DNA from: Nanobdellota archaeon
GTDB taxonomy: Archaea > Nanobdellota > Nanobdellia > Pacearchaeales > GW2011-AR1
Direction: 5' to 3'
Assembly: GCA_038045405.1 (NCBI GenBank)
Contig: JBBSYF010000001.1
Location: forward strand, 101,175-165,174
DNA length: 64,000 bases
Shown here: one piece after another, positions 1-64,000 of the stretch
Layout of the letters: the number at the start of each line of letters is the position of its first letter
Position numbering within the stretch: position 1 is the first letter of the stretch
Notes under the pieces: model-generated
What the model was told of the DNA's origin: nothing
What the model saw: only the letters and a program-made list of their open reading frames with translations
Database searches by the model: none
Made by a program: the position numbers and the translations under genes

Positions 1-1
1 T

Positions 2-253
2 AGTTTAATAGCAATTATTGAAGAGTCAGTTAAGAATAGACACGAAACCCTTGAATATGCAATGATTAGAGATGACTGCTCTTATTTTGGTTTAATGTTT
101 GACATGGAAATGATAGATATAGAGAAAGGAACTAGACTGGATCTGCGAAATCCATCCTCGAAATTGTTAAGTAGGTCAAGATATTGGTTCTTATCAGAAA
201 AAGCAATAAAACTTCATCGCGACTTCGCATACGAAGGTTACTTATCTCACTAA
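2..253 (+). CDS. C-terminal fragment of a hypothetical protein; the ORF is open from the window edge
   Basis: The reading frame is open from position 2 and in frame with the listed 62..253 ORF. I recognise no family. Confidence 0.3.
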   Translation, partial: SLIAIIEESVKNRHETLEYAMIRDDCSYFGLMFDMEMIDIEKGTRLDLRNPSSKLLSRSRYWFLSEKAIKLHRDFAYEGYLSH

Positions 254-284
254 AATGAAAAATCTTGAAGTGATTTGATAATCA

Positions 285-485
285 TTAACTTTGATGTTTA
301 GATTTAGAAAATAGAAAAACAATCAAACCTAGAACAAACAGAGCGAGACCAATACCTGCCATAGAATAAATATTAAAGTCTGGGTTCAAACTAAAATCCG
401 AAGAGAATACTTCTGTAGTTAAGATATTATAAACACTAAACCCCAAACCCAGAATCATCAATACGACCCCTAATCCCTTACTCAT
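285..485 (-). CDS. small hydrophobic (two-TM) hypothetical protein
   Basis: 66 aa ORF with two hydrophobic segments; no recognised family. Confidence 0.25.
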   Translation of the reverse strand: MSKGLGVVLMILGLGFSVYNILTTEVFSSDFSLNPDFNIYSMAGIGLALFVLGLIVFLFSKSKHQS

Positions 486-675
486 CCTGTACTAAAGTTA
501 AAAGATTTTAAAAATGTATCTTTATTTATAGCAAGATGAAAAACCCCCAAGTCTTTTATCTTTCTTTGTTAGCAATTGTTTTTATGATTCTTACCTTTAC
601 TGTTAACTGGCTTTTCATAATTCCCGCATTGGTAATTGTCTTTATCAACCAAAAAAGCCTGATGAAAAAACGAAG

Positions 676-2313
676 TTAATGAAATAATTTTTTCTTCTTG
701 AGAACACAAAAACTCTCTTTTGCAACATAGGCTCCAAGAAAAAACATCAACATTGAAATCCCTGCGAGAAGAAAGTTCCCTTCACTTAGATATCCAGATG
801 GACTGAAAGTTAAATAGACTAAAGCAAAAAGTGTTGTTACCAAAACAAGGACTGCTGGTATCACTATAAACTTAACATTTGTTCTTCTTGAAATGAAAAA
901 TGCTGCAACTCCCATCATAGTTATTGAAGCTATAAGCTGATTTGAAGTTCCAAAGAGCCTCCATAAAGTTTCATAACTGTTTGTTACAGCAATAAGCCAT
1001 GCCGGAATAAGAATCATAAGAGTTACCAAAATCTTTTTCTTTTTTAATTTAGTTATCAAACTTTCTGAAATAATAAATCTTCCAATTCTCGCGGAAGAAT
1101 CAACAGTTGTCAAGATAAACTGATTAACCATTAAACCCCCGATTAAACTTGCTACAGAGAATGTTATGAATGGAATTCCAACCCTGCTCACAATATTTCC
1201 ATAACCTGAAGAGAAAAGAACAATCCAGCCTTTTCCAAGTTCTGTTTGGAATGTTTGCGCTCCCACGCCCCAATTCAAACCAGCAATTGCTACAATTGTA
1301 ACAAAAATTGCTAATGTTGCTTCTAACAACATCCCACCATATCCAACCGCCCTACCATGGGACTCTTTTGCTAGTTGTTTACTAGTAGTTCCTGAAGCAA
1401 TAAGTCCATGGAAACCGGAAATTGCTCCACAAGCAACAGTAATGAAAAGAACAGGCCATAAAGGAAGTCCACTTCCTGAAATGTAAGCAGGAGCATTAAC
1501 TGATGGATGCACAATCAAAACACTAACAATTCCGAGAAGTAAAAGAAGAGAAAGATGTATAGAACTCAAAAAGTCTCTTGGCCTAAGCAAAATCCATACT
1601 GGAACAATTGAAGCTATTCCCGCGTAGATTATTATTATGGTGATTAACACATTTCTTAGCAGTACTGGGCTTAGGAAAGACAGGTTAATAGGGTACATTA
1701 TTCCAGCCCAAACAGAAGCAAAAATGATTATCAAAGAAGCAACAGTCAAAATCTTATAATCCCACTTAACCTTTTCAATACAATAACCAAAGATTATTGC
1801 AACAATATTGATAGTAATCAATGGAATAATCAATTCAGTTTTATTTGCAATACTTTCTGCTGTTGAAACACTAAACACCGTTACTATCAAAACAAGAGTA
1901 ATCACAATCATTACAGCGAACAAAGTTCCTGCTCTTGAATTTAATGTTTTTTTAGCTATGTTAGAAACGCCCTCTGCTTTATTTCTCACAGAAGCAATTA
2001 AGCTTGTGTAATCATGCATAGCTCCAATTAAAACAGAACCTAAAGAAATCCAAAGAACCACGGGAAGCCACCCAAAATAACTCACTGCAAGAATTGGTCC
2101 GATGATTGGTCCTGCTCCTGCAATTGCTTCAAAATGATGTCCTATTAAAAGAGGTTTCTTGGCTGGAGAAAAATCAGAGTCGTTCTTTTTCATAGAAGCC
2201 GGAGTTTTATTTTTATCACTAACCCTCATTCGCGCCTCAATGAATTTTCCGTAAAATCTATACCCTAAATAAAACCATGCAGTTACTAAAATCAAAATCC
2301 AAACGGCATTCAT
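676..2313 (-). CDS. cstA: carbon starvation protein CstA family membrane transporter
   Basis: 545 aa polytopic membrane protein. The N-terminal motif GHHFEAIAGAGPIIGPILA matches the CstA signature HHFxxIAGAGPIVGP. Confidence 0.75.
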   Translation of the reverse strand: MNAVWILILVTAWFYLGYRFYGKFIEARMRVSDKNKTPASMKKNDSDFSPAKKPLLIGHHFEAIAGAGPIIGPILAVSYFGWLPVVLWISLGSVLIGAMHDYTSLIASVRNKAEGVSNIAKKTLNSRAGTLFAVMIVITLVLIVTVFSVSTAESIANKTELIIPLITINIVAIIFGYCIEKVKWDYKILTVASLIIIFASVWAGIMYPINLSFLSPVLLRNVLITIIIIYAGIASIVPVWILLRPRDFLSSIHLSLLLLLGIVSVLIVHPSVNAPAYISGSGLPLWPVLFITVACGAISGFHGLIASGTTSKQLAKESHGRAVGYGGMLLEATLAIFVTIVAIAGLNWGVGAQTFQTELGKGWIVLFSSGYGNIVSRVGIPFITFSVASLIGGLMVNQFILTTVDSSARIGRFIISESLITKLKKKKILVTLMILIPAWLIAVTNSYETLWRLFGTSNQLIASITMMGVAAFFISRRTNVKFIVIPAVLVLVTTLFALVYLTFSPSGYLSEGNFLLAGISMLMFFLGAYVAKESFCVLKKKKLFH

Positions 2314-2363
2314 GCGTGTATAAGTCCCTTATGTTTTATAAACTTAAACATCTTTTATCTTAA

Positions 2364-2783
2364 ATGGAAGATTTGGAAAAATTAAAAAAAGAGAATGAAC
2401 AACTAAAAAAAGAGATTGAAAGATTAAACTCAGCAAAGTTCAAACAAAAACAAGGCATGGTGAAAATGGCTGTTAAGGGTAATCTGATGTCTCGTGCACC
2501 TTTTGGATATAACATCCAAGATGGCAAGCTGATTCCTGCCCAAAACAGAGTAGAAATTGAAGAAATTTTTGAAGAATTTCTTAGAGATAATATCAGTTTA
2601 ACACAACTCTCAAAAAAACATAACCTTTCTGTTAATGGTCTTAAAAAAATATTAAAAAATTTTACATACATAGGAAAGATAAAATTCAACAATCAAGTCT
2701 ATGAAGGAACTCACGAACCTATTATAAGCACTACACTTTTCAATCACGTTCAAAACAAGATTGAGAACTTGGGAATTAGATGA
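2364..2783 (+). CDS. stand-alone recombinase-domain protein, matching the DNA-binding domain of large serine recombinases; there is no catalytic resolvase domain
   Basis: N-terminal coiled coil, then APFGY...LIPAQNRVEIEEIFEEFL...ISLTQLSKKHNL...GLKKILKNFTYIGK...HEPIIS, which matches the Recombinase (PF07508-like) domain pattern. The upstream sequence encodes no resolvase catalytic domain. Confidence 0.5.
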   Translation: MEDLEKLKKENEQLKKEIERLNSAKFKQKQGMVKMAVKGNLMSRAPFGYNIQDGKLIPAQNRVEIEEIFEEFLRDNISLTQLSKKHNLSVNGLKKILKNFTYIGKIKFNNQVYEGTHEPIISTTLFNHVQNKIENLGIR

Positions 2784-2827
2784 GCCAATAATTACATTCT
2801 ACATCAGATTTCTTTTTATACCCCTTC

Positions 2828-3400
2828 TTGTTAATTATTTTGTCTATGGAAAAAAGAGAGTGTCTTTACGTAGGAGCAGATGATTCTAATCATGCGGGCG
2901 ATACAAAAGGAGAAATAATTGTTGCAACTTTTTCTTTTGATAGGAACGACTCCCTCGTTCGCAATTTTCCCAACACACGTGATTTGAAAGCAGTTGCAGA
3001 GTGGTTAAAACTTCCTGAAAGAGATTATCTATTTTCACTTCTTACTTCAGACTCATACAGACACTCTGGCCAAAATCTTATTGAGGTTATTCCTTATTTA
3101 GTTGACTTTTATCTTGATAAAAATTCCGTTCAAGTTGGAAACTTGAACGTTTATCTTGATGGCAGACTAGACGGTGGCGCACGGGATCACATCAAAAAAC
3201 ATTTTATGGAAAAACATGGAATAGAAAATGTAGTGGTTGACAACTTTATCAAAAAAACAAAAAATACCAAGGGAAGAATTGAAAAACACCCCCACTGTCC
3301 AACTTTAGTCTATAACGCAGATGTGATTGCAAATTCTCTTTACAGACAGAATACTGCCGAACAACTTTTTACACACGGAAAGTTTATCCCACTGAAATAA
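2828..3400 (+). CDS. hypothetical protein
   Basis: 190 aa ORF with a plausible internal start (MEKREC, near 2846). I assign no family. It sits next to the recombinase-domain relic. Confidence 0.35.
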   Translation: MLIILSMEKRECLYVGADDSNHAGDTKGEIIVATFSFDRNDSLVRNFPNTRDLKAVAEWLKLPERDYLFSLLTSDSYRHSGQNLIEVIPYLVDFYLDKNSVQVGNLNVYLDGRLDGGARDHIKKHFMEKHGIENVVVDNFIKKTKNTKGRIEKHPHCPTLVYNADVIANSLYRQNTAEQLFTHGKFIPLK

Positions 3401-3802
3401 CTATCTGAAAGAACTCTGTCGCTTACTTCTTGCCTTTGAATCTCCAGGTTTATAAGCTTCTTTTCTTCGAACATCTGCAACAAGAAGATTTCTGTCATAT
3501 TCGGTAAAAGCCTCTTCTAATTCTTTACTCTTGGTGAAAGCTACAATTGCCCTTGCAAGTGCAAGTCTCGATGCCTCCACTTGCCCCTTTTCTCCCCCGC
3601 CCTTAACGTTTATTGCAACATCAAAGTTTGGCTTACCAGTTACATTAACTGCAATTCTAAGTGGCTCCTCAATTTTAAGTCGGTCCAAAATTTGAAGTGT
3701 TTCATATGGTTTTTTGTTTATTGTAACTCTTCCAGAACCTTCAGTAGCTACTGCTCTTGCTACTGCTCTTTTCCTTTTTCCAGAGGTTATAATTTTTATC
3801 AT
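3401..3802 (-). CDS. rps9: 30S ribosomal protein S9 (uS9)
   Basis: GKRKRAVAR...KGGG..GQ..A..LA.ARA with a C-terminal SKRQSSFR tail. It ends in TAG. Confidence 0.9.
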   Translation of the reverse strand: MIKIITSGKRKRAVARAVATEGSGRVTINKKPYETLQILDRLKIEEPLRIAVNVTGKPNFDVAINVKGGGEKGQVEASRLALARAIVAFTKSKELEEAFTEYDRNLLVADVRRKEAYKPGDSKARSKRQSSFR

Positions 3803-4191
3803 TTTTTAATTTCTCCAACAGTAATGAATTTGCTTGTTACTTCTTTTCCACCAGAGATTTTTTTAACGCCCTGGAATTCTTTAGGAACTCCTACATAACA
3901 TCTTATTTTTCCAAACGCGATTTTACCTCTTCCCTTTCTGTGATCCGGGAGCATTCCTCTAATTGCTCTTTTCACAATTTTATCAGAACTTCTTGAAATT
4001 TTTGGGCCCATTTGTCCACTTCCAATTCTTGTTCTCTTCTCATCAAAGTCTGCCTTTATGCTTGCTCTACTTCCTGTGATTATAACTTGCTCACAATTCA
4101 AGATTACAATATCTTCACCAATAAGGGCTTGTTTAGCAGCATAGCTAGCAAGTCTTCCCATTACTGCATCTTTCCCATCAATTACTTTCAT
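3799..4191 (-). CDS. rpl13: 50S ribosomal protein L13 (uL13)
   Basis: GRLAS.AAK..L.GE.IV..N.E...ITG pattern; the ORF overlaps rps9 by 4 nt and ends in TGA. Confidence 0.9.
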   Translation of the reverse strand: MKVIDGKDAVMGRLASYAAKQALIGEDIVILNCEQVIITGSRASIKADFDEKRTRIGSGQMGPKISRSSDKIVKRAIRGMLPDHRKGRGKIAFGKIRCYVGVPKEFQGVKKISGGKEVTSKFITVGEIKK

Positions 4192-4562
4192 TTTATCAAA
4201 ACCCTCACACCTTTAGCTTCAGGATTCTTTTTAATTTCATCCATTATGCTTGAAATTTGTATCTTTTCTTTTAAGAGTTTTTCTTTTGCCTTTTCCGAAA
4301 ATTTGTAAGCAACAACTCTTATTTTCTTTTTGATTTCTCCTTGAGACAGAACCTTTCCCGGAATAACAACCACGTCTCCCTCTTTCGCCAAGAAGTCTAT
4401 TTGACCAAGGTTAAGATCTATTGATTCTCTTCTAGGGCTGGAAAGAATACTTGCAACTTCAAGCCATTTTACTTTTTTCTTTGCAGCGATTGTAGTCTCA
4501 ACTAATTCATTATTTGTTTTTCTTCTAATCTGACTTTCTATTTTTGTTTTTGTTTTTGTCAT
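4188..4562 (-). CDS. rpl18e: 50S ribosomal protein L18e (eL18)
   Basis: Size, basic composition and its position in the canonical archaeal L18e-L13-S9 cluster. Confidence 0.75.
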   Translation of the reverse strand: MTKTKTKIESQIRRKTNNELVETTIAAKKKVKWLEVASILSSPRRESIDLNLGQIDFLAKEGDVVVIPGKVLSQGEIKKKIRVVAYKFSEKAKEKLLKEKIQISSIMDEIKKNPEAKGVRVLIK

Positions 4563-4689
4563 TTTATCTTTGTTATCTTTATCACTAAAACAAGCGACAC
4601 GTTAGAATTAATCCCGCTAACGCGTTAACTTGCAGGTAAAAATTTGAGTTTTACAGTGTTTATAAAGATTTTTGTTTCCCCTTTTCTTA

Positions 4690-5286
4690 TTACTTAAGAA
4701 GTCTTCGAAAACATTCTGCAGTCAATTTAGCATCAGTAAGAGCATTGTGAGCCTCTCCTTCTTTTATCACCTTCCCCTTTTCAACAACCCTCCGAGTATC
4801 TTTCAACCCGCAAAATTCCATAACACTAGGAAGATTCATATCACTTTTTCCTGTTTTTCCATCTTTCATTTTGAATTGCCCTTTTTTCTCCTTATACTTT
4901 AAACTAGCGAGAGTATGCAAATCTATTGTTCTAACACCTATCACTTCTGAGAATTTGTCTTTAATCCCCTATCGAATACATTTACTCTGTATAAAGATAA
5001 TATCAAAACCGACATTGTGTCCTGCAACTATTCTCTCATCGCATGTTTTACACCACTTCAAAAAATTTTCAATCATTTGTTTCTGACTCTGCTTTTTCTT
5101 GTCTCTTAAGTCCTCTTTTGTTTTTCCGATAACCATAAGAGCCTCTTCAGCAATTTCATCTTCATCGTCTATTCTACTCTCTTCAAGAAATACATTTTTT
5201 GGATTTTCAAACTCGACTGCTCCAATCTGCCAAATTCCACACCTTCCAGTGTCAAGCCCACTTGATTCAATATCTAAGACTATCAT
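4690..5286 (-). pseudogene. DEDDh (DnaQ-like) 3'-5' exonuclease interrupted by one in-frame TAG at 4969-4971
   Basis: Exo I DIESSG, Exo II HNVGFD and Exo III HNALTDA motifs lie in one continuous frame; the two listed ORFs share a frame and are separated only by a TAG. Confidence 0.6.
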
Positions 5287-5309
5287 TTTGTCATTTACCT
5301 ACCAAAACA

Positions 5310-5394
5310 TGCGGGCGAAAGGATTCGAACCTTCGAAGGCACTAAGCCAACAGATCTTGAGTCTGTCCCATTTGACCACTCTGGCACGCCCGCA
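5310..5394 (-). tRNA. tRNA-Leu(CAA), class II with a long variable arm
   Basis: The reverse complement GCGGGCGTGCCAGAGTGGTCAAATGGGACAGACTCAAGATCTGTT...GGTTCGAATCC...CGCCCGCA folds as a cloverleaf with anticodon loop CTCAAGA. Confidence 0.85.
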
Positions 5395-5478
5395 TTAAAT
5401 TAACATCCGAGTATTATTTAATAAATCTTGTTATTGGTCTAAAATTTTCAGAATCTGAGCAAGAATAAGAAAAGTCTC

Positions 5479-6201
5479 TTAAGCTTTATCTATCCCTTTC
5501 TGAACAGAAGTAAGGTCTTTCTTTAAGACTTCAACTGATTTCTTAAACATATCTTCAGGGCTCATCTGCCCGAAACTTTCCAGAGTAATCACAAGTTCAC
5601 TTTTTGTTTCAATTTCTGTCTTCTTTTTCTTTTTTTCTGCCACACCCTCGCAAAAATCAAGAATCTCATTCTTTTTGTTATCAATTATTACTATCTTGTT
5701 CCCCTTCTCCTTTATCTCATTTTCTGGAAAAACCCTTTTTACTTCATCATGAAATTCTTTGTCTAGTGTTATTTCTGAAATATTTCTGTAAAACATTAAT
5801 CCTGGAGAAAACTTTGAATGTTCCGAACCTTTTCCAGCTTTAACAAAAGCAACAAGTTGAAGTTCCTGTCCTTCAGAAAGTGTTGTGATTGGAATGTTTT
5901 CATAAACAACTTCGGGGGTTCCCTTTAAATCTCTAGAATATGCAGATCCTTCTTTTTTCACTTCTAACTTCAATTTACCCTCAGATTTCTCATTAACTGA
6001 CTTCTCAGTTTTTAATGGAATAAGAGCAATTCTATGTGCAACTGCTTCGTCGTACAAAGCAGAATCATTTCTTGAAATTTCAACTTCATCGACGGCCATT
6101 ACCAAAACCTGATTAAGATATCTCCTTATAGAATTTGCAAGAGTTTCGCTTATGTCTGCAGTGAAAACAATTTGATTTTCCGTTTTTTCAACTTTTTTCA
6201 T
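5479..6201 (-). CDS. rpoD: DNA-directed RNA polymerase subunit D (Rpb3 homologue)
   Basis: IRRYLNQVLVMAVDEVEI...AHRIALIPL dimerisation-domain motif; downstream of rps11, as in other archaea. Confidence 0.85.
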   Translation of the reverse strand: MKKVEKTENQIVFTADISETLANSIRRYLNQVLVMAVDEVEISRNDSALYDEAVAHRIALIPLKTEKSVNEKSEGKLKLEVKKEGSAYSRDLKGTPEVVYENIPITTLSEGQELQLVAFVKAGKGSEHSKFSPGLMFYRNISEITLDKEFHDEVKRVFPENEIKEKGNKIVIIDNKKNEILDFCEGVAEKKKKKTEIETKSELVITLESFGQMSPEDMFKKSVEVLKKDLTSVQKGIDKA

Positions 6202-6452
6202 ATTTTATTTGTAGCTCTCCTCACTATTATTTCATATTTGTTACCAACTTCATCTCTGAAGTTAGATACTAGGGTGTAACTCTTATATTTAGCAGTTACA
6301 TATTGAGAACCCCTTTCTAAACTTAAATATCTTGTTCCTCTTCTTTCTTTAATGGGACCCATTTCCATCATTATTTTATCCCCCTGTTCAACTATGGTGG
6401 CAATTGATGCTCTTACCCGGCGTTTTATTTGTTCTCTTGTTTCTTTGTCCAT
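6198..6452 (-). CDS. small hypothetical protein (84 aa) lying between rps11 and rpoD
   Basis: 84 aa ORF tightly coupled to its neighbours: it overlaps rpoD by 4 nt. I recognise no family. Confidence 0.4.
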   Translation of the reverse strand: MDKETREQIKRRVRASIATIVEQGDKIMMEMGPIKERRGTRYLSLERGSQYVTAKYKSYTLVSNFRDEVGNKYEIIVRRATNKI

Positions 6453-6498
6453 ATTAATTTCTTTTATTTTTTGTATTTAAATCTATGTTTATTTTTGT

Positions 6499-7050
6499 TT
6501 AAGGTCTTCTTCCTCTTCTTCCACCCTTTATCTTAGGTCCGCCTCTTGGGAAGCGAGTTGTATCAAGGATATTCAATACCTTGAAACCTTCTCTAGAAAG
6601 ACTTTTGATTATTGCATTAGCACCCGGCCCTGGCGCAGGATTCCTTGTTTTTGCTCTTATTCTGAAATATAAAGAACCAATACCTATCTCATGTAAATTT
6701 TCCGCAATTCTTTTTGCTATGAACATTGCAATTGTGGGATTTGCCTTAAGTCTCCCGTGTTTAGTAACCATCCCTCCAGTTACTTTAGCTAAAGTCTTTC
6801 CAGACATGTCTGTAACGTGAACGATAGTATTATTAAAAGAAGTGTAAATGTTTACAACAGCTTCAGCTTTTTTCTTCTCTTTTTCCTTTTTCTCTTTTGA
6901 TTCTCCCTTTTCTGAATTTCCTTCATCCGAGGATTCTTCGTCTTCTTCAGAACTAGTTTCTCCCCCGATTTTAATTTTAGAGACATCTTCTTTTTCTTCC
7001 TCAACAACCTTCCCTTTTTTCTTCTCTTTTTCAATTTTTTCTTCTTTCAT
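6499..7050 (-). CDS. rps11: 30S ribosomal protein S11 (uS11) with a long K/E-rich N-terminal extension
   Basis: Core NNT.V.VTD.SG....GG...KHGRLKA and NP...GPGA..AIK.L...G sequences, preceded by about 60 aa of low-complexity K/E/S-rich sequence. Confidence 0.85.
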   Translation of the reverse strand: MKEEKIEKEKKKGKVVEEEKEDVSKIKIGGETSSEEDEESSDEGNSEKGESKEKKEKEKKKAEAVVNIYTSFNNTIVHVTDMSGKTLAKVTGGMVTKHGRLKANPTIAMFIAKRIAENLHEIGIGSLYFRIRAKTRNPAPGPGANAIIKSLSREGFKVLNILDTTRFPRGGPKIKGGRRGRRP

Positions 7051-7541
7051 TTTTCATCTTCCTGAACTTCGCTATCTTGTTCTTTAACTTTTTTAACTTT
7101 TACCTTAAGAGATATCTTATCTTCCATGTCTACGGGAACAATGTAAGAAGGGCTGTCAATAGCATTCTTTCCAACTAAAACTTTTCTGTGAACAATTAAC
7201 TGTCTTGCTCCTTTTGGTGTTCGTGCCAGTTTTTTCTTCACCAAAACAGTTTGTAACCTTCTTTGAAGATAATCTGTTTTATCTAATGAAAGAACATCAG
7301 GAATTGAATTAACATTTAAACCAATTTCTTTAAGTCTATCGAATAATGCTTTTTGTTCTTCAGGCTTAGCTGAAATCAATTTTTTTGCCTTTTCTCTTAT
7401 TGATTTTACTCTTGCATCCGCTCTCCAGATTTCTCTTTTGTTTTTAAGCCCAAATTCTTCCTTTATTTTTGCTTCCTCTTCAAATCTCGCTTTGTCGAAA
7501 GGTCTTTTTGGTCTTGAATATTGTTTATGTTTTCTTTTCAT
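7047..7541 (-). CDS. rps4: 30S ribosomal protein S4 (uS4)
   Basis: N-terminal RPKRPFD...EEFGLKNKREIWR motif and an S4 RNA-binding domain. Confidence 0.85.
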   Translation of the reverse strand: MKRKHKQYSRPKRPFDKARFEEEAKIKEEFGLKNKREIWRADARVKSIREKAKKLISAKPEEQKALFDRLKEIGLNVNSIPDVLSLDKTDYLQRRLQTVLVKKKLARTPKGARQLIVHRKVLVGKNAIDSPSYIVPVDMEDKISLKVKVKKVKEQDSEVQEDEK

Positions 7542-8128
7542 TTTTTATTTGTAGTAGTTTTAAAATTTTCAGCTTTATTCTCAACTTTATCTTCAGTCTT
7601 TCCACGCTTCTTTATTCCCATACTCTTCGTTTTATTTTTTCTGAAGTGGCTCTTTGTTCTTTGCCCTCTTACAGGAAGATTTGCAGCGTGCCTTATTCCT
7701 CTGTAGCTCTTTATTTTCTTTAATCTTTTAATATCGAATTCTGTTTGTAACTCCAATCCGGTTCCAGTCAAGTGAAGATTTTTTCCAGTTTCAAAGTCCC
7801 TGTTTCTATTAAAAAGAAATTCAGGTATTTTTGGATTTTTTATGAATTCTGTAACCATCTTTATTTCTTCTTCCGTCAAAGAACCAATCTTTCTATTTTT
7901 GTCTATTTTTAACACATGGCATGTGGCGTTAGCTAAACTCCATGAAACACCGTTGATTTTAGTCAGCGCAGGATAAACTTTCATAGCTCCTTCTATGTCT
8001 TCAGACATCAATCTTACCATTTTCTCTCCGTATTTCTTCTCTTCTCTCATCTTATTAGCCATGTACTCTGATATCTCTGGCTTTTGATGAGGCACCTTCG
8101 TTTCTGGTTGTGATGTTTGTTTTTCCAT
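7538..8128 (-). CDS. rps13: 30S ribosomal protein S13 (uS13)
   Basis: SYRGIRHAANLPVRGQRTKSH motif. Confidence 0.85.
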   Translation of the reverse strand: MEKQTSQPETKVPHQKPEISEYMANKMREEKKYGEKMVRLMSEDIEGAMKVYPALTKINGVSWSLANATCHVLKIDKNRKIGSLTEEEIKMVTEFIKNPKIPEFLFNRNRDFETGKNLHLTGTGLELQTEFDIKRLKKIKSYRGIRHAANLPVRGQRTKSHFRKNKTKSMGIKKRGKTEDKVENKAENFKTTTNKK

Positions 8129-8131
8129 TTT

Positions 8132-8668
8132 TTAATTTACAAATAAGTTGTGTCTTTCCACAGATGTTAACTCTTTGATTATTCTTTTTTCAATTGCCCT
8201 TTCTGGATCGGGTAAGTTTTGAATTCTTTTTTTCATATCATCAAAACTTTCAAATGGCTTTTCTTTTCTTTGTTTAAGAATCTCTTGCATATGTTTTTTT
8301 CCTAAACCTGGAAGAAGCTCAATTTGATGCATTCTCTTATTTATTGCTTCTGACTTGTTAAAAAACTCCAAAAATTTAACTTCTCTTTCCTTAACTACCT
8401 TTTTGATGAACTCATGCAATGAACTTTTTGCTGACTCCGTCAATTTTTCCCTTGGTAATCTTCCCAAAATGTAGTATATCTTATCTCTCTTGCCGTCGCC
8501 TATGTAAACTCTCTCCCCTATTTCCAAAGAAATCCCCCTTCTAGGTACAAGTTCAAGCAGTGTCAAATTTAATTCTCCAATTGCTTGAGCCATAGGCATC
8601 ATCTTTCTCTCCAAAGGATAGCCATTTGGCAGATATTCTAAGACTATTGCGTATTCTTCTTTTTCCAT
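8132..8668 (-). CDS. DUF655-family predicted RNA-binding protein with a helix-hairpin-helix
   Basis: N-terminal EEYAIVLEYLPNGYP... and HhH LLPGLGKK; it holds the conserved archaeal position next to rps13. Confidence 0.55.
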   Translation of the reverse strand: MEKEEYAIVLEYLPNGYPLERKMMPMAQAIGELNLTLLELVPRRGISLEIGERVYIGDGKRDKIYYILGRLPREKLTESAKSSLHEFIKKVVKEREVKFLEFFNKSEAINKRMHQIELLPGLGKKHMQEILKQRKEKPFESFDDMKKRIQNLPDPERAIEKRIIKELTSVERHNLFVN

Positions 8669-8673
8669 TTTCT

Positions 8674-8979
8674 TTATTTGAATTCTTTGACAACGTCAAG
8701 TATTTTTTTTGATTCATCTTCGTCTAAACTAACATCAGTGAATATTTTGTTCAAATTCTCAGCATCTTCAGGTAAAAAATCAATAACTTTGGCAATATGT
8801 TCAAGTTTTACTTTTATTAAGTTTAAAGATTCAAGTTTTACTTTCATTTTTTTTGCGTCTTTATCATCCAATTTCACAAATCTCTTTATGAACTTTTTAA
8901 GCTCTGCCTCACTTTCTTTTTCTTCTCCAAGGTATTCTGTTGCTTCTGCCATACTTAGTGGAGTCATATTTTTTATCAT
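8674..8979 (-). CDS. rpoF: probable RNA polymerase subunit F (Rpb4-like)
   Basis: About 100 aa acidic helical protein between rpl21e and the DUF655 gene, which is the conserved archaeal context for rpoF. The sequence similarity is weak. Confidence 0.4.
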   Translation of the reverse strand: MIKNMTPLSMAEATEYLGEEKESEAELKKFIKRFVKLDDKDAKKMKVKLESLNLIKVKLEHIAKVIDFLPEDAENLNKIFTDVSLDEDESKKILDVVKEFK

Positions 8980-9251
8980 TGTGCTACCTTTTTTCCCATT
9001 ATCATTATTTTTTTAAGATGAACTGGTTCGATTATAAATTGTTTTTCCTTATTTATTTCTTTTATTTTTACTATATAAGACCTTCCTCGTTTGCCGGCTA
9101 TAATTCCCGTTCTTCCTTGAATTCTCCCCGGAAAACTAGACTGAACTGCTTGTTCTTCAACAACTGCCACAGAATCTCCCTCTTTAAACTCTTGAAAATA
9201 TCTACTCAATTGCAGTTTTCCTCTGGTCTTTATTTTTTTCTTTTTAGCCAT
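8976..9251 (-). CDS. rpl21e: 50S ribosomal protein L21e (eL21)
   Basis: FPGRIQGRTGIIAGKRGRSYIVKI...EKQFIIEPVHLK pattern. Confidence 0.8.
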   Translation of the reverse strand: MAKKKKIKTRGKLQLSRYFQEFKEGDSVAVVEEQAVQSSFPGRIQGRTGIIAGKRGRSYIVKIKEINKEKQFIIEPVHLKKIMIMGKKVAQ

Positions 9252-9305
9252 ATAATCTTCAGATTTATTCTATTTAAAAACCTATCTTTAGGCTAGAAAT
9301 CGCTG

Positions 9306-9518
9306 TTATTTATCAAGTGAAATGCCTATTGTGTTCGTGGAAACAAGGTCTCCCTTTGCACTTGCATCTTCCATATTCTTTAGAATAGTATTAAACATCT
9401 TCTCTCCCCAAACACCTCTCCCGCATCTTGCGCAGAAATCAATCACACTTTCTATAGGGATATCAGTTTTACAATAAATACACTTCTTTTGCATTGACAT
9501 TTTCTCTTTTATTATCAC
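9306..9518 (-). CDS. zinc-ribbon hypothetical protein
   Basis: CIYC...(18)...CARCG four-cysteine ribbon; family not recognised. Confidence 0.3.
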   Translation of the reverse strand: MIIKEKMSMQKKCIYCKTDIPIESVIDFCARCGRGVWGEKMFNTILKNMEDASAKGDLVSTNTIGISLDK

Positions 9519-9767
9519 TTCAAAATTTTAAACTTTTTAAAGATTTGTGTTTATTTTTATTTTAAGTCAATAACAAATCGAATTTGTTACTTTATTCTCA
9601 TTCATAACGCAAAGCATCAACTGGCTTCAATCTGGAAGCTTGGTCATTTGTTATCTCAGAAAAATCAAGGATCTGAGCTTCCCTCATCACCTTGAGTTCT
9701 TTAGCTACAAAGTGTATTTAAATCTAACTGTAAAAAGCTTTAAAAACCATAAATCAAGATTAGTATT

Positions 9768-9965
9768 ATGATAATCCCTGTTCGATGCTTCTCCTGCGGA
9801 AAACCTGTTGGTCATTTGTGGGAAGAATACAAAAAACGTGTAGCTGCTGGCGAAAAGCCAAAAAAAATTCTCGATGAACTTGGCCTTGAAAGATACTGCT
9901 GCAGAGCAATGTTCCTCGGACAAGAAGACTACATAGAGTTAGTAAGCAAGTTCAAGAAAAGTTAA
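9768..9965 (+). CDS. rpoN: DNA-directed RNA polymerase subunit N (Rpb10 homologue)
   Basis: MIIPVRCFSCGK...RYCCRAMFL is the canonical RpoN sequence. Confidence 0.85.
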   Translation: MIIPVRCFSCGKPVGHLWEEYKKRVAAGEKPKKILDELGLERYCCRAMFLGQEDYIELVSKFKKS

Positions 9966-10086
9966 TTCTTTATTCTGTTTATAAAAATAGTACGAAAAAG
10001 AAGTTTTGAAACGTTCTTAAATTACCAAAAAGAAAATGAAAGCAAACATGAAATTTTCATTCATCTTATTCAAGAAAAATAAAAAT

Positions 10087-10202
10087 GAAAGACAGCACCA
10101 TTGCTTCGCGTCTTTTCGGACACTAACACAAGCGGCGTAGGAAGCTTAACTTCTGTGTTCGGAAAGGGAACAGGTGTTTCCAACCTACTATGGCCGTCTT
10201 CT
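10087..10202 (-). rRNA. 5S ribosomal RNA, orphan and not linked to 16S/23S
   Basis: The reverse complement contains GGCCATAG...GGAAACACCTGTTCCCTTTCCGAACACAGAAGTTAAGC..., the 5S loop C/helix signature. Terminal helix I pairs GAAGACGGC with GCTGTCTTTC. Confidence 0.8.
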
Positions 10203-10222
10203 AAAATCACAGAAAGAAGAGG

Positions 10223-10231
10223 TTTATAAAG
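10223..10231 (-). promoter_or_regulatory. putative archaeal TATA box for the 5S rRNA
   Basis: TTTATAAA (minus-strand sense) lies about 22-29 nt upstream of the inferred 5S 5' end. Confidence 0.35.
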
Positions 10232-10262
10232 ATTTTGTTCTGAATTCTTCTCTCGAGAATGC

Positions 10263-11111
10263 CTATCTTTTATACTTAAGACCTAAAGACTTCCAGTAAA
10301 TAAAACCAAAAAGAATTGAAATCAAGGTTGCTACTACAAGGACAATAACTAAGAATGGAGTGTGTGCACTGAAATAAGCTTCTGATAATGCAGGGATTCC
10401 AAATATTGCCCCAATAGTTCCCGGAACAGAAACCACAATACTAACAATGGTAAGGATGGTCATTATTACTGTAAGTCTGCCCATAGTATCATTTAGTTCT
10501 CTGTTAGATTTCATCTCAGACTTTGTTCTCAGAGATGCTATTCTGTATATGTGACTTCTACATCTTTCAAGCCAATATCTTGCTTCTGTACTTAAAACAT
10601 CATAATCAAAATTAACAAGTTCAGTATCGAATTGTTTGATATCTCTTTGTTTTAAAACAATGATTAGTTCAACAAAACTTTCCATTTTGTCTGTTAGTCT
10701 TCTTAGCGCTCTTCCAGAGTCTTCAACTAGGTCAAGAACGGGGTCTGATTCTAGCTCGTTCATTCTATCTCTAATGTTTTGAAACTGTTCGGAGTAATTT
10801 TTAAGGACGTGTTTTAGCATAAGAAAAGTCATAAGTGTACTCTCTCCATTAGGTTTCATTGAAGAAGTTTTGTAATTTTTACTGTGGTTGTTAAATCCCT
10901 TAGGAGCATAAACGAAAACGTTCTTCTTTGAAATGACTATAAGACATTTATCTTCAGTTTCACGATAAAGAGGAAAATACAATACCGAAACTTTGTCCTG
11001 ATAATCAAAAAAAGGCAGTTCTAATTTTAGTAATGAGTCAATGTCCCTTTGTATTTTAGCAGAAGAAAGGCTCTTTTTTATATCTTCTAATTTTTCAAAA
11101 AAATGAATCAT
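10263..11111 (-). CDS. CorA-like divalent cation transporter family protein
   Basis: Soluble N-terminal domain plus two C-terminal TM helices, with a GIP variant at the GMN position. The fold and length fit CorA/ZntB. Confidence 0.5.
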   Translation of the reverse strand: MIHFFEKLEDIKKSLSSAKIQRDIDSLLKLELPFFDYQDKVSVLYFPLYRETEDKCLIVISKKNVFVYAPKGFNNHSKNYKTSSMKPNGESTLMTFLMLKHVLKNYSEQFQNIRDRMNELESDPVLDLVEDSGRALRRLTDKMESFVELIIVLKQRDIKQFDTELVNFDYDVLSTEARYWLERCRSHIYRIASLRTKSEMKSNRELNDTMGRLTVIMTILTIVSIVVSVPGTIGAIFGIPALSEAYFSAHTPFLVIVLVVATLISILFGFIYWKSLGLKYKR

Positions 11112-11163
11112 CTTCTTTACTAAATAATAACCTTTAAAATATCTTCGCTTCTGTTTAAAGTAA

Positions 11164-11247
11164 GCGGGAATGCCAGAGTGGTCAAATGGGATGCGCTAAG
11201 GACGCATTGGCTTAGTGCCTGCGAAGGTTCAAATCCTTCTTCCCGCA
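11164..11247 (+). tRNA. tRNA-Leu, class II, with an apparent anticodon AAG
   Basis: GCGGGAATGCCAGAGTGGTCAAATGGGATGCGCTAAGGACGCATT...GGTTCAAATCC...TCCCGCA. It is near-identical to the tRNA-Leu(CAA) scaffold, with anticodon loop CTAAGGA. Confidence 0.75.
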
Positions 11248-11276
11248 TACAACATTAATTTCCTATTACGGAAGAC

Positions 11277-11351
11277 GCCCGGGTAGCTCAGCCTGGATAG
11301 AGCGAAAGGTTCCTAACCTTTAGGTCGCAGGTTCAAATCCTGTCTCGGGCA
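11277..11351 (+). tRNA. tRNA-Arg(CCU)
   Basis: GCCCGGGTAGCTCAGCCTGGATAGAGCGAAAGGTTCCTAACCTTTAGGTCGCAGGTTCAAATCCTGTCTCGGGCA, with anticodon loop TTCCTAA. Confidence 0.8.
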
Positions 11352-11379
11352 TGAGGTAAAAGTTAATTAATCCACCAAA

Positions 11380-12090
11380 ATGTACAAAACAAAAATAAAA
11401 AAATTTGTAAGAGAAGCTTCAATACCTCTGGTATTTTTAGTCCTATACTACTTTTTATTCCATTTTCAAAAATTTATTTCATTGCCAACTCAAGACAAGT
11501 TCATGGATTTAATCTTAAATTTCATGAATACCCAAAACATCTTTTTAATATTTTTAATAGCATTAGTTGAAGGGGGGCTGATCTTAGGTCAATATTCTCC
11601 AGGAGGTATTGTTATTTTTTTGAGTATAATGTCTGCAGAAGGAAATATTCCCAAAATGATTTTGCTTCTTTCAGTTATATCACTTGCTTATTTGTTAGCA
11701 TATTCCCTTGATTACCTCTTCGGTTATTATGGGGTAGAAACTGTCATTAAAAAATTAGGTTTTGAAAAAAAAGTTGAAAGATATCGAAAGCTCCTTGATA
11801 AGAATGTTTTTAGTACCATTTTCTTCAGTTACGCCGAAACAAATATTGCCTCGCTTGTGGCAGTATCTTCAGGATTGCTAAAAATCCCCTTCAAAAAATT
11901 CATATACTTCTCGGTAATTTCTGTTATCTTTTGGAACACTTTTTGGGCAGTTGTTCTTTACTTCTTTGGAAATGCCATCCTGAGCATATTTGGAACTACT
12001 TACCTCGTAATAATCTTAGCAATATGGGTTTTGATTGTTTTTTATAACAATTTCTTAAAAAAGGAAGAAACAATTAACGTAAGCTCTTAA
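11380..12090 (+). CDS. DedA/SNARE-associated (TVP38-like) family membrane protein
   Basis: Polytopic membrane protein with a ...GLILGQYSPGG... and ...LDYLFGYYG... pattern. Confidence 0.45.
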   Translation: MYKTKIKKFVREASIPLVFLVLYYFLFHFQKFISLPTQDKFMDLILNFMNTQNIFLIFLIALVEGGLILGQYSPGGIVIFLSIMSAEGNIPKMILLLSVISLAYLLAYSLDYLFGYYGVETVIKKLGFEKKVERYRKLLDKNVFSTIFFSYAETNIASLVAVSSGLLKIPFKKFIYFSVISVIFWNTFWAVVLYFFGNAILSIFGTTYLVIILAIWVLIVFYNNFLKKEETINVSS

Positions 12091-12132
12091 AACCAAATAA
12101 AAATTCTTTATTCTCTTAACAATTTGTTAGAA

Positions 12133-12618
12133 TTAAACAACAAAGTAAAGAATCACTGTTGTATAAAATAAAACAATCAACTCATTCGTTACAAAATACT
12201 TTCCCGAAATTTCGTAGTTATTTTTTAACTTGAAAAGTAGGTAAAGGATAATTACTGATTGCAAGAGTATCACATGAAAGTAGATAAAAAAATCGCTAAA
12301 AAAGAAAATTGCGGCATCTTTTATGTAAGGTGTTATCAAAGAAGTTATGAGCAGGGTAACAAAAAACCCTTCAAAAAAATCACCCTTTTCTTTTCCCTCT
12401 TCTTTATCCTTTCTTGAAAAAATAGAGAACATTCCTTTTTGAAAAAGGTTTGAGAAAGCATATGCTAGACTTAATCCAACAAACCATGATGCTGGAGTCT
12501 TTATATAAGTAAATGACTTTTCAAATATACCAAAATTGGATATCTCTATCAGCGTTATCGCGCCCATAACCCCTAAGACCAAAAGTTCTAAGAGAAAAAA
12601 CTTTACATTCTTGTTCAT
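12133..12618 (-). CDS. hypothetical membrane protein
   Basis: 161 aa ORF with multiple hydrophobic helices. Confidence 0.3.
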   Translation of the reverse strand: MNKNVKFFLLELLVLGVMGAITLIEISNFGIFEKSFTYIKTPASWFVGLSLAYAFSNLFQKGMFSIFSRKDKEEGKEKGDFFEGFFVTLLITSLITPYIKDAAIFFFSDFFIYFHVILLQSVIILYLLFKLKNNYEISGKYFVTNELIVLFYTTVILYFVV

Positions 12619-12758
12619 GAGACAGAAGGTACACCAAATTTAATAAATCTTTACTACGTTACTTCTTCAGAATCAAAAGCCTTTAAAAGAGCTTATTTTT
12701 TAGTCCAGCGGTAGTACCAAATAGCAAAGTTTATAACTTTAATTTTCTTAACCAGAAC

Positions 12759-13631
12759 ATGCCTATCTTCGTAAAACTTACTAAAGAAGACAGAATTAGA
12801 CTATTCAAAGAAGCTAAGAAAAATCTAAATGGTCCATGGAACAAAGTTTACCCTCAGTTTAACATTAGTAAGTCAATGTTTTTTAACTACCTCTCTGGAA
12901 AATATGACATCCCCCAAGACATCTTCTTAAACCTGAAAAAAATAGCAAAATTTAACATATCTAACTATAAACAGTTCAATAAAAACAAATTCATAAAAAA
13001 AGAGATAAAAAATCCAATAATGGACAGTCACCTTGCAGAAATTCTAGGAGTTCTCAATGGTGATGGATACATATCTGATATTAAATATGAAATTAGTGTG
13101 GTTTTAAGTTCCTATGAAAAAAATTATGCTCTTTATCTAAAAAATATGTTTGAAAAAAAATTTAAAACTCATTTTAATCTCATTATTCAACCTGGGAAAA
13201 TCAGATTAAAGACTTATTCTACTGATATTTTTAAAATACTTACTTCTAACTATAACCTTCCAAATGGAAAGAAAAAAGGAAAATTAGCCATCCCAAAACA
13301 AGTTTTTACAAACAGAATATGGCTAATTTCTTATCTTAGGGGGTTATTTGACACTGATGGAAGTTTTTATATTAGAAGAAAAAAAGACCCTGTTATAGAG
13401 ATAAGTAGCGCAGATAAACGATTTTTAAACGAAGTAAAAGATACCTTAATCCATTTAGGATTTAATACATCTATTGGGACTAATAAAATTTCTATTTACA
13501 GAAAAGAAGATATCATCAAATTTTTCAATTTGATAAAACCTGCAAACTCAAAACATTTAAAAAAACATCAAAGTTACTTTAATTTAGGCGCTGGTAGTAT
13601 AATGGCTAGTATATCTGCCTTCCAGGCATAA
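12759..13631 (+). CDS. single-chain LAGLIDADG homing endonuclease-like protein with an N-terminal HTH-like region
   Basis: Two LAGLIDADG motifs, LAEILGVLNGDGYIS and LRGLFDTDGSFYI. The 3' end of the ORF runs into tRNA-Gly exon 1, so the true stop may be read-through ORF extension. Confidence 0.7.
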   Translation: MPIFVKLTKEDRIRLFKEAKKNLNGPWNKVYPQFNISKSMFFNYLSGKYDIPQDIFLNLKKIAKFNISNYKQFNKNKFIKKEIKNPIMDSHLAEILGVLNGDGYISDIKYEISVVLSSYEKNYALYLKNMFEKKFKTHFNLIIQPGKIRLKTYSTDIFKILTSNYNLPNGKKKGKLAIPKQVFTNRIWLISYLRGLFDTDGSFYIRRKKDPVIEISSADKRFLNEVKDTLIHLGFNTSIGTNKISIYRKEDIIKFFNLIKPANSKHLKKHQSYFNLGAGSIMASISAFQA

Positions 13632-13691
13632 AACCTTAAGGATTGAGTGCAAAGAAAGCAGATGGCCCGGGTTCGACTCCCGGCCGGCGCA
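13588..13691 (+). tRNA. tRNA-Gly(UCC) interrupted by an about 32-nt intron at the canonical 37/38 position
   Basis: Exons GCGCTGGTAGTATAATGGCTAGTATATCTGCCTTCCA / AGCAGATGGCCCGGGTTCGACTCCCGGCCGGCGCA match archaeal tRNA-Gly(UCC). The intron GGCATAAAACC...GCAAAGAA can pair with the anticodon loop, as in a bulge-helix-bulge substrate. Confidence 0.75.
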
Positions 13692-13700
13692 TTTTCAAAA

Positions 13701-14657
13701 ATGGACGAAAAAATAGAAAACAAAGGAGAACAGCATACAAACGCAGTTTTAAAAAAACATCCTGAAGCAAAAAAGAAATTTAACTTCAATTACGACAAAC
13801 ATTATGGAAAATTGTTCTTGATTCCAGTGATTCTCATGCTTTTCTCTGTAGGTTACTTATTCTATTTCTATTCTCAAACTGGAGAGTTCATTATCAAAGA
13901 TGTAAGTCTTTCAGGGGGAACAACTATAACTGTTTTCGGAAATTTTTCAGACACTGAAATTCAATCTTTGGAGAGTAGTTTAATGGCCCAGTATGACGAC
14001 ATCTCTTTCAGAAGGCTCACAGAGTCTACTTCAGGTAAGAGCTCTACATTTGTAATTGAAAGCCAAGAAGGGTCGGAAAAGATTACTGCCTCTATAGAAG
14101 AAATACTTGGAATAAAGCTCACACAACAAAACTCCAGCATAGAATTTTCGGATTCTGCTTTAGGTGAAAGTTTCTATCGTCAGTTAATTACCTCTTTGTT
14201 TATTTCTTTTGTATTAATGTCTATAGTTATCTTCATTCTTTTTAGGTCATTTGTTCCAAGTATGGCTGTGATCTTTGCAGCATTCTCTGACATAGTCATG
14301 CCTTTAGCCTTAATCGACTATTTAGGAATAAAACTTTCAGCAGCAGGAATTGCAGCATTCTTAATGTTAATAGGTTACTCGGTAGACACAGACATTCTTC
14401 TTACGACAAGAGCATTAAAGAAACAAGAAGGAACAATAAATGAAAGAATTTATGGAGCATTCAAAACAGGGATATTCATGAATGTAACTGCTTTAGCAGC
14501 AGTTCTTCCCGCATTTTTTATTGTAACGGGCTTACCAGACTCCTTTAGACAAATATTCTTCATTCTTGCATTAGGTTTAGTAGCGGACATTATTAACACA
14601 TGGCTTACAAATGCAAGTATAATCAAGTGGTATTGTGACAGGAAGGGAATAAAATGA
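13701..14657 (+). CDS. secF: protein-export membrane protein SecF
   Basis: C-terminal 6-TM SecD/F domain; the start is taken at ATG 13701 (MDEKIEN) because the listed ORF start lies inside the tRNA. It precedes secD. Confidence 0.7.
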   Translation: MDEKIENKGEQHTNAVLKKHPEAKKKFNFNYDKHYGKLFLIPVILMLFSVGYLFYFYSQTGEFIIKDVSLSGGTTITVFGNFSDTEIQSLESSLMAQYDDISFRRLTESTSGKSSTFVIESQEGSEKITASIEEILGIKLTQQNSSIEFSDSALGESFYRQLITSLFISFVLMSIVIFILFRSFVPSMAVIFAAFSDIVMPLALIDYLGIKLSAAGIAAFLMLIGYSVDTDILLTTRALKKQEGTINERIYGAFKTGIFMNVTALAAVLPAFFIVTGLPDSFRQIFFILALGLVADIINTWLTNASIIKWYCDRKGIK

Positions 14658-16300
14658 AAATATCTTGGAGAGTTTGGGTTTTGACCTTCGTACTCGCGCT
14701 TTCATTAGTTTCAATCCTTAACATTTCTTTGGCTTCCAACTTTCTCGTTGGGGCGTTAGTACTCTCAATTCCTTTCACTTTAACTTTTTCAAAATCAAGA
14801 ACAACAAAAGTGATCATCATGATTTTGACAGTGATTGCTCTCATACTAATAATCTTTTTTTCATTTCACAAAGGAGCGATAATAACTTCAATAAGTTCAG
14901 ATTCGGTATACTTTACTGATGGACTACGAAAAGGAATGATCATCACGTCAGTTAATAAGAATACGGTGACAAATGTTGAAGACTACATTGCTCAAATAAA
15001 TTTAATAGACTTCCAAGATTATACAAAAATTGAATTTCAAACAAACCAAGGCAATTTTCTTGTTTTGGCAAATCAAACACCAAACATTGTTGTTTCTAAT
15101 GTTCCAAAAACTAATCTAAAAACCGGACTTGACTTGGGTGGTGGAGCTCGTGCCGTTCTTAAGCCGATTAATACAACGCTCTCTCAAAATGACATGAATG
15201 ATTTAGTTTCAGTAACTTCGAGCAGGCTTAACGCTTTTGGAATAAGTGATGTCTCTGTTAGAGGTGTTTCTGATTTGGAAGGGAATAAATTCTTAATGGT
15301 AGAAGTTGCAGGAATGACTCGAGATGACTTAAAAGAAGTAGTGGGCCAACAAGGGAAATTCGAAGCAAAAATAGGGAATGAAACCTCTTTTGTCAAAGGA
15401 GAAAAAGATATCACTTTTGTTTGCAGAGGCGATGCAACTTGTGCGGGAATTGAATCTCTCGGACAAGATTCTTCGGGAGCATATGTCTCTAAATTTAAAT
15501 TCTCAGTATCTCTTAGTCAAGAAGCAGCACAGAGGCAAGCAAGAATAACACAAAATTTAACACTTGATCCTACAGATTCTCAGTCTCTATCAAAAAAATT
15601 AGACTTGTACGTGGATGACAAACTTGTTGAGTCTTTGTCAATAGGGGTTGGTCTAAAAGGTTCAGATACAACTCAGATTCAGATTTCTGGTTCTGGAAAA
15701 GGAGAAACACAACAAGAGGCAGATGATGATGCGCGTAACTCTATGAAAAAACTTCAGACTGTTCTTATAACTGGCAGTCTTCCTTACAAATTAGAGATTG
15801 TAAAATTAGATTCTTCCTCCCCTGTTTTAGGAAAAGATTTTACAAAAAATATAATAATTCTTGGCCTTGTCGTTTTCTCGATAGTTTCTCTTTTTATTTT
15901 TATAAGGTATAAGAAGATTAAAACAACCCTAGCAGTTATCTTAACAATGTTCTCTGAAGCAGTAATCACCTTAGGAATTGCCTCTTTACTTGCATGGAAC
16001 TTAGATGCTCCAAGTATTGCAGGAATTATTGCGGGAATAGGTACTGGAGTTAATGATCAAATTGTAATCATAGCAGAATCTGTTTCTGAAGAATCTTCAA
16101 CTTTAAAACAGAGAATCAAAAGAGCCTTTTTCATAATAATTGGAGCCTTTTTCACTATTTTTGCTGCAATGATACCTTTATTTTGGGCGGGGATTGGAAT
16201 GCTTCAAGGTTTTGCATTCACAACAATAATAGGGATAACTGCAGGAATTTTGATTACGAGGCCGGCATTCACAGAGATTATAAGAAGAATCGAGGAATAA
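14654..16300 (+). CDS. secD: protein-export membrane protein SecD
   Basis: GLDLGGGARAVLKP motif, a large periplasmic-type domain and a C-terminal SecD/F TM domain. Confidence 0.8.
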   Translation: MKISWRVWVLTFVLALSLVSILNISLASNFLVGALVLSIPFTLTFSKSRTTKVIIMILTVIALILIIFFSFHKGAIITSISSDSVYFTDGLRKGMIITSVNKNTVTNVEDYIAQINLIDFQDYTKIEFQTNQGNFLVLANQTPNIVVSNVPKTNLKTGLDLGGGARAVLKPINTTLSQNDMNDLVSVTSSRLNAFGISDVSVRGVSDLEGNKFLMVEVAGMTRDDLKEVVGQQGKFEAKIGNETSFVKGEKDITFVCRGDATCAGIESLGQDSSGAYVSKFKFSVSLSQEAAQRQARITQNLTLDPTDSQSLSKKLDLYVDDKLVESLSIGVGLKGSDTTQIQISGSGKGETQQEADDDARNSMKKLQTVLITGSLPYKLEIVKLDSSSPVLGKDFTKNIIILGLVVFSIVSLFIFIRYKKIKTTLAVILTMFSEAVITLGIASLLAWNLDAPSIAGIIAGIGTGVNDQIVIIAESVSEESSTLKQRIKRAFFIIIGAFFTIFAAMIPLFWAGIGMLQGFAFTTIIGITAGILITRPAFTEIIRRIEE

Positions 16301-16304
16301 TGAG

Positions 16305-16781
16305 ATGAAAAAAAGATTGACTGAAAAGGAGTTTAAGTCTATTTATACAAGAGTACCTCGTTTGTGTGTCGAAATAATAATTGTTAACAAAAAAGGAATT
16401 CTTCTCACTAAAAGATCAATAGAACCATTTAATGGTTTATGGCATTTTCCCGGGGGAGGGGTGTTCTTCCAAGAAACAATAAACCAAGCTATTAAGCGAG
16501 TAGCAAAAAATGAATTGGGAATAAATGTAACTGTACAAAAATTTTTAGGCTATGCAGAATATCCTCATGATGGTTTTAGACACAGTGTTTCGTTAGTTTT
16601 TAAATGCAAAATTTCTAAAAAAGAAAAACCAAGGGCTATTGAACAAGCAGATGACATTAACTTTTTCAACAAAATTCCCAAAGCAATTATTCCTTTCCAC
16701 AGGAAATTACTGAAAGTTTATCTGAAGAGTCTTTTAAACAAAGACAAGACTTCACAAAGAATAAAAACAAAGAAAAACTAA
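16305..16781 (+). CDS. NUDIX hydrolase
   Basis: Nudix box GGGVFFQETINQAIKRVAKNELGI (GX5EX7REUXEEXGU-like). Confidence 0.7.
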   Translation: MKKRLTEKEFKSIYTRVPRLCVEIIIVNKKGILLTKRSIEPFNGLWHFPGGGVFFQETINQAIKRVAKNELGINVTVQKFLGYAEYPHDGFRHSVSLVFKCKISKKEKPRAIEQADDINFFNKIPKAIIPFHRKLLKVYLKSLLNKDKTSQRIKTKKN

Positions 16782-16788
16782 CTCCCTT

Positions 16789-18144
16789 ATGAACTTTCTT
16801 AGAAAAGGTGAGTCTGATATGAAGAATATCTTTAGAAGAATAATAAACAGAGACTTCTCAGGAAATACTGGATTAGCAATAAAAAACAGTACATACCAGT
16901 TTTCCACCAATCTCACTGGAAAATTCGGAGCTCTTATCTTTACAGTGATTTTAGCGAGGATTATTCTCCCTGAAACTTTTGGGTTATACAGTCTAGCATT
17001 GTCTACAGTAATGTTTTTCTACGTCTTTTCTGACTTAGGAGTGAACCAAGCCCTCATTTTTTTCTCAGCAAAAAATCTAAATAAAAACAAGGGGAAAGCA
17101 AAGGCATACATCAGTTATTTGTTTAAAATTAAGTTACTCCTGGCTTTGGCTTCTGCAATAATCTTAATCGTTTTAGCAAGAGCAATCTCTGAGAATTATT
17201 ACAATCAACCAATATTTCTCGTTTTAATTGCAGGTTCACTTTACATGATCTTCACAAGCCTCCAAAGTTTTTACCTGGCTCTTTCCCAATCAAATAACAA
17301 TTTTAGAAACCCTTTAATAAAAGAAATTTTCTTACAATCTTCAAGAATTATTGCCATCCCCTTGATAATTGTTTATCTCAGAAAATTTGGTCCCACAAGT
17401 TCTTCAAATGTTCTTGCCATTTTTGTCTCCTTATTAGTTATTTCTATTCTTTCTTTACTATTGTTGTACTACCTTTCACTTAAAAATCTAAAACTAAAAA
17501 ATATAAAATCTTCTAAGTTAAACAGCAGAGACACAAAAGAAATAAGGAGTTATATTTTCAAGATAGCATTGATTACCTCTTCAATTCTACTGCTTGGTAA
17601 TATTGATAAAATTATCCTTGGCCCATTTGTTTCTCCCGAATTTGTAGGTTACTACTCTGCCGCATTTAGTTTGGTTAACGCCTCCGCATTTTTAATAGTC
17701 TTTTCAGATGTATTTTTTCCTATATTTCTCAGAGCAAAAGGAGATGAACTTAAGAGAGCCTTTGAAAAATCAGTAAGAGTGACATTTTTCATTTCATTCG
17801 CCCTATTCTCCTTTATCCTCATTTTTGCAACACCTCTAGTAAAAACAATCTTTGGAGCAAACTACTCGTCTTCGATCAACATGCTTAGACTACTAGCGCC
17901 TTTGGCTATTTTGTTTCCATTAATAGAACTTTATACTAGTTACATCATCTCTAAAGGAAGTTTAGAAAAGATAAGAAAAATAGTTTTCTTTATACTTGTT
18001 ATTTCAGTAGTGTTGCCTTTCTTGTTTGTTAAACTAATGCTAAATTATGGGCCCACCTCTGCAGTGTTAGGAGTTATCTTTGGGGTTATCTTAAGTAAAG
18101 CAATTCACCTAATCTGCCTGATGTGGGTATCCAGAAAAATTTAA
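16789..18144 (+). CDS. polysaccharide/oligosaccharide flippase (Wzx/MOP superfamily)
   Basis: About 440 aa protein with at least 12 TM helices and Wzx-like topology, located in the glycan cluster. Confidence 0.6.
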   Translation: MNFLRKGESDMKNIFRRIINRDFSGNTGLAIKNSTYQFSTNLTGKFGALIFTVILARIILPETFGLYSLALSTVMFFYVFSDLGVNQALIFFSAKNLNKNKGKAKAYISYLFKIKLLLALASAIILIVLARAISENYYNQPIFLVLIAGSLYMIFTSLQSFYLALSQSNNNFRNPLIKEIFLQSSRIIAIPLIIVYLRKFGPTSSSNVLAIFVSLLVISILSLLLLYYLSLKNLKLKNIKSSKLNSRDTKEIRSYIFKIALITSSILLLGNIDKIILGPFVSPEFVGYYSAAFSLVNASAFLIVFSDVFFPIFLRAKGDELKRAFEKSVRVTFFISFALFSFILIFATPLVKTIFGANYSSSINMLRLLAPLAILFPLIELYTSYIISKGSLEKIRKIVFFILVISVVLPFLFVKLMLNYGPTSAVLGVIFGVILSKAIHLICLMWVSRKI

Positions 18145-18153
18145 ATAGATTCT

Positions 18154-18951
18154 TTGAAAAATACTATAATGAAGAAAAAAGAAAAAGAGTTTGAAGATTT
18201 CAAAAAAAAGACATTACATCCAAAAGAAGAACTCTTAGCAATTTTAACTGTAAACCCTCTTACAGTAAGAATAGCTTACTTTATAAAAAAACACAATTTG
18301 AACATTTCTCCAAATCAGGTAACTTCTATTAGACTATTTTTATTATTTCCTTTAATCACCTTCTTGTTATTCCTAGCCCCAATTATGCAATACAGACTAT
18401 TTTATCTTCTTGCTGCAATAGGTGTCTATTTTATGGCATTCACTGATGATTTAGATGGAAACATTGCTAGAGGTTTAGATAAAAAATCAAAGTATGGGGC
18501 TTTTTTAGACAGTATTGCTGACAGAGCGTACACTTTCATCCTCCTAATCTTTATTTTTTCTTTTGGTATGTGGACTAATCACACGCTTTTAATTTATGGA
18601 GCATTATTCGCTCTTACGTTAAAATCTTTTCATTTGATGATAATAAGCAAAGTATACTACTACAACCCAAATTCAAGTGTTACGACTATTTTTCCTGAAT
18701 TCTTTCAGCCAGGAAACAAAGTAATGGTTAGTCTAAACAAGATATTCAAAATAAAAAGATGGTGTGAAAATTTCGGAGGATTTGAAAGAATATTCCTAGC
18801 CTTTATGCTACCGGCGATTTTATTTTATTTTGGTTTTGAATTAATTGTCTTTGTAATGGTTTATGCTTTAACCATTTTCAATATTTACTTTTACCTTTCA
18901 AGAACCAGAAACCTCATTAGAGACTATGAAGGCGTACTAAACAAGAAGTAA
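18154..18951 (+). CDS. CDP-alcohol phosphatidyltransferase family protein
   Basis: DDLDGNIARGLDKKSKYGAFLDSIADR matches the D-G-x2-A-R-x8-G-x3-G-x3-D-x3-D motif. Confidence 0.7.
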   Translation: MKNTIMKKKEKEFEDFKKKTLHPKEELLAILTVNPLTVRIAYFIKKHNLNISPNQVTSIRLFLLFPLITFLLFLAPIMQYRLFYLLAAIGVYFMAFTDDLDGNIARGLDKKSKYGAFLDSIADRAYTFILLIFIFSFGMWTNHTLLIYGALFALTLKSFHLMIISKVYYYNPNSSVTTIFPEFFQPGNKVMVSLNKIFKIKRWCENFGGFERIFLAFMLPAILFYFGFELIVFVMVYALTIFNIYFYLSRTRNLIRDYEGVLNKK

Positions 18952-18962
18952 TTTTCTTTATC

Positions 18963-19151
18963 CTATTCTTCAATTCTAACTTGCCACCTTTGGTAGTAAT
19001 TCCCCGTCAATTGTTTGTACTCTTTAGATAAACTGTCCACCCTTCTAGAATGTTCTTTAGTTAAATCCATATGCCCTGCACTTAGTCCTCTGTCAAGTAA
19101 AAATTCTAATTCAGATTCAATGTCTTTAATTCTTTTTTGTTCAATAGACAT
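18963..19151 (-). CDS. small hypothetical protein downstream of the radical-SAM gene
   Basis: 62 aa ORF with no cysteines and no recognised family. Confidence 0.2.
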   Translation of the reverse strand: MSIEQKRIKDIESELEFLLDRGLSAGHMDLTKEHSRRVDSLSKEYKQLTGNYYQRWQVRIEE

Positions 19152-19163
19152 CTGTAAAATTTC

Positions 19164-20966
19164 CTAAATCTGTCCAACCTTCTCTTCAAGATTCTTAAGA
19201 GAACCAAATTTTCTTCCAAACCAAGCTATCTTCTTTGCATATTCTGGCACATTTCCCCCAAAGTCATCAGGCGTTATGAGTCTTCTCTTCTGTCTTTGAA
19301 TAACATCATTAGGAATAGAAATAAATCTTCTATTAATCATCTCTTCAACTTGCTTGTAAAAAAGATTAAGATCTCCTGTTACAATATCTAAAAAAGATTT
19401 TTCTTCAAGAGGCCAAACTAGATTCCCATATTTCTGATCTACTTCTCCCCAATCCCCACCGCTTAAAGCTCTATCTAAACTTCTATTTGTACGCACTACT
19501 TGTTGACCAAATACAGTCTCTGGACCTGATGAAAGAAGTCCTTCATAAAAACTTTGGTAAGAAATTCCTTGGTTTTTTAAATAAACAGCAATATCTTGGG
19601 TAAGCCCTAAAATGTGGGATGCTTGAGTTGCCCATGAGAAAAGGAATGTTCTACGAAAATCTTCAGAGGGCATGGAACTAGTTGCTATAACTGTGTCTGC
19701 ATATTCCGTAATAGGATCTTCTCCAGGTGTAGCATGATTCTGTAATATGGGTGATCTGATAGACCTTAATCCGAATTCTTTCATGTACTCTGGATCATTC
19801 ATGCCTGCATTTTCTAGAAGCGTGCACAAATAAATATTAATTCCATTATGTTGACCACTGCTAAAAAGAGTTTCTAATCCTTTCGCAAAAGTTCCGTAAG
19901 TCTCTCCTGGAAGAGCCAATATCAATTCTGTGTAAGTAGGAATACCTGCCCCTTCATATTTTGCAAGTAACTCCGATCTATTATCAAATTTTATGTTTTT
20001 TCTTTTTATGTTTTCTAATACCTGTTCATCTAAACTCTGAAGAGATAATGTAACCCCTATACCCATCCCAGCATCTGTCAATTTTTTGGCCATGTTAAAC
20101 ATTCTCTCATGAGAGTTCTTAGCCCAGTTCGCTCTTAGCTGTTGGGGATATCCCACCCTTTTTTTTAATTCAATTAAGTAATCCGTTAGCTCCTCATCTT
20201 CTTTAAACATTCCAAAATTTGCATCAGCATTGTATATCATTGGAATTTTATTTTCCGCTGTCCAATCATATTCTGCTTTAATACGCTCTTCAGAAAATTT
20301 CCTCACTTTTGTTTGCGTAGCTGACCCCCACTGACAAAATTTACAGGAAAATGGACAACCTCTATGAGTTTCGGAAGTAACGTGGAACTCTAAATCCGGA
20401 TTATTTTTAACAAGATTATCAAATTCTCCAGTCAAATAAGGTGATGGTGAACGTTCTAGTTCCTCAATTGATAGTCTCGGTCTTCCAGGCGTTTTTACAG
20501 AATTCCCTCCTTGGTTTATAGTAAGTCCAGCTATTCCCTCATAATTTGGATTTTCTTTGAGGCGTTCTCTCAAAATATCAGAAAAAATTACTTCTCCTTC
20601 CCCATGAACAAGAAGGTCTACATAAGGATGTTCTTGGAAAAAACCATCAGAGCGATCCGGAACTTGTGGTCCCCCCATGACAATTAATGAATTCGGATGT
20701 TGTCTTCTTGTTTCTTTTGCTAATACCTTGCTCCATTCCCAGTTCCAAGTATAGCTTGAGATACCTACGACATCGGGGCTATCCAAAGATTTTGCAATAC
20801 TATTTGGATCTTCCCTCAAAAAAATTGGAGTGCCAAATCTGTAAGCCTCTTTTAATTCTGGTTGCGCTTTAGCGTGAGCCTGAAGGAGCCCCACAGAATA
20901 AGGCAAAAAAACTTTGTTTTCCCCAAATTTGTTGTTAACTTGAGCAAGGTATACATTTCTTGTCAT
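19164..20966 (-). CDS. B12-binding domain / radical SAM domain protein (class B rSAM-like)
   Basis: N-terminal Rossmann-like cobalamin-binding region (VVGISSYTWNW...LIVMGGP) and a CPFSCKFCQWG CxxxCxxC cluster. Confidence 0.75.
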   Translation of the reverse strand: MTRNVYLAQVNNKFGENKVFLPYSVGLLQAHAKAQPELKEAYRFGTPIFLREDPNSIAKSLDSPDVVGISSYTWNWEWSKVLAKETRRQHPNSLIVMGGPQVPDRSDGFFQEHPYVDLLVHGEGEVIFSDILRERLKENPNYEGIAGLTINQGGNSVKTPGRPRLSIEELERSPSPYLTGEFDNLVKNNPDLEFHVTSETHRGCPFSCKFCQWGSATQTKVRKFSEERIKAEYDWTAENKIPMIYNADANFGMFKEDEELTDYLIELKKRVGYPQQLRANWAKNSHERMFNMAKKLTDAGMGIGVTLSLQSLDEQVLENIKRKNIKFDNRSELLAKYEGAGIPTYTELILALPGETYGTFAKGLETLFSSGQHNGINIYLCTLLENAGMNDPEYMKEFGLRSIRSPILQNHATPGEDPITEYADTVIATSSMPSEDFRRTFLFSWATQASHILGLTQDIAVYLKNQGISYQSFYEGLLSSGPETVFGQQVVRTNRSLDRALSGGDWGEVDQKYGNLVWPLEEKSFLDIVTGDLNLFYKQVEEMINRRFISIPNDVIQRQKRRLITPDDFGGNVPEYAKKIAWFGRKFGSLKNLEEKVGQI

Positions 20967-21189
20967 AATTTTCTTTTGCCAATTCTAAGTTATTTTTTGG
21001 AATCCTCCGGTAGTTCTATAATTTAATCCCTTTATAAGATTTATGAAGAGAAAGCGTACAAATTAACAATATTCTCTACACTTTTGAAAAGAAATGGTGA
21101 AGATTTAACGATGTAATCGAATAAAATTTTTAGTCATATGCTACTCTATTTCATAATCTTTAAAAAACAATTCACTATCTCCTTGTAAT

Positions 21190-21921
21190 ATGAAAGCTAT
21201 AATTCTTGCAGCAGGAATCAACTCAAGACTAAAAGATTACATAAACATACCAAAATGTTTGCTTCCATTAGGAGATAAAACCATACTTGAAAATCAAGTA
21301 TCTTCATTAATAAAAGCAGGTTTTAAACAGGAGGATATACTTGTCGTTGTGGGACATAAACATGAAATGATAGAAAAAGTTCATAACAACACACTATTTA
21401 ATCCAAAATTTGCAGAGTTCAATAATGGTTATAGTGTTTATCTTGCATTACAGTACATCCTTCATGAGTGTGATTTACCAGAATCAGAAAAAATTTTTAT
21501 TCTGGATGGAGATCTTGTATATGACAATAACTTAATTCTAAAAATCAGTTCATCAGATAACGAAAACATTCTTGTAAACAAACCAATCGATTACAGTTTA
21601 GAACTAAAAGATGAAATTTCTGTTTTAGACAGTAACGGAAAAATCGTAGAATTACAAATCCCTTCTCAGAAAGACCCTCTGGCCCCTGAATACTCTCAAA
21701 AGCCTCTTTACAGTTATGCTGGAATAATGAAAATTTCAAAAAACGTTGCAACACAATTACACGAAAAACTAAAAACCTCTCATCAAGGTTGGTACACTTT
21801 ATCTCTTCCAGAGATTGTTCTTAATAATGATATCTACTCTTTTGAAATCACCGAAGATTTAAAATACTGTTTTGATGTGGATACTAAAGAAGATTTAGAC
21901 AAACTTTCAAACATTAACTAA
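21190..21921 (+). CDS. LicC-family nucleotidyltransferase (CTP:phospho-alcohol cytidylyltransferase-like)
   Basis: MKAIILAAGINSRL... and FNPKFAEFNNGYSVYLA...FILDGDLVY closely parallel the LicC/PntC pattern AIILAAGLGSRF ... FNDKYADYNNFYSLYL ... VIDADN. Confidence 0.65.
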   Translation: MKAIILAAGINSRLKDYINIPKCLLPLGDKTILENQVSSLIKAGFKQEDILVVVGHKHEMIEKVHNNTLFNPKFAEFNNGYSVYLALQYILHECDLPESEKIFILDGDLVYDNNLILKISSSDNENILVNKPIDYSLELKDEISVLDSNGKIVELQIPSQKDPLAPEYSQKPLYSYAGIMKISKNVATQLHEKLKTSHQGWYTLSLPEIVLNNDIYSFEITEDLKYCFDVDTKEDLDKLSNIN

Positions 21922-21922
21922 A

Positions 21923-23038
21923 ATGCAAAAATCAAGAAAACCCTTTAAGATGTTTACTGCCGGCCCAGTAAATGTTTCAGATACTGTCAAACAATCGTTA
22001 GCATATTCTGAAATAGGACATAGAGAACCAGAATTTTCTGAGGTTTACGAAAGCATAAGGGGGAAATTGTTACAAGTATTCGGAGCTAATCCTAAAGATT
22101 ATGGCTCTTTTGTCGTCGGAGCGTCTGGCACTGGTGGAATAGAATCTGTTTTGTCAGGTACTGTCCACAGCGGTGGGGAAATGCTCGTTATTAACAATGG
22201 TGCTTTCGGAGACAGAATGGCTGAGATTTGTGAAATATACCAGATTCCCACTCTAAGAGCAGGTTATCAATGGGGACAATATCCCGACCTTAAAGGTGTA
22301 GAAAGATTAATTCTTGAAAATCCCAAAATTGAAGCCGTCTCAATGGTATTCCTTGAAACTAGTACTGGTATGACAAATCCTGTTAAAGAAGTTGGGAAGC
22401 TTTGTAAAAAGTACGAAAAGATGTTCATTGTAGATGCTGTTAGCGGATTAGCAGGTGATCCTTTAAACGTTCAAGAATCAAATATAGACTTCTGTATATC
22501 CAATACCAACAAAGGACTTTCTGGTCTACCTGTAATCTCTTTTGTTTGCGCCAAAAAAAGTTCTGTTGAGAATGTAAGAGACATTCCTCCACGAAATTTT
22601 TATTTGAGTATGTTAAAGCATTATGATTACGCCGAAAAAACAAACCAAACACCAACTACTCCTCAGATTCCACTTTTTTATATGCTTGATCAAGCATTAA
22701 CTGAATTGTTAGAAGAAGGTGTTGACAATAGACACGGAAGATATCGAGAAAATAGTAATATTATGAGGCGTCGCCTTGGTGAACTGGGTTTTAGATTTCA
22801 GCTACCTGCAGAACAAATGTCACGAGTGATGACTAATGTTTTAATTCCAAATAGTCACAAATACGAGGAGTTTCATACTCCTTTGAAAGAAAGAGGGTAC
22901 ATTGTTTATCCGGGAAAAGGCCCTCTTGAAAACAAGATTATACATATTGCAAATGTTGGCACTCATACACTCGATGATGTAAATGACTTTTGTGATGTTG
23001 TTGCAGAAATTGTAAGAGAAAAGCGAGTAAAATATTAA
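21923..23038 (+). CDS. class V aminotransferase (serine-pyruvate / 2-aminoethylphosphonate-pyruvate transaminase-like)
   Basis: PLP-lysine region SNTNKGLSGLPVISF resembles the PhnW/AGXT motif SSANKCIQGVPGF; the length of about 370 aa also fits. Confidence 0.6.
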   Translation: MQKSRKPFKMFTAGPVNVSDTVKQSLAYSEIGHREPEFSEVYESIRGKLLQVFGANPKDYGSFVVGASGTGGIESVLSGTVHSGGEMLVINNGAFGDRMAEICEIYQIPTLRAGYQWGQYPDLKGVERLILENPKIEAVSMVFLETSTGMTNPVKEVGKLCKKYEKMFIVDAVSGLAGDPLNVQESNIDFCISNTNKGLSGLPVISFVCAKKSSVENVRDIPPRNFYLSMLKHYDYAEKTNQTPTTPQIPLFYMLDQALTELLEEGVDNRHGRYRENSNIMRRRLGELGFRFQLPAEQMSRVMTNVLIPNSHKYEEFHTPLKERGYIVYPGKGPLENKIIHIANVGTHTLDDVNDFCDVVAEIVREKRVKY

Positions 23039-23039
23039 C

Positions 23040-24155
23040 TTATTTCTCTTCCCTTTTTCTTTCAGGAAATAATCTTTGTATTTCTTCCTCAGATGCCCCG
23101 CAGATTCCTCTTTCAGTAATCAATCCGGTTATCAATCTAGCCGGAGTCACGTCAAAACCGTAATTTACAGCAGGGCTTTCTTCAGGAGTTACTAAAACTC
23201 TTTTCAATTCTCCCTCATGTAAACCTTCAACATAACTTACTTCCTCGGCATCCCTTTCTTCAATAGGAATTTCTTTCACTCCATCTTTAAGATTCCAATC
23301 AAAAGTTGATGAAGGGAGGGCAACGTAGAAAGGAACATTATTGTCTTTTGCAGATAATGCCTTAAGATATGTCCCTATCTTGTTAGCAACATCTCCAGTG
23401 TGGGTAACTCTATCTGCACCGACGATACAAGCATCTACCATTCCGTGTTGCATCAAATGTCCTCCAACATTATCCGAGATTACATGGTGTGGAACTCTAT
23501 GATTGAGTAACTCCCATGCTGTTAGTTTAGCTCCCTGATTTCTAGGTCTTGTTTCATCAACCCAAACATGAACTTTTATTCCAGCATCAAATGCAGCATA
23601 AACTGGAGCAAGTGCAGAACCGTAATCTACAAATGCTAACCAACCCGCATTACAGTGTGTTAGAATATTTACTGGTTCTCCACTTTTCTCTTTGCTTAGT
23701 CTTTTGATTATCTCTAAACCCTCTTGCCCAATTCTTCTACAGTATTCTGCATCCTCATCAGCAATTTTATTTGCCGTCTTTAATGCAACTTCTACTTTTT
23801 CTTCAAGCCCATTTACAGAGCTTATTTCTTTTATCTGTCTGTCGACGGCCAATGCAAGATTAATAGCTGTAGGTCTTGTTCTTTTAAGTTTTTCTCCAGA
23901 CTTTATCAAAAAGTTATCAAAATTATGGCTAGGGGCCTCAAGAGCTGCAAGGTACATTCCATATCCTGCTGTGGCTCCGATAAGACCTGCACCCCTCACA
24001 TGCATATCCTTAATTGCTGTTGTTGCATCTCTAACGGTTCTTAAATTTTCAATTACAAATTTATGTGGAAGATATCTCTGATCTATTATTTTGACTGTGG
24101 AATTCTCTTCTTCTGATAACCAAATTGTTTTGTAAGGAATACCTTTTACTCTCAT
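23040..24155 (-). CDS. eIF-2B alpha/beta/delta family isomerase (MtnA / ribose-1,5-bisphosphate isomerase-like)
   Basis: RGAGLIGATAGYGMYLA...VGADRV...NKIGT pattern of the MTR-1-P isomerase / aIF-2B family. Confidence 0.7.
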   Translation of the reverse strand: MRVKGIPYKTIWLSEEENSTVKIIDQRYLPHKFVIENLRTVRDATTAIKDMHVRGAGLIGATAGYGMYLAALEAPSHNFDNFLIKSGEKLKRTRPTAINLALAVDRQIKEISSVNGLEEKVEVALKTANKIADEDAEYCRRIGQEGLEIIKRLSKEKSGEPVNILTHCNAGWLAFVDYGSALAPVYAAFDAGIKVHVWVDETRPRNQGAKLTAWELLNHRVPHHVISDNVGGHLMQHGMVDACIVGADRVTHTGDVANKIGTYLKALSAKDNNVPFYVALPSSTFDWNLKDGVKEIPIEERDAEEVSYVEGLHEGELKRVLVTPEESPAVNYGFDVTPARLITGLITERGICGASEEEIQRLFPERKREEK

Positions 24156-24218
24156 ATAACCAAGGCTAAGAGGACATCTTTAAAACTCTTATGATACAAA
24201 AAACTAGTAAATTCTATT

Positions 24219-25508
24219 ATGTACTTCTCTTTAATAAACTTTAATAAGGATATTTCAAAAGTATTTTTGTATAAGATGATACTTTATTTTGATAATCGAA
24301 TAACTGACATTCAGCTGATGCCGAAAGGTTCCTACGCAGAACTTGACACAATTAGGGAATCTAATTCTAATTATAAGTTTCAAGATAGACTAGCCGTTAC
24401 AATGTACTCTCTTGCAAGCCATGCAGATATTCCATGGACAGATGTGATTATTAAGTACGAACTCTCTCCGGCGAACAAGAAGAAACAAAAAATATTTGAA
24501 AAATTTGTAAAAAAGATATGGCCCGAAGCCAAAATTATTTATGGGCAAAGTGTTAAAATAAGTCAGTATAGAGAAATCGCTAAAATAATAAACAACAGCA
24601 AAGACAATTGGATTTTTTATGCTGCTAATAATGATCATCCTTTTATGTCTCCTGATAAAGAAATGCTCAACAAATGTCTCAGAAAAGCTGAAGAATTGAC
24701 TAAAAAGCACAAGTATGTTTCAGTTGTTTATTCCCATTTTCCTGAACCATTACATATGGCTAGAGAAGGAACAACGCTTCATGATATAGGATTCCCAGCC
24801 TCAAAAATACTTGAAGAGAATAAAGATACCATAGTGGCTTTATTCCCAAAAGGGTATACTACTTCGATGCAAATTGCCAACAAAAATTTGTTTAATCATT
24901 GGGTCAATGGAAATATTCCTGAATCTGCACCAATATGGAAACTAGAAAATGTTTATAATTATATTCCTAAAAGAAAAAGGCCGCCCCAAATACTAGTATT
25001 ACCAAAAAGGCCGCTTTTTGCTCACTTTGATGGATACAGCCATAACAAAGGAACGGGATATCTTGTTTCTGCCTCACTTGTTCCCCCCTTATTTATTCCA
25101 CCCGGATTTTTTGAAAATAAAATAAAAATAGCTTATGGGTATGACAAAATGAGGGAAGGATGGGTTAACATAAATCCTTTAAAGAAAAAATATTCTTTTG
25201 AAGATTCTGTTAACGGAACAGATTTAATGATAACCTTGAAAGATTTACCCTTGTTTTGGAAAAATAGAATAAAAGAAATAGACATTAATCCAAAAGCCGA
25301 CTTAAAAAAGTTGGAAGATGCTGCAGCTAGAAGAAAAAATAAAATAGAGAATGCTTACTTCAAAAGAAGTATTTGGAATTTTCCCCTTTATGAAGCATAT
25401 GTCTATCAATTTCGAATAAGAAATTTGATAAAAAGAGTGCTTTCAACAATTAAGCCGATTAAAGAAACAATAAGAAAGATAGAGATAAAATACAAGATAA
25501 AATTGTGA
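24219..25508 (+). CDS. hypothetical protein, possibly a glycosyl- or phospho-transferase
   Basis: 429 aa ORF embedded in the glycan cluster next to a KdsC-like phosphatase. Family not recognised. Confidence 0.3.
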   Translation: MYFSLINFNKDISKVFLYKMILYFDNRITDIQLMPKGSYAELDTIRESNSNYKFQDRLAVTMYSLASHADIPWTDVIIKYELSPANKKKQKIFEKFVKKIWPEAKIIYGQSVKISQYREIAKIINNSKDNWIFYAANNDHPFMSPDKEMLNKCLRKAEELTKKHKYVSVVYSHFPEPLHMAREGTTLHDIGFPASKILEENKDTIVALFPKGYTTSMQIANKNLFNHWVNGNIPESAPIWKLENVYNYIPKRKRPPQILVLPKRPLFAHFDGYSHNKGTGYLVSASLVPPLFIPPGFFENKIKIAYGYDKMREGWVNINPLKKKYSFEDSVNGTDLMITLKDLPLFWKNRIKEIDINPKADLKKLEDAAARRKNKIENAYFKRSIWNFPLYEAYVYQFRIRNLIKRVLSTIKPIKETIRKIEIKYKIKL

Positions 25509-25562
25509 TTTAATACAACTTATTATCATAATCTTTATAAGTTAGAACAAAGAGCAATTATT

Positions 25563-26045
25563 ATGGAAGAGTCTAAGAAAAAACTTAATCTGATAATAGA
25601 CATTGACGGAGTAATGACTACTGGTCAATTCCTCTATTCTGAAAAAGGCAAAGCGTTCAAAGTCTTTGGCCCTCATGACTCGGACGGCCTTAAAATAATA
25701 AAAGATAAAATCAACATCCTCTTCATAACTGCAGACAAACGCGGTTTTAAAATCTCTAAAAAAAGAATCGACGACATGGGATACAAAATTGAACTTGTCA
25801 AGGACGGAAGCAGGTATGAATGGATAAAAAGTAATTTTGGTCTTGAAAATGTAATCTTCATTGGGGATGGGATTTCTGATGCTTTGGTAATCAGAGATTG
25901 TAGGTTTGGGATTGCTCCTGCAAATGCAAGAGTTGAAGCAAAGAAGTGGGCAAAGTACATAACACCCTCCAAATCAGCTGAAGGTGCTGTTTGTGATGCA
26001 TGCATAAAAATTAATAAGGTTTTCTTCGGTGGTAAGAACAATTAA
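25563..26045 (+). CDS. KdsC-family HAD-IIIA sugar-acid phosphate phosphatase
   Basis: LIIDIDGVMTTG HAD motif I and ...IGDGISD motif; the size of about 160 aa is typical of KdsC/NeuA-associated phosphatases. Confidence 0.65.
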   Translation: MEESKKKLNLIIDIDGVMTTGQFLYSEKGKAFKVFGPHDSDGLKIIKDKINILFITADKRGFKISKKRIDDMGYKIELVKDGSRYEWIKSNFGLENVIFIGDGISDALVIRDCRFGIAPANARVEAKKWAKYITPSKSAEGAVCDACIKINKVFFGGKNN

Positions 26046-27555
26046 TATGGATGAAAATCAAAAAATTCTAGAAGTAGCTAAAGAAGCGGCAAGAAAAGGC
26101 GGTGAAATAGTCTTAAAGTATTTTAAAGAAGAGGTTGAATTTCGTCAAAAAGAAGATAAAACATTTGCGAGCATTGCTGACGATGAATCGGAAAAGGAGA
26201 TTAAAGAAATAATCTTAAGAAATTTCCCAGAACATTCTATTTACGGGGAAGAAACAGGAAAAACCGGTCAAAGTAATATCGTTTGGCATGTTGATCCTTT
26301 AGATGGCACAAGCAATTTTAGAAATAAAATACCACTTTTTTGCGTTTCAATAGGGGTAGAAAGGGATGGAAATTTTATTGTGGGAGTTATTTATAACCCT
26401 ATTACAAATGAACTCTTTTCAGCTTCAGAAGGCGAAGGAGCTTTTGTTAACGAAAAAAGAATAAGTGTAAACAAAGAAGATATCTCTAAAGGAATTCTTG
26501 TTCTAGACTCTTCTTTCAAGGGAGACATTGGAAGAATAAAAACTAACTTACAAAGTGAAATAATCAAACTTTCTTCAAGAATTAGAATGATAGGAAGTAA
26601 TGCTCTGCAATTAGCAGAGGTAGCTGAAGGAGCATATTTCTCTTCAATTTCAGATCACATTGATGCCTATGACTTTGCTGCAGGAATAGTCTTAGTTAAA
26701 GAAGCTGGGGGAATTGTGACAGACCAATTTGGAAACAAACCCTCTGCAAAATCAAAAGTCATTGTTGCTTCGAATAAAAAAGAAAATCACGAGAAAATAA
26801 TTGGATTAACTAAAAATTATTATTCTAACTTTGATAAGCAAAATTCTGTTAATAATTATAAAGTTTGCATCTTAGCTGGGGGGATTGGTAGTAGGATGGG
26901 GGAGTTTTCTAAAACTTTTAATAAAGCGATGATTCCTGTTCAAGGAAAACCTTCTATTTGTCACATAATAGAAAAATTTCCCGAAGATGTAGAAATAGTG
27001 GTGATTGTTGGCTATAAAAAAGAAACAATCATAGACTACTTAAAATATGCTTATCCTAAAAGAAAATTTACTTTTTTCGAAGTTGAAAAACCTTCAGGAT
27101 TAGGCGCCGGTCCTGGCTATGCCGTTTTGGAATGTAAACACTTACTTCAATGCCCATTCATCTTTTTTGCTGCAGATACCTTAGTAAAAGAAAATGTTCC
27201 TGAACCCGATGAAAATTGGTTTGGAATCGCAGAAGTTGATGATACTAGTAGATTTTGTTCTGCCAGCATAAACGAAGAAGGAATGATTTCTAAAATTGAT
27301 GACAAAATAAAATGTGACAACAAGTTTGCATTTATAGGGTTAGCAGGGATAAAAGATTACAAAACTTTCTTTGCATCTTTAGAAAATGACAAAACACTCG
27401 TAAAAGGAGAAATTCAAGTTTCTAACGGATTTAAATCTCTAATGAACTTGGGAATGAAAGCAATTACATTTACCTGGTTTGATACTGGTGACCCTACATC
27501 GTATTCTCATGCTTTAGAAAATTATCCAAACGGGGAAGGTTATCGCGGGCAGTAA
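26029..27555 (+). CDS. bifunctional inositol-monophosphatase-family phosphatase / MobA-IspD-like cytidylyltransferase
   Basis: N-terminal IMPase motifs (WHVDPLDGTSNF and a downstream metal-binding region); C-terminal NTP-transferase domain beginning VCILAGGIGSRMG...GKPSI. Confidence 0.65.
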   Translation: MVRTINMDENQKILEVAKEAARKGGEIVLKYFKEEVEFRQKEDKTFASIADDESEKEIKEIILRNFPEHSIYGEETGKTGQSNIVWHVDPLDGTSNFRNKIPLFCVSIGVERDGNFIVGVIYNPITNELFSASEGEGAFVNEKRISVNKEDISKGILVLDSSFKGDIGRIKTNLQSEIIKLSSRIRMIGSNALQLAEVAEGAYFSSISDHIDAYDFAAGIVLVKEAGGIVTDQFGNKPSAKSKVIVASNKKENHEKIIGLTKNYYSNFDKQNSVNNYKVCILAGGIGSRMGEFSKTFNKAMIPVQGKPSICHIIEKFPEDVEIVVIVGYKKETIIDYLKYAYPKRKFTFFEVEKPSGLGAGPGYAVLECKHLLQCPFIFFAADTLVKENVPEPDENWFGIAEVDDTSRFCSASINEEGMISKIDDKIKCDNKFAFIGLAGIKDYKTFFASLENDKTLVKGEIQVSNGFKSLMNLGMKAITFTWFDTGDPTSYSHALENYPNGEGYRGQ

Positions 27556-27627
27556 TGCTAATCTCTATGCTTCAACTTCATAAATCTTATAAAGGCGTTT
27601 TAATATTTACGGGAGTAGTCAGCGAGG

Positions 27628-29277
27628 ATGTTTATAAATAAAAACATTATAGGCGACTATCGGATAGACAAAATGGTGAATTATAAAGTATGCATCTTAG
27701 CTGGAGGCGTTGCTAGTCAAATGGGCGACTTGACTAAACATGTTAATGCAGCTATTCTTCCCGTAAACTTCAAAGCTTCTATTTCTTATATGATTGAAAA
27801 ATTCCCAGAAGATGTTGAAATTGTAATTGCTGTTGGTCACAAAAAAGAAACAGTTATAGACTACTTAACTTTGGCATATCCAAATAGAAATCTAAAATTT
27901 GTTGAAGTTGATAGGTATTTTGGACCTGGAACCGGACCGGGGTATGGACTTCTTTGTTGCAAACAGCATTTGCAATGTCCATTTGTTTTTGCGGTGTCAG
28001 ATACAATAATCCTTGAAGAAATTCCAAAACCAGAGGAAAACTGGTTCGGAATCGCTCCCACAAAAGAAACAGAACCATATTGTACTGTCAAGATAAAAAA
28101 TAATCTTGTCTATCAAATTGACGACAAAATAAAATGTGATAATAAACATCTTTTCATTGGTTTGGCTGGAGTGAAAGATTATGAACACTTTTGGGAAGCT
28201 CTGGAGAATGATAAAGAGCCCGTAAGAGGAGAAATTCAAGTTTCCAACGGGTTCAAAAGGCTTATTGAAAAAAGACTTGTTCCTATAGGATTCACTTGGT
28301 TTGATACTGGAGCTCCTGGAAGCTATAAGGAAGCTCACCTCAATTTTTCTGGAGGAGGGCAAACATTTGACTTTAGTAAGAATAATGAATTTCTTTATTT
28401 TGTCAATGGAAGAGTCATAAAATTTTTTGCTGATCAAGAAATAACGAAAAAGAGGGTTGAAAGAGCAAAGAACCTCGTAGGGCTTACACCAAAAATTGAA
28501 GGACATAAAGGCAACTTCTATTCATACAAAAAAATGGATGGGCAGGTACTTTATTCCGTTTTAAACCCCCAAATAGTAAACGACTTTCTCCAATGGGCAA
28601 AAAGAGATTTGTGGAAGGAAATAACTCTCTCTGAAAATGAAAAAAAAGAGTTCAAAGAAGCAACACAAAAATTTTACTACGAAAAAACAATGAAAAGACT
28701 AGGTGAATTTTATAACAAATCAAAGATTAGTGACGATTTTAATGTCATCAACGGAGTTCAGATTCCACCCTTAAAAGAACTATTAAACAAAATCAATTGG
28801 GAATACATCTGCAACTCTGTTCCTGTAAAGTTTCATGGAGACCTACAATTCGATAACATTTTAGTAAGCAGAGATGAAAAGAGCCAACTAACAAAATTTA
28901 TCCTTCTCGATTGGAGACAAGACTTTGGAGGACTTACCAATGCTGGAGACTTATATTATGACTTCTCCAAATTGTATGGTGGAATGATAATCTCATACCA
29001 ACTGATAAAAACAGGCCAATTTTCTTTTGATATGAGTGGCTCAAGCATACATTACAACTATACTATCAAAAATGACTTGCTTGAAGCAAAAGATGAATTT
29101 GAGTCTTTCATTAAAAAAAATGGTTTTGACTTAAACAAAATAAAAGTTATCACTTCTCTAATTTTTCTAAATATGTCCCCATTACATCATGAACCCTTTG
29201 ATTTGATGCTTTATCACCTCGGAAAAACAATGTTGCATAAGTCTCTTAAACAAACTGAAAATAATAAATTACAATAA
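27628..29277 (+). CDS. bifunctional MobA-IspD-like cytidylyltransferase / APH-choline-kinase-like small-molecule kinase
   Basis: The N-terminal domain (VCILAGGVASQMG...) is about 60% identical to the C-terminal domain of the preceding gene. The C-terminal domain carries the Brenner-type HGDLQFDNILV...LLDW kinase motif. The likely true start is the internal Met near 27673. Confidence 0.6.
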   Translation: MFINKNIIGDYRIDKMVNYKVCILAGGVASQMGDLTKHVNAAILPVNFKASISYMIEKFPEDVEIVIAVGHKKETVIDYLTLAYPNRNLKFVEVDRYFGPGTGPGYGLLCCKQHLQCPFVFAVSDTIILEEIPKPEENWFGIAPTKETEPYCTVKIKNNLVYQIDDKIKCDNKHLFIGLAGVKDYEHFWEALENDKEPVRGEIQVSNGFKRLIEKRLVPIGFTWFDTGAPGSYKEAHLNFSGGGQTFDFSKNNEFLYFVNGRVIKFFADQEITKKRVERAKNLVGLTPKIEGHKGNFYSYKKMDGQVLYSVLNPQIVNDFLQWAKRDLWKEITLSENEKKEFKEATQKFYYEKTMKRLGEFYNKSKISDDFNVINGVQIPPLKELLNKINWEYICNSVPVKFHGDLQFDNILVSRDEKSQLTKFILLDWRQDFGGLTNAGDLYYDFSKLYGGMIISYQLIKTGQFSFDMSGSSIHYNYTIKNDLLEAKDEFESFIKKNGFDLNKIKVITSLIFLNMSPLHHEPFDLMLYHLGKTMLHKSLKQTENNKLQ

Positions 29278-29278
29278 A

Positions 29279-30277
29279 ATGTCAAATTCTAAAATAGCTG
29301 TTGGACCAATGAGCTCGGAAGTTGTTGAAGCAATATTCAGATTCTCTAATTATAACAGAAAAGAACTAATGATTATAGCTTCGAAGAATCAAGTGGACCA
29401 TTCTGGAGGTTATGTGAACAAATGGACAACAAAAGAGTTCATGAACTTTGTTAAAAAAATGAGAGAAATGTACCCTCAATCAAATGTTAAAATCTGCCGA
29501 GACCATTGCGGGCCAGGTTTCAATGGGATAGACGGCTTGGAAGACAGTTATAAAACAATAAAAGATGATATAGAAAACGGATTTGATCTTATCCACATTG
29601 ATTTTTGCCATTTTCGTGGATCAAAAGAACAACAGTTTGAAGAAACCAAAAAAGCAATAGAATACTGTTACAGCTTAAATCCAAAAATAATGATCGAAGT
29701 TGGAACTGACGAAAATGTTGGTACAAATTTTGGTTTTATGAACCTCAAAGAAATTGAAAGAGAAGTAGAGTTTTTCACTTCTTTTTGCAAGCCAGAGTTT
29801 TATGTTGTTCAAACAGGAAGTCTCATCCTAGAAATTAATCAAGCTGGAAGTTTTAATAAGGAATTTGTTGAAAAGATTTCACAAATTCTAAAGACTAAAG
29901 GAATAAAGCTTAAGGAACACAATGCAGACTATCTTTCACTAGAAGAAATAGAAAAAAGAAATGGAATTGTAGATGCTATGAACATTGCACCACAATTAGG
30001 GGTATTACAAACAATGTTCGTATTGAACAAATGTCTTCTTTATGGAATTGATTTCACCGAGTTCTTAGCTGAGGTATATGAAAAAGGAAAATGGAAGAAG
30101 TGGATGAATAAAAACACACCTGAGAACAAGTTTTTATGTTGTGTTATAGCGGGACATTATCATTTCTCTTCTGAAAATTATAAAAAATTAATAGAAAAAT
30201 TAGGGGAAAGAGAAGACATCAAGGACAATATAATAGACCATCTAATGGGGGTTATATCTCATTATGTTAGAAAATAA
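29279..30277 (+). CDS. GatZ/KbaZ-like (tagatose-6-phosphate kinase family, PF08013-like) protein
   Basis: LMIIASKNQVDHSGGYV parallels the GatZ IEATSNQVNQFGGYTG motif; TIM-barrel-like length. Confidence 0.45.
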   Translation: MSNSKIAVGPMSSEVVEAIFRFSNYNRKELMIIASKNQVDHSGGYVNKWTTKEFMNFVKKMREMYPQSNVKICRDHCGPGFNGIDGLEDSYKTIKDDIENGFDLIHIDFCHFRGSKEQQFEETKKAIEYCYSLNPKIMIEVGTDENVGTNFGFMNLKEIEREVEFFTSFCKPEFYVVQTGSLILEINQAGSFNKEFVEKISQILKTKGIKLKEHNADYLSLEEIEKRNGIVDAMNIAPQLGVLQTMFVLNKCLLYGIDFTEFLAEVYEKGKWKKWMNKNTPENKFLCCVIAGHYHFSSENYKKLIEKLGEREDIKDNIIDHLMGVISHYVRK

Positions 30278-30995
30278 GATGTTGGAAAAAAGGACAATCC
30301 TGATAACTGGCTCTTCGAGAGGGATAGGGGCTTCCATAGCAAGACTAGCAAAAAATTATGGAGCAAACGTAATTTTACACGGAAAAACGGAATCGGAGAG
30401 CCTTAAGACTCTGGCTCGTGAATTAGATTCACCATATATCTTTTGTGATGTTTCTGATGAAGAATCTGTCAGACGAGAAGTCGAATCTCTTGAAGGAATA
30501 GACATCTTAGTTAATAATGCTGGAATAAATCCTTCAAAAAACTTTATGGAACTTACAGGTAGCGATTGGAGAGAAATCTTTAATGTAAACCTTTTAGGTC
30601 CAGTTTACTTTTCAAAAGCGGTTCTCCCAAAAATGATTGAAAAAAGATATGGAAGAATAATTAACATCTCTTCTTTCAAAGGTTTAAATTATGTTTCAGG
30701 AAAACCCGCCTACGCCGCTTCAAAAGCAGCAGTTATTAGGCTAACTTCAAGCATGGCTGAAGAATTTGCGCGTTACGGAATAAATGTTAATTCAGTTGCT
30801 CCGGGATTTACTGAAACAGAGATGACAAAGGCAACAATGTCTCCTAAAATACAATCTCAAGTCGATAAGATACCTTTGAATAGAATGGGAAAGTCAGAAG
30901 AAATTGCCGAGGCTGTTTTATTCTTGGCAAGCGATAAAGCAAGTTACATAACTGGACAAACAATAATTGTTGACGGGGGTTTGAGTATAATTTAA
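30264..30995 (+). CDS. short-chain dehydrogenase/reductase (FabG-like)
   Basis: TGSSRGIG cofactor motif, NNAG, and the catalytic S...YAASK triad. Confidence 0.8.
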   Translation: MLENKMLEKRTILITGSSRGIGASIARLAKNYGANVILHGKTESESLKTLARELDSPYIFCDVSDEESVRREVESLEGIDILVNNAGINPSKNFMELTGSDWREIFNVNLLGPVYFSKAVLPKMIEKRYGRIINISSFKGLNYVSGKPAYAASKAAVIRLTSSMAEEFARYGINVNSVAPGFTETEMTKATMSPKIQSQVDKIPLNRMGKSEEIAEAVLFLASDKASYITGQTIIVDGGLSII

Positions 30996-30996
30996 A

Positions 30997-31461
30997 ATGT
31001 CCGAAGAAAAAAGAAGAGATTGGTTCAAAGAAGATTTCCTATCCTTTCAAAGAGAAGGGGCAAAGATTGTAACAAAGCCTTGGGGGATGGAAGTATGGTT
31101 AGAACTAAATGACAGATACTGCTATAAAAGAATTTACATCTCAGCAGGGAACAAAACAAGTTTACAATATCATGAAAAAAAACTAGAAACTAACTACATA
31201 ATAAAAGGGGAAGCAGAAGTTTGGATGCAAGATCCAAATGGAGAAACCAATCTAAGAATTGACAATCAAGACTATACTTTTTCAGTTACTAAAAGAAGAG
31301 AAAATTATTTCTTTACAGTAACTCCCCCAACAGTTCATAGAATTAAGGCTCTTACAGACATAATCTTACAGGAAGTTTCAACACCTGATGTCGACGATGT
31401 AGTAAGACTTCAAGATGATGCTGGTAGAGGAAGCGGAAAAATAGACTCGGAACATCAGTAG
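30997..31461 (+). CDS. cupin domain protein (type II mannose-6-P isomerase C-terminal-like)
   Basis: KPWGMEVWLE cupin motif 1 and a downstream His-containing motif. Confidence 0.55.
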   Translation: MSEEKRRDWFKEDFLSFQREGAKIVTKPWGMEVWLELNDRYCYKRIYISAGNKTSLQYHEKKLETNYIIKGEAEVWMQDPNGETNLRIDNQDYTFSVTKRRENYFFTVTPPTVHRIKALTDIILQEVSTPDVDDVVRLQDDAGRGSGKIDSEHQ

Positions 31462-31472
31462 GTTTCTTAATC

Positions 31473-33497
31473 CTAAGCAACACCAGCGTTAATCATACCT
31501 GCCACTTTTTTTGCAATATCTACACAGGTGACGACTTTTCCAGAAAAAATAGTGATTAATCCATTACCATGATTTGTAATTTCGCTTGGCCTTTCATCAG
31601 TGTCATCAACGTTGGCCTTTACTGCTCTTATCACATAAATTGGTCTGATTATTTTTGCATCTTTCAATATTGGAAAATCTTTAGTGGCAGTTTTTAATAT
31701 CTTCTCCCTATTAGTCTTTACATTCTGCAAGATCATAATTTCTGGATCAAGATTATCAGAAACAAAATCATTGAGTATGGACTCTTTTATATGCACTAAT
31801 GTAAACCTTCCTTCTTCTGCCCTTGGCATCAAAGTGCTGAATTGTCCGTCGAATATTGATAGACCAACTTTCTCTTTTAAAGGAAGTTCAATCTCAAGCA
31901 TTTCAACTAGTTCATAAAGAACCTTTCTTCTAGGTAAACCAAACCACTGATTAAAACAGTTAAAATTAAAGTACGTTGCATTTATTACAAAATCAAACTC
32001 TTCTTCTAAAATTCCTGAAGGAGAAGATATTCTTAACACCTTTTTATCTCCCCTAATCTCTCCACCCTTTATTTCATGGTTAAGTTTAACCTCAACTTCT
32101 GAATTTTTTAATTTTTCCTTCACTATCTCAAGCATTTTTTTTGGGTCATAGGCATATTCTGCTACTTTAACAACCATAGAAACCCTCTCTTTATTTATGA
32201 GGTTTCCATCAATGTCTACTACTTGATAAGGAAGCCCCAATTCTTCACAAAATTTTAAGTAACTTCCCGGAGTTGTCTTACTATCCTCTTTTGCTATTGC
32301 ATGATAATGATTAAAAGGTCTTATGATACATCCGCCATATTCTTTTTCAAAGCTTTCTCTTGAGTTTAGGCATTCAAGTGCAGTACTTTTGCTTCTAGGG
32401 TAATGGTATCCTCCATGATGTCTTAAATGATTATTTGTAGATGCTCCAGAAAGAAGTTCTCCTGAACGCTCATACAAGGTAACATCAAAATTTTTTGAGA
32501 GTTCTAAAGCTGTTGAACTGCCAAATATTCCTCCACCAATTACTGCCACCTTCCCCGTCCTCTTTTGCGGTATTCCTCTTTTTAAGTCATAAGAAGCGTA
32601 TTCAGCAATAATTTTCTCTGTAAGTTCAATACTTTCAAGAATTTCTTTTTTCTCAACTAAGGGGGCATTAAGCCCATTGACTGCTCCTAAAAATTTTTTA
32701 ATTGAAACTTTTAGAGGATCTTCTATCTCAAAACTTCTTCCATTTCCCATGAATGTCTGTTTGTATGCCGGGCCTATTTCTCGTCTAAAAGATTCTCCAT
32801 TTAAAGAAAAAATAATTTCTCCCGGTTTTTTTGTTCTTAACTTAAAATCATAGACTACTTCACACTCTTGTTCCGAATTTCTGTATTTGAATCTAACGGT
32901 CATCGCCTCTTCACTTTTTGATAAGAATTCCACATCTTCTGCCTTCCCATTAGGAATCAAACCTATCAGAATACTATTTGTGTGGGGAAGGTGGTCCATT
33001 ATCATGCTTATACCACTTTCTGCAGGCTCCATATAAATAGAAAGATTTCTTAATTTGTTCAAATCAGGATACCTTCTGAAGTAGTCTACAATTGAAATCC
33101 ACTGGGTGTTTATTGTTAAAAGTTTTTTTCTTTTTTCAGCAAGATTAAACAACTCTTCTGCTATTCTATGATTATTACCTTTTGTTTGAACAAAAGGTTT
33201 TTCACATATTACGTGCAGATTATTTTCTAAACATAATCTTATCTGATTTTCGTGCATCTCAGGTGGTGTACAAATAGAAACAGCATCTAAACTCTCCCAT
33301 TTTATCAATTCTTCAAGTTTATGGTAAGCTCTTACATTAACATTGAACTCTTTCTTTAACTCTTCAGCTTTTTTTGAAGCACTTTCTCTTGTGCTACAAA
33401 GAATAGCAACCACTTCTGCTCCAAGTGCAGAAAATTCTCTAACGTGATACTTCCCGATTTTTCCCACCCCTAATATCGCAACTCTTATTTTTTCCAT
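31473..33497 (-). CDS. fusion of a Gfo/Idh/MocA NAD(P)-oxidoreductase (N-terminal) with an FAD-dependent DAO-like oxidoreductase (C-terminal)
   Basis: N-terminal IRVAILGVGKIGKYH...ICEKP; C-terminal VAVIGGGIFGSSTALEL...ERS dinucleotide-binding motif. Confidence 0.6.
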   Translation of the reverse strand: MEKIRVAILGVGKIGKYHVREFSALGAEVVAILCSTRESASKKAEELKKEFNVNVRAYHKLEELIKWESLDAVSICTPPEMHENQIRLCLENNLHVICEKPFVQTKGNNHRIAEELFNLAEKRKKLLTINTQWISIVDYFRRYPDLNKLRNLSIYMEPAESGISMIMDHLPHTNSILIGLIPNGKAEDVEFLSKSEEAMTVRFKYRNSEQECEVVYDFKLRTKKPGEIIFSLNGESFRREIGPAYKQTFMGNGRSFEIEDPLKVSIKKFLGAVNGLNAPLVEKKEILESIELTEKIIAEYASYDLKRGIPQKRTGKVAVIGGGIFGSSTALELSKNFDVTLYERSGELLSGASTNNHLRHHGGYHYPRSKSTALECLNSRESFEKEYGGCIIRPFNHYHAIAKEDSKTTPGSYLKFCEELGLPYQVVDIDGNLINKERVSMVVKVAEYAYDPKKMLEIVKEKLKNSEVEVKLNHEIKGGEIRGDKKVLRISSPSGILEEEFDFVINATYFNFNCFNQWFGLPRRKVLYELVEMLEIELPLKEKVGLSIFDGQFSTLMPRAEEGRFTLVHIKESILNDFVSDNLDPEIMILQNVKTNREKILKTATKDFPILKDAKIIRPIYVIRAVKANVDDTDERPSEITNHGNGLITIFSGKVVTCVDIAKKVAGMINAGVA

Positions 33498-33522
33498 TAT
33501 ATTTTTGTTTTATTTGTAACTT

Positions 33523-34392
33523 TTATTTACTTGTAAAAATTTTAATTAAGTTATCAGCATGTTTCTCCCAAGTAATCTTGCTATCTTGCATCCACTTCCT
33601 GTAATCTCTTTCTTTCGAATTTTTTATAGCCTCTTCAAGACTATTGAAATTTTCTACCTTATCAAAAGGAAATTTATACCCTTCTGCATGCATATTTCCA
33701 ACTATTCTGGGAACACCTGCAGCCATAACTTCCATGTAAGTTACACCGCCACCAGAACCTTTTGGAGGTAGACTAACATAGATTTTACACTTATTATAAA
33801 ATTCATTCATTTTCTCATGAGGAATATTTTCTGCAATTAAGACTGGAATCCCTAATTTTTTACCTATTGATTCAACATGCTCTTTGGTGAGGTTTTCTGT
33901 TGGTTTATTTGTCCATCCTAGGTAAATTCTTTTTTTGTTAAGAGGTTTAAACTCCTCCATATTGACAGCAGTAGCAAGGAGTGTTGACTTTGAATATCTC
34001 TTTTCATTTGTGCGATCTCCAGTAAGCAACCTTTTTCCCATAAGAATTCCAACTGGAACTTGAACAAAAAAACCTTTTCCACTTTGTGTGGCATTAAAAA
34101 AACAGAAATGTTTTTTCTTGAATATCGGATAAGGAAACAAGAGAGGTAATGCAATATTCCAATCTTGAGTATAAATTATGTCATATTTCTCTTTTTTCAT
34201 GATATCTTTAATCTTTTTTCTTAAAGAAGAAAGGGACTGCCTCACACTGTTAAGTTTTAGGTCATCTTGCCTAGAAAGGATATCAACCGTATGCCCTTTT
34301 TTGTTAAACTCCTTAGAAAGGTTTTTCATAAGGGTCTCAACACCACCAAATCCTTTATATTTTCGCTCTTTAACAACAAAGAGAATCTTCAT
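33523..34392 (-). CDS. glycosyltransferase family 1 (GT4-like)
   Basis: GT-B fold features; the C-terminal half holds an EX7E-like region. Confidence 0.55.
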   Translation of the reverse strand: MKILFVVKERKYKGFGGVETLMKNLSKEFNKKGHTVDILSRQDDLKLNSVRQSLSSLRKKIKDIMKKEKYDIIYTQDWNIALPLLFPYPIFKKKHFCFFNATQSGKGFFVQVPVGILMGKRLLTGDRTNEKRYSKSTLLATAVNMEEFKPLNKKRIYLGWTNKPTENLTKEHVESIGKKLGIPVLIAENIPHEKMNEFYNKCKIYVSLPPKGSGGGVTYMEVMAAGVPRIVGNMHAEGYKFPFDKVENFNSLEEAIKNSKERDYRKWMQDSKITWEKHADNLIKIFTSK

Positions 34393-34502
34393 AGACTTTC
34401 ATAAATTTTTGGGGTTAAAAGCTTTATGAAGAGAGAAACTATAGTTATCCTCATATAAAACTCTTTCATAATCTTTAAATAAGAACTTAGTTGTAGGTTT
34501 TT

Positions 34503-35624
34503 ATGAAGATACTTTTCATAAAGTTAGGGGCCCTTGGAGGAGTATTAAGGGCAACCCCTCTATTTACTGGACTTAAAAGAAAATACAAGAATTGTGAGCT
34601 TAATGTTATTACTAAAGAAGATGCCTCCCCTCTTTTGGATAATAATCAAGACATCGACAAACTTTGGATATGGGAAAGAGACAAAAACAAAATTGAAAAG
34701 GATTCTTTTGATTGGATAATAAACACTGAAGATGATGAAGAAACTTGCAAATTTGCTACCAAACTGAAGACAAAAAAATTTACGGGTCCTTACTTTTCTA
34801 AAGAAGGAAAGATAACCTACACCAAGGATATAGCAATATGGTACAACATGGGTAAAATCTCAAAGTTTGGACTAAAAAAAGCAAATCAACTGAAGAAAAA
34901 AAACTCAAGAAGATATCAGGAGATATACTCTCAAATTTTAAAACTCCCCAAAAATAAATACCCTCTAGTCTTGAACATGACTGATTATGAAAAAGAGTGG
35001 TCTCATGATTTTAGAAAAAAACATGAAGTTGGTGGAAAACACTTTCTTATTGGGGTAAACACAGGGGCTGGAGCTAACTGGCCGATTAAAGCGCTTTCAA
35101 TACAAAAAACAGTAAATCTCATAAAAGATATTCACAAAAAAAATCAAAGTGTAATCCTTTTAGGCGGTCCAAATGAAAGAGGAAGGCATCAAGAGATTCT
35201 CAAAAAACTAAATGTTAGACTGATAAAAAACTCTTTTCAAAATAAAACCCGAAGGTTCTTCTCAAATATTATTTCTTTTAAAGATATCATAAAAGCCTCT
35301 GAATTTGACATAAAATTGATAAATCCTGGTACTGAGAATAGCCTACGAAAATTTATATCGATAATAAACGCATTAGACATTCTCATAACTAGTGATACCT
35401 TGACACTTCATATTGCAGTTGCACTTAAAAAAAGAGTTGTTTGCTTTTTTGGACCGACTTCTGCAGAAGAAATAGAATTATACGGACAGGGTGTTAAAAT
35501 AAAACCTAACTCAGACTGTTACTGTTGCTACAAGAAACAGCGCACAAGTGAAAAGATGTGTATTGATGAAATAGAAGTGGACAAACTAACTCAATCAATG
35601 TTAAATCAGACAAGATACCTATAA
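34503..35624 (+). CDS. glycosyltransferase family 9 (heptosyltransferase-like)
   Basis: N-terminal MKILFIKLGALGGVLRATPL typical of GT9, with GT-B fold length. Confidence 0.55.
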   Translation: MKILFIKLGALGGVLRATPLFTGLKRKYKNCELNVITKEDASPLLDNNQDIDKLWIWERDKNKIEKDSFDWIINTEDDEETCKFATKLKTKKFTGPYFSKEGKITYTKDIAIWYNMGKISKFGLKKANQLKKKNSRRYQEIYSQILKLPKNKYPLVLNMTDYEKEWSHDFRKKHEVGGKHFLIGVNTGAGANWPIKALSIQKTVNLIKDIHKKNQSVILLGGPNERGRHQEILKKLNVRLIKNSFQNKTRRFFSNIISFKDIIKASEFDIKLINPGTENSLRKFISIINALDILITSDTLTLHIAVALKKRVVCFFGPTSAEEIELYGQGVKIKPNSDCYCCYKKQRTSEKMCIDEIEVDKLTQSMLNQTRYL

Positions 35625-36578
35625 CTTTTTCTTCTCAATCTCTTTTTCCTTCCTTCCAGATGTAACTGACTTTTCAATTTTTCCAAAGAAAAAGCCCCTA
35701 TGAAAACCAACAAAGTAGCCCATTCTCTTAGTGTAAAATATCCTAACATATGTTGAAAAAAGAAGCAAAGGTGAAAAGACTATTGCAAAAGGTATGGCTA
35801 AATAACTTAAAACCATGGCTAAAAGATACTTTTTTGGAACCTTTCCGTAATACTTAAAGTTGACACCGTCCCAGTGTCCAAAGTTTTTGAACTGATTGTA
35901 TAGCCCCTTGTAAGTACCCCTCATAGCCCTATAACCAATAGCGTCTTTTATCGTAGACGCCTTATATCCTCTGTTGAGTATACGTTCATTGAATAAAGTG
36001 TCCTCGCCACCATAAAAGTCTTCAGGATAACCACCTACCTCTTTCCATATCTTCTTTGATAAAATGATATTTCTTGAAGAACCATAGTTCCCATTTTTTG
36101 TAAGACTTTTACCCATTATTTTTTCGAATCTGTTCTTTGCAAGAGGAAAAGTCCTTCCAAACCCAATTTGCCCGTTAAATCCTGCAACCATATTTTTTAT
36201 CCAATCCTTGTGGTAAACACAACCTCCACCGTCCGCCCCAATAACAGTATCATTTTTAGCGTTTTTTATTGCAATGTTTCTACCTTCTGCAATGTTACAC
36301 TTTTCAGTTTCAATGATCTTTAATATTTTGTAAGTTTTTTTATAATCTTTTAGAATTTTTGTCGTGTTATCTGTAGAACCCCCATCCACAATCACAAACT
36401 CATCAGGCTGTATGGTTTGTGCTTTAATAGAATCTAACAAACCTTTGATGTTCTCCTCCTCGTTCCAGACTGTGCAGATAAGACTAACCTTCATAAAAAG
36501 GCCAGACAAAGACATTTTAAAAGGTTTATGTAAATAAAAGTCACAATTAAGAATAAATTTATATAAGGTACTTAACAA
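35619..36578 (-). CDS. glycosyltransferase family 2
   Basis: VSLICTVWNEEENI...FVIVDGGSTDNT GT-A DXD-type motifs. Confidence 0.75.
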   Translation of the reverse strand: MLSTLYKFILNCDFYLHKPFKMSLSGLFMKVSLICTVWNEEENIKGLLDSIKAQTIQPDEFVIVDGGSTDNTTKILKDYKKTYKILKIIETEKCNIAEGRNIAIKNAKNDTVIGADGGGCVYHKDWIKNMVAGFNGQIGFGRTFPLAKNRFEKIMGKSLTKNGNYGSSRNIILSKKIWKEVGGYPEDFYGGEDTLFNERILNRGYKASTIKDAIGYRAMRGTYKGLYNQFKNFGHWDGVNFKYYGKVPKKYLLAMVLSYLAIPFAIVFSPLLLFSTYVRIFYTKRMGYFVGFHRGFFFGKIEKSVTSGRKEKEIEKKKL

Positions 36579-36597
36579 AGATTTTTACTCGAAGAAA

Positions 36598-37419
36598 ATG
36601 AATCTAAAAAATAAACTAAGAATAATCACTCTAAAAGTCTTGGGTCCAGAGAACGTTGATAAAATAAGATATCTCAAGTTTTCATACAAGTTTAACAAAT
36701 TTGTTAAGTACAAAGACAAGAACGTTTTTATTAAAAAATTCTCAGACTTTTACGAACCTGAGATGAGCATCATTCCTAAGATACTTCCTACTCCTGAGGT
36801 TATCGTAGACGTTGGAGCAAATTATGGGACTTACTCATTTTTCTTATCAAGATTATATCCAAAATCCCAGATTTTCGCATTTGAACCCTCAACGAGAACT
36901 TTTAATATACTAAGAAAAATAATTAAAAAATTTAACTTAAAAAATGTTATTCCAATAAAAAAAGGACTAGGAAGCAAAGAAGAAAAGAAAAAAATAGTAA
37001 TGCCGGCACATTATACTATTCTGGCCTATATCTCTGAAGATAACAAAAAAAAGAAAAGTAACGACTTAGTTGAAGATATAGACATCACAACTCTAGACGA
37101 CTTTGTCAAAAGAAACAATCTAAAAAAAATTGACTTTATCAAATGTGATGTGGAAGGTTTTGAATTTGAAGTCTTTAAAGGTGCGAAAAATACACTTAAA
37201 AAATTTAAGCCTATGGTGTTGGTTGAAATTGAAGAAAGACACACTCTCAAATATGGGCTAAACCCTAATGATGTTCTAAAATTCTTTAAGAAATTGGGCT
37301 ACACGTGTTATTCTATAAAAAGTGAAGACATAAAAATCACTGATAAAGTAAATAAAGAAATTCCTCTATACGTTTTTTCGTATAAAAAATTAAAAATCCC
37401 AGTTTCACAATCCTTTTAA
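36598..37419 (+). CDS. FkbM-family SAM-dependent methyltransferase
   Basis: VIVDVGANYGTYS...CDVEGFEFEV, the FkbM domain pattern. Confidence 0.6.
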   Translation: MNLKNKLRIITLKVLGPENVDKIRYLKFSYKFNKFVKYKDKNVFIKKFSDFYEPEMSIIPKILPTPEVIVDVGANYGTYSFFLSRLYPKSQIFAFEPSTRTFNILRKIIKKFNLKNVIPIKKGLGSKEEKKKIVMPAHYTILAYISEDNKKKKSNDLVEDIDITTLDDFVKRNNLKKIDFIKCDVEGFEFEVFKGAKNTLKKFKPMVLVEIEERHTLKYGLNPNDVLKFFKKLGYTCYSIKSEDIKITDKVNKEIPLYVFSYKKLKIPVSQSF

Positions 37420-37435
37420 ATAGTTCTAGCGTTTT

Positions 37436-38560
37436 TTGTCTATGAGGGAAAAGAGAAAAGCCGGAAAACTGGACATATTCTTCAATCCAGGAGTCCACCC
37501 CCAGTTTGCAGAAATTTTCAATTATCCTCCAAATGGGGTTAAATACCATTACTCAATGCCTAGTGGAGATCATAATTCTGAATTTACGCGGAAAAAGAGG
37601 TTAGTAATAGTTCAGACCCACAAACTTGGATTACCAAGAATTTCTCAAGTTAAAAATACCGAAAAATATGATTTGATATATTCTACAAGAGGAATACTTC
37701 CTCTAAATAGAAAACCTTGGATAGTAGACATTGAATCTGGAGCAGCCTTTGCGGGATTGAATTGGAATAATCTAAAGAACCCCATAATGCAAAAGATAAT
37801 CAAAAGATTTCTTTCCTCTAAATATTGCAAGAAAATCTTGCCCCAAAGTGACGCAGCAAAAAAAAGTCTATTAGAAAATATTGATTGTTCTGGCTTCAAA
37901 GATAAGATAGAAACAGTCTACTTGGCTTATCACACTACAAAGCTTAAAAGAAAACATTCGGATACTGTCAGAATTTCTTTTATAGGTCGTGGATTTTATG
38001 AAAAAGGCGGCAATGATTTACAGGAAGCATTTAAGATACTTAACAAGAAATATAAAATAAGTTTAAAATATAAGGGAATTGTGCCTGAAGACAAAAAATT
38101 AAAATTACCAAATGTTCATTACCTTGAGAACATTTCCGACCCTAAAAAATTTTATGAAGCAATTTTCGGAGATTGTGATATTTATGTTCAACCGACGACA
38201 GTTGACAGTTATGGGGTTTCCATACTTGAAGCAATGTCAACGGGATTGCCCATTGTTTGTACCGATGATTTCACTTTGCCAGAGCTTGTTGAAGACGGAT
38301 ATAATGGCTTTTTAGTGAAAAGTCCTATCCATTGGTACGACTACAGATTTGATTTGGACAAATATGTTGAAGATGTTAAAAAGCCACACCCCGAAACAGT
38401 AAAAGAACTTGTAGAAAAAATTTCTATCTTAATAGAAAACAAAAAATTAAGAGAATCGATGGGAAAAAACAGTTTCAAACTTGTAGAGTCTGGAAAGTTT
38501 TCAATAAAAGAAAGAAACAAAAAACTACTGAAAATTTACAATGAAGCAGTAGAAGATTGA
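37436..38560 (+). CDS. glycosyltransferase family 1 (GT4)
   Basis: C-terminal ...YVQPTTVDSYGVSILEAMSTGLPIV...GFLV E(x7)E motif. Confidence 0.7.
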   Translation: MSMREKRKAGKLDIFFNPGVHPQFAEIFNYPPNGVKYHYSMPSGDHNSEFTRKKRLVIVQTHKLGLPRISQVKNTEKYDLIYSTRGILPLNRKPWIVDIESGAAFAGLNWNNLKNPIMQKIIKRFLSSKYCKKILPQSDAAKKSLLENIDCSGFKDKIETVYLAYHTTKLKRKHSDTVRISFIGRGFYEKGGNDLQEAFKILNKKYKISLKYKGIVPEDKKLKLPNVHYLENISDPKKFYEAIFGDCDIYVQPTTVDSYGVSILEAMSTGLPIVCTDDFTLPELVEDGYNGFLVKSPIHWYDYRFDLDKYVEDVKKPHPETVKELVEKISILIENKKLRESMGKNSFKLVESGKFSIKERNKKLLKIYNEAVED

Positions 38561-39501
38561 TTCTGTTTTAAATAGTCAACAAATTTGATTATTCCTTCTT
38601 GAATTGTTATTGTCTCAATTCCTAACAAACTTTTCATTAAAGTTGTATCTGCTTTAAGATTGTCCACATAATTTTTATCTTTTGGAATGAATACGGGATC
38701 TGCTCCCGAACCGACAGAACTCTTGACAAGACTCAATAATTCTTTAAAAGAGATGTCTCTTCCCGTTCCAACATTTATTACACCACGATAATCTATCTCT
38801 GCTGCTCTTACTGCTGCTTTAACTATATCCTCAACATAGATGAAGTCCCTCGTTTGTCCACCGTCGCCCCAAACTTCAGGTGCTTTTCCATTCATGTAAT
38901 CTCTTATGAACATATACAAAACACTTCCAAACTCTTTTTTCCATTCTTCTCCAGGACCATAACCTCCAAATACTCTTAAACCGACGCAATTGACGAAATC
39001 TGAGTAAGAACTAGCAAGACCTTCACATGCCACTTTTGAAGCTGCATAAAGGTTTCGTGGCTTAACATTAATATTCTCATGATGGGGCATCTCGTTTCCA
39101 GCATAATTGCTTCCAGAAGAAGGATAAACAACTCTCTTTACATTATTCATCTTAGCAAACTCTAGAACATTCCAAAATCCAAAAACTGTTTCATTGTAAC
39201 ATTTTTCTGGACTTTCTTTAAACAAAGTTATGGATGATGGGGCTGCGAAATGAAAAATGTACTCAATATCTTTTGGAACTTTTTCCCAAGTTTCTTTTCT
39301 TGACACATCTCCCCATATAACTTTAACTTTATCGAGAAGAGGTGTAAGTTTGTTCCGTGCCATATCAAAGTTAATGTATGAAAAGTTGTCTATAGAATAT
39401 ACTTCTGCCCCTCTGTCTAATAACTCTTTTCCTAAGTTTGAGCCTATAAATCCCGTTATCCCATTCACTAGAACTTTTTTGCCTCTCCAATCCATAATCA
39501 A
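38536..39501 (-). CDS. NAD-dependent sugar-nucleotide epimerase/dehydratase
   Basis: VLVNGITGFIGSNL Rossmann motif and a YxxxK catalytic region (YAASK). Confidence 0.8.
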   Translation of the reverse strand: MIMDWRGKKVLVNGITGFIGSNLGKELLDRGAEVYSIDNFSYINFDMARNKLTPLLDKVKVIWGDVSRKETWEKVPKDIEYIFHFAAPSSITLFKESPEKCYNETVFGFWNVLEFAKMNNVKRVVYPSSGSNYAGNEMPHHENINVKPRNLYAASKVACEGLASSYSDFVNCVGLRVFGGYGPGEEWKKEFGSVLYMFIRDYMNGKAPEVWGDGGQTRDFIYVEDIVKAAVRAAEIDYRGVINVGTGRDISFKELLSLVKSSVGSGADPVFIPKDKNYVDNLKADTTLMKSLLGIETITIQEGIIKFVDYLKQNQSSTASL

Positions 39502-39539
39502 AAATGTTGAAAATTCTTTTTAAGCTTTATGCAACGAGA

Positions 39540-40688
39540 TTATATATTTGTATTCTCATCAGGAATTAGTAAAGAAACAATTTTCTTGCTAACACCTCTT
39601 TCCCCATACGGATTTTTGAACATCGTAGGCTTTATTTTGTTACTTTCAATGTCTTCTATAACTTTTTTTGCATAATTTACATTTAGATTAGTCAAAAAGT
39701 TAATTCCCGTCGACAAACCCTCCTGCCTTTCTGTTTTTTTTCTGAGAATTATGCATGGTTTTTTGAAAACCAGACTTTCTTCTTGTATTGATCCTCCATC
39801 AGCAATAAGATATTTGCAATTTGCAAGTAAGAAAATGAAATCCTCATAATCAATTAAAGAAATTACTTCAATATTCTTCATACTTTTTACCTCTCCAACT
39901 AAACCAAACTTCTCTATAAAGCGCGCAGTATTTGCATGTAAGGGCCATATGCCATTAGTTTTTACAGCCTTTAGTATTTCTATTATCTTTACTAATCTTT
40001 TTTTGTTGTTAATGTTCTCGTGTCTGTGGATGTTAATAAGAGCATAACCAGAAACTTTTTTTCTTTTTTTCTTTTTTGAGTTTTGATAAGCAATCAATGA
40101 AGAGTCTACTATAGTGTTTCCTATCTTCACAATTTTTCCTCTAAGTCCCTGTTTTATCAAATTTTGTTCTGAAAAATCTGAAACCGCAAGTAAAATATCT
40201 GAGAATCTATCACTAATCTGCCTTGAAATTTCTTCTGGAAAAGGTTCTAACAAACTTCCAGAACGCAAACCCGCCTCGAGATGTACATTTTTCCATTTCT
40301 TCTTAGAATTTAGGGGTTTGCTTGAACCTATTGATGCTGCGGCAGTACTCATAGTGTCTCCATGATAAATTACATACCTCGGCCCTAGTTTTCTAATTAA
40401 AGTTCTTATCTTGAATATCATTCCAAGAAACCAAACCAAAGAATTTCTATTAACTTTAGACCAAAATTTAGTGCTTCGCTCAGGTTCCTTGCTCAGTACA
40501 AAATCTGGTTTTTTGATTCCGAAATCTTCACACGCTTTTCCCAAAGAATGTTGTCCAGTATGGATAAACCAATACTCTTTTCTCTGATTCTGAAGCTCAA
40601 GCATTACAGGCATACATTTGATAAGTTCTGCTTTGGTTCCAATGACAATTGCTATTCCAGAATGCCCTCTATCCATGAGATTAATCAC
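39540..40688 (-). CDS. UDP-N-acetylglucosamine 2-epimerase (non-hydrolysing, WecB-like)
   Basis: IAIVIGTKAELIKCMPVMLEL...FIHTGQH N-terminal signature. Confidence 0.7.
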   Translation of the reverse strand: MINLMDRGHSGIAIVIGTKAELIKCMPVMLELQNQRKEYWFIHTGQHSLGKACEDFGIKKPDFVLSKEPERSTKFWSKVNRNSLVWFLGMIFKIRTLIRKLGPRYVIYHGDTMSTAAASIGSSKPLNSKKKWKNVHLEAGLRSGSLLEPFPEEISRQISDRFSDILLAVSDFSEQNLIKQGLRGKIVKIGNTIVDSSLIAYQNSKKKKRKKVSGYALINIHRHENINNKKRLVKIIEILKAVKTNGIWPLHANTARFIEKFGLVGEVKSMKNIEVISLIDYEDFIFLLANCKYLIADGGSIQEESLVFKKPCIILRKKTERQEGLSTGINFLTNLNVNYAKKVIEDIESNKIKPTMFKNPYGERGVSKKIVSLLIPDENTNI

Positions 40689-40722
40689 AAAAACTCTGTT
40701 TTAAATATTATGTAACTGAAAA

Positions 40723-43494
40723 CTATGCTATAAACTGCAATGTATCGAACTCTGCATATTCGCCAGATCTTCTTAAGAACTCATCCCTTACTAAAATGTT
40801 ATTAGGATAATCAACTTTCCAAATTTGTATTGGACCTCTGAAACCGTTGATATACGCCATGTTGCCTAAATTTGCACCTTGTTTGTTTAAGCTGTCAAGG
40901 GTTAGATCTGGTTGGGAATGAGCTACACTCACTGTTCCATATTCTTTCAAAGGATCATTAAGCAAGTACAATTGGGCAAACAACCCTTTTGAGACTCTTG
41001 GAGACAAATAAATAATTGCCCCTGCTCCGTCGATTTGAACACCTTGCCCATCCTGAGAAACGGAAGGAATTATTTTTATCACCGCGTCTAATCCGCTACC
41101 AAAATCAGAAAACTTATTTTCATAATACAAGTATCTTATTGGAATATTTGTTTGTTTTTGATTGTACACAAAAACAGCTTGTGGTTGTTTGAAAGAATTG
41201 GAGTTATTACTTCTTACAACCTCGATTACAGTCCCTATAACTACTGCTCTGTCTGAAGGTAAAAACACCTCTCCATCACCAGTGTTATACACAATATCTT
41301 GATCCACAGGTGCCCCTCCCTGATAGATCCTCATTTCACCAGTGCTTGTTTCTCTTATCTGTGAAGGGTTGAATAACATAATCGGAATTTGAGCAAATCT
41401 ATCTCCTCCTGCTCCATCGCCACCGATACTACTGTATGCTGGATATTTGCCTAAATCGGATGGATCTATTAACAGGTAAGATACGTTGTGTGTTTTCATG
41501 AAACTAAGTGCGGCATCCGGATTTGGCGTTGTTAGTAAGTACCTTCCTATTAAATGGTCCCAGTAAGTTACTTCGTGGCCTCCGTCAGTTACTGTGGGTC
41601 TTTTTCCAATTGTTTGTACCCAATAACCATAATCCCACCAATGAACAAACATACTTTGTTCAGCAGTATTTTCCCTTACCCATGCCATGGCCATTTGCCA
41701 CTGAACTGTGTCCGAACCTGGAATTGTGTACTTTACTGCACCAGAAGTGGCAGCCTCGTAATTTTTAAAAATTAAGCCAGTATAAAAAAGGCTGACTAAA
41801 ATTAATATCAACAAAAAAAGTTTCAAGAGGTCATCTTTTGATTTGATTCTGTAACTCATCAAAGCCAGAGGAAGGAAGGCCATAGGTATTATAAAAACTG
41901 GTGAAGATATCACAAGCAATCTTATTGCTCCTCTTGAAGCTACAATCATCAGAACAGTGAGAAGTAATACAAAAATATAAGAAAATTCTATTTCTTTAAA
42001 TCTTTCAAGCTTACCCTCACTTTTTAAGTTTTTTACATAAACATAAATTATTGAAGCAGAGAAAACAATCATTGCACTAAAATAAACAATCTGACTTACG
42101 GGATGAACACCATTGAACAGATTACTTTCTGGAGAGTATCTTGAAAAAATCAAACCAATCACGAAGGCAATAAAAGATGTAATTAATACTATCTTGTCTC
42201 TCTTCTCCAAACTTTTTACTGCTTCACAAAATAAGAATATTAATCCGAAGAAAAACATCCAGAAAAAACTAACACCAAAACTAGAAAAAATGTCTACGAC
42301 ATACAATGGTTTATTTTCAGCAACCGTTAGTCCTACTCTACTTCTTCCAAAAGGATAAAGAAGGTGCTCCTTTAAGTCAACTAAAATTCCAATAAGAAGG
42401 CTTGGTTTTAGAAAAACAAGGACTATGAATCCTCCCAATATAACCAACACAAGTGAGATTATTTCTTTGTTTATCCAGTCTTTTTTAAAAGTTCTTTTGA
42501 CTCTGTTCAAAATTCCCTCATTAATTAAAATGTTTACAATTAATACTAAAAACACAAACAAAGCTATTGTTGCATGAGTCACGTCTAAAGCAGCTACTTT
42601 AAATCCAACTTTCATTCCCAGGAATAAAAAAGAAGGGACAAACCACAAGGAGTAAATTATTGTTTCTTTTTTATTTACCTTTCCTAATAAAAAAGCAATC
42701 ATAACTGCCAGAGGCAGCGCGTAGAATATGAACCGAAATCCACCCCATGTGAAGGTCATTAATGCTGTTGAAATTCCGGAAGCAAGAGCTAACAGATATC
42801 CTCTATGTACATTGAGAATCTTTTTGTCATCATGCCATGCTTTCAAGAAAAAGAAAAAAGAGAGCCAAAAGAAAAATAATCCTGCACTCTCTAATTCGGG
42901 TATTCCAGCAGTTGTTCTATGTTGCATTAAAGGTAAAACAGAGTAAATGACCGTTGCAATAACTGCTATGGCACTTTTCTGAAACTCTTCTTTCTTAGGG
43001 AATAGTTCTCTTACAAAGAAGAAGAATACAATGATACTCAATCCAAAAAAGATTACCGGAAAAATTATTGCTGCATATTCCAATGAAACATCTTTTTGAA
43101 ACAAATTTAAAAGTTTGTAGAGGTATGCGATTCCATAAGGTAAAAAGTTGTAGTAAGGTTTTGCCCCGTGATAACGCATGTAATCTGGATTAAGAATTTT
43201 TCCATGATCGATTATTTCGTAAGCTGTTCTTAGATAAAGGAATGGGTCTAAATCTGGTCCAAGAGTATAACCTCCAGTAGTGACGTCTTTGAGCTGAGGT
43301 ATATTCGTTGTTCTTATGTACGTTCCAAGAATCAAAATCACCAGCAGTAAACCCAAAGCTATGTAAAACCATCTTTTGCTACCTTGCCAATTCTCTTTAA
43401 ATTTGAAACTGATAGAATCTTCACTCATTTTCTTAGATTCCCAAGGAAAAATCCCTTTAAAATCTTTGTCTATTGAATGATTAATGGCCAACAA
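40723..43494 (-). CDS. aglB: archaeal oligosaccharyltransferase AglB (STT3 homologue)
   Basis: 13-TM N-terminal domain and the catalytic HWWDYGYW motif; 923 aa. Confidence 0.85.
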   Translation of the reverse strand: MLAINHSIDKDFKGIFPWESKKMSEDSISFKFKENWQGSKRWFYIALGLLLVILILGTYIRTTNIPQLKDVTTGGYTLGPDLDPFLYLRTAYEIIDHGKILNPDYMRYHGAKPYYNFLPYGIAYLYKLLNLFQKDVSLEYAAIIFPVIFFGLSIIVFFFFVRELFPKKEEFQKSAIAVIATVIYSVLPLMQHRTTAGIPELESAGLFFFWLSFFFFLKAWHDDKKILNVHRGYLLALASGISTALMTFTWGGFRFIFYALPLAVMIAFLLGKVNKKETIIYSLWFVPSFLFLGMKVGFKVAALDVTHATIALFVFLVLIVNILINEGILNRVKRTFKKDWINKEIISLVLVILGGFIVLVFLKPSLLIGILVDLKEHLLYPFGRSRVGLTVAENKPLYVVDIFSSFGVSFFWMFFFGLIFLFCEAVKSLEKRDKIVLITSFIAFVIGLIFSRYSPESNLFNGVHPVSQIVYFSAMIVFSASIIYVYVKNLKSEGKLERFKEIEFSYIFVLLLTVLMIVASRGAIRLLVISSPVFIIPMAFLPLALMSYRIKSKDDLLKLFLLILILVSLFYTGLIFKNYEAATSGAVKYTIPGSDTVQWQMAMAWVRENTAEQSMFVHWWDYGYWVQTIGKRPTVTDGGHEVTYWDHLIGRYLLTTPNPDAALSFMKTHNVSYLLIDPSDLGKYPAYSSIGGDGAGGDRFAQIPIMLFNPSQIRETSTGEMRIYQGGAPVDQDIVYNTGDGEVFLPSDRAVVIGTVIEVVRSNNSNSFKQPQAVFVYNQKQTNIPIRYLYYENKFSDFGSGLDAVIKIIPSVSQDGQGVQIDGAGAIIYLSPRVSKGLFAQLYLLNDPLKEYGTVSVAHSQPDLTLDSLNKQGANLGNMAYINGFRGPIQIWKVDYPNNILVRDEFLRRSGEYAEFDTLQFIA

Positions 43495-43519
43495 AACACA
43501 AATTTTTAGTCAAAGGAAT

Positions 43520-44530
43520 TCAAAGAAATACGAAAAAAGCAATAATTATAAGTAAAATCTGGAAACAATGAATTAAGTAAACAACATCATTTTCATAAAC
43601 TTTCTTGCTTGGTTTAAATTTTTTAAGAAGGTAAATTGCGAGATGTTCTAATCCGTATATTTTCTTGTAAGGCATTTCCAAGCTTCCATCTTTATTCGGC
43701 TTAGCGAATGATTGCTTTTCCAATCCTCCTCTTAACTTTAAAACTGTTTCAAGAACATAAGGTATGAAAATAAACATTGCTATCTTTTCTAGATTTCCGA
43801 GTATAGCCATCCCCGCAATGAGTGCTCCGATTGCCCATGTAAGAGAATCGCCTGGGAAAACTTTTGCAGGATTTTTGTTATAAAACCAAAAACCAATTAA
43901 TGCAGAAACCATAATCAATCCAACCACTGCCAACCAAGACGAACCTGTTATATATGCAACAAAAGACAAGAAACTAAGAATTAAAATCCCCTGGCCAGCT
44001 TCAAGCCCATTGTACCCTGCTAAAAAGTTGTAAGTTGTTGTCGCACCAACTATTCCAATAGGAATTACAAGCAGAGGGTAAAAAATCCCCAAGTCTATTT
44101 GTCCTAAAAAAGGGAAATTCATTGTTGAGCTTCCAGCATTAATAACAACTAAAGGAACAGAAGCTATAAACGCCAAAATAATTCTTGTCCTCTTAGACAA
44201 CCCCTTGTTCCTCCAACCTAACAAGTCGTCAATAATTCCAACAATACATAAGATGAGCACAACGCTTAGCAAAGCAAAAATTTCAAGGCTTACACCATTC
44301 TGATTTTTTAGTAAAAATGTTCTTATTGCAATGTAATACAAAACTCCGACGACAAATGCAATTACAACAACTATACCTCCAGAACCACCAACATTTTTTG
44401 GTTTATTTGGTTTGTTCATATCCTCCCAAACAAGCCCCACTCTTTTCATTTTTTTAATCCAAAAGGGCATAGTAAAAAATGTTAGGAGAAAACTTATCAC
44501 TAAAGCGATTAAAATCAAGACCTCAACCAT
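43520..44530 (-). CDS. GT4 MraY/WecA-family sugar-1-phosphate transferase (AglH-like dolichyl-P GlcNAc-1-P transferase)
   Basis: Polytopic membrane protein with the IIDDLLGW... D-D cytoplasmic-loop motif of the WecA/MraY/GPT family, next to aglB. Confidence 0.7.
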   Translation of the reverse strand: MVEVLILIALVISFLLTFFTMPFWIKKMKRVGLVWEDMNKPNKPKNVGGSGGIVVVIAFVVGVLYYIAIRTFLLKNQNGVSLEIFALLSVVLILCIVGIIDDLLGWRNKGLSKRTRIILAFIASVPLVVINAGSSTMNFPFLGQIDLGIFYPLLVIPIGIVGATTTYNFLAGYNGLEAGQGILILSFLSFVAYITGSSWLAVVGLIMVSALIGFWFYNKNPAKVFPGDSLTWAIGALIAGMAILGNLEKIAMFIFIPYVLETVLKLRGGLEKQSFAKPNKDGSLEMPYKKIYGLEHLAIYLLKKFKPSKKVYENDVVYLIHCFQILLIIIAFFVFL

Positions 44531-44603
44531 AGGTGGATTAGTCTTTTTTTGTTTTTAAATCTTATAGAACTTGATTTCATGAAAACGAACTAACTTTTAA
44601 AAA

Positions 44604-45455
44604 TCAACTAAAAATCAGTGGAGTAAAATAAACTTCCATTATTGCAGCAGCAATAAGAATTGCAAGAGCTATGAAAAGAAGCACAACTGTGTTTTCAACA
44701 ACGTGTACAAACCTATCACTCTTAAATCCGTTTCGTACAACTCCAACACCAAAAATCCCTCCTGCTAAAGCGGCAATAAAATATGCCGCTACTTCTGGGA
44801 AGCCATGAACCATGTACCTCAAGACTCCTAAAGGTATGTCTGCTATAGAATTCTGAGCAAAAATGCTTATTGCGGCAGCAATGACGCTTGCATTCCATGC
44901 AAGGACAAAAATAGCCCCGGCCCCGAAAATTAGCGATAAGATTAAAGTAAATATCATCACATAAACATTGTTCTCAATTATTGAAAGTAACCTAATCTCT
45001 TTTACAGCCGCCCCCGTAGCTTTATTAAAACTGTAACTATCAACACACTTGTCCAAGTCTCCAGGGCTGTTTATTCTACAAAAAGTTTCTATTTGTGCGT
45101 TAAAGAGGTTGGAGTCTTGTAAAACTATGTACCAAAAAGAGAAAGCGATGATGAAACCCAAAAAAAGCCATAAAAAAGAGTAAATTGCATCTTTGTGAAT
45201 TCTCCACACACCAAAAAATCCAAACACTTCTTCATCTTCGGCTTCTTCTTCGGTTATTACAAAGTACATAAATGGAAGGGTTAGCATAACACAAAAAGTA
45301 ACAACAATCATTCCAGAGTACTGTGACAAAACAACATCTCCAGCAAAGAACCACTTTACTAAAATTAAAGAAAGAGAGGCATAGAGAATTCCTATGAAAA
45401 GCATTTTCCAAGGTCCCTTCTCCAATCTTCTCGGGTTAAACATACTCTCTATCAT
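44604..45455 (-). CDS. SpoIIM-like / DUF95-family membrane protein
   Basis: Multi-TM protein; the pattern resembles DUF95 but the assignment is weak. Confidence 0.35.
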   Translation of the reverse strand: MIESMFNPRRLEKGPWKMLFIGILYASLSLILVKWFFAGDVVLSQYSGMIVVTFCVMLTLPFMYFVITEEEAEDEEVFGFFGVWRIHKDAIYSFLWLFLGFIIAFSFWYIVLQDSNLFNAQIETFCRINSPGDLDKCVDSYSFNKATGAAVKEIRLLSIIENNVYVMIFTLILSLIFGAGAIFVLAWNASVIAAAISIFAQNSIADIPLGVLRYMVHGFPEVAAYFIAALAGGIFGVGVVRNGFKSDRFVHVVENTVVLLFIALAILIAAAIMEVYFTPLIFS

Positions 45456-45505
45456 TATATCAATAAAAAAAGAGAATTTTTAAACTTTCTCCAATTGTCA
45501 CTATC

Positions 45506-46327
45506 ATGAGTAATCAAAAAAAATTCGACAAAATCGTTTCTGACATAAAAAAGATAAAAATTCAGGGAGCTAGAAATGTAGCAAAATCTGCCCTTAACGC
45601 TTATTTTTTAATTCCCTCACAAAAATCCAAAGATATTTTATTAAAATCCCGTCCAACAGAACCCATGATGAAAAACGTTTTAGATATGACAAAAAAGTAT
45701 TCACAAGGAAAAATACTAAAACACTTTGATGAATCTAGACAAAAAATAAATGAGCACATTTTCAAGTTAATAAAGAACGGCGACGTGATTTTTACTCATT
45801 GTCATTCTACCAGTGTTAGCGATGCTCTTGTATATGCAAAGAAAAAAGGGAGAAAATTTGAAGTTTATAATACTGAAACCCGCCCATTGTATCAGGGAAG
45901 AAAAACTGCTCAAGAGTTAGGAAAAGCAGGAATTAAAGTCACAATTTTTACAGATTCTGCTTTCGAAATTGCCTTACTAAAAACTCAAGACACAAAAAAA
46001 GTGGACAAAGTTTTGATTGGGGCTGATGCTCTAATAAGCAGAGGTGTAATAAACAAAATAGGAAGTGGTATGATTTCTGAAATTGCTTATCATCACAAAA
46101 TCCCAGTTTATATTGTCTCAGACTCTTGGAAGTACACTTCAAAAAAAGTTCCTTTAGAACAAAGAAACATAAATGAGATATGGAATAACGCCCCAAAAAA
46201 TGTCAAAATAAAAAACCCTGCTTTTGAATTTGTACAAAAAAAATACATCAAAGCAGTCGTCTCTGAACTTGGAATTTTGAGTTATGATAATTTCTTGAAA
46301 AAAGTTTCAAAAACTAGTAAGAATTAA
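45506..46327 (+). CDS. translation initiation factor eIF-2B family protein (short aIF-2B-like paralogue)
   Basis: ...HCHSTSV...TETRP..QG...A.EL...GI.VT...DSA...GADA... family pattern. Confidence 0.65.
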   Translation: MSNQKKFDKIVSDIKKIKIQGARNVAKSALNAYFLIPSQKSKDILLKSRPTEPMMKNVLDMTKKYSQGKILKHFDESRQKINEHIFKLIKNGDVIFTHCHSTSVSDALVYAKKKGRKFEVYNTETRPLYQGRKTAQELGKAGIKVTIFTDSAFEIALLKTQDTKKVDKVLIGADALISRGVINKIGSGMISEIAYHHKIPVYIVSDSWKYTSKKVPLEQRNINEIWNNAPKNVKIKNPAFEFVQKKYIKAVVSELGILSYDNFLKKVSKTSKN

Positions 46328-46332
46328 TCGTT

Positions 46333-46740
46333 TTACTTAGATTCTTCTTGCATTTCTGAAAGAGCATCTGTCAACTCTTCACTTATCTCTTCAATTTTCT
46401 CATCAAGCTCTCCCTTAATCTCCACAAGTTTTTTTATTTGTTCATCTATTATCTTCTTAGTTTGAGGAACTGTTTTTTTCACAAAATTCCTATTGCCTAC
46501 ATCAACAGTTAGACTATCGGAGAGGAGTTTAGCTTCAACAAAGATGCCTCTCCCTAAAGGAGCAAGAATATCTTTTCTTATAGAGTTAGTAATCTCATCC
46601 AATCCTGTGTTTAAGAGATTTAGATCAATCATGCTCTCTTCAACTGCTTGAAGCTGTTGCTGAAGATGCTGAATCTGCTGCTCAAACATGCCTAGCTTGA
46701 ACATAAGTTCTTGGTTAGGATTCTCTCCAGTTTTTCCCAT
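46333..46740 (-). CDS. pfdA: prefoldin alpha subunit
   Basis: Coiled coil, central beta-hairpin region (LGRGIFVEAKL...TVDVGN), coiled coil; about 135 aa. Confidence 0.6.
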   Translation of the reverse strand: MGKTGENPNQELMFKLGMFEQQIQHLQQQLQAVEESMIDLNLLNTGLDEITNSIRKDILAPLGRGIFVEAKLLSDSLTVDVGNRNFVKKTVPQTKKIIDEQIKKLVEIKGELDEKIEEISEELTDALSEMQEESK

Positions 46741-46789
46741 AAATATTAAATAGACAAATGCCTTATAAATCTAGTCCTACAAAATTAAA

Positions 46790-47104
46790 ATGGAACAGAT
46801 ACAAGTAAAGGGCATAGAATCTTTGGATGAAAAAGAGAAAAAAATAGCAGATAAACTCTTTGGAGAATACTTCACTAAACTTCAAAGAAAAATAAAAAAC
46901 ACTCTTTCACTAAAAATCTACGTAAAAGAATACAACAAAGAAGGAAAAAGAAAGAAATACAGCATAAATGCAGAAGCAGTTTCTTCTGGAAAAACCTTTA
47001 AGGCAAACTCTCACGAATGGGATTTTGCAACTACAATCCATCAAGTGTTTGAAAAAATATTAACACAAGTGGAGCATGAATTTCATGTTAGCGATCAACA
47101 TTAA
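46790..47104 (+). CDS. possible ribosome hibernation factor (HPF/RaiA-like) protein
   Basis: About 100 aa with a beta-alpha-beta-beta-beta-alpha-like pattern; the assignment is weak. Confidence 0.25.
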   Translation: MEQIQVKGIESLDEKEKKIADKLFGEYFTKLQRKIKNTLSLKIYVKEYNKEGKRKKYSINAEAVSSGKTFKANSHEWDFATTIHQVFEKILTQVEHEFHVSDQH

Positions 47105-47127
47105 TTCAAGAAATTTAAATAGTAACT

Positions 47128-47673
47128 CTAAACAACCTTCATCATCTTTCTAAGAATTGAACTGAAAATCATGGTTCCCAAAAGATAAAACCAAAACCAA
47201 CTAAAGATTCCAAAGAACCTGAAACCTTCCATTAATGCAAAAAAGTCCATGAACCATCTGAAGAACAAAATCAGAGGTATTGCAGTGTAGACTATCGGTC
47301 TCATAGTAAGTTTCATTGTTTTTGGGATGAATTCTAATTGCTTCCTCGATAACTCTGCCACTTTCTCTGGATGGTTTTTATATTTCTTCATCTCTTCTTG
47401 AAGAATCTTCTGTTCTTCTTTCATCTCTCTCAATATCTTCTGATCAGTAGCATACTTTTGGATTATTGTCATAAAAAAAGAAATTATCAAAACAATGGCA
47501 CTCATACCAATTGTGATATTCCAATTTAGTAGAACTCCTGCTGTTGGATTTAAGATAGCGTGAGCTCCTTCTTTTATGAAACTAACTTTATCCCACAAGG
47601 AAGCGAGTGCTAATGAGACAATCATCACAATAAAAATTCCCATAAATCCTCCTTCTTTGCCTTCAGTATTCAT
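47128..47673 (-). CDS. DUF106-family archaeal YidC/Oxa1-like membrane insertase
   Basis: Three TM helices with a central cytoplasmic coiled-coil loop; it holds the conserved position next to secY. Confidence 0.55.
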   Translation of the reverse strand: MNTEGKEGGFMGIFIVMIVSLALASLWDKVSFIKEGAHAILNPTAGVLLNWNITIGMSAIVLIISFFMTIIQKYATDQKILREMKEEQKILQEEMKKYKNHPEKVAELSRKQLEFIPKTMKLTMRPIVYTAIPLILFFRWFMDFFALMEGFRFFGIFSWFWFYLLGTMIFSSILRKMMKVV

Positions 47674-47704
47674 GTTAATTAAAAAGAAAGATTGTTTTTA
47701 AAGA

Positions 47705-49144
47705 CTAACCCCCAACGAATTTTCTCATTACAGGATGCATGTCTACTTCATGTTGTTGAGCAATATTCTGGTAGAACTGGAACATTATCATAATCACAAG
47801 AAGAATAGCTGTTCCAGAGGTCAATGCACCCAACAAGTCTGTAACAGAAGCAAGAAGCCCTATTGCCATTCCCCCCATTACTGTAAGAGGCATGATGTAT
47901 CTGTCTAAGATACTTTCCAAAATTCTTTCGTCCTGTCTGAAACCAGAAACTTGCAATCCTGATGAAGAAATTTTATGGGCCTGACTTGCTGCATCCATGC
48001 CTGCAGTTTTGACCCAAAAGACTGCAAAAAGAGTAGAGAAGAACATGAAGAACAAAATGTGTGTTAAACCTTGAATTAAAAATTTAGGTGAAAACCCTCC
48101 TCTAATTGTTAATTCAAGAAGATTAGTATTCCCTAACCAAAATGCAAGTCCCGAAATTGCCTGTCCTCCATTGAACTTTCCTAAAAAAGTAAAGTAAGAA
48201 GCAAAATGTGCTTTTCCTACACAAGCACCTCCCGAAAAACAAGGTGCAGCAGCATTCTCAACTATGCCTCCGAAAAGTTGTATGTTTGCGATTAACGCAG
48301 CAGTTAGAATAACAGGAATAACTGAAGCATAGAAAAAGGAAAGAGGCCATTTAACTCCGTATCCTCTAAGTCTTCCAAAAGAAAGAGGAATTTCAACCTT
48401 CAAAGATTGCGCCCAAACGACAATTAGGAAGATAATTATTGTTGATATAATCGCTGCTCCTGCAGAAAAGAGCTCTAGTGGAAATCGGTTTATAACAGAT
48501 TGAATCACCACGAAAACTTTTCCGGCACAAGGAATTGTTTTGAAATCCAACAAACAATTTCTACCTTGTTGGTCTATAAACTGGAAAGCCCCAGTCATTA
48601 TTCTCCATGAAACTCCTGCCCCTATAAACAAGCTAACACCAGAACCGAATCCCCATTTTGTTGTGAGTTCATCCATGTAAAAAATTGCCAAGCCTCCTAA
48701 AACGAGTTGAACTATCAACAACCATGCAAATCCCGGAGCTGCTTGAAGTCCCTGCATTAAAACATAAACAAGTGCTTCAAAGATTATAAAAAAGAAAACG
48801 AGAATTTTCTGAATTCCTTGGAAAAACTTTTTCCCTTCATCGGTTGTAGTGTCTATACTGACTACTCCCGAACCCGTAAGCAACTGCAGTATAATAGACG
48901 CCATAACGATAGGACCTATTCCTAGAGAAATGATGCTTCCGAAATCTGTTCCAAGAATGATAGCAAGGTACTCAAAACGAGCCAATGCATTTGCTGAAAG
49001 TCCGAAGAGAGGAACATTAGCAAGAACGAAAAATGAAACTAAAACTATTAGTGTCCATTTCAATTTTACACCGAAACTTAACTTCTTTTCTTCCGGTTTC
49101 CTTACTTCAGGAATAAAACTGAATATGTCTTTTAAGTTTGCCAT
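47705..49144 (-). CDS. secY: preprotein translocase subunit SecY
   Basis: 10-TM SecY/Sec61-alpha pattern at the distal end of the ribosomal superoperon. Confidence 0.9.
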   Translation of the reverse strand: MANLKDIFSFIPEVRKPEEKKLSFGVKLKWTLIVLVSFFVLANVPLFGLSANALARFEYLAIILGTDFGSIISLGIGPIVMASIILQLLTGSGVVSIDTTTDEGKKFFQGIQKILVFFFIIFEALVYVLMQGLQAAPGFAWLLIVQLVLGGLAIFYMDELTTKWGFGSGVSLFIGAGVSWRIMTGAFQFIDQQGRNCLLDFKTIPCAGKVFVVIQSVINRFPLELFSAGAAIISTIIIFLIVVWAQSLKVEIPLSFGRLRGYGVKWPLSFFYASVIPVILTAALIANIQLFGGIVENAAAPCFSGGACVGKAHFASYFTFLGKFNGGQAISGLAFWLGNTNLLELTIRGGFSPKFLIQGLTHILFFMFFSTLFAVFWVKTAGMDAASQAHKISSSGLQVSGFRQDERILESILDRYIMPLTVMGGMAIGLLASVTDLLGALTSGTAILLVIMIMFQFYQNIAQQHEVDMHPVMRKFVGG

Positions 49145-49232
49145 TTTATTTCTTAAAACGTAAAAATTATTGTCTTACCCTCAATATAAACCTTCTCTCT
49201 TTTTAACATTTGATTATACAAGCAATCTTTGT

Positions 49233-49697
49233 TTATTCTTTTGAACCTTTTTTAACTAGTATAATTTCTCCGCCAGCTTCCTTAACTTTTTTAATCACAG
49301 ACTGTGAGGCCATGTTTGCTTTTATGACAAGTTTGTTCTTTAGCTCGTATCCTTCTGAACCCCCAAGAATTTTATACTCTTTCAGGTCAATTTCCCACTT
49401 GTCTCCAACTTTCTTACCATATTTTGTTAAGTTAGTTTCAATATCCATAAGGTTTATTCTCATTCTCTTATCTTTCTTTGTTCCTCTACTCGTTATTCCT
49501 TGTTTTCCAAAGTAATCGTGTCCGTAAAGCGCAAGAACTAGTGTTTTTTTATGGTCTGATCTTTTCCCTGAACCCGACATTCCTGCTCCACCTCTATGCC
49601 CAGATTTCTTCCTTTTCTTTCTAGCTCCGCCTCCGTGAGTTCCAGTTCCCCTCATTCGCGACATCTTTCTTCTCTTCTTAGTTTTCCTCATTGCCAT
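49233..49697 (-). CDS. rpl15: 50S ribosomal protein L15 (uL15)
   Basis: Gly/Arg/Lys-rich N-terminal region (GTGTHGGGARKKRKKSGHRGGAG). Confidence 0.85.
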   Translation of the reverse strand: MAMRKTKKRRKMSRMRGTGTHGGGARKKRKKSGHRGGAGMSGSGKRSDHKKTLVLALYGHDYFGKQGITSRGTKKDKRMRINLMDIETNLTKYGKKVGDKWEIDLKEYKILGGSEGYELKNKLVIKANMASQSVIKKVKEAGGEIILVKKGSKE

Positions 49698-49698
49698 T

Positions 49699-50118
49699 TT
49701 ATAACATCTTCTCCACTAATTTATTTATCTTATCTCCGTGATTTCCAAGAACTCCTTTTGGAAAATGAATCTTAGTATTTATTCCGCCTCTTGCAGGATG
49801 TAATCTAAAAAATGGTTTCAAATTTAAGTCTTCGTACTTCTTTCCACTTTCCAACTCTTCAACAACCTTCTTTGCGTCTACTTTTTTCTTTTTCTTGTCA
49901 ATAGGTTGTCCTCTTTTCTCGATTAACTTCTCAAAAGTTTCCTTGCTTATCTCTCCAAATGCAACAAGATTCTTCACTTTGCTTATCATGCCGGCCTGTT
50001 CTTTATTTGGGTTTAAAACAATACAAGTATATTTCTTTCTAAGTCTCAATCTATGTAAAGTTTCTTTTACATTTCCGTCCATGTTGACTTCTCCTCGTAT
50101 TCTTATTATGCAAATCAT
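49699..50118 (-). CDS. rpl30: 50S ribosomal protein L30 (uL30)
   Basis: IIRIRGEV...V..TL..LRL ferredoxin-like L30 pattern. Confidence 0.8.
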   Translation of the reverse strand: MICIIRIRGEVNMDGNVKETLHRLRLRKKYTCIVLNPNKEQAGMISKVKNLVAFGEISKETFEKLIEKRGQPIDKKKKKVDAKKVVEELESGKKYEDLNLKPFFRLHPARGGINTKIHFPKGVLGNHGDKINKLVEKML

Positions 50119-50119
50119 T

Positions 50120-50977
50120 TTATTTTTGGTTTGTTTTTCTTAAAGCATCAAAACCAGCTCCAACTAAATTGAAGGTGGTTCTTTGCTTACCGAAAGTTTT
50201 AGTATAAATATCTTTTATTCCTGCAAGTTTTAACATTTTTTTTAGTTCACCAGCTGCAACTAATCCTGTTCCTTGTGGTGCTGGAATCAAAATAACTCTC
50301 ACACTTCCAGACTTCCCAATAACTTTTTGCGGAACAGTATGAAGTTCAGAGCAGTCACAATCAAAACTAGAGCAAGCTCTTTTTATTTTTATAATATTCA
50401 GTTTTGCCTTTCTTTCTGCTTTGTCTCTTGCTGGTAGAGTTTCTTTTGCTTTACCTGTACCAATACCTACATGTCCATTTTCATCTCCAACAATTGCCAT
50501 TGCAGAAAAAGTAGCCACATTACCTTCCATAGTCTTCTTCTGAGTCTGACGCCACGCTCTTCTCTTACCTCCACCGAACTTCCCCTTTGCTTGTCCTATT
50601 AAAGCTAAGTCCTTTTTGATATCAAGTAAAAAATCAACTATCTCGAATTCCAATATCTTTTTGTTATTATCAAGAATTTCATCAATATTTCTAATCTTTC
50701 CATTTTTAACTTCTTGTCCTAATTTTGTTTTTGGTTCCCATGAAGAAAGACCTCTTTCTCCTGCTCTTTGTTTGTTTTCCTTTGTTTCTTTTTCTATAAT
50801 GCCTAACTCAAGGTCATCTTTTAAAATTACAAGATTATCATCTTTTTCTATTAATTCTTCAGTAATCTCTTCCAGCTTTTCAGCTTTTTCTTCGGCAGTT
50901 TCTTCAGAAAGTGTTCCATGAGCTGCAGCAGTTCTCTTTACATTCTCAAACATCAATTTCTTCTCACTTTTTGTCAT
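50120..50977 (-). CDS. rps5: 30S ribosomal protein S5 (uS5) with an acidic N-terminal extension
   Basis: Core KRRAWRQTQKKTMEGNVATFSAMAIVGD..GHVG.G.GKAKE and a C-terminal GTGLVAAG. Confidence 0.85.
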   Translation of the reverse strand: MTKSEKKLMFENVKRTAAAHGTLSEETAEEKAEKLEEITEELIEKDDNLVILKDDLELGIIEKETKENKQRAGERGLSSWEPKTKLGQEVKNGKIRNIDEILDNNKKILEFEIVDFLLDIKKDLALIGQAKGKFGGGKRRAWRQTQKKTMEGNVATFSAMAIVGDENGHVGIGTGKAKETLPARDKAERKAKLNIIKIKRACSSFDCDCSELHTVPQKVIGKSGSVRVILIPAPQGTGLVAAGELKKMLKLAGIKDIYTKTFGKQRTTFNLVGAGFDALRKTNQK

Positions 50978-51471
50978 TTTATTTTCTGTATTTTTAATTT
51001 AATTTCTTCAAATGTTTTTGAAAAATCTTCTTTAAGATGTTTTCCTTTGATTCTATTTTCATCCGGGTAATATTGCTCTTCACATTTTACATTAAGCCCA
51101 GAGTCCTTTAATCCTTTTAGAAATGCGAATACTTTGTTTTTGTGAATATTTCTTGTCATTCCTATGTCTATTATTGGTATCTGCAATTTCTTCGCAAGAA
51201 TTTCTTTTCCAAATAAAAATCCTGTAAGGTACACAGCCGGAGTTGACTTAAGACTTCCACTCAATTCTTTTGGCCATCCATGCATTAGTAATACTTTAGA
51301 GGTTGTTCCTAGTTCGATTTTGTCTTGAGCTGCTTTGCTAGTCGTGTACTCTGCTATTACGTACTTGTTTGTTTTTCTGAAGACAACTCTTGGAATGCCA
51401 CTCTTAAGCACATTTACTCTTTTGCCGTAATCCGTCTTGTTTTCTTGTCTTCTTCTTTTTAGTGTCTTCAT
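50974..51471 (-). CDS. rpl18: 50S ribosomal protein L18 (uL18)
   Basis: N-terminal RRRQENKTDYGKR motif. Confidence 0.85.
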   Translation of the reverse strand: MKTLKRRRQENKTDYGKRVNVLKSGIPRVVFRKTNKYVIAEYTTSKAAQDKIELGTTSKVLLMHGWPKELSGSLKSTPAVYLTGFLFGKEILAKKLQIPIIDIGMTRNIHKNKVFAFLKGLKDSGLNVKCEEQYYPDENRIKGKHLKEDFSKTFEEIKLKIQKIK

Positions 51472-51872
51472 TTTTTTATTTCTCCTAAATGTTCTCTAAG
51501 ATGCGCCTTACTTCTAAAAACCTTGTTTCTTATTTTTTTCCTAATATCTCTGAATGTTTCATTTGTCATTTCCCCTGACTTTTTCAGTTCAGCAACATGT
51601 TTTCTTAGCTTTCTTGTCATGATTATATAATCTCTTTTTACAACACGTCTGCCCTTTCTTATATTTCCAGGCCCTCTATTACTCTTCTTCCTAATCTTCT
51701 TTCTTCCACCGATTTCTCTTATGACTATTGCACCATCTTTCATTAAATCTCTGATGTCTTGTTTAGTAATGGCTTCTTTTATGTCTTCTAGTTTTGATTC
51801 TACGAAGATTATTCTATCTTTTCCAATGCCTAATGTTCTTTTCGCAAGTTCTTTCTTTTTACTTAAGTTCAT
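51468..51872 (-). CDS. rpl19e: 50S ribosomal protein L19e (eL19)
   Basis: N-terminal sequence LSKKKELAKRTLGIGKDRIIFV.... Confidence 0.85.
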   Translation of the reverse strand: MNLSKKKELAKRTLGIGKDRIIFVESKLEDIKEAITKQDIRDLMKDGAIVIREIGGRKKIRKKSNRGPGNIRKGRRVVKRDYIIMTRKLRKHVAELKKSGEMTNETFRDIRKKIRNKVFRSKAHLREHLGEIKK

Positions 51873-52233
51873 TTTTTTCTCCTTTATTCTCTACTTTTTT
51901 TAAAAACTTTTTACTGTTAACGTTCATTATAACAACTCCCATTTCTCCAGCTTTTTTTACAAGTTCTATTTTTTTCTTTTTCCCAATCTTTCCCAAAACT
52001 ATCTCTTGTCCCCTTGAAGCTGTTAAAAGTTCCGGAATATTTCTCACTACCAAAAAGTTTCCTCTTTCAGATTCTTTTTGTCTGTATCCAATGCTTACTG
52101 TAGGGCCATAGCCTCTTCTTTTATCTCTGAGCTTGTTATCTCTTCCTTTAGGCTTTCTCCATACCCTATTCTTTCCCCTCTTCTTACCAAGTTTGTGGTA
52201 TCTATTATATATTCTTCTCAAAAAGGTAGTCAT
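51859..52233 (-). CDS. rpl32e: 50S ribosomal protein L32e (eL32)
   Basis: ...WRKPKGRDNKLRDKRRGYGP.... Confidence 0.85.
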   Translation of the reverse strand: MTTFLRRIYNRYHKLGKKRGKNRVWRKPKGRDNKLRDKRRGYGPTVSIGYRQKESERGNFLVVRNIPELLTASRGQEIVLGKIGKKKKIELVKKAGEMGVVIMNVNSKKFLKKVENKGEKNELK

Positions 52234-52793
52234 TATATTTCCCTCCCTGCTTTACTAGTTATAAATATCCCGTCTTGGAAGATTCTTCTGTCTCTTTTTC
52301 TTATTCTTGTAGCTGTTTCAAAATCTGCTGCTGCTTGGCCTGCAAGTTCCTTGTCAACCGATGTGACTGTAATAACATCTTTATCTATTTCTACTTCAAC
52401 TCTGTCAGGAATTAGTGTCTTTCTAGGAATTTTTTCCCCAAGGAAATTTTTGATTAAGACTTCTTTACCCTTAATGTCCACACTAATTGGGAAATGACTA
52501 AAGCAAACTTTTAATGTATACTCGAACTTTTTTTGAACGCCCGCTATCATATTTTTTATGTGCGCGGCTGCAGAATTAATTAATTTCTTTTCTTTTTTAG
52601 TTGCTATTTTAGTCCCAACTACTATCAAATTATCTTTCTTCGTAAGACTAATATTGTTTATCTTGAAGTTTCTCTGATTTTCTCCTTCCGGGCCTATAAC
52701 TTTTAGTGTAGTTCCGTTCACTTCAACTTCTATTCCCTCAGGAACTTCTACTTCTTTAAAAATTTCTTTTTTCATTTTAGTAAAAATAAGCAA
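52233..52793 (-). CDS. rpl6: 50S ribosomal protein L6 (uL6)
   Basis: Duplicated alpha-beta domain pattern; position in the conserved L5-S14-S8-L6 order. Confidence 0.85.
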   Translation of the reverse strand: MLIFTKMKKEIFKEVEVPEGIEVEVNGTTLKVIGPEGENQRNFKINNISLTKKDNLIVVGTKIATKKEKKLINSAAAHIKNMIAGVQKKFEYTLKVCFSHFPISVDIKGKEVLIKNFLGEKIPRKTLIPDRVEVEIDKDVITVTSVDKELAGQAAADFETATRIRKRDRRIFQDGIFITSKAGREI

Positions 52794-53157
52794 TTAAGCT
52801 TCCTCCAATTCCTTTTTCAACAGCTTCCTCATGAGTCATTAGCCCCTTTCCTGTAGAGATTACAACAGTCCCAACATTTCTTGCAGGAAGATATCTTCTT
52901 CTGTATTTCTCGATTTGATCTTTTTTAACGCTAAATCTAGGTTTTATTACTTTACATTCGGAAAATTCTCCAAGGCTAACTTCAACAGACTGTCCTTTTG
53001 TGTCAATCTTGTATTTCTTGATTATTCCCTTTAGTTTCATTATTTTCAAAACTTCAACTAACAATTTTGAAACTCTTATGAGTTTCACACTATCTTTTCT
53101 TGCTCTCTTTGCATTTCTTATTCCATTCATTGCATCAGCTAGTATATCTTGTGACAT
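52777..53157 (-). CDS. rps8: 30S ribosomal protein S8 (uS8)
   Basis: DILADAMNGIRNA...; C-terminal GGSLIAYFY. Confidence 0.85.
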   Translation of the reverse strand: MSQDILADAMNGIRNAKRARKDSVKLIRVSKLLVEVLKIMKLKGIIKKYKIDTKGQSVEVSLGEFSECKVIKPRFSVKKDQIEKYRRRYLPARNVGTVVISTGKGLMTHEEAVEKGIGGSLIAYFY

Positions 53158-53158
53158 T

Positions 53159-53389
53159 TTAACTATATTTTTTGAAACCGATTTCTACAGCGATTTCTCT
53201 AAAACACTGTCGGCATAAATTTAATCCGTATGATTTGATATGAGCTCCGAATCTACCACATCTTTCACATTTCTTTCTTGCTATTCCTGTTTTTCTTTCT
53301 TTAGGTTTATTATGTTTGAGGAATTTTTCCATTTTCTTAGGCTTGCCTACAAGTTGCTTCAAAGTTTTTTTCCAATCGCTTGCTGTCAT
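53159..53389 (-). CDS. rps14: 30S ribosomal protein S14 type Z (uS14), zinc-binding
   Basis: C..C...(11)...CRQCFRE zinc ribbon; the true start may be the internal Met (MEKFL...). Confidence 0.75.
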
Positions 53390-53446
53390 TTGACACCCCT
53401 GTGGCGAATGATTGAAAATTTCATATTTGCTGTCATTTTATTTTAT

Positions 53447-53992
53447 TCAAACAAATTTTGTTTTGAAATTTTCCCCCATAAATTTAATTATTTCTTCCTT
53501 CGAAACATGTTGCCTTTTTGGAACACGTCCCATTTTTGTTTTCTTAAGCTTAATTCTCTTTCCAGCTCTTTTGAATGTAACGGTAACGTCTAAACCTCTA
53601 ATTCCTATGTCTCTCTGATACTCGATACCTGGAATTTCAATATATTCCTTAACTCCGAATGAAAAGCTATTTTCACTTATCTGGCTCTTCTTTAATTTAT
53701 TGTCTGTTGCAGTTAACATCTTTCTCAAAAATTCTTCAAGATTTTTTCTGATAGTGACCACAGCTCCGACCTCAAGTTTAGGTCTAACTCCTAATGAAGG
53801 AATTCTTTTTGTAGACATCATTTTAGCAGGATTTCTTCCACTTAAAAGTTTTATAAGTTTGAATCCTTTTTCCAGATTTTCTCCACTTCCACCGACGCTA
53901 AGAACCACCTTTTCCATTACGACTTTTCTCATAATGTTTGTTTTTTTCTCTGAATGAGCTGGTTGAACCTTTTGATTTTCTGTTTTTTTCAT
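53447..53992 (-). CDS. rpl5: 50S ribosomal protein L5 (uL5)
   Basis: ...VVLSVGGSGENL...GIRGLDVTVTF.... Confidence 0.85.
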   Translation of the reverse strand: MKKTENQKVQPAHSEKKTNIMRKVVMEKVVLSVGGSGENLEKGFKLIKLLSGRNPAKMMSTKRIPSLGVRPKLEVGAVVTIRKNLEEFLRKMLTATDNKLKKSQISENSFSFGVKEYIEIPGIEYQRDIGIRGLDVTVTFKRAGKRIKLKKTKMGRVPKRQHVSKEEIIKFMGENFKTKFV

Positions 53993-53993
53993 T

Positions 53994-54630
53994 TTATTTT
54001 ATAGTCATAAATTGTTTAATTAAGACACTTATTGTTTTTCCTTCAATGTCTATCTCAGATATTCCTTTTTCTTTGTACATCTTCTTCAAAAATCCAGACT
54101 TTCCGGAGTGTTTCCCTGAGAACACAAAAACCTCCGAACCTTCCCTTAAAGGAATGCATTTCTCAACTTTTTTCTCTTTGAAGTTCACAAGAACTGAATC
54201 ATTCACGTTACATCTCATGTCTGAGATAAAGTTCATTCCATCTTCGCAGTTTAATTGAATCTTTTTACCTTTGAGCGTCTTTTTGTTTGTTAGTTTTACT
54301 ATTTTATGATTAGCTTCACCCTCTTTTATTTCAGTGAGACTAAACTTTCCACCATCCAATAAATCCATTCTGTAATGTTTTTTTGAAGGAAGGATAGTTA
54401 CTGTGTCAAAGAGTGTTACACTATTCTTTTCGTCGGATACTTGTTTGTTATTCATCAAAACTTGTCTTAAATGAATTGCCCTCTTAGCTTCTTTTCTATT
54501 CTGTACTATCTTAAGCATATCTCTTAAAACAATCAAGAAAGGAACACCCCTCTGAGCATCAAACTCAGGTCTAACTACGTACTTCGTTCCCTTTCGATAT
54601 ATTGGCCAACTTTTTGGCACTTCCTGTCTC

Positions 54631-54641
<11 letters not shown>
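53994..54641 (-). CDS. rps4e: 30S ribosomal protein S4e (eS4)
   Basis: MHLKRQEVPKSWPI... Confidence 0.85.
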
Positions 54642-55090
<449 letters not shown>

Positions 55091-55101
<11 letters not shown>

Positions 55102-55492
55102 TTGAGGCGATTCTTGCTACTGATGACCATCGCTCCATTACCTCCCTTGCTACAGGTCCTTTAATCTGAGTTCCTTTTGGATTTCCCTTTTCATCTTTTA
55201 AAATTGCAACAGCGTTGTCCTCAAAAGATATTCTTTCTCCATCCATTCTTCTCCAAGATTTTTTCTGTCTGATGACTATCGCATCAAAAACTTTTCCCCT
55301 CATATCTGGAATTCCTTTCTTTATACTTACTTTGACCATGTCAGCTACTTTAGCACTCATCTGTCTACCCTTTGTTCCCTTACCTCTTTTTACAGAGACA
55401 ATTCTTGCTATCTTTGCTCCACTATTGTCTGCAACATGCATTATTGAGCCGAGATTCAAACCAGCCGTCATTTTTGCCGATACTGCTTTCAT
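55091..55492 (-). CDS. rpl14: 50S ribosomal protein L14 (uL14)
   Basis: ...HVADNSGAK...V.V.....GKV..AIVIRQ... The start is taken at the internal Met (MKAVSAKM), immediately after the rps17 stop, because the listed ORF 5' end overlaps rps17. Confidence 0.8.
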
Positions 55493-55493
55493 T

Positions 55494-55862
55494 TTACTTT
55501 TTTTCCTCCTTACTTTTAATTTTTTTAACAACGACAAAGTGAATTATTTTACTTAATGGCCTACATTCCTGAACCCTAACTGTGTCTCCAATGTTTATTT
55601 CTTTTTCAAGACATGTTGGAAGTCTCGCATGGATTTTTGTTTTTGACTTTGAATATCTTTCATATTTTTTTACATAAACCATTCTCTCAAATTCTATTGC
55701 AATTCTTTTATTGAACTTACTTGTAACCATGCCTTCGAAAGCCCTTCCTCTTGTCTTTAAACTTCCGTGGAAAGGGCAGTCTCTGTCTTGTGAAACAGCT
55801 TCAACTGTCTTTGGCTTCTCTTCTTGAGCCTTCTGTGTTTTTTTTGTTTTTTTGTTTTCCAT
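55494..55862 (-). CDS. rps17: 30S ribosomal protein S17 (uS17)
   Basis: ...GMVTSKFNKRIAIEFERMVYVKKYERY... Confidence 0.85.
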   Translation of the reverse strand: MENKKTKKTQKAQEEKPKTVEAVSQDRDCPFHGSLKTRGRAFEGMVTSKFNKRIAIEFERMVYVKKYERYSKSKTKIHARLPTCLEKEINIGDTVRVQECRPLSKIIHFVVVKKIKSKEEKK

Positions 55863-55866
55863 TTTT

Positions 55867-56166
55867 CTATTCTTCTATTGACTCTTCGTCAAATCCGAGC
55901 CTGACAAGGACTTCCTTCACTTTCTTCCTGTGATCTCCTTGAAGCTCTACCATGTCGTCTTTATAAGTTCCACCGCACGCGAGCCCGTTTTTCAGGTCCT
56001 TTGCGACTTGTCTTATATCTATCCCACTTCCGAATCCAGTAATAACCGTTACTATCTTTCCGTATCTTTTCTTGTCTGTTGTTACTCTAATCTTCTGTGA
56101 ACTTTTTACAATCTGTTCACATACACATGCCTGTTTTGGCAGGCCACATTTTGGACATATCTCCAT
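55867..56166 (-). CDS. translation initiation factor aSUI1 (eIF1 homologue) with an N-terminal zinc ribbon
   Basis: ...VITGFGSGIDIRQVAKDLKNGLACGGTYKDDMVELQGDHRKKVKEVL..GF... Confidence 0.8.
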   Translation of the reverse strand: MEICPKCGLPKQACVCEQIVKSSQKIRVTTDKKRYGKIVTVITGFGSGIDIRQVAKDLKNGLACGGTYKDDMVELQGDHRKKVKEVLVRLGFDEESIEE

Positions 56167-56167
56167 G

Positions 56168-56347
56168 TTATTTTTTGTTGAGTGTGAGTATTCTAGCTAT
56201 GACCTTTCTAATTTCTCCCGGTCTTGAACTTCCTGTTTTTACAGTGCTTACTTTTGATTTTATTAATTCGAGTTTTAACTCTTGAAGTTTCTTAACTCTT
56301 TCTTGTTCGTTCATTCTTTTCAAATCTTCCATTTTTATTTTTGCCAT
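56168..56347 (-). CDS. rpl29: 50S ribosomal protein L29 (uL29); absent from the ORF track because it is under 60 aa
   Basis: Manual translation gives MAKIKMEDLKRMNEQERVKKLQELKLELIKSKVSTVKTGSSRPGEIRKVIARILTLNKK, a canonical L29. Its stop abuts the aSUI1 start, and it sits in the expected slot between rps3 and aSUI1. Confidence 0.75.
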   Translation of the reverse strand: MAKIKMEDLKRMNEQERVKKLQELKLELIKSKVSTVKTGSSRPGEIRKVIARILTLNKK

Positions 56348-56348
56348 T

Positions 56349-57038
56349 TTATTCTGCCTTTGATTTTATCTTCTTTTTCTTTTTTAATACTTTTTCAACT
56401 GGATTGTTTATGGCTTCTACATTCTTTCTTATTTTTTCTAAAAGTTTGTCATTAACGTCTATCTTATCTTTCAAATCTGCATCTGGAGAAAGAATACTCA
56501 CTTTTACTCCAACAGTTCCAGGTCTAGTTTGAGCAACAGCTTGTGCTCTGTCCACAACTTTTGCACTATCTCCCGTTTTCTTAAGATAACCTTGCGCGAA
56601 TCTCCATGTTTTAGCTCTTGAACTAGGAAGTTTACCGCTCAATCTTATTTCAGTACCAAGTGCACCTGCATTCATTATTCTCTGCAAAGTTTTGTATGCA
56701 ATTACCTTGAACTTTAAAGGGCCAAATCTTTCAAGGCTCAATGCAATTTCGTCGGCCATTATCTGAGCATCAAACTCAGCGTTTCTTATTTCGTCTATTT
56801 CTATGTGGGGATTTTCCAGATTAAATTTGCTCTTCAATATTTTTGTAAGTTCATCTATCTTTTCTCCACCTCTACCAATAATCAATCCTGGTCTATTTGT
56901 TGAAATAATAATCTTTTCTCCAACAGGAGTGTATTCTATCTTAACTTTACTAACTTTTCCTTTTCCAAGAGAATTTCTTACATATTCACGAATAGCAAAC
57001 TCTTCTTTTTTGAACTTTATGATATTTTTTTCTTCCAT
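56349..57038 (-). CDS. rps3: 30S ribosomal protein S3 (uS3)
   Basis: KH domain (LIIGRGGEKI) followed by a C-terminal S3 domain. Confidence 0.85.
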   Translation of the reverse strand: MEEKNIIKFKKEEFAIREYVRNSLGKGKVSKVKIEYTPVGEKIIISTNRPGLIIGRGGEKIDELTKILKSKFNLENPHIEIDEIRNAEFDAQIMADEIALSLERFGPLKFKVIAYKTLQRIMNAGALGTEIRLSGKLPSSRAKTWRFAQGYLKKTGDSAKVVDRAQAVAQTRPGTVGVKVSILSPDADLKDKIDVNDKLLEKIRKNVEAINNPVEKVLKKKKKIKSKAE

Positions 57039-57039
57039 T

Positions 57040-57606
57040 TTATTTTTTATTTTTTACCTTTTCCGCAACATCTTTTGCAACAATCTTGATGTGAGTTCTC
57101 TTTTTTCTAACTGAGCCAAACCTTCCCATGACCTTCATACCAATATTTGGAACAGCTTCAACAATGACTGGATTTTCTAATCCATTGTAATTTGAGTTTG
57201 CTTTAAGACTTTTCAACAGTTTTATGAAATTTTCTGAAGCCTTTTTTGGGTATCTACCAGACATCATTCCCTTGCCCTTTCTGTGTGGAATTTCTCCAGT
57301 CATAGGAACGATTTTCTTAAATTTAAGGACTGCTTCCAAATCTTTGATTGCATCTTCAATTTTCTTTCCTCTAATGAACCTGCAGATTGCAGATGAATCT
57401 TTTGTTGAAATAGGAATGTTTTCTGCCATTACAACAGCTTCTGTTTTCTTTGGCCTTTCATGAACATGTTTCTTAACTTCTTTTTTCTCAGATTTTGTTT
57501 CCGTTTTCTCTTGATTTTCTAATTCTACCTTTTCTTCTTTCTCTTCTCTTTCTTCAACTTTCTCTATTCCTTCTTCAAGATTTTTTTCTGTTTTACTTTT
57601 TGTCAT
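57040..57606 (-). CDS. rpl22: 50S ribosomal protein L22 (uL22) with an acidic N-terminal extension
   Basis: Core ...AICRFIRGKKIEDAI..L...; an E/K-rich N-terminal segment of about 50 aa. Confidence 0.8.
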   Translation of the reverse strand: MTKSKTEKNLEEGIEKVEEREEKEEKVELENQEKTETKSEKKEVKKHVHERPKKTEAVVMAENIPISTKDSSAICRFIRGKKIEDAIKDLEAVLKFKKIVPMTGEIPHRKGKGMMSGRYPKKASENFIKLLKSLKANSNYNGLENPVIVEAVPNIGMKVMGRFGSVRKKRTHIKIVAKDVAEKVKNKK

Positions 57607-57608
57607 TT

Positions 57609-58037
57609 TTATTTTTTAGACTTGGATTTACTTCCTTTGGTTGCTCCAATACCTGCTTTACTGTGCTTTACTCTTGATCTTGTTAAGGCGAATTCTCCAA
57701 AGGTATGCCCTATCATTTCTCCAATTACGATGACTGGAAAAAATGTTTTTCCATTATGCATATCAATTTTCATTCCAACCATTTCTGGGACTATGATGAG
57801 ATCTCTTTGATGAGTTCTTATTGGTTTACCCTTACTTATCTTGACTTTTGCTCTGTTAACAAAATCTTCAATCACTTGGAACTGTCTAAGAACCGTTCTT
57901 CTCTGTCTTGCCTTTAAATATTTAGCAAACTCTCTAACGTCGAGTTTTTTAAGCTCTTCAAGACTTTTACCTCTGTATGTAAAGTCCTTCTTCTTCAGTT
58001 CTACTATTTCCGTTTCTTCGTTTTCCATTTTATCCAT
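57609..58037 (-). CDS. rps19: 30S ribosomal protein S19 (uS19)
   Basis: ...HNGK.F..V.V...MIGH.FGEFA.TR... Confidence 0.85.
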   Translation of the reverse strand: MDKMENEETEIVELKKKDFTYRGKSLEELKKLDVREFAKYLKARQRRTVLRQFQVIEDFVNRAKVKISKGKPIRTHQRDLIIVPEMVGMKIDMHNGKTFFPVIVIGEMIGHTFGEFALTRSRVKHSKAGIGATKGSKSKSKK

Positions 58038-58728
58038 GATACCCCGTTTGTTTTGGTCTTAAGTGTCCAACTCTTCTTCCTGGAGGAGCGTTTCTCTTTG
58101 CAATCTTACTCTTTGGATTCTTTCCTCTACCAGAGCCGAATGGGTGATCGATAACATTCATTTTAACTGCAGAAGTTCTTGGCCATAATTTTCCTCTGGA
58201 AGTTTTTATGTGGAAGTTTTTACCGGCCTTCAATATTGGTTTGTCTAGTCTTCCTGCTCCAGCAACAACTCCAATAAATGCTCGACATCTTTTATGGAAG
58301 CTTTTTTCTTTTTTCGAAGGCATTAAAACATAAACTTCTTCCCCAACAACTTTGTTAACAACCCCGTAACTTCCAGCAGTTTTTATGAAAACTCCGCCGT
58401 CACCAGGTCTAGACTCTATATTGTAAACCTGTGTTTTTATAGGAATATTTCCTAGCTCCAGAAGATTTCCTTCTGCAACAGTTTCCCCGCTGAGATTTAT
58501 CTTTTGTCCTTCTACCATTCCTTTGAATGCCGGCATGTAAAAGATACCCTTGCTGTAAATAATCTTAGCTAAGGGGGCAGTGTGAGCTGGGGAGTTTACT
58601 AATTTCAAAACAGTTCCTTCTCCTGAAAGTTTTGAAGGATATGTAACTTCGAATCTGAAAGCTCTTCTTCTAACTCTGTAGGTTCCGCTTCCGTGTCCTC
58701 GTGCTTGTGATACAATTCTTTTACCCAT
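58030..58728 (-). CDS. rpl2: 50S ribosomal protein L2 (uL2)
   Basis: ...GRNAPPGRRVGH... and conserved SH3-like/OB regions. Confidence 0.9.
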   Translation of the reverse strand: MGKRIVSQARGHGSGTYRVRRRAFRFEVTYPSKLSGEGTVLKLVNSPAHTAPLAKIIYSKGIFYMPAFKGMVEGQKINLSGETVAEGNLLELGNIPIKTQVYNIESRPGDGGVFIKTAGSYGVVNKVVGEEVYVLMPSKKEKSFHKRCRAFIGVVAGAGRLDKPILKAGKNFHIKTSRGKLWPRTSAVKMNVIDHPFGSGRGKNPKSKIAKRNAPPGRRVGHLRPKQTGYHG

Positions 58729-59046
58729 TTAAGAATACTTTGCCTCCAATTCTTTCATCAATAATTTATATTCGGATAATAGTTCAGGGTCCATGTTTGC
58801 ACTACCATAAGTCACCACATTTGCAAGAGTATGCTCGTCCAAGGTTAAATGTCTCTTTGATAATCTGCGAACACTTTCTCTGCCAAACTTAATCTTATGA
58901 ACAAGTCTTGATGTTGATGACCCACTGGTTGCTGCAATTATCTCAACAGTTCCATCTCCGTCTTTTCTGCTGCAATATCCCATCCCATAACCAGCGACGG
59001 ACATCTTGCTTCCCACTTTTATATCTTCAAATTTAATTACATTCAT
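58729..59046 (-). CDS. hypothetical 105-aa protein inserted between rpl23 and rpl2
   Basis: The ORF is directly abutted by the rpl23 stop and the rpl2 start, which implies co-transcription. Family not recognised. Confidence 0.4.
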   Translation of the reverse strand: MNVIKFEDIKVGSKMSVAGYGMGYCSRKDGDGTVEIIAATSGSSTSRLVHKIKFGRESVRRLSKRHLTLDEHTLANVVTYGSANMDPELLSEYKLLMKELEAKYS

Positions 59047-59047
59047 T

Positions 59048-59296
59048 TTATATTATCCCAAGTTTCGTAGCTATGTCTAAAGCTGGAAACTCCTTCTTTA
59101 ATTTAACATAAGCAAACTTCTTGTTGTCTTTAACCAATGTTCTAATTTTTTCAACTTTAACATCGAACAAAGATTCAATTTCTTTTTTTATGCTTTCTTT
59201 TGTTGCTGCTTTCTCTGTTTTAAATGTAAGAACATTTTCTCTTTCGATAAGCATAACTGCTTTTTCTGTTACTATTGGTTTTAAATTGAAGTTCAT
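59048..59296 (-). CDS. rpl23: 50S ribosomal protein L23 (uL23)
   Basis: ...KPIVTEKA......N.L.F.V...A.K..IK.....F.VKV.. Confidence 0.8.
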   Translation of the reverse strand: MNFNLKPIVTEKAVMLIERENVLTFKTEKAATKESIKKEIESLFDVKVEKIRTLVKDNKKFAYVKLKKEFPALDIATKLGII

Positions 59297-60090
59297 TTTA
59301 GTTTTTCACCTAATTCCTTTATTGCAGTCTCGGTGTAGACGGTTAGTCTTCCTAAACCACCTTGTGCTAGGTCATTTACATTCAAGTTGTGGGTGTTCTT
59401 CACTTCGAAAATTTTTGCTTTAGCTTTTTCACTCTTTCCGACAACCAAAAGCATGCCCGCACTATTCTTGTACCTTCTTCCTCTACGCTTTCCCTTCCCA
59501 CTTCTAATTTTTTTACTTCCTAATGCAATTTCAGATATTTTTTCTCCAAGTATTTTTTTAACACTGTTAACTAACTCTTTTGTTTTTAATGAGAGGAACT
59601 TTGAATCAACAACAAGAGGTAATTCCTTCATATCTTTCTCAACAATTCTTGAATATCTTGCTACCATTGTCTTTTCGTTTGCAGTAGCATTTATTGCTGA
59701 GATAAGTGCGAGGTTCATTTCTCTTTTATTTATTTTTTTAGTATTAATCATAGAGATAACTTTTGGAGGATGTGCTCTTCTTCCACCTCTTGTGGAGGCA
59801 ATTTCTGCTCCTACCCAATTAAATTGCGTTCCTCTTCCAGACATTATTTTCCTTGGAACTCTCGAAATTCCTTTTCCATACGCAGTTCTCCATTTTCTTC
59901 TTGCGTGTCTTATGATTCCTGAAGCAGAATGTTGTTTACCTGCAATAAGTGAAGGAGCATATGGGTGCATTGTCTTACTTGCTTCAAGAACTTTTGACAC
60001 TATATCTTCTCTTATTCTCTCTGAGAAAAAACTAGGAAGTTCCATTTCTTTTGTCTTCTTTCCTTCGGTGTCAAATATTTTTATTTTCAT
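59293..60090 (-). CDS. rpl4: 50S ribosomal protein L4 (uL4)
   Basis: ...RSGKGKRRGRRY... loop plus position in the operon. Confidence 0.85.
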   Translation of the reverse strand: MKIKIFDTEGKKTKEMELPSFFSERIREDIVSKVLEASKTMHPYAPSLIAGKQHSASGIIRHARRKWRTAYGKGISRVPRKIMSGRGTQFNWVGAEIASTRGGRRAHPPKVISMINTKKINKREMNLALISAINATANEKTMVARYSRIVEKDMKELPLVVDSKFLSLKTKELVNSVKKILGEKISEIALGSKKIRSGKGKRRGRRYKNSAGMLLVVGKSEKAKAKIFEVKNTHNLNVNDLAQGGLGRLTVYTETAIKELGEKLK

Positions 60091-60092
60091 TT

Positions 60093-61046
60093 TTATCTTA
60101 GTTCTATAAACTCAAATTTTTTCTTTCCTTGTTTTTTAGTTTCTCTTAAGGGGAAAGTAGCAACAAGTTGTCTTTTTGGAGGGCCTTGTACAGAACCCTT
60201 AACAAGAATGTAGTCTGTTTTCAGGTCTCCAAAATTATGAATATTACTCAAGCCTTTTTTCCCTTCAGATTTTCCCATGTCAACTATTGTGTTATTGTAT
60301 GAAACTCTCGTAAACATTCCATACTGCCCTGCCATTGGTGCTCTGAATGTAGTTCTCGCAGGATGCCAAGGTCCTAAGCTTCCGGGACGTCTAACACCCT
60401 TTTCAGACTTATGTGACTTTAATGTGATTCCAAATCTCTTAACTGGTCCTGAAAGCCCCCTCCCAGTTGTTAAACCCCTGAAATCAACTAACTGTCCTCC
60501 TTTGAAGACACTTGAAATGGAAATTTCTTTTCCAAGATTTTCTTTTACAAATTCAAGTTTTTCGTCGAGACTTCCAGTCAATCCAATTTCACTTAAATCA
60601 GGAGTTTTCTTGATGTTTGTTTTTTTAACTTGCGAATAACATATAACTTTGATGTCGTCATACTCTTCTCTTTTAACACTATCAACCTTTCCATGCTTAC
60701 CTTTTGCCATTATCACTTTTCTTCTCATTTCTTTGTCAAGGTTTTCAGAAAGAATTTCTTTTGCAGGGATTCCGTCTTTGTAAAATCTTACAGAGAAAAT
60801 CTTCATCGTTGGGCACTCTAAAATTGTTACAGGAAGAACAATTTTCTTTCCCTTAGTCATAGAATGTTCGGTGTTGTCTTTCACATAAGCAGAGGCCATT
60901 CCTGCTTTGTAACATATGAATCCTTTAAGTCCTTTAAGATTTTTTTCAGAATCAATAGCACCCCAGTTAACTCTAGGCAAAAATTTTCTGGCCCTTTTCC
61001 TTGGCCAAAATTGCAAGCTTCCTTTCCTTGGTGTTCGTGTTGACAT
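60093..61046 (-). CDS. rpl3: 50S ribosomal protein L3 (uL3)
   Basis: N-terminal PRKGSLQFWPRKRA...; first gene of the operon. Confidence 0.9.
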   Translation of the reverse strand: MSTRTPRKGSLQFWPRKRARKFLPRVNWGAIDSEKNLKGLKGFICYKAGMASAYVKDNTEHSMTKGKKIVLPVTILECPTMKIFSVRFYKDGIPAKEILSENLDKEMRRKVIMAKGKHGKVDSVKREEYDDIKVICYSQVKKTNIKKTPDLSEIGLTGSLDEKLEFVKENLGKEISISSVFKGGQLVDFRGLTTGRGLSGPVKRFGITLKSHKSEKGVRRPGSLGPWHPARTTFRAPMAGQYGMFTRVSYNNTIVDMGKSEGKKGLSNIHNFGDLKTDYILVKGSVQGPPKRQLVATFPLRETKKQGKKKFEFIELR

Positions 61047-61196
61047 TTGTTATTGTTATACTGTTAGTACTGATAGCGGTTTTCATTTTACCTTCCCTGG
61101 AATATAATACCAAGAAAAAAGGGGTTTTTAAATCTTTTTTAGGCGTTGCGGGAGAGATGTATTGTAACATTAAAAGGATTTAATTAGGCTAGAAAA

Positions 61197-61451
61197 TTAA
61201 TCAAACATTCCTTTTCCCATCCGTGTTTGAATATACTCCAATAATTTCGGACTATTTTTAACTATCAATTTTCCTTTTATTCTTATTGCTTCTTTAAGCA
61301 CCATAGTTCTTTGACCGCCACTTCCTCTTTGAGATTTTGTTCTTTCTGTGTACAAAGGAGTAACTAAAACTAATGTGTAAGGACTTATATCATCTTCTTC
61401 ACATTCCATAACAATTCCATCTGCCCCTTTTAACCAATTATCAGTTTCCAT
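61197..61451 (-). CDS. hypothetical protein
   Basis: 84 aa ORF upstream of the ribosomal operon; no recognised family. Confidence 0.25.
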   Translation of the reverse strand: METDNWLKGADGIVMECEEDDISPYTLVLVTPLYTERTKSQRGSGGQRTMVLKEAIRIKGKLIVKNSPKLLEYIQTRMGKGMFD

Positions 61452-61553
61452 TATGTAAAACCATTTAAAGAGTTTTTATTCCCCAATCTCTTTTTTCCCA
61501 TCTCACAATACTTTTTATCAATCTCTATGTTTATGCTGTTTCGGTCCAATTTA

Positions 61554-61754
61554 TTACAATCCACCTTTGAAGCCTCTTAATACCCATAAAATTAAAGCAA
61601 TAACTGTGGCTATCACAAATATTAAACCAATAACGAATAACAAACCTGTCGAATCTGTGCTACTAGAACTTAGAAATAAAAATCCAACAAATATCAAAAC
61701 GGTAGCACCAATTAATGTGCTTATTATGGTCTTAATGTTACCTTTTGAGTTCAT
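61554..61754 (-). CDS. small two-TM hypothetical membrane protein
   Basis: 66 aa ORF with two hydrophobic helices, overlapped by an antisense ORF of similar size. Confidence 0.2.
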   Translation of the reverse strand: MNSKGNIKTIISTLIGATVLIFVGFLFLSSSSTDSTGLLFVIGLIFVIATVIALILWVLRGFKGGL

Positions 61755-61772
61755 ATCTTAATTACCTCCTTT

Positions 61773-63350
61773 TTATTCATCTCGTTTTGCTCTCACTGCA
61801 GCTAATTTTTTGTTTAATTCTTCCATATCTTTTTGTATTTTTTCTTCCTCATCGAATGCTCTCATAATCTCTCCTGTTCTTCTCAAAATCATATCTCTCA
61901 GCACAAAAATCCTGCTCTTATCCTCGCCCCTCTCTTTTACCATAATCTCAGCAATACCTTCAGCAATGTTAATTGTAGCGTAGAATATTGAATCTTTTGT
62001 TGCAGAGAAAGCAGGGAAAATTACGTTTGTAAATATTTCAATACCTTTCTCATCACTTAAAGAAACTTGCTTTACTATGCTCTTGTCTTCTAAATCGACA
62101 AACTTGTGGGTGTATCTAAACTTTTTCCCATTAATTGTGAGTTCATATTTTTTCTTATTATGTGTTTTTTTTGGATTTCTTTCCCTTTCTGTTTCTGGTT
62201 CTTTGACTTCTTGGATAACTGAAACCTCTTGCCGTTCTCTCTTTTCTATTTCAGTGTCTATTTTTTTATTTTTTCCACTCTGACTCAGAGGAGTTGCATA
62301 ACTTTTTAGTTCAGGTGTGTTTTTGATGGCTCTCGCAATTATATCCTCCTGGACACTCATTTTTTCTTCCAAAGCAGGGCTAATTTTTGAAACTGTATCG
62401 TATTTCCTTGCTTTAGCCAAAAAGGGCTTTACCTGTTCCCTCATTTTAGTTTCAAACTCAAAATACTCTCCAGACTCTTTAATCCACTCTCTTTTGTTGT
62501 GTGTAACAGGTATACCTTCAACAAAAATTTCTCCTGCAATTCTTCTAGCATCTGGGTGAGGACTGAATCCTATTTTATCATGTTGTGTAATCAGTCTGTT
62601 GTGCCTATAAGTGTTAAAACCATAAAATCCTTTATTTCCTGAATAACCACTTTTCATCAAACCAATCCAACCTTTTATTACTCCTCCACTAGACAATTTA
62701 AAAGAAAATTCTGACTTTCCATCTTCGGTAAGCTCCTGTTCTACAGGGAGACATAAACTATTGTTAACCTTTAATATTATTTCACCACTAGAGATATAAG
62801 GTCCGAATCTTAACGCCAAATCTTCTTTCACATTAGTTACCAAGTTAGGGTAATATTTAATTTTCAACTTATCAACAGTAATTTTAGTGCCAGTTTCATT
62901 AGGGGATGTCTTTTGAATTCTCATTGGATGCTTATTCCAATCTCCCCTTTTTAACCAATCATCTTCGTCAAATTCTAAAACAAATCTTTTATCATTCTTT
63001 CTTTGTGTGGTATCAATAACAAATCTTTTTCCTAAACTCTGACAAGATGTTTTCAGACCCAAACCAAACTCTCCTAACTTGTTCTTTTTTTCAGAGTGGG
63101 CTAATTTTAGAGATTTAGCTGCGTTGTTTTCGTCCATTCCCATCCCATCATCATTTACTTCAATAAAATCTTTATTCAACAAAATATTCACATTAAGCAC
63201 TGCATCATCAAATCTGGCATCTATTGAATTGTCGACCAGTTCCGAGATTGCCTGACTAACACTATATCCTGCCTGACCAATTTTTGGCATTAAACTTTTG
63301 TCAGGAGTTATGTCAATCTGTTTGATTTCATCTGTTTCTGTGTTTTGCAT
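61773..63350 (-). CDS. GHKL-superfamily ATPase (MORC/paraMORC-like HATPase_c)
   Basis: Bergerat-fold motifs: N box ELVDNSIDA, G1 box DDGMGMD, G2 box GEFGLGLKTS. A C-terminal region of about 200 aa has unknown function. Confidence 0.65.
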   Translation of the reverse strand: MQNTETDEIKQIDITPDKSLMPKIGQAGYSVSQAISELVDNSIDARFDDAVLNVNILLNKDFIEVNDDGMGMDENNAAKSLKLAHSEKKNKLGEFGLGLKTSCQSLGKRFVIDTTQRKNDKRFVLEFDEDDWLKRGDWNKHPMRIQKTSPNETGTKITVDKLKIKYYPNLVTNVKEDLALRFGPYISSGEIILKVNNSLCLPVEQELTEDGKSEFSFKLSSGGVIKGWIGLMKSGYSGNKGFYGFNTYRHNRLITQHDKIGFSPHPDARRIAGEIFVEGIPVTHNKREWIKESGEYFEFETKMREQVKPFLAKARKYDTVSKISPALEEKMSVQEDIIARAIKNTPELKSYATPLSQSGKNKKIDTEIEKRERQEVSVIQEVKEPETERERNPKKTHNKKKYELTINGKKFRYTHKFVDLEDKSIVKQVSLSDEKGIEIFTNVIFPAFSATKDSIFYATINIAEGIAEIMVKERGEDKSRIFVLRDMILRRTGEIMRAFDEEEKIQKDMEELNKKLAAVRAKRDE

Positions 63351-63436
63351 AGATATGCAAATAAGATATAACTATTTAAATGTTTCTATATTCGAGTCGG
63401 AATATAAGATTTAGAATTTCTTATAAAGGTATTATC

Positions 63437-63994
63437 TTATATCTCAAAATCCTTTTCAGTCTTTACTTCCTTACCATCAACATTAGTGGTTCTAATGATT
63501 TTTCCTTTTCTTTTAGCCATCTCACGGATTTTGGCATAATCTGTTTCTCCCTTAGGCATAACAATGCCTGTTATTATTAGTCTATGCTCAACACTTGCTT
63601 TTTTACAGTCCGGCAAATCCCAGAAAAAGTCCTCTCTTGCTTGCCCAAAGTATTTTTCATCAATTTCCATCTGGCAGAATTTATCGTCTATTTTTCCTTC
63701 ACTTTTTCCTGGCTTTGGTAGTTTGGCCTTTATTCTTAATTTTAGCCCGTTACCATCTGCATTCAGAAGAAAGCAATAAACCTGCGGTGCAATCTTTTTT
63801 ATTTGACTGCTTGGCATGTCTTTAACTTCATAAATTATTTTTCCCTCTTTCTTCTTTCCAGAAAGCCCAGGAATATCTTGCCTACTCCATATAGTTCCGT
63901 AAAAATTTGCTTCTCCTAAATTAGCAACAAATAAAGTAAAATCATTTGCATACTCAAAACTTCCCTTAATCTTTACGTTTTTTGTTCTCCACAA
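63437..63994 (-). CDS. hypothetical protein upstream of the GHKL ATPase (possible PD-(D/E)xK-like nuclease)
   Basis: 185 aa ORF, apparently co-oriented with the ATPase in an operon. A D...(15)...EVK spacing (RQDIP...IIYEVKD) is weakly suggestive of a restriction-endonuclease-like core. Confidence 0.3.
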   Translation of the reverse strand: MWRTKNVKIKGSFEYANDFTLFVANLGEANFYGTIWSRQDIPGLSGKKKEGKIIYEVKDMPSSQIKKIAPQVYCFLLNADGNGLKLRIKAKLPKPGKSEGKIDDKFCQMEIDEKYFGQAREDFFWDLPDCKKASVEHRLIITGIVMPKGETDYAKIREMAKRKGKIIRTTNVDGKEVKTEKDFEI

Positions 63995-64000
63995 TCCAAG

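What the first reader, a model, noticed from the sequence alone, without database searches (positions are those of the whole stretch)
12759..13691. Free-standing double-motif LAGLIDADG homing endonuclease gene running into an intron-containing tRNA-Gly
A 290-aa ORF carries two LAGLIDADG motifs (LAEILGVLNGDGYIS and LRGLFDTDGSFYI) and an N-terminal HTH-like region. It is not embedded in an rRNA intron or an intein. Instead it lies immediately upstream of tRNA-Gly(UCC), and its reading frame continues through tRNA exon 1 and stops inside the tRNA intron. Possible explanations are a homing endonuclease targeting this tRNA locus, a domesticated LAGLIDADG maturase or DNA-binding protein, or an ORF extension artefact in which the true stop was lost. 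Same-strand overlap of a CDS and a tRNA is unusual.
Basis: seen in the sequence. Interest (0 to 1): 0.6.

Follow-up and report, generated by a model that had tools for sequence, protein, structure and literature searches.

The report
Homing endonuclease gene inserted at tRNA-Gly
A selfish nuclease gene has inserted itself at the front of an essential tRNA gene in a tiny groundwater archaeon. It keeps the tRNA working by carrying a spare promoter and tRNA start inside its own coding tail, and relatives of the gene sit in front of tRNA genes in many ultra-small archaea and bacteria.

Summary
A 290-aa double-motif LAGLIDADG ORF (12759-13631) overlaps tRNA-Gly(UCC) (13588-13691) by 44 nt and stops inside its 32-nt intron.

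The overlap is a family trait, not an artefact. In about 65 of 80 loci encoding relatives (DPANN archaea and CPR bacteria), the ORF ends within a few nucleotides of, or inside, a same-strand tRNA gene.

The gene is an insertion. Among related tRNA-Arg/tRNA-Gly/SecF loci, 48 were empty and only 2-3 occupied. One occupied/empty pair differs by a clean ~0.93-kb indel.

Occupied sites carry a relic 5' quarter of tRNA-Gly upstream of the ORF (window 12701-18), usually with a tRNA-type TATA. A second TATA lies inside the ORF tail, where the codons K-H-L-K-K read AAACATTTAAAAAAA. These codons are frozen at synonymous sites, and the TATA sits at the distance seen for the window's other stable-RNA genes.

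Both catalytic aspartates are conserved. Decayed copies and deletion footprints exist.

The tRNA intron is unrelated to the gene: 13 of 48 empty sites also have one.

Best reading: a free-standing homing endonuclease cassette inserted in or at the 5' end of tRNA-Gly that rebuilds its target. This is a new variant of a known kind, and I found no description of it in the literature searched.

The parts
11164..11351 (+). tRNA-Leu(AAG) 11164-11247 and tRNA-Arg(CCT) 11277-11351. In relatives these are the left neighbours of the insertion site.
   Evidence: ARAGORN and Rfam. The order Leu-Arg-[LAGLIDADG]-Gly-SecF-SecD recurs in L001-L022. In the window, two membrane-protein genes (11380-12090 +, with a VTT domain; 12133-12618 -) lie between tRNA-Arg and the cassette.
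12680..12689 (+). Relic tRNA-type TATA box (CCTTTAAAAG), belonging to the upstream copy of the direct repeat.
   Evidence: It has the same motif as the TATA of the window's tRNA-Leu and 5S genes and of tRNA-Gly in empty sites. In relatives it precedes the tRNA-Gly 5' fragment by about 24 nt.
12701..12718 (+). Relic of a tRNA-Gly 5' quarter. Only the D-arm survives (TAGTCCAGCGGTAGTACC); the acceptor strand is lost.
   Evidence: Alignment A3 has invariant columns T-A-G-T..A-G..G, corresponding to tRNA U8 A9 G10 U11 A14 R15 G18. Full fragments (nt 1-25) are present in L001, L006-L008, L010, L012, L014, L015 and L019-L022.
12719..12737 (+). Conserved linker plus the ORF's own TATA box (AAATAGCAAAG TTTATAAC). 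The TATA starts 29 nt before the ATG.
   Evidence: It is conserved in position and sequence across occupied loci. The spacing implies a leaderless mRNA; this is an inference.
12759..13631 (+). LAGLIDADG homing endonuclease gene, 290 aa.
   Evidence: more than 150 homologues at 42-72% identity. The AF2 model has pLDDT 89.6. Foldseek top hits are I-Tsp061I, the TliVMA and PI-PfuI intein endonucleases, I-AniI and I-DmoI.
12759..13028 (+). N-terminal four-helix domain, HTH-like (residues 1-90).
   Evidence: AF2 secondary structure H9-23, H27-34, H38-46, H53-63. A sub-threshold HTH_3 hit occurs in relative L019. The DNA-binding role is inferred.
13032..13076 (+). LAGLIDADG motif 1 (LAEILGVLNGDGYIS). 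The catalytic Asp102 codon is at 13062-13064.
   Evidence: G101, D102 and G103 are invariant in A1. D is found in 80 of 80 aligned relatives.
13335..13373 (+). LAGLIDADG motif 2 (LRGLFDTDGSFYI). The catalytic Asp200 codon is at 13356-13358.
   Evidence: It is nearly invariant in A1, with one Glu. It is lost only in the decaying copy L017, which reads DAYG.
13551..13565 (+). Codons K265-H-L-K-K269 (AAACATTTAAAAAAA), which double as the TATA box and upstream flank of tRNA-Gly embedded in the ORF tail. The TATA starts 32-33 nt before tRNA +1.
   Evidence: The position matches the TATA of the window's tRNA-Leu genes and 5S rRNA and of tRNA-Gly in empty sites. Synonymous sites are frozen: TTA in 24/24 loci against 12-15/24 at other invariant Leu columns, and AAA in 24/24 and 23/23 against 14-19.
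13588..13691 (+). tRNA-Gly(UCC): exon 1 13588-13624, intron 13625-13656 (32 nt, position 37/38), exon 2 13657-13691. A T-run follows at 13692-13695.
   Evidence: Rfam 54.4 bits; fold.
13588..13631 (+). The 44-nt CDS/tRNA overlap. It encodes a non-conserved 14-aa tail (GAGSIMASISAFQA), and the stop TAA lies in the intron.
   Evidence: Homologues end at about 276-282 aa. Residues 278-290 have pLDDT below 50. Relatives stop at tRNA nt 8-16 or just before the tRNA.

Best explanation
The ORF is a free-standing, monomeric double-motif LAGLIDADG homing endonuclease gene. It forms a roughly 0.9-kb cassette inserted at the 5' end of the single-copy tRNA-Gly(UCC) gene of a DPANN archaeon (Nanoarchaeota, Pacearchaeota/Woesearchaeota type) from groundwater.

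Anatomy, as shown by the sequences. From left to right the cassette holds:
- an old tRNA-type TATA;
- a 5' quarter of tRNA-Gly (nt 1-25, degenerate in the window);
- a short conserved linker with the ORF's own TATA;
- the ORF;
- an intact tRNA-Gly.
The last ~45 nt of the ORF contain a second tRNA-type TATA, at the same distance from the mature 5' end as in the window's other stable-RNA genes. The ORF ends inside the tRNA. The insertion therefore behaves like an insertion after tRNA position ~25 that brings its own promoter and its own copy of nt 1-25, so a complete, promoter-equipped tRNA-Gly is rebuilt downstream.

Mechanism, inferred. The enzyme cuts cassette-free tRNA-Gly alleles at or near the D-arm/anticodon-stem junction. 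Double-strand-break repair then uses the upstream fragment as the left homology arm and the resident tRNA as the right arm, and copies the cassette in. Because the essential tRNA's promoter lies inside the ORF tail, only precise loss by recombination between the two repeats is tolerated. The family-wide lack of an own stop codon follows from this nesting, since the ORF stops at whatever stop the tRNA offers. In the window, the reading frame misses the UAG (nt 8-10) and UAA (D-loop) used by relatives and runs on to a TAA in the intron.
For: Enzyme. Pfam LAGLIDADG_3. AF2 model with pLDDT 89.6. Best structural matches are archaeal intron-encoded and intein-encoded LAGLIDADG endonucleases. D102 and D200 are conserved.

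Link to tRNA genes. About 65 of 80 loci with relatives have a same-strand tRNA starting within a few nt of the ORF stop, typically 10-16 nt before the end of the stop codon. Rfam confirms this for the CPR loci. The background is at most about a dozen of roughly 490 other ORFs.

Insertion polymorphism. In a SecF-anchored sample of related metagenome loci, 48 sites were empty and 2 (+1) occupied. The empty sites included tRNA-Arg-41..130 nt-tRNA-Gly-SecF arrangements. L022 and L095 are about 80% identical on both flanks and differ by ~933 bp.

Direct-repeat anatomy. A tRNA-Gly 5' fragment, or at least its D-arm, is recognisable upstream of the ORF in almost all of the ~25 occupied Gly loci examined. 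It is also present in paralogues at other tRNAs: L027, L043, L056 and L077 match 21-22 of 24 nt, with 0-1 of 200 controls reaching that score.

Embedded promoter. The position matches other stable-RNA genes, and the synonymous sites are frozen.

Life cycle. A nonsense copy that has lost the Asp (L017) and a frameshifted paralogue (L102) exist. Deletion footprints keep the ORF tail in empty sites L103 and L120 (33/36) and L090 (30/36), against a median of 19.5. L022's endonuclease and fragment group with L019-L021 while its SecD groups elsewhere. The fragments match the commonest tRNA-Gly alleles of empty sites rather than the resident tRNA.
Against: No cleavage activity or target site has been shown.

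The rebuilt tRNA regenerates the presumed target, so self-immunity is unexplained. The test for divergent D-arms in resident tRNAs was negative at the population level (p = 0.53) and marginal within loci (p = 0.049, non-independent data).

Among occupied loci, the endonuclease co-diverges with SecD almost as well as SecF does (Spearman 0.47 against 0.57). Most copies are intact at 42-72% identity. Both points indicate long vertical residence and purifying selection, which could also reflect a host function.

Most CPR relatives show tRNA adjacency but no upstream fragment.

The insertion point (position 25/26 versus upstream of the promoter) cannot be fixed, because the repeats make the two descriptions equivalent.

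The occupancy estimate comes from one synteny-anchored metagenome sample.
Confidence: 0.75

Rival explanations
1. Domesticated LAGLIDADG DNA-binding protein. On this reading it is a WhiA-like regulator or chromatin factor that acts on the adjacent tRNA gene or cluster and is kept by the host, not a mobile element.
For: Synteny is conserved and divergence is correlated with SecD and SecF. ORFs remain intact at 42-72% identity. The protein has an N-terminal HTH-like domain. Some JGI records name relatives 'WhiA', and WhiA appears among the structural hits.
Against: Only about 5% of related loci carry the gene, so it is dispensable. Both catalytic Asp residues are kept, whereas, from memory, WhiA has lost them. 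Decayed copies and deletion footprints exist. Paralogues sit at many different tRNAs with their cognate 5' fragments. The WhiA Pfam hit is marginal (23.0 against a cut-off of 23.2), and the HTH is N-terminal here rather than C-terminal.
Confidence: 0.12
2. The ORF lies in a giant intron or split arrangement of tRNA-Gly. The upstream 5' quarter and the downstream 3' three-quarters would be joined by the splicing endonuclease, so this would be an intron-encoded endonuclease like those of archaeal rRNA introns.
For: ARAGORN assembles such a tRNA with a 904-nt intron in L008. Upstream fragments have their own TATA at the right distance.
Against: A complete tRNA-Gly always follows, with its own TATA and its own matching acceptor strand. 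In the window and several relatives the upstream fragment has lost the acceptor strand, so it cannot serve as an exon. No BHB joining the two junctions was looked for.
Confidence: 0.03
3. Relic of an integrase-type integrative element. Such elements classically target tRNA genes and leave a partial tRNA copy. On this reading the LAGLIDADG gene is passive cargo.
For: The signature of a partial tRNA duplicate flanking an insertion next to an intact tRNA is the one known for integrative elements. A published example is a 1.8-kb recombinase-coding insertion in Caldiarchaeum (cited in PMC4033280).
Against: The ~0.9-kb insert holds nothing but the LAGLIDADG gene. The same minimal architecture recurs at many tRNAs, always with the LAGLIDADG ORF nested into the repeat. 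No recombinase ORF is seen next to the cassette in the window.
Confidence: 0.05
4. Collaborative homing with the tRNA intron. The endonuclease would cut the intron-less anticodon loop, and the 37/38 intron would protect the host allele.
For: The window's tRNA-Gly has an intron, and the ORF stops inside it.
Against: Most occupied sites have an intronless tRNA-Gly. 13 of 48 empty sites carry a 37/38 intron. The relic fragment ends at about position 25, not 37.
Confidence: 0.03

Closest known systems
Phage T4 SegB (free-standing GIY-YIG homing endonuclease in a tRNA gene cluster; PMC2330249)
   Same: It is a free-standing endonuclease gene lying among tRNA genes. Its recognition site includes a conserved tRNA-gene motif. 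The gene and its flanking tRNA region are inherited preferentially, and relatives lack it.
   Different: SegB belongs to a different nuclease family (GIY-YIG) and is a phage gene, not a cellular one. It has no duplication of a tRNA fragment, no ORF/tRNA overlap and no promoter nested in the coding tail.
Archaeal intron- and intein-encoded LAGLIDADG endonucleases (I-Tsp061I, I-DmoI, PI-PfuI, TliVMA)
   Same: These are the best structural matches. They share the monomeric two-domain fold with one acidic residue per motif and Pfam LAGLIDADG_3 membership.
   Different: They are sheltered in BHB rRNA introns or inteins that splice out. Here there is no splicing element. Harmlessness to the host is achieved at the DNA level by rebuilding the target gene. 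This protein also has an extra ~90-aa N-terminal helical domain.
Free-standing organellar endonuclease ORFs that insert at the end of a host gene and carry a replacement copy of the displaced end (fungal mitochondria; recalled from memory, not checked here)
   Same: The logic is the same: the element restores the interrupted gene with its own copy of the gene end and leaves a relic of the original end.
   Different: Those cases involve the 3' ends of protein-coding genes in organelles. Here the displaced part is the 5' quarter plus the promoter of a chromosomal tRNA gene, and it overlaps the endonuclease's own coding tail.
tRNA-targeting integrative elements of archaea (tyrosine recombinase; e.g. 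the 1.8-kb insertion separating a tRNA fragment from its tRNA gene, as cited in PMC4033280 and PMC4390854)
   Same: The target is a tRNA gene, and a partial tRNA copy lies on one side with an intact tRNA on the other.
   Different: The enzyme and mechanism differ (recombinase with att sites versus double-strand break and repair). Those elements are much larger, and their ORFs are not nested in the repeat.
LAGLIDADG genes in rRNA insertion sequences and group I introns of CPR bacteria and DPANN archaea (PMC11270868, PMC6125680)
   Same: The host groups and the protein superfamily are the same, and the target is a conserved stable-RNA gene.
   Different: Those genes sit inside rRNA genes within introns or insertion sequences. 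Neither paper describes a tRNA-linked, free-standing clade.
Bacterial WhiA
   Same: It has a degenerate double LAGLIDADG fold plus an HTH domain. Some database records name relatives of this ORF 'WhiA'.
   Different: In WhiA the HTH is C-terminal and the catalytic residues are lost (from memory). It is a conserved bacterial regulator. Here the HTH-like domain is N-terminal, both Asp residues are kept, and the distribution is sporadic.

Membership tests
LAGLIDADG homing endonucleases (monomeric, double-motif) | Two LAGLIDADG helices, each ending in a conserved acidic residue | tested here: met
   Motif 1 is ...LNGDG with D102 invariant. Motif 2 is ...FDTDG with D200 nearly invariant (one Glu).
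LAGLIDADG homing endonucleases (monomeric, double-motif) | Two alpha-beta-beta-alpha-beta-beta-alpha domains forming a DNA-binding saddle | tested here: met
   The AF2 model has pLDDT 89.6 with the expected helix/strand order. Foldseek gives probability 1.0 to I-Tsp061I, PI-PfuI, I-AniI, I-DmoI and I-SceI.
LAGLIDADG homing endonucleases (monomeric, double-motif) | Profile match above the curated cut-off | tested here: met
   Pfam LAGLIDADG_3 scores 54.6 bits against a cut-off of 22.5. Only the second domain is matched by Pfam.
LAGLIDADG homing endonucleases (monomeric, double-motif) | Site-specific double-strand cleavage of the element-free allele | not testable with these tools
   This needs purified protein and synthetic empty-site substrates.
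Homing (mobile) endonuclease genes in general | Presence/absence polymorphism at one defined genomic site in related genomes | tested here: met
   48 sites were empty against 2-3 occupied. L022 and L095 differ by a clean ~933-bp indel.
Homing (mobile) endonuclease genes in general | Signs of the gain/decay/loss cycle and of horizontal transfer | tested here: inconclusive
   Decayed copies L017 and L102, footprints and the incongruence of L022 speak for the cycle. The overall co-divergence with SecD (rho 0.47) speaks for long vertical phases.
Intron- or intein-encoded endonucleases | The ORF lies inside a self-splicing intron, a BHB intron or an intein | tested here: not met
   No intron family was found by Rfam. 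The ORF starts 829 nt upstream of the tRNA and is not in frame with a host protein. Only its last 7 nt lie in the tRNA's 32-nt BHB intron.
Archaeal BHB tRNA intron (for the tRNA-Gly part) | Canonical 37/38 position and a bulge-helix-bulge motif at the exon-intron boundaries | tested here: met
   The insertion lies after position 37. The fold shows a 3-nt bulge and a 4-bp helix. The central helix has 3 bp plus one mismatch in the canonical register, so the BHB is relaxed.
WhiA | C-terminal HTH domain, loss of the catalytic acidic residues, and conserved single-copy bacterial distribution | tested here: not met
   The helical domain is N-terminal. Both Asp residues are kept. The hosts are archaeal and occupancy is sporadic. 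LAGLIDADG_WhiA scores 23.0 against a cut-off of 23.2.

The most novel reading that the evidence does not exclude
This clade of endonuclease cassettes may be a so far unrecognised force acting on tRNA genes in ultra-small archaea and bacteria. By inserting after the D-arm, it creates promoter-bearing 5'-quarter tRNA gene pieces, the same kind of piece that tri-split tRNA-Gly of Caldivirga is assembled from (PMC4390854). By cutting intact tRNA genes, it would select for alleles interrupted by introns or splits. That would give a concrete agent for the Randau-Soll idea that disrupted tRNA genes are a defence against mobile elements. Non-canonical D-loop and T-loop introns in the tRNA-Gly next to some cassettes (L008, L019, L023, L027, L028) fit this reading. 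No statistical link was shown.
Probability: 0.15. Interest if true: 0.85.

Novelty: new variant of a known kind. Interest (0 to 1): 0.65.

Why it matters
Homing endonuclease genes usually survive by hiding in self-splicing introns or inteins. Here the same harmlessness is achieved purely at the DNA level. The cassette carries a promoter and the first 25 nt of the tRNA inside its own coding tail, so one stretch of DNA serves at once as protein code, as archaeal promoter and as the tRNA 5' end that provides the stop codon.

The arrangement has several practical consequences:
- It ties removal of the selfish gene to the expression of an essential tRNA.
- It explains a class of CDS/tRNA overlaps that gene callers mis-handle in DPANN and CPR genomes.
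- It yields natural rare-cutting enzymes with tRNA-gene targets.
- It offers a testable link between mobile endonucleases and the fragmented or intron-rich tRNA genes of archaea.

The profile search found 159 clusters (at 50% identity) at E <= 1e-30, so this is a sizeable family and not a one-off.

Tried and rejected
1. Intron-linked (collaborative) homing. Rejected, because introns occur equally in empty sites and most occupied sites are intronless.

2. Chance or artefactual ORF extension. Rejected for the overlap as such, because it is family-wide. Accepted only for the 14-aa tail.

3. Immunity of the resident tRNA through a divergent D-arm. The population-level test was negative (p = 0.53) and the within-locus test marginal (p = 0.049). 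Left open.

4. Decayed endonuclease remnants in the 380-750-nt Arg-Gly gaps of 'empty' loci. None were found by tblastn. The gaps hold other small genes: a membrane protein homologous to window 12133-12618, a C39-like peptidase and Cys/His-rich ORFs.

5. HNH assignment of those Cys/His ORFs. There was no Pfam hit, so the resemblance is by eye only.

6. An upstream tRNA fragment in CPR relatives. Not found, except in L071.

7. Group I intron or any other Rfam family around the ORF. None.

8. NCBIfam. Only weak hits to the intein regions of IF-2, helicase and GyrA models.

9. Literature. Five searches for LAGLIDADG or homing endonucleases linked to tRNA genes, DPANN or CPR gave no description of this arrangement. 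The library does not hold most subscription journals.

Full report
**Observation.** The window holds an ORF at 12759-13631 (+) of 290 aa. It contains the two quoted LAGLIDADG motifs. Pfam LAGLIDADG_3 matches residues 190-259 (E 1.3e-14, 54.6 bits against a cut-off of 22.5).

Rfam places a tRNA at 13588-13691 on the same strand (54.4 bits) with 32 extra nucleotides after position 37. Default ARAGORN misses it. With introns allowed, ARAGORN finds the same coordinates but mislabels the anticodon. Read by hand it is tRNA-Gly(UCC): exon 1 is 13588-13624, the intron is 13625-13656 and exon 2 is 13657-13691. The fold gives a 3-nt bulge next to a 4-bp helix, and a relaxed bulge-helix-bulge motif in the canonical register. 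The ORF's TAA (13629-13631) is in the intron, so CDS and tRNA overlap by 44 nt.

**The protein.** A database search returns more than 150 homologues of 42-72% identity. Nearly all are 270-285 aa long and come from Nanoarchaeota, Pacearchaeota or Woesearchaeota metagenome bins. They cover about 95% of the query, that is, everything except the tRNA-encoded tail.

In a 32-sequence alignment, G101-D102-G103 are invariant and D200 is nearly so, with one Glu. The AlphaFold model is confident (pLDDT 89.6), except for residues 278-290, which fall below 50. Its best structural matches are the archaeal intron-encoded I-Tsp061I, the TliVMA and PI-PfuI intein endonucleases, I-AniI and the bI3 maturase, and I-DmoI. 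WhiA ranks lower.

The first ~90 residues form four helices. A relative's N-terminus gives a sub-threshold HTH_3 hit (E 0.017), so 'HTH-like' is an inference. A profile search of 1.84 billion cluster representatives finds 159 clusters at E <= 1e-30.

**The link to tRNA genes is a family trait.** The C-termini in the alignment end in ...ALVV...KRG and similar peptides, which are translations of a tRNA 5' end.

I fetched 80 genomic loci encoding relatives. In about 65 of them a same-strand tRNA gene starts within a few nucleotides of the ORF stop. Most often the tRNA's first nucleotide lies 10-16 nt before the end of the stop codon, which is the tRNA's own U8-A9-G10 or a D-loop UAA. Five more have a tRNA-Gly with non-canonical introns that ARAGORN misses. 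At most about a dozen of roughly 490 other ORFs in the same loci have such a neighbour.

Close relatives (42-60% identity) always precede tRNA-Gly(UCC). Distant ones (25-36%) precede tRNAs for Gln, Thr, Ser, Tyr, His, Ala, Leu, Glu and others. These distant relatives come from Aenigmatarchaeota, Micrarchaeota and Iainarchaeum, and from CPR bacteria such as Saccharibacteria and Paceibacteria. Rfam confirms the CPR cases.

**It is an insertion.** Around tRNA-Gly the order tRNA-Leu, tRNA-Arg(CCT), [endonuclease], tRNA-Gly(UCC), SecF, SecD is conserved.

To sample relatives without regard to the endonuclease, I searched metagenome contigs with a SecF alignment. Of the loci that could be judged, 48 have no endonuclease gene, and many show tRNA-Arg followed after 41-130 nt by tRNA-Gly. 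Two have the gene at the expected place, plus one more on the other strand.

The occupied locus L022 and the empty locus L095 are about 80% identical over 3.3 and 3.5 kb on either side and differ by ~933 bp at this spot. The window's closest SecF relative in the metagenome sample, L081 (75%), shows the VTT-domain gene followed by 51 nt and then tRNA-Gly in the 573 nt available upstream. L003 (76%) has the VTT gene, then the endonuclease, then tRNA-Gly.

**Anatomy of the cassette.** Upstream of the ORF, occupied loci carry, in order:
- a tRNA-type TATA box (e.g. AAACCTTTAAAA), present in most of them;
- about 24 nt further on, a 5' fragment of tRNA-Gly ending at about position 25 (e.g. GCGCTGGTAGTTCAGTGGTAGAAC);
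- a conserved linker and TATA (AAATAGAAAGATTTATAA);
- about 21 nt further on, the ATG.

In the window the acceptor strand is gone, but the D-arm (12701-12718) and the old TATA (12680-12689) remain.

At the other end, the invariant peptide K-H-L-K-K is encoded by AAACATTTAAAAAA(A/G). Its TTTAAAA starts 32-33 nt before tRNA +1. This is the distance at which the window's two tRNA-Leu genes and the 5S rRNA gene have their TATA, and where tRNA-Gly in empty sites has AAAC(C/T)TTTAAAA.

The codons are frozen at synonymous sites. Leu is TTA in 24 of 24 loci, against 12-15 of 24 at four other invariant Leu columns. Lys is AAA in 24/24 and 23/23, against 14-19.

The cassette is therefore flanked by direct repeats of [promoter + tRNA nt 1-25]. 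The downstream repeat is part of the coding tail and of the working tRNA.

The same layout (tRNA 5' fragment, TATA, ORF, tRNA) is found for paralogues at other tRNAs: L027, L035, L043, L050, L055, L056, L065 and L077. The best of these match 21-22 of 24 nt, with 0-1 of 200 controls as good. Most CPR loci show no fragment.

**Signs of a mobile life.**
- L017 has an in-frame stop and DAYG in place of DTDG. A paralogue in front of tRNA-Arg (L102) is frameshifted.
- Empty sites L103, L120 and L090 keep 30-33 of the last 36 nt of the ORF in front of tRNA-Gly, against a median of 19.5 for empty sites. This is what recombination between the repeats would leave. The reverse reading, that the ORF tail grew out of such a promoter region, is not excluded.
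- L022's endonuclease and fragment type group with L019-L021, while its SecD groups with other genomes.
- The upstream fragments are no closer to the resident tRNA than to a random tRNA-Gly allele. They match the two commonest alleles of empty sites.
- On the other side, endonuclease identities among occupied loci correlate with SecD identities (rho 0.47, against 0.57 for SecF versus SecD). Long vertical phases therefore occur.

**The intron.** 13 of 48 empty sites have a 37/38 intron, and most occupied sites have none. The intron is a bystander. It matters only because, in the window's reading frame, the first stop happens to lie in it.

**How it most likely works.**

Shown:
- a catalytically equipped LAGLIDADG fold;
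- an insertion polymorphism;
- repeat anatomy that rebuilds the tRNA;
- a promoter-like element nested in the coding tail.

Inferred:
- The enzyme cuts cassette-free tRNA-Gly alleles near the D-arm/anticodon-stem junction.
- Repair uses the upstream fragment and the resident tRNA as homology arms.
- tRNA-Gly is transcribed from the embedded TATA, and the ORF is transcribed as a leaderless mRNA that reads into the tRNA.
- Nesting the tRNA's promoter in the ORF tail hinders loss of the gene.

Unknown: how the rebuilt tRNA escapes cleavage. The D-arm test was negative or marginal.

**Comparison with what is known.** The nearest functional analogue is T4 SegB, a free-standing GIY-YIG endonuclease in a tRNA cluster whose site includes a tRNA motif (PMC2330249). 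The nearest structural relatives are intron- and intein-encoded archaeal enzymes. The partial-tRNA signature resembles recombinase-driven integration (PMC4033280, PMC4390854). LAGLIDADG genes of CPR and DPANN have been described in rRNA introns and insertions (PMC11270868, PMC6125680).

Five literature searches found no account of a tRNA-linked, target-rebuilding LAGLIDADG clade. The library is incomplete, so prior description cannot be excluded.

**Verdict.** The interpretation as a tRNA-locus homing endonuclease is supported in substance but not in its intron-related details. I rate it a new variant of a known kind, of moderate to high interest.

Noticed in passing
L086, L106 (1156-1500), L110 (2919-3251), L111, L114: Small Cys/His-rich ORFs (CxxC...HH...CxNCH, HNH-like by eye) end just upstream of the tRNA-Gly promoter in loci that lack the LAGLIDADG gene. 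They may be a second nuclease family using the same spot. Pfam gave no hit.
   Followed up: partly
L088 224-1234; L102 2487-3478; L136 11-361: LAGLIDADG paralogues sit directly in front of tRNA-Arg(CCT) (L088 intact, L102 frameshifted) and of tRNA-Leu(CAA) (L136) in the same tRNA cluster. Neighbouring tRNAs therefore each have their own cassette lineage.
   Followed up: partly
L008 ~4841-4927; L019 ~4829-4940; L023, L027, L028 downstream of the ORF: The tRNA-Gly next to some cassettes carries non-canonical introns in the D-loop (L008, L019) or T-loop (L023, L027, L028). ARAGORN and Rfam miss these or report them truncated. No statistical link to the cassette was tested.
   Followed up: no
L047 3362-3429; L060 3863-3930: A truncated 62-65-nt tRNA-Gln-like sequence lies directly upstream of a LAGLIDADG relative, and an intact intron-bearing tRNA-Gln lies only ~0.8 kb downstream. 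This layout differs from the rest of the family.
   Followed up: no
window 5309-5394 (-), 10087-10201 (-), 11164-11247 (+), 13588 (+): These four stable-RNA genes (two tRNA-Leu, a stand-alone 5S rRNA and tRNA-Gly) all have a TATA-like box starting 31-33 nt before the mature 5' end. This suggests transcripts with little or no 5' leader in this organism. tRNA-Arg (11277) follows tRNA-Leu after 29 nt and has no box of its own.
   Followed up: partly
window 13662-14657: Public gene calls start SecF at 13662, inside tRNA-Gly exon 2 (331 aa). ATG 13701 (318 aa), just after the tRNA and its T-run, is the more likely start.
   Followed up: no
window 11380-12618; L092, L131, L081, L003: The two membrane-protein genes between tRNA-Arg and the cassette (a VTT/DedA-domain gene and a 161-aa ORF on the minus strand) are themselves variably present between tRNA-Arg and tRNA-Gly in relatives. 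The intergenic space of this tRNA cluster is a hotspot for small insertions.
   Followed up: partly
L088 1289-1699; L100 2965-3375: A 137-aa Peptidase_C39-like ORF lies between tRNA-Arg and tRNA-Gly in two loci that lack the tRNA-Gly cassette.
   Followed up: no
L038 562-953: A tmRNA gene lies in the Saccharibacteria locus about 3 kb upstream of its LAGLIDADG/tRNA-Ser pair. This is incidental.
   Followed up: no

Follow-up and report, generated by a model that had tools for sequence, protein, structure and literature searches.

Gene content of the locus

The window, a 64-kb stretch of DNA from the groundwater genome of a DPANN archaeon (Nanoarchaeota), carries a set of six genes, from a Nudix hydrolase to a class V aminotransferase, that lie within an island of N-glycosylation and glycan genes (Table 1). 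All six open reading frames are present at the coordinates listed and reach at least the Pfam gathering scores, in agreement with the identities, positions and domains assigned to them in an earlier, sequence-only reading of this DNA. The gene order described there also holds. The cytidylyltransferase gene lies directly upstream of the aminotransferase gene, with a gap of 1 nt, and the gene for a 600-residue radical-SAM enzyme (CPFSCKFC at residues 204-211, followed by QWG) is divergent from this pair across an AT-rich spacer of 223 bp. This spacer is presumed to be a promoter region; a TATA-like TTTAAAAA can be read about 25 nt 5' of the cytidylyltransferase ATG.

Table 1. Features of the locus, with positions in the window, strand and the matches or context that define them
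Feature	Position	Strand	Basis
Nudix hydrolase, GDP-mannose mannosyl hydrolase-like	16305..16781	+	Pfam NUDIX 52.6 bits
MOP/Wzx-family flippase	16789..18144	+	Pfam Polysacc_synt_3 95 bits, Polysacc_synt 86 bits
CDP-alcohol phosphotransferase	18154..18951	+	Pfam CDP-OH_P_transf 56 bits
Cobalamin-dependent radical-SAM C-methyltransferase, TokK/ThnK/CysS type	19164..20966	-	Pfam B12-binding and Radical_SAM
Divergent intergenic region, presumed promoter	20967..21189	.	Between radical-SAM and cytidylyltransferase genes
LicC/PntC-family nucleotidyl (cytidylyl) transferase	21190..21921	+	Pfam NTP_transf_3 37.6 bits, DUF6564 34.5 bits
AEP-transaminase-like class V PLP enzyme, distinct 'His' clade	21923..23038	+	Pfam Aminotran_5
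MtnA-type (IF-2B family) aldose-1-phosphate to ketose-1-phosphate isomerase	23040..24155	-	PRK05720 454 bits (cut-off 271), TIGR00512 mtnA 405 bits (cut-off 279)
Soluble protein, GT-A-like fold	24219..25508	+	AlphaFold model and Foldseek
Second, separate NDP-sugar module	25563-31461
AglB/STT3, GT4 AglH-like, UDP-GlcNAc 2-epimerase, GT1, GT2, GT9	Within window		Glycan context

The CDP-alcohol phosphotransferase has five hydrophobic segments and an intact family motif, D-x2-DG-x2-AR...G-x3-D-x3-D (DDLDGNIARG...GAFLDSIAD), and we propose that it takes a CMP-activated phospho-amino-alcohol and transfers the phospho-amino-alcohol moiety to a hydroxyl on the acceptor. The flippase has 11 hydrophobic segments. 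The best NCBIfam match of the Nudix protein is the GDP-mannose mannosyl hydrolase subfamily (49.7 bits, cut-off 146), and its Nudix box is degenerate (R-V-A-K-N-E versus REUXEE), a pattern that GDP-mannose mannosyl hydrolase (GDPMH) shows as well; it probably acts within the glycan island on NDP-sugars, and not on CDP-alcohols. The GT-A-like protein, which probably starts at Met20 (position 24276), matches nothing in Pfam or NCBIfam, and its 270 homologs, all annotated as hypothetical, are restricted to DPANN and CPR lineages. Its AlphaFold model (pLDDT 91.7) returned only weak GT-A matches in Foldseek (among them RmlA, SpsA and TarP/TarS, TM about 0.3). The protein likely belongs to this island as a glycosyl- or nucleotide-dependent transferase.

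Conservation of gene order

Our comparison set comprised 165 related loci, each with 10 kb on either side, of which 17 are non-redundant archaeal loci of the same aminotransferase clade. Across these 17 loci the gene arrangement is non-random. The cytidylyltransferase and aminotransferase are adjacent or fused in 14; a flippase, usually directly 5' of the pair, is found in 10, as is the B12 radical-SAM gene, which in three loci (L092, L006 and L118) directly follows the aminotransferase on the same strand. Eight loci carry one of two types of CDP-alcohol transferase, either the type seen in the window (5/17) or a second type that abuts a fused cytidylyltransferase-aminotransferase (L107, L009 and L106), and LicD takes its place in one more (L004). 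The Nudix gene is present in 5/17 loci and the GT-A-like gene in 6/17, in two of which (L088 and L093) it comes directly after the aminotransferase. SecDF is likewise syntenic (9/17 loci) with no obvious functional tie, so that synteny on its own can mislead.

The cytidylyltransferase-aminotransferase pair

The pairing of a LicC/PntC-like cytidylyltransferase with an aminotransferase resembling 2-aminoethylphosphonate (AEP) transaminase, AEPT, is supported by homology. The cytidylyltransferase matches LicC (1jyk, 3.1e-11) and the PntC domain of the Treponema PntC-AEPT fusion (6pd1, 6.9e-07), and the AEPT domain of the latter is the best PDB match of the aminotransferase (2.4e-55). Given the 1-nt gap, the fusions of about 615 aa found in many relatives and the bifunctional nature of 6pd1, the closest structure, we infer that the two enzymes act together. 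The cytidylyltransferase keeps the signature R and PK; its P-loop reads G-I-N-S-R rather than G-x-G-(T/S)-R throughout the clade, a departure from the family signature that counts against the pathway proposed below. Known substrates of LicC/PntC-family enzymes have the skeleton N-C-C-(O)-P (PMC6697681).

The best NCBIfam matches of the aminotransferase are all of the PhnW type, namely PhnW-AepZ TIGR03301 (303 bits, cut-off 360.8), PRK13479 (231 bits, cut-off 296) and TIGR02326 (226 bits, cut-off 400.8), so that it resembles PhnW at scores below every equivalog threshold. In a neighbor-joining tree it belongs to a separate archaeal clade beside, and outside, true AEPT; it is AEPT-like and does not fall in a serine/aspartate aminotransferase clade. 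Lys197 and Asp171 are invariant. So is His33-Arg34, which resembles the HR pair that binds phosphate in phosphoserine aminotransferase. The clade departs from the solved AEP transaminases (1m32, 9kk8 and 6pd1), and also from 2dr1, at the substrate-binding Arg340 position, which is His341 here and an invariant His in every clade member. In AGT and AEPT the partner amino acid or keto acid normally binds to this Arg through its alpha-carboxylate. A bacterial sister clade has Gln at the same site, and its operons combine an amino-acid permease, AraC, a glycerol-kinase-like FGGY kinase and the aminotransferase, often with a PHP histidinol-phosphatase-like gene alongside, a content that points to amino-alcohol phosphate chemistry. 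We propose that the archaeal enzyme is a 2-oxoalkyl-phosphate aminotransferase.

A candidate supplier of its substrate is the MtnA-type isomerase, encoded tail-to-tail with the aminotransferase at a distance of 1 nt. Homologs of this isomerase occur only in His-type loci (0/82 Gln-type and 0/24 Arg-type loci), always within 1 kb of the aminotransferase 3' end (seven non-redundant loci and the P0028 locus) and in three different arrangements. One relative (L103) has a cytidylyltransferase-aminotransferase-MtnA operon in which MtnA is co-directional with overlapping stop and start codons, and in another (L005) MtnA is paired with an APH kinase. In most loci MtnA is convergent and not co-transcribed, and it is missing from about 60% of His-type loci. 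The score against ribose-1,5-bisphosphate isomerase stays below threshold (TIGR00511, 155 bits, cut-off 314).

The radical-SAM enzyme

In the PDB the radical-SAM enzyme matches TokK (7kdx, 1.6e-112 over residues 18-492) and CysS (2e-55). It keeps the TokK cofactor residues, namely S-x-Y-x-W, the R and W of the Cys loop and D-A-N, with roles as described by PMC9204698, and scores 291 bits against the NCBIfam KedN5 family (cut-off 700). The earlier label of a Fom3-type enzyme is therefore not supported, as TokK/CysS and Fom3 form separate sequence-network clusters (PMC9204698). Wider relatives (42-50% identity) lie in glycan clusters of Patescibacteria and proteobacteria, together with GT2, UDP-sugar dehydrogenases, DegT and Wzy, and the cytidylyltransferase-aminotransferase pair is absent from those clusters. 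The tie of the enzyme to the head group may thus be indirect.

A proposed surface-decoration pathway

We consider it about an even bet (probability near 0.5) that these genes form a conserved archaeal surface-decoration module, mostly of DPANN archaea, that uses the cytidylyl-activation logic of the Lic and Pnt systems to install a phospho-amino-alcohol head group. Such a module would resemble the machinery that attaches aminoethylphosphonate or phosphocholine to cell surfaces, and would be a variation on the Lic/Pnt logic. The aminotransferase would aminate a carbonyl beside a phosphorylated carbon, giving a 2-aminoalkyl phosphate, R-CH(NH3+)-CH2-O-PO3. Gene context and one active-site residue are the basis for taking 2-oxoalkyl phosphates as the likeliest carbonyl substrates, and MtnA linkage, the Gln-clade operons and the LicC/PntC substrate skeleton (PMC6697681) lend support. 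Either MtnA would provide a ketose-1-phosphate (ribulose-1-phosphate or a 5-deoxy or 5-methylthio variant) from a nucleoside-derived aldose-1-phosphate, or dihydroxyacetone phosphate (DHAP) would be converted to serinol phosphate. Homology and gene fusion suggest that the cytidylyltransferase would then use CTP to form a CDP-amino-alcohol, and co-occurrence suggests that the CDP-alcohol phosphotransferase (LicD in a single relative) would attach the phospho-amino-alcohol to its acceptor, either a lipid or a glycan linked to a lipid, for export by the MOP flippase. The TokK-type enzyme may add at least one C-methyl group, either on the head group or on one of the sugars in that glycan.

Alternative explanations

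The sequence-only reading had offered a phosphonate version of this scheme, in which the aminotransferase makes AEP, the cytidylyltransferase CMP-AEP and the CDP-alcohol transferase a phosphonolipid or phosphonoglycan that a Fom3-like enzyme C-methylates. In full, such a scheme would need pepM and ppd elsewhere in the genome, or phosphonoacetaldehyde or AEP taken from the host. In its favor, AEPT and PntC-AEPT are the nearest characterized kin of the aminotransferase and of the paired architecture, the aminotransferase clade neighbors true AEPT in the tree, and known Burkholderiales ppm clusters combine AEPT, a cytidylyltransferase and a CDP-OH transferase (PMC8942020). However, no PepM motif or homolog was found in the window, as the same reading had noted, or in the 165 related loci; Ppd was likewise not found in either, and five annotated neighborhoods held no PEP_mutase or TPP-decarboxylase Pfam domains. 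Local absence of pepM is not decisive, since an Arg-type relative (L084) also has none nearby, but with the other pathway genes so tightly clustered, it would be unusual for pepM-ppd to be unlinked in all lineages. The His341 substitution, the scores below the PhnW cut-offs, the position of the clade beside rather than within AEPT and the TokK/CysS-like character of the radical-SAM enzyme all tell against it as well, and neither of the two papers returned by our literature search on DPANN and PEP mutase deals, by title or abstract, with phosphonate synthesis in DPANN archaea. A phosphonate head group is therefore unlikely. With no phosphonate enzymes found in these loci and the key residue replaced, another amino-alcohol phosphate, a phosphate ester and not a phosphonate, is probably installed; the more general idea of a cytidylyl-activated head group, a CDP-alcohol transferase, flipping and possible C-methylation stands.

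Loss of the Arg leaves binding of the donor carboxylate unaccounted for, and the aminotransferase-like enzyme may thus be something other than a transaminase. A decarboxylase or lyase acting on a phospho-amino acid (turning O-phosphoserine into phosphoethanolamine, for instance, or O-phosphothreonine into aminopropanol phosphate, in the manner of CobD, which has an aminotransferase fold) would feed a Kennedy-like route through CDP-ethanolamine, the cytidylyltransferase and the CDP-alcohol transferase. Its product would carry the N-C-C-O-P skeleton on which LicC-type enzymes act, and the invariant HR pair, like that of phosphoserine aminotransferase, also speaks for it. We regard this as quite improbable: we know of no precedent among class V enzymes of the AGXT/AEPT family, the kinase, aminotransferase and permease of the Gln-type operons better fit amino-alcohol phosphate transamination, and MtnA linkage is left unexplained. 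That linkage, exclusive to the His clade and accompanied by the APH kinase in L005, is instead a point in favor of a role in methionine or 5'-deoxyadenosine salvage together with MtnA and the MtnK-like kinase, in which the aminotransferase could be the terminal 2-keto-4-methylthiobutyrate (KMTB) to methionine transaminase; the cytidylyltransferase-like domain would have a structural or regulatory role, and the glycan genes would be mere neighbors. A Mycoplasma penetrans MetRS fusion (9os7), in which an AGAT domain transaminates KMTB and the N-terminal domain is PntC-like (PMC13215547), does match the aminotransferase (2.5e-40), but more weakly than AEPT does. None of the loci showed MtnB, MtnC or MtnD, the Arg that the enzyme lacks is needed for a keto-acid substrate, and the cytidylyltransferase retains its catalytic R and K and is found consistently with CDP-alcohol or LicD transferases and the flippase, all of which makes salvage very unlikely. 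Perhaps, finally, the module is smaller than we propose, the cytidylyltransferase and aminotransferase (with a transferase) making the head group while the radical-SAM, Nudix and GT-A-like proteins act on other sugars in that glycan and MtnA is there through synteny alone. In that case the six genes would be part of a larger glycan island and would not make up a single pathway. The radical-SAM relatives in glycan clusters, the resemblance of the Nudix protein to GDP-mannose hydrolase, the separate NDP-sugar module and the example of SecDF, by which unrelated genes can co-travel, fit this picture, which we nevertheless think unlikely, as the radical-SAM gene recurs in so many of the loci, at times directly behind the aminotransferase, and the adjacency of MtnA has been kept through three different rearrangements.

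Gene content and genomic setting

The six genes that the sequence-only reading named at 16305-23038 are all present as described, and each passes the gathering score of its Pfam family (NUDIX, Polysacc_synt, CDP-OH_P_transf, B12-binding plus Radical_SAM, NTP_transf_3/DUF6564 and Aminotran_5). They sit within a long glycan and N-glycosylation island, in a genome of about 34% GC. Assemblies of Hainich groundwater (0.1-0.2 um fractions) and the NCBI MAG GCA_964356025.1 contain near-identical sequence; an exact-match lookup of the aminotransferase sequence gave no match, but a 99% relative (P0001) and contig CAYHFT010000001.1 from NCBI were recovered. Relatives carry Nanoarchaeota or Pacearchaeota annotations; conservation of the module extends over DPANN and to a few archaea outside that group. 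Members of DPANN are symbionts of very small size, unable to synthesise the majority of their lipids and metabolites. The chemistry of their surfaces, of central importance for attaching to a host, is to our knowledge almost entirely undescribed.

Features of the window and their coordinates
Feature	Position	Strand	Remarks
CstA peptide transporter	676-2313		
5S rRNA	10087-10201		
LAGLIDADG_3 homing-endonuclease-like ORF	12759-13631	+	free-standing, between a VTT-domain membrane protein and SecF
Rfam tRNA match	13588-13691	+	104 nt, 54.4 bits; not called by ARAGORN
Nudix hydrolase	16305-16781	+	
MOP flippase	16789-18144	+	
CDP-alcohol transferase	18154-18951	+	
62-aa ORF	18963-19151	-	directly downstream of the radical-SAM gene, same strand; called in a 99% identical contig (L001, 7041-7229)
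B12-binding radical-SAM enzyme	19164-20966	-	600 aa
LicC/PntC-like cytidylyltransferase	21190-21921	+	
Class V aminotransferase	21923-23038	+	
MtnA-type isomerase	23040-24155		tail-to-tail with the aminotransferase, 1-nt gap; just beyond the sub-cluster as first delimited
429-aa protein	24219-25508	+	alignment suggests a true start at Met20 (24276)
Second conserved module	25563-31461	+	KdsC-like HAD phosphatase, IMPase(HisN-like)-nucleotidyltransferase fusion (508 aa), nucleotidyltransferase-kinase fusion (549 aa), GatZ/class II aldolase-like protein, SDR, cupin
Dehydrogenase-oxidoreductase fusion	31473-33497	-	674 aa; GFO_IDH_MocA NAD-binding and DAO-type FAD domains; weak GlpA-like match
GT9	34503-35624		
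AglB/STT3	40723-43494		same island as the sub-cluster
IF-2B paralogue	45506-46327	+	273 aa
MORC/HATPase_c_3-type ATPase	61773-63350	-	525 aa; beside a ribosomal-protein region
Island genes besides AglB/STT3			GT4 AglH-like, UDP-GlcNAc 2-epimerase, NDP-sugar epimerase, GT1, GT2, GT9, FkbM methyltransferase

An aminotransferase set apart from AEP transaminases

The class V aminotransferase (Aminotran_5, 71 bits) keeps its Schiff-base lysine (Lys197) and pyridine-nitrogen aspartate (Asp171), both invariant in 32 relatives. The top NCBIfam models for it are 2-aminoethylphosphonate (AEP) transaminases, and it falls short of the equivalog threshold of TIGR03301 (303, cut-off 360.8) as well as those of PRK13479 (231, cut-off 296) and TIGR02326 (226, cut-off 400.8). 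The best solved structure is the PntC-AEPT of Treponema denticola (6pd1, 2.4e-55), with PhnW structures next. At the position where 1m32, 9kk8, 6pd1 and 2dr1 carry arginine, the window enzyme has His341, in the motif IHIANVG as against FRIGNIG or FRIANIG in the Arg-bearing structures (FRIANIG in 6pd1). This arginine (Arg340 in Salmonella AEPT, Arg360 in human AGT) anchors the phosphonate or carboxylate of the substrate. Histidine occupies the site in 24 of 24 close relatives and at 43 loci (His-type), glutamine in a large bacterial sister clade of 82 loci (Gln-type) and asparagine in a few members.

Neighbour-joining places three groups side by side, namely the true AEP transaminases (9kk8, 6pd1 and locus L084) and the His and Gln clades, with other Arg-type class V enzymes far away; the window enzyme is AEPT-like in this tree and does not fall in a serine/aspartate aminotransferase clade. 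Because its scores are below threshold, His341 replaces the arginine and its clade is separate, we set it apart from the true AEP transaminases: it is AEPT-like but, by the defining residue, not a member. The likeness to PhnW that had been noticed therefore stands as homology and fails as membership. As a clade, these enzymes have lost the arginine that anchors the phosph(on)ate or carboxylate and show no linkage to PEP mutase within the stretches searched.

The cytidylyltransferase and its pairing

Only 1 nt separates the cytidylyltransferase gene from the aminotransferase gene, and in many relatives both domains are joined in one protein of about 615 aa; with the matches to 6pd1 and 1jyk, this bears out the earlier pairing of a LicC/PntC-like with a PhnW-like gene as real homology. 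The cytidylyltransferase (NTP_transf_3, 37.6 bits) matches LicC (1jyk) at 3.1e-11 and PntC of 6pd1 at 6.9e-07, and is nearer the former (46.7 vs 32.5 bits). Its signature reads G-I-N-S-R-x8-P-K where the family has GXG(T/S)RX4-8PK: the arginine and the PK pair are kept, and the second glycine is asparagine or another residue clade-wide. Enzymes of the LicC/PntC type use N-C-C-(O)-P molecules as substrates (PMC6697681). A di-myo-inositol-phosphate (IPCT/DIPPS) role for this enzyme and the CDP-alcohol transferase was also considered and rejected, the matches being weak (40 and 32 bits, cut-off 580).

An MtnA-type isomerase follows the pair

The most specific partner of the cytidylyltransferase-aminotransferase pair is an MtnA-type isomerase. 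The window protein passes both curated MtnA models (PRK05720, 454 with a cut-off of 271; TIGR00512, 405 with a cut-off of 279) and fails the ribose-1,5-bisphosphate isomerase model TIGR00511 (155, cut-off 314). MtnA homologues occur at His-type loci only (0/82 Gln-type, 0/24 Arg-type). Wherever one occurs (seven non-redundant loci plus that of the relative P0028), no more than 1 kb separates it from the 3' end of the aminotransferase, and the arrangement takes three forms: convergent; convergent with an APH-family kinase between; and co-directional with overlapping stop and start (L103). Across loci the gene follows the aminotransferase and not the radical-SAM gene, which speaks against its serving only to clear 5'-deoxyadenosine. 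The shorter IF-2B paralogue scores below the MtnA and ribose-1,5-bisphosphate isomerase cut-offs, and the genome thus has two IF-2B-type proteins within 23 kb.

The bacterial sister clade

Gln-type aminotransferases come mostly from Firmicutes and Spirochaetes (within L011-L083, for example, L013 from Anaerovorax, L014 from Hominibacterium and L080 from Oscillibacter). At 45 of 73 loci the gene is preceded by those for an amino-acid permease, an AraC regulator and a glycerol-kinase-like FGGY kinase; a PHP histidinol-phosphatase-like gene is often beside it, and there is no PEP mutase. In HisC-type reactions, R-CO-CH2-OPO3 is transaminated to R-CH(NH2)-CH2-OPO3. From the gene order, the simplest reading would be an operon for uptake, phosphorylation and transamination of an amino-alcohol, perhaps serinol to serinol phosphate to DHAP, and by analogy we infer chemistry of the HisC type on R-CO-CH2-OPO3. 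A literature search on a serinol kinase/transaminase operon gave nothing pertinent. These genes probably serve amino-alcohol (serinol?) phosphate metabolism and are mis-annotated as AEP transaminase or as alanine-glyoxylate aminotransferase family. The products of MtnA carry the same local structure as the HisC-type substrate, a 2-keto-1-phosphate.

Transferase, flippase and other partners

Partners were counted over 17 non-redundant His-type loci. A MOP flippase is found at 10 of these; the window protein has Polysacc_synt domains and a transmembrane count within the roughly 10-12 expected for MOP/Wzx proteins. CDP-alcohol transferases are found at eight, five of the window type and three of a second type, divergent beside a fused cytidylyltransferase-aminotransferase; LicD occurs at one (L004). 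The window transferase (CDP-OH_P_transf, 56 bits) has five hydrophobic segments and an intact D(x)2DG(x)2AR(x)8G(x)3D(x)3D motif, DDLDGNIARGLDKKSKYGAFLDSIAD from residue 98. At five loci there is a Nudix protein resembling GDP-mannose mannosyl hydrolase; that enzyme is the best NCBIfam match of the window protein, whose degenerate Nudix box follows the pattern typical of it.

The 429-aa protein recurs at 6 of the 17 loci, belongs to no Pfam or NCBIfam family and has only hypothetical homologues, in DPANN and CPR. Its AlphaFold model is confident (pLDDT 91.7) but matches GT-A folds only weakly, and the protein probably represents a new glycosyltransferase-like family; we considered it as a missing precursor enzyme and rejected this because of the GT-A-like transferase fold.

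Some loci are built differently. Where the CDP-alcohol transferase is missing (L005/L008, L103 and P0028), three large polytopic membrane proteins, one PMT_2/ArnT-like and two without a family, lie divergently upstream of the cytidylyltransferase-aminotransferase, with an LPG_synthase_TM protein and a TylF-like O-methyltransferase on its downstream side. At L111, L112 and L113 a His-type aminotransferase without the cytidylyltransferase adjoins a PaaK/CapK-like adenylate-forming enzyme and a small HAD protein, along with GT2 and GT4 enzymes and numerous small ORFs of unknown kind; perhaps this is a glycan-modifying cassette of a mobile element or virus.

The B12 radical-SAM enzyme

The radical-SAM protein has an N-terminal B12-binding domain and the Cx3Cx2C motif CPFSCKFC at residues 204-211. 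Its match to TokK (7kdx) spans about 475 residues, at 1.6e-112, and that to CysS stands at 2e-55; beyond these, only AprD4 among solved B12 radical-SAM enzymes reaches 1e-3. Its S69-x-Y71-x-W73 aligns with S72-x-Y74-x-W76 of TokK, and it keeps the Cys-loop arginine and tryptophan as well as the DAN motif; in TokK these residues contact the cobalamin and the cluster (PMC9204698). The KedN5-family NCBIfam model gives 291 bits (cut-off 700), with the match confined to its N-terminal 400 positions, and HpnJ gives 63 bits. In a published network Fom3 groups with MoeK5 and HpnJ, apart from a cluster of ThnK, TokK and CysS (PMC9204698), so that these matches lend no support to the label "Fom3-type" given earlier. 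The window enzyme shares with the TokK/ThnK/CysS methylases the sequence match, the Cx3Cx2C motif, the B12 domain and the cofactor contacts, and differs in lying in an archaeal glycan island rather than in a carbapenem or cystobactamid cluster. With Fom1/Fom3, in which cytidylyl-2-hydroxyethylphosphonate is methylated on the way to fosfomycin, it has in common a class B radical-SAM enzyme beside a cytidylyltransferase, so that a CMP-linked small molecule could conceivably be methylated; the window, however, is without phosphonate machinery.

The enzyme is present at 10 of the 17 non-redundant His-type loci, directly 3' of the aminotransferase on the same strand in three, and its family of more than 2900 matches is uncharacterised. 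Relatives at 42-50% identity occur in Patescibacteria, Rhodospirillaceae and other glycan clusters lacking the cytidylyltransferase-aminotransferase pair; the window enzyme may act on the head group or else on a sugar. Several relatives (P0146, P0177, P0203 and P0224) have intein, Hint or LAGLIDADG insertions and measure 900-1020 aa. As a TokK-family B12 radical-SAM methylase the protein is soluble and open to assay, and its source organism depends on scavenged cobalamin.

A proposed pathway

We propose a general mechanism of Lic/Pnt-like cytidylyl activation, to which we assign a probability of about 0.5: the archaeal aminotransferase would aminate a 2-oxoalkyl phosphate, and the cytidylyltransferase would activate the resulting 2-aminoalkyl phosphate. 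The 2-oxoalkyl phosphate is proposed because of the genomic context of the Gln clade, the 2-keto-1-phosphate form of MtnA products and the use of N-C-C-(O)-P molecules by LicC/PntC enzymes. The Lic system (LicA/LicC/LicD) and Kennedy-type routes likewise activate a phospho-amino-alcohol with CTP through the LicC family and transfer it by LicD or a CDP-alcohol phosphotransferase; the difference is that here the amino-alcohol phosphate apparently comes from a PLP enzyme, not from a kinase acting on an imported base.

A more specific and previously undescribed version, which we hold only tentatively and think rather doubtful, is an amino-alditol phosphate pathway. Nucleoside-derived ribose-1-P, 5-deoxyribose-1-P or 5-methylthioribose-1-P would be isomerised by the linked MtnA-type enzyme and aminated at C2 by the His-clade aminotransferase. 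The CDP-2-amino-2-deoxypentitol then formed, an amino analogue of CDP-ribitol, would be installed as a head group on a scavenged lipid or N-glycan of the DPANN archaeon, and the TokK-type radical-SAM enzyme would add C-methyl groups. In the CDP-ribitol route (TarJ reductase and TarI cytidylyltransferase) a ketose phosphate is altered at its C2 carbonyl and then CMP-activated, to be used in decoration with a phospho-alditol. The proposed route differs from this and from HisC-HisJ in that the step is an amination rather than a reduction, the phosphate would be at C1 if MtnA supplies the substrate, and the families are unrelated. The aminopentanetetrol head group of Methanomicrobiales and Aquificales was considered as the product and rejected; we read its NMR description as nitrogen on C1 and phosphate on O2 (PMC6423904), a regiochemistry opposite to that of MtnA followed by the aminotransferase, and the best genome matches included no Methanomicrobiales or Aquificae relatives.

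The interest of the locus lies in the MtnA linkage, in Arg-less AEPT clades labelled PhnW and in the still undescribed chemistry of DPANN cell surfaces. Should its product be a new phospho-amino-alcohol, perhaps MtnA-derived, archaeal surface chemistry would gain a new head group and Pfam DUF6564 a function; "PhnW-like" labels in archaea and in the Gln clade of gut Firmicutes would then overcall phosphonate metabolism in metagenomic surveys. The amino-alditol version, if true, would further mean a new substrate class for AEPT and LicC enzymes and a new fate for MtnA products.

Alternative explanations

The sequence-only reading proposed decoration with CMP-2-aminoethylphosphonate, and the Pnt system (Tde1415, 6pd1) does share with the window a LicC-like cytidylyltransferase and a class V AEPT-like PLP enzyme, fused or adjacent, and, close by, a transferase and genes for surface glycans or lipids. 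The window module differs in having no PEP mutase or decarboxylase nearby, histidine for arginine, a separate aminotransferase clade, a cytidylyltransferase nearer LicC with an altered P-loop, an archaeal host and the MtnA linkage. The remark that no PEP mutase was visible holds: the EDK(X)5NS motif is missing in six frames of the 64-kb window and, apart from one non-homologous chance match (L060), in six frames of all 165 fetched loci. BLAST with a Mytilus PepM query found no homologue in the window or the 165 loci. These motif and BLAST searches, run without a positive control, covered +/-10 kb per locus (the 17 non-redundant His-type loci among them span 6-21 kb) and found pepM in none. Precomputed Pfam annotation of five neighbourhoods likewise held no PEP_mutase domain and no TPP decarboxylase, and neither pepM/ppd nor phnX/phnA was linked to the aminotransferase in the window or within +/-10 kb at the 165 loci. 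The "CDP-OH" phosphonolipid clusters of Burkholderiales also combine an AEPT-type aminotransferase, a cytidylyltransferase and a CDP-alcohol phosphatidyltransferase, but they are defined by ppm and ppd, neither of which was found in the window (Li and Horsman, 2022; PMC8942020). Literature searches returned nothing relevant on DPANN with phosphonate or a CDP-alcohol transferase. With His341, the sub-threshold PhnW scores and the separate clade, these results disfavour the phosphonate proposal, which we consider quite unlikely.

That the flanking genes are mere island neighbours is unlikely; the radical-SAM relatives in clusters lacking the pair, the GDP-mannose-hydrolase-like Nudix protein and the separate second module speak for it, the radical-SAM gene at 10 of 17 loci and the adjacency of MtnA in all three arrangements against it. 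The PLP enzyme could instead be a decarboxylase supplying a Kennedy-like route, which the loss of the arginine would suit; the context of the Gln clade fits transamination better, the MtnA linkage is left without an explanation, and we judge this very unlikely. A transaminase of methionine salvage would accord with the confinement of MtnA to His-type loci, and sits poorly with the missing arginine and with a cytidylyltransferase that keeps its arginine and lysine and recurs beside CDP-alcohol or LicD transferases and a flippase; it seems to us highly improbable.

Other observations in the window

The second conserved module recurs in L088, L093, L118 and L002. We considered it as a precursor supply and rejected this, since it looks like an independent NDP-heptose-type sugar route, with the GT9 gene nearby. 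The dehydrogenase-oxidoreductase fusion after it shows no conservation in related loci. The Rfam tRNA match, which may be an archaeal tRNA with an intron, shares sequence with both the LAGLIDADG ORF, at its end, and the GTG codon predicted to start SecF; the position of the LAGLIDADG_3 ORF is conserved in L096 and L009.

What the first reader, a model, noticed from the sequence alone, without database searches (positions are those of the whole stretch)
25563..31461. Kinase-cytidylyltransferase-phosphatase module with tandem paralogous cytidylyltransferase domains, suggesting an undescribed CDP-polyol/phosphodiester pathway
Two adjacent genes carry nearly identical MobA/IspD-like cytidylyltransferase domains, each starting YKVCILAGG..S.MG and about 60% identical over roughly 230 aa. 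One copy is fused to an N-terminal IMPase-family phosphatase domain (WHVDPLDGTSNF). The other is fused to a C-terminal APH/choline-kinase-like kinase domain (HGDLQFDNILV...LLDW). They are flanked by a KdsC-like HAD phosphatase, a GatZ/KbaZ-like protein, an SDR and a cupin. A CDP-alcohol phosphatidyltransferase sits about 7 kb upstream in the same island. Cytidylyltransferase, CDP-alcohol phosphotransferase and IMPase are exactly the activities of the di-myo-inositol-phosphate (IPCT/DIPPS/IMPase) and teichoic-acid-type (TarI/TagF) routes. A fused small-molecule kinase would let the pathway start from a free polyol or sugar alcohol (salvage) rather than from a synthase product. I do not know of this domain architecture being described (IMPase-CTase plus CTase-kinase in tandem).
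Basis: partly seen in the sequence, partly recalled or inferred. Interest (0 to 1): 0.8.

Follow-up and report, generated by a model that had tools for sequence, protein, structure and literature searches.

The report
Mutase-free nucleotide-sugar cassette with dead paralogue
This is a real, widespread and uncharacterised gene cassette that most likely builds a nucleotide-activated rare sugar for surface glycans, and in this archaeon the nucleotidyltransferase domain fused to the kinase has lost key catalytic residues while an intact copy sits fused to a phosphatase.

Summary
The two nucleotidyltransferase (NTase) domains are 57% identical over 227 aa.

The genes are not a CDP-polyol/DIP-like pathway. 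They are one version of a conserved cassette:
- KdsC-like HAD phosphatase
- RmlA-type NTase fused to an APH/choline-kinase-fold kinase
- GatZ/KbaZ-like Zn enzyme
- PMI-like cupin
- one NAD(P) oxidoreductase, either an SDR or a shikimate-dehydrogenase-like protein, never both

The cassette occurs in DPANN archaea, CPR bacteria and many other bacteria, always in glycan loci. Here it lies in an AglB/STT3 island.

The CDP-alcohol transferase 7 kb upstream is never linked to the cassette (0 of 82 loci). It pairs instead with an AEP-aminotransferase/NTase pair.

The kinase-fused NTase in this window has lost the catalytic Arg and Lys (Q31, A41). The IMPase-fused paralogue keeps them (R289, K299). 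Across loci, this loss correlates with the presence of a second NTase (p = 9e-9).

Most likely function: a route from a ketose phosphate to an NDP-sugar that uses a kinase plus a phosphatase instead of a mutase. This is the logic of MupP/AmgK/MurU and of the NDP-heptose pathways. The substrate and the nucleotide are unresolved.

The parts
24219..25508 (+). u429: uncharacterised protein with a GT-A-like fold. It is the candidate glycosyltransferase that uses the cassette's product. It is the first gene of the co-directional array, and the likely true start is M19 at 24273.
   Evidence: No Pfam or NCBIfam hit. It has 540 homologues, all named 'hypothetical'. The AlphaFold model has pLDDT 92. The best PDB matches are GalU/RmlA and the GT-A glycosyltransferases SpsA, TarP and ppGalNAcT, but they are weak (E = 4e-4 to 1e-2, TM about 0.3). 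A homologue lies within 8 kb in 14 of 82 related loci by BLAST; the de novo cluster that contains it spans 20 of 79 loci.
25563..26045 (+). KdsC-like HAD (subfamily IIIA type) sugar-phosphate phosphatase. This is the core phosphatase of the cassette.
   Evidence: Hydrolase_3 E = 1.2e-6. TIGR01670 KdsC 58.8 bits, below the cutoff of 107. The DxD motif (D13, D15) and GDGxxD are present. A homologue lies within 8 kb in 68 of 82 loci.
26056..26817 (+). IMPase/FBPase-family phosphatase domain, residues 10-263 of the 508-aa fusion protein encoded at 26029-27555. It is an accessory second phosphatase.
   Evidence: PF00459 E = 9e-61, 206 bits. The best PDB hit is the Aquifex IMPase/FBPase 2pcr, E = 1.7e-41. 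The motif WHVDPLDGT is present. An IMPase gene is present in 11 of 82 loci, unfused in L003 and L007.
26860..27528 (+). NTase2: an intact RmlA-type nucleotidyltransferase domain, residues 278-500 of the same fusion protein. It is inferred to be the active NTase in this organism.
   Evidence: NTP_transf_3 and NTP_transferase hits. It keeps GGIGSRMG (R289) and NKA (K299). It belongs to a single neighbour-joining clade of 11 second-copy NTases. Elsewhere these copies are free-standing or fused to HAD_2, KdsC-like HAD or HAD plus aldose-1-epimerase.
27679..28356 (+). NTase1: the NTase domain of the kinase fusion, residues 18-243 of the protein encoded at 27628-29277 (likely true start M16 at 27673). 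It is probably catalytically degenerate.
   Evidence: It is 57% identical to NTase2. Q31 replaces the G-loop Arg and A41 replaces the catalytic Lys. D125, K167, W224 and D226 are retained.
28366..29247 (+). Small-molecule kinase domain with the APH/choline-kinase fold, residues about 247-540. It is inferred to be a sugar kinase acting on the anomeric hydroxyl.
29279..30277 (+). GatZ/KbaZ-like class II aldolase-fold Zn enzyme. It is inferred to be a ketose-phosphate C4 epimerase or aldolase.
   Evidence: PF08013 37.2 bits, above the cutoff of 26.7. PDB 2fiq GatZ, E = 7e-5. The blocks DH (D75-H76), IHxD, GT(D/E), QTG and EHNxDY align with the matching blocks of E. coli GatZ. The paper on GatZ (PMC11907403) names Asp87, His88, Glu171 and His257 as the catalytic and metal residues; assigning them to these blocks is my reading of the alignment. 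Present in 76 of 82 loci, and fused to the NTase-kinase protein in L045 and L051.
30264..30995 (+). Classical SDR (FabG-like) NAD(P) oxidoreductase. This is the redox step of the cassette.
   Evidence: adh_short_C2 E = 4e-64. Among 79 loci, an SDR is present in 22 and a shikimate-dehydrogenase-like protein in 40, never both. P(no overlap) = 2.6e-9.
30997..31461 (+). PMI-like cupin. It is inferred to be an aldose-ketose isomerase acting on sugar phosphates.
   Evidence: MannoseP_isomer E = 7e-7. Q57, H59, E64 and H114 are invariant. PDB profile hits: M6P isomerase 7zvm 2.5e-4, cupin PGI 0.01, FdtA 0.025. Present in 76 of 82 loci, and fused to the NTase-kinase protein in L082 and L083.

Best explanation
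The region is one operon-like cassette that makes a nucleotide-activated rare sugar for the surrounding AglB-type glycosylation island.

Proposed steps (all inferred):
1. The GatZ-like Zn enzyme converts a common ketose phosphate, such as fructose-6-P or a heptulose-P, to its C4 epimer by retro-aldol/aldol chemistry.
2. The PMI-like cupin isomerises the product to an aldose phosphate.
3. The phosphate is moved to C1 without a phosphomutase. The HAD phosphatase removes the distal phosphate and the APH-fold kinase phosphorylates the anomeric hydroxyl. The order of these two steps is unresolved: phosphatase first as in MupP/AmgK/MurU, or kinase first as in GmhA/HldE/GmhB and AcbU/AcbJ/AcbR.
4. 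An RmlA-type NTase converts the sugar-1-P to the NDP-sugar.
5. The SDR carries out a ketoreduction or epimerisation whose position in the pathway is unknown.

In this organism the NTase domain fused to the kinase has lost its NTP-binding Arg and Lys. It is probably a scaffold or a sugar-phosphate-binding domain. The duplicated NTase, fused to an accessory IMPase/FBPase-family phosphatase, does the catalysis.

Shown here: domain identities, catalytic-motif status, conservation of the cassette, gene fusions and genomic context.

Inferred: the substrates, the nucleotide, the order of steps, and the inactivity of NTase1.
For: Conservation of the cassette:
- Of 82 loci with an NTase-kinase homologue, 76 have the GatZ-like gene, 76 the cupin and 68 the HAD within 8 kb.
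- Of 79 non-redundant loci, 62 have an adjacent, co-directional SDR or SDH-like gene, and the two are mutually exclusive.

Gene fusions link the activities:
- NTase-kinase-GatZ-like and cupin-NTase-kinase.
- HAD-NTase, IMPase-NTase and HAD-aldose-1-epimerase-NTase. The mutarotase domain implies an intermediate with a free anomeric centre.

The NTase family aligns with RmlA over residues 1-240. The aligned features include GxGxR, K26, D111, E162-K163 and W224-x-D226 (hhalign probability 97.2%, E = 3e-11).

The kinase has the fold that also contains the anomeric sugar kinases maltokinase, MTR kinase and NahK.

The GatZ-like protein keeps sequence blocks that align with the conserved blocks of E. 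coli GatZ. GatZ and KbaZ are fructose-6-P/tagatose-6-P C4 epimerases (PMC11907403).

The cupin has a PMI-like Q-x-H...E...H site.

Context is always glycan synthesis. Here that includes a Wzx flippase, several glycosyltransferases, AglB/STT3 and AglH-like genes.

Precedents for the logic:
- MupP (HAD phosphatase), then AmgK (anomeric kinase), then MurU (NTase) (PMC5371407).
- AcbU (1-kinase), then AcbJ (HAD phosphatase), then AcbR (NTase) (PMC9200736).

NTase1 degeneracy:
- The window has Q31/A41, against the family consensus R/K.
- Of 18 loci with a degenerate NTase1, 15 have a second NTase, and that second copy always has intact R/K. Of 59 loci with an intact NTase1, 6 have a second NTase. 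Fisher p = 9e-9.
Against: - No enzyme of the cassette has been assayed. The substrate, the nucleotide and the order of steps are all inferred.
- The oxidoreductase step has no assigned role in the scheme.
- The cupin also resembles NDP-sugar ketoisomerases (FdtA, E = 0.025) and generic cupins.
- The kinase's closest structural matches are choline/ethanolamine kinases, and the NTase's best PDB sequence hit is LicC.
- The Fisher test is not corrected for phylogeny. However, the degeneracy occurs alongside at least three different kinds of second NTase.
- The R-to-Q and K-to-A changes may reduce activity without abolishing it.
Confidence: 0.6

Rival explanations
1. A free polyol is phosphorylated by the kinase and activated to CDP-polyol by one cytidylyltransferase. 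The upstream CDP-alcohol phosphotransferase then transfers it. The IMPase dephosphorylates the phosphodiester-phosphate product, as in IPCT/DIPPS/IMPase or TarI/TagF-type routes.
For: - IMPase, NTase and CDP-OH_P_transf are all present in the island.
- An SDR that could make a polyol is present.
- IPCT (2xme) appears as a weak PDB hit, E = 0.04-0.3.
- The CDP-OH transferase also lies close to the module in the close relative L087.
Against: - No CDP-OH_P_transf homologue lies within 8 kb in any of 82 related loci.
- In the window and in L087 that gene is contiguous with an NTase(DUF6564) plus PhnW/AepZ-like pair, which explains its presence.
- The IPCT/DIPPS NCBIfam model scores 15.9 bits against a cutoff of 580.
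- IMPase is accessory, present in 11 of 82 loci.
- The NTase has the RmlA sugar-binding half.
- The mutarotase fusions imply a reducing aldose.
- NTase1 is degenerate, so two successive activations are unlikely.
- The model gives no role to the universally linked GatZ-like and cupin genes.
Confidence: 0.07
2. A LicA/LicC-like amino-alcohol activation system. The kinase phosphorylates choline, ethanolamine or a similar alcohol. The NTase then makes the CDP-alcohol, which is used to decorate glycans with phospho-alcohol groups.
For: - The best PDB sequence hit of the NTase is LicC 1jyk (E = 1.9e-4 for the single sequence, 4e-8 for the profile).
- JGI names some members 'choline kinase'.
Against: - The LicC match covers only the N-terminal nucleotide-binding 104 residues. 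RmlA aligns over the whole domain, including W-x-D-T-G.
- The model does not explain the near-universal linkage and fusions with the GatZ-like, PMI-like cupin, HAD phosphatase, oxidoreductase and mutarotase components.
- No LicB or LicD type genes were seen among the neighbours examined.
Confidence: 0.08
3. A pseudo-sugar (cyclitol) pathway. A carbocyclic intermediate is reduced by the SDH-like or SDR enzyme and then activated by 1-kinase, phosphatase and NTase steps, as in GDP-valienol synthesis. The GatZ-like enzyme would catalyse an intramolecular aldol reaction.
For: - Shikimate-dehydrogenase-like genes, whose characterised relatives act on carbocyclic substrates (shikimate, quinate), sit in 40 of 79 loci.
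- IMPase and a Gfo/Idh/MocA (inositol-dehydrogenase-like) protein lie next to the module here.
- The AcbU/AcbJ/AcbR precedent (PMC9200736).
Against: - No sugar-phosphate cyclase of the DHQS/EEVS or MIPS type was found among the conserved neighbours.
- The aldose-1-epimerase fusions point to a normal aldose.
- The GatZ-like protein keeps the sequence blocks it shares with the ketose-6-P epimerase GatZ.
Confidence: 0.1
4. Both NTase domains are active and make two different nucleotide-activated products, or use two different nucleotides. The cassette would then feed two glycan building blocks.
For: - Six loci keep an intact NTase1 together with a second NTase.
- The two copies are only 57% identical.
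Against: - In this window NTase1 has Q31/A41 at the two NTP-phosphate-binding positions that are invariant in all second copies and in 59 of 77 first copies.
- These positions align with R16 and K26 of RmlA.
Confidence: 0.12

Closest known systems
MupP / AmgK / MurU anabolic MurNAc recycling (Pseudomonas)
   Same: It uses the same three protein folds in the same logic (PMC5371407):
- a HAD phosphatase removes the 6-phosphate;
- an APH-fold kinase phosphorylates the anomeric OH;
- an RmlA-like NTase makes the NDP-sugar.

No phosphomutase is involved.
   Different: - It is not orthologous. The MurU NCBIfam model scores 16.4 bits against a cutoff of 250, and there was no AmgK hit.
- Here the kinase and NTase are fused.
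- The substrate here is made de novo by GatZ-like, cupin and oxidoreductase enzymes rather than salvaged.
- The context is glycan synthesis, not peptidoglycan recycling.
NDP-heptose pathways (GmhA, HldE or HddA, GmhB, HddC, HldD)
   Same: - The sequence is isomerase, then anomeric kinase, then HAD phosphatase (GmhB), then NTase, plus an SDR-type redox enzyme.
- HldE is a bifunctional kinase/NTase fusion whose two steps are separated by the phosphatase step. This is established knowledge, not tested here.
- HddC is among the best NTase PDB hits (5xhw, E = 7e-10).
   Different: - Every component belongs to a different family: cupin instead of SIS GmhA, APH-fold instead of ribokinase or GHMP kinase, and KdsC-like HAD.
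- The HddC model scores 40 bits against a cutoff of 300.
- There is an extra GatZ-like enzyme.
- The sugar is unknown.
GDP-valienol branch of acarbose biosynthesis (AcbU, AcbJ, AcbR)
   Same: A 1-kinase makes a 1,7-bisphosphate, a HAD phosphatase removes the distal phosphate, and an NTase activates the 1-phosphate. The authors explicitly describe this as a substitute for a mutase (PMC9200736).
   Different: The substrate there is a C7 cyclitol made by a sugar-phosphate cyclase, and no cyclase is linked to the cassette here. No sequence relationship was tested beyond fold class.
LicA/LicC (CDP-choline) and NTase-choline-kinase fusions
   Different: - The LicC similarity is limited to the nucleotide-binding half.
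- The cassette partners (GatZ-like, cupin, HAD, oxidoreductase, mutarotase) point to a sugar.
- I recall a LicCA fusion in Treponema, but I could not retrieve a paper on it here.
IPCT/DIPPS + IMPase (di-myo-inositol phosphate)
   Same: An NTase, an IMPase-family phosphatase and a CDP-alcohol phosphotransferase all occur in the same island.
   Different: - The IPCT/DIPPS model scores 15.9 bits against a cutoff of 580.
- The CDP-alcohol transferase is not linked to the cassette in other genomes.
- IMPase is accessory.
GatZ/KbaZ fructose-6-P/tagatose-6-P C4 epimerases
   Same: The Pfam family is matched above its threshold. The conserved blocks, including the Asp-His pair, align with those of E. 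coli GatZ (PMC11907403).
   Different: - The protein is about 90 aa shorter than GatZ.
- It shares 28-35% identity only with the bacterial long forms.
- NCBIfam equivalog models score far below their cutoffs (37.6 against 569).
- It is biosynthetic and linked to an NTase, not part of galactitol or GalNAc catabolism.

Membership tests
Inositol monophosphatase family (PF00459) | Profile match above the Pfam gathering score, and the metal-binding motifs (GEE, DPxDGT, WDxAAG-like). | tested here: met
   206 bits against a cutoff of 27, covering profile positions 2-268 of 271. YGEETG, VDPLDGT and YDFAAG are present in the translation. No NCBIfam equivalog (HisN, SuhB, FBPase/IMPase) reaches its cutoff, so the specific substrate is open.
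RmlA-type sugar-1-phosphate nucleotidyltransferase | The G-loop GxGxR and the downstream catalytic Lys, which bind the NTP phosphates. | tested here: met
   This applies to NTase2, the IMPase fusion. It has GGIGSRMG (R289) and NKA (K299), which align with RmlA R16 and K26.
RmlA-type sugar-1-phosphate nucleotidyltransferase | The same G-loop Arg and catalytic Lys, tested in the kinase-fused copy NTase1. | tested here: not met
   The window has GGVASQMG (Q31) and NAA (A41). The family consensus is GSRMG and NKA.
RmlA-type sugar-1-phosphate nucleotidyltransferase | The sugar-phosphate-binding half: the Mg-binding Asp, an E/D-K motif, and W-x-D-T-G. | tested here: met
   hhalign of the family profile against E. 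coli RfbA gives probability 97.2% over 209 columns. D125, D165-K167, W224 and D226 are invariant in both copies.
Cytidylyltransferase (CTP specificity) | Use of CTP rather than UTP, dTTP, GTP or ATP. | not testable with these tools
   Similar weak scores were obtained for CTP-, UTP-, dTTP- and GTP-dependent enzymes.
APH / choline-kinase (ELK) small-molecule kinases | A bilobal kinase fold with a catalytic loop HxDxxxxN and a metal-binding Asp (the DFG equivalent). | tested here: met
AmgK/MurU | Orthology to the MurNAc 1-kinase and to MurNAc-1-P uridylyltransferase. | tested here: not met
   The MurU model NF045761 scores 16.4 bits against a cutoff of 250 for the 508-aa protein and gives no hit for the 549-aa protein.
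LicA/LicC CDP-choline system | Full-length similarity to LicC, and linkage to LicB/LicD-type genes. | tested here: not met
   The LicC match covers profile positions 5-108 only. The conserved neighbours are GatZ-like, cupin, HAD and an oxidoreductase.
IPCT/DIPPS (DIP synthesis) | An IPCT-type NTase functionally linked to a CDP-alcohol phosphotransferase. | tested here: not met
   NF041135 scores 15.9 bits against a cutoff of 580. A CDP-OH_P_transf homologue lies within 8 kb in 0 of 82 loci.
GatZ/KbaZ family (PF08013) | Profile match above the gathering score, and conservation of the Asp-His, Glu and His metal/catalytic residues. | tested here: met
   37.2 bits against 26.7. The blocks DH, GT(D/E) and EHNxDY align with the matching blocks of E. 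coli GatZ; assigning them to the Asp87/His88, Glu171 and His257 named in PMC11907403 is my reading of the alignment. Enzymatic activity was not tested.
KdsC (KDO-8-P phosphatase) | A score above the TIGR01670 cutoff. | tested here: not met
   58.8 bits against 106.95. The protein is a relative at HAD subfamily level only.
NDP-heptose pathway (HddC/GmhB/HldE) | Orthology of the NTase, phosphatase and kinase to HddC, GmhB and HldE or HddA. | tested here: not met
   HddC model NF049965 scores 40.3 bits against a cutoff of 300. The kinase has a different fold class. Only the pathway logic is shared.

The most novel reading that the evidence does not exclude
The cassette synthesises a nucleotide sugar that has not been described. 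One example would be an NDP-hexose or NDP-heptose of talo or galacto configuration, made from a C4-epimerised ketose phosphate. The route uses a kinase plus a phosphatase in place of a mutase. The cassette has been exchanged between DPANN archaea and CPR bacteria: homologues are 60-65% identical across the two domains. It would therefore define a shared surface-glycan building block of these ultra-small organisms. The kinase-fused NTase has repeatedly decayed into a pseudo-enzyme domain wherever a second NTase took over.
Probability: 0.35. Interest if true: 0.7.

Novelty: new variant of a known kind. Interest (0 to 1): 0.55.

Why it matters
- The cassette is common. There are more than 2000 protein clusters of the NTase-kinase fusion, and relatives were confirmed in 116 species-level genomes from DPANN, CPR, SAR86, Pelagibacteraceae, Legionella, Planctomycetota and others.
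- It always lies in glycan loci, and no named or characterised member was found. Identifying its product would annotate thousands of 'hypothetical' or 'choline kinase' genes. It would also show what sugar these poorly known organisms place on their surfaces.
- It is a clean comparative example of non-orthologous displacement within one pathway: SDR against SDH-like oxidoreductase, and three unrelated phosphatases fused to the same NTase.
- It is also an example of a catalytic domain decaying into a probable pseudo-enzyme after duplication.

Tried and rejected
- **Cupin profile against PDB.** The result is ambiguous between PMI, cupin PGI, FdtA and generic cupins.
- **Literature searches for the gene combination.** Searches on GatZ + cupin + NTase + kinase + DPANN, on tagatose + NTase + capsule, on shikimate dehydrogenase + NTase, and on CPR/DPANN nucleotide sugars found no description of this cassette. 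The LicCA fusion that I recalled could not be retrieved.
- **Heptose hint.** A GT9 (heptosyltransferase-family) gene lies 3 kb downstream, and WavE neighbours or fusions occur elsewhere. The GT9 gene is not a conserved neighbour, so I did not adopt heptose as the answer.
- **MtnA.** It lies next to the module and could suggest a methylthioribose-kinase link. It is absent from all other loci, so I rejected the link.
- **Structure prediction for u429.** I repeated the job with database homologues.
- **Exhaustive search with the IMPase-NTase fusion.** None of the best 150 representatives matched the IMPase and the NTase part together.

Full report
**1. Observation**

A co-directional array runs from 24219 to 31461 on the + strand. 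Its members are:
- u429, a protein with no family assignment (429 aa)
- a HAD phosphatase (160 aa)
- a 508-aa protein
- a 549-aa protein
- a 332-aa GatZ-like protein
- a 243-aa SDR
- a 154-aa cupin

Gaps are at most 72 nt, and some genes overlap slightly.

Pfam and NCBIfam confirm the domains:
- The 508-aa protein has an IMPase domain (E = 9e-61) followed by an NTase.
- The 549-aa protein starts with an NTase.
- The HAD is KdsC-like.
- The 332-aa protein is GatZ_KbaZ-like, the 243-aa protein is a FabG-like SDR, and the cupin is PMI-like.

The two NTase domains are 57% identical over 227 aa (E = 1e-91).

The IMPase-NTase fusion recurs in a 79%-identical protein from an independent sample, with the same neighbours. 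It is therefore a real fusion.

**2. What the module is**

The NTase-kinase fusion has more than 2000 homologous clusters. Homologues from DPANN archaea and from CPR bacteria are 60-85% identical to the window protein.

A scan of one genome per species found 116 encoding loci, of which 80 were kept. They also include SAR86, Pelagibacteraceae, Legionella, Planctomycetota, Elusimicrobia, Verrucomicrobiota and Bdellovibrionales, at 38-50% identity.

I called ORFs in all loci and compared them with the window proteins. Within 8 kb of the kinase gene, out of 82 loci:

| Neighbour | Loci |
|---|---|
| GatZ-like | 76 |
| Cupin | 76 |
| HAD | 68 |
| SDR | 24 |
| u429 | 14 |
| IMPase | 11 |
| CDP-alcohol phosphotransferase | 0 |

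De novo clustering of the neighbours revealed one further component:
- A shikimate-dehydrogenase-like protein of about 272 aa occurs in 40 of 79 non-redundant loci.
- The FabG-like SDR occurs in 22 of the 79.
- The two never occur together, and both are always adjacent and co-directional. P(no overlap) = 2.6e-9.
- The cassette therefore includes an NAD(P) oxidoreductase step filled by two unrelated enzymes.

Gene fusions tie the components together:
- NTase-kinase-GatZ-like (L045, L051) and cupin-NTase-kinase (L082, L083).
- For the second NTase: fusions to IMPase, to a HAD_2 phosphatase, to a KdsC-like HAD, and to HAD plus aldose-1-epimerase.

The context is always glycan synthesis. In this window the island from 16.8 to 44.5 kb carries a Wzx flippase, GT1, GT2, GT4 and GT9 enzymes, an FkbM methyltransferase, a UDP-GlcNAc 2-epimerase, a 923-aa STT3/AglB and an AglH-like GT.

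**3. The individual enzymes**

*NTase.* A profile of the family aligns with E. coli RmlA (RfbA) over residues 1-240 (hhalign probability 97.2%, E = 3e-11). The aligned features are:
- the G-loop GxGxR
- K26
- the Mg-binding Asp D111
- E162-K163 (here D-D-K)
- W224-x-D226 (here TWFDTG)

So this is a sugar-1-phosphate NTase architecture. The LicC hit, which is the best PDB sequence hit, covers only the nucleotide-binding half. Nucleotide specificity cannot be read from these data.

*GatZ-like protein.* It shares the blocks DH, IHxD, GT(D/E), QTG and EHNxDY with E. coli GatZ. A recent study names Asp87, His88, Glu171 and His257 as the Zn and catalytic residues of the fructose-6-P/tagatose-6-P C4 epimerases GatZ and KbaZ (PMC11907403). 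Assigning those residues to these blocks is my reading of the alignment.

*Cupin.* It has an invariant Q57-x-H59...E64...H114 site and a PMI (PF01050) hit. PDB profile hits are not specific.

*IMPase domain.* It is closest to bifunctional IMPase/FBPases (2pcr). It reaches no equivalog threshold.

*u429.* It has no family assignment and 540 'hypothetical' homologues. A confident model (pLDDT 92) has a GT-A-like fold. It is a plausible glycosyltransferase for the product, but the matches are weak.

**4. The tandem paralogues**

In the window, the kinase-fused NTase1 reads GGVASQMG...NAAILPV. The family consensus is AGxGSRMG...NKAxLPV. The Arg and Lys that align with RmlA R16 and K26 are therefore replaced by Q31 and A41. 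The sugar-phosphate-side residues D125, K167, W224 and D226 are kept. The IMPase-fused NTase2 has both residues (R289 and K299).

Counts across loci:

| NTase1 state | Second NTase present | No second NTase |
|---|---|---|
| Degenerate (R and/or K lost) | 15 | 3 |
| Intact | 6 | 53 |

- Of the 3 degenerate loci with no second NTase, two have ORFs truncated at the 5' end and one lies on a short contig.
- Fisher p = 9e-9. The test is not corrected for phylogeny.
- Every second copy keeps both R and K.
- The degenerate state occurs with three kinds of second NTase: the close paralogue clade of 11 that includes the window, a type about 42% identical, and a type 33-35% identical in CPR. The pattern has therefore probably arisen more than once.

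The simplest reading is that the fused NTase1 here is a pseudo-enzyme, acting as a scaffold or a sugar-phosphate-binding domain. NTase2 would be the active enzyme. L007 has the same gene order as the window, with IMPase and NTase2 as separate genes. The IMPase-NTase fusion is thus a recent local event. It is rare: three 90%-identity clusters, and none of the best 150 representatives in the exhaustive search of 1.84 billion representatives matches both parts.

**5. Mechanism**

The five or six conserved activities fit a route to an NDP-sugar from a ketose phosphate that does not use a mutase:
1. epimerase or aldolase (GatZ-like)
2. aldose-ketose isomerase (cupin)
3. relocation of the phosphate to C1 by a kinase plus a phosphatase
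4. nucleotidylyl transfer

Two characterised precedents use exactly this logic.
- MupP (HAD phosphatase), then AmgK (APH-fold anomeric kinase), then MurU (RmlA-like NTase) (PMC5371407).
- AcbU (1-kinase), then AcbJ (HAD phosphatase), then AcbR (NTase) (PMC9200736).

The NDP-heptose pathway is a third precedent. That statement rests on established knowledge, not on a test here.

I slightly favour the phosphatase-first order, for two reasons. All three folds match MupP/AmgK/MurU. The domain order HAD, aldose-1-epimerase, NTase suggests a free aldose intermediate. The order is not resolved.

The oxidoreductase has no assigned step, and this is the main gap in the model. The accessory IMPase may act as an FBPase-like 1-phosphatase or as a second sugar phosphatase. 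That is inference only.

**6.

The CDP-alcohol phosphotransferase lies 7.4 kb upstream. It is contiguous with an NTase(DUF6564) and a PhnW/AepZ-like aminotransferase (303 bits), both here and in L087. That looks like a separate CMP-aminoethylphosphonate-type module. The transferase is never linked to the cassette in other genomes. The IPCT/DIPPS, MurU, HddC and KdsC equivalog models all fail by wide margins. The DIP or teichoic-type phosphodiester reading is therefore not supported. The domain calls, and the view that the module is uncharacterised, are supported.

**7. Novelty and score**

The logic and all the folds are known. The specific cassette, its product, the displacement between SDR and SDH-like oxidoreductases, and the recurrent decay of the fused NTase are, as far as I could find, undescribed. 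I rate it a new variant of a known kind, with interest 0.55.

Noticed in passing
window 18154-18951, 21190-21921, 21923-23038; L087 214-2964: A CDP-alcohol phosphotransferase, an NTase (NTP_transf_3/DUF6564) and a PhnW/AepZ-like 2-aminoethylphosphonate aminotransferase (303 bits, cutoff 361) lie close together. In L087 the three genes are contiguous. This looks like a CMP-aminoethylphosphonate head-group module. No PEP mutase or phosphonopyruvate decarboxylase was seen among the ORFs I scanned.
   Followed up: partly
window 24219-25508: u429 is a family of 540 'hypothetical' proteins from DPANN and CPR with no Pfam domain. A confident AlphaFold model (pLDDT 92) has a GT-A-like fold, and NNDHP and HxD motifs are invariant. 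It is possibly a new glycosyltransferase family.
   Followed up: partly
L011 8735-9547, L044 8734-9534, L077 11565-12386 and 37 other loci: A shikimate-dehydrogenase-like gene replaces the SDR in 40 of 79 cassettes. The two are strictly mutually exclusive. An SDH-like enzyme in a glycan pathway is unusual, and its substrate is unknown.
   Followed up: partly
L045 10001-12709, L051 9917-12820, L082 9278-11578, L083 9380-11578: Larger fusions of cassette components occur: NTase-kinase-GatZ-like (903 and 968 aa) and cupin-NTase-kinase (767 and 733 aa).
   Followed up: partly
window 31473-33497 (-): A 674-aa fusion joins a Gfo/Idh/MocA oxidoreductase to a DAO-type FAD oxidoreductase. It converges on the end of the cassette. 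Homologues lie within 8 kb in 4 of 82 related loci by BLAST.
   Followed up: no
window 34503-35624: A GT9 (heptosyltransferase-family) glycosyltransferase occurs in an archaeal glycosylation island (E = 4e-11). It is not a conserved neighbour of the cassette.
   Followed up: partly
window 40723-43494 (-), 43520-44530 (-): A 923-aa STT3/AglB oligosaccharyltransferase and an AglH/WecA-like GT4-family phosphoglycosyltransferase mark the island as an N-glycosylation locus.
   Followed up: no
window 23040-24155 (-) and 45506-46327 (+): There are two IF-2B-family paralogues. The first is a confident MtnA-type methylthioribose-1-P isomerase (454 bits, cutoff 271). The second is shorter and closer to ribose-1,5-bisphosphate isomerase/eIF2B-like proteins.
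   Followed up: no
window 19164-20966 (-); also in 11 related loci: B12-binding radical SAM proteins (KedN5-type C-methyltransferase, 291 bits, below cutoff) recur next to the cassette. They may methylate the sugar or the glycan.
   Followed up: no
L077 8348-9172 and 10 other bacterial loci: A family of about 275 aa with no Pfam hit sits between the GatZ-like gene and the cupin gene in the divergent bacterial version of the cassette (Legionella, Planctomycetota, Elusimicrobia and others).
   Followed up: no
(P0077, P0088, P0112 compared with the window): NTase-kinase proteins of CPR bacteria are 61-65% identical to the archaeal window protein over about 530 aa. This suggests recent transfer of the cassette between the two domains.
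   Followed up: no
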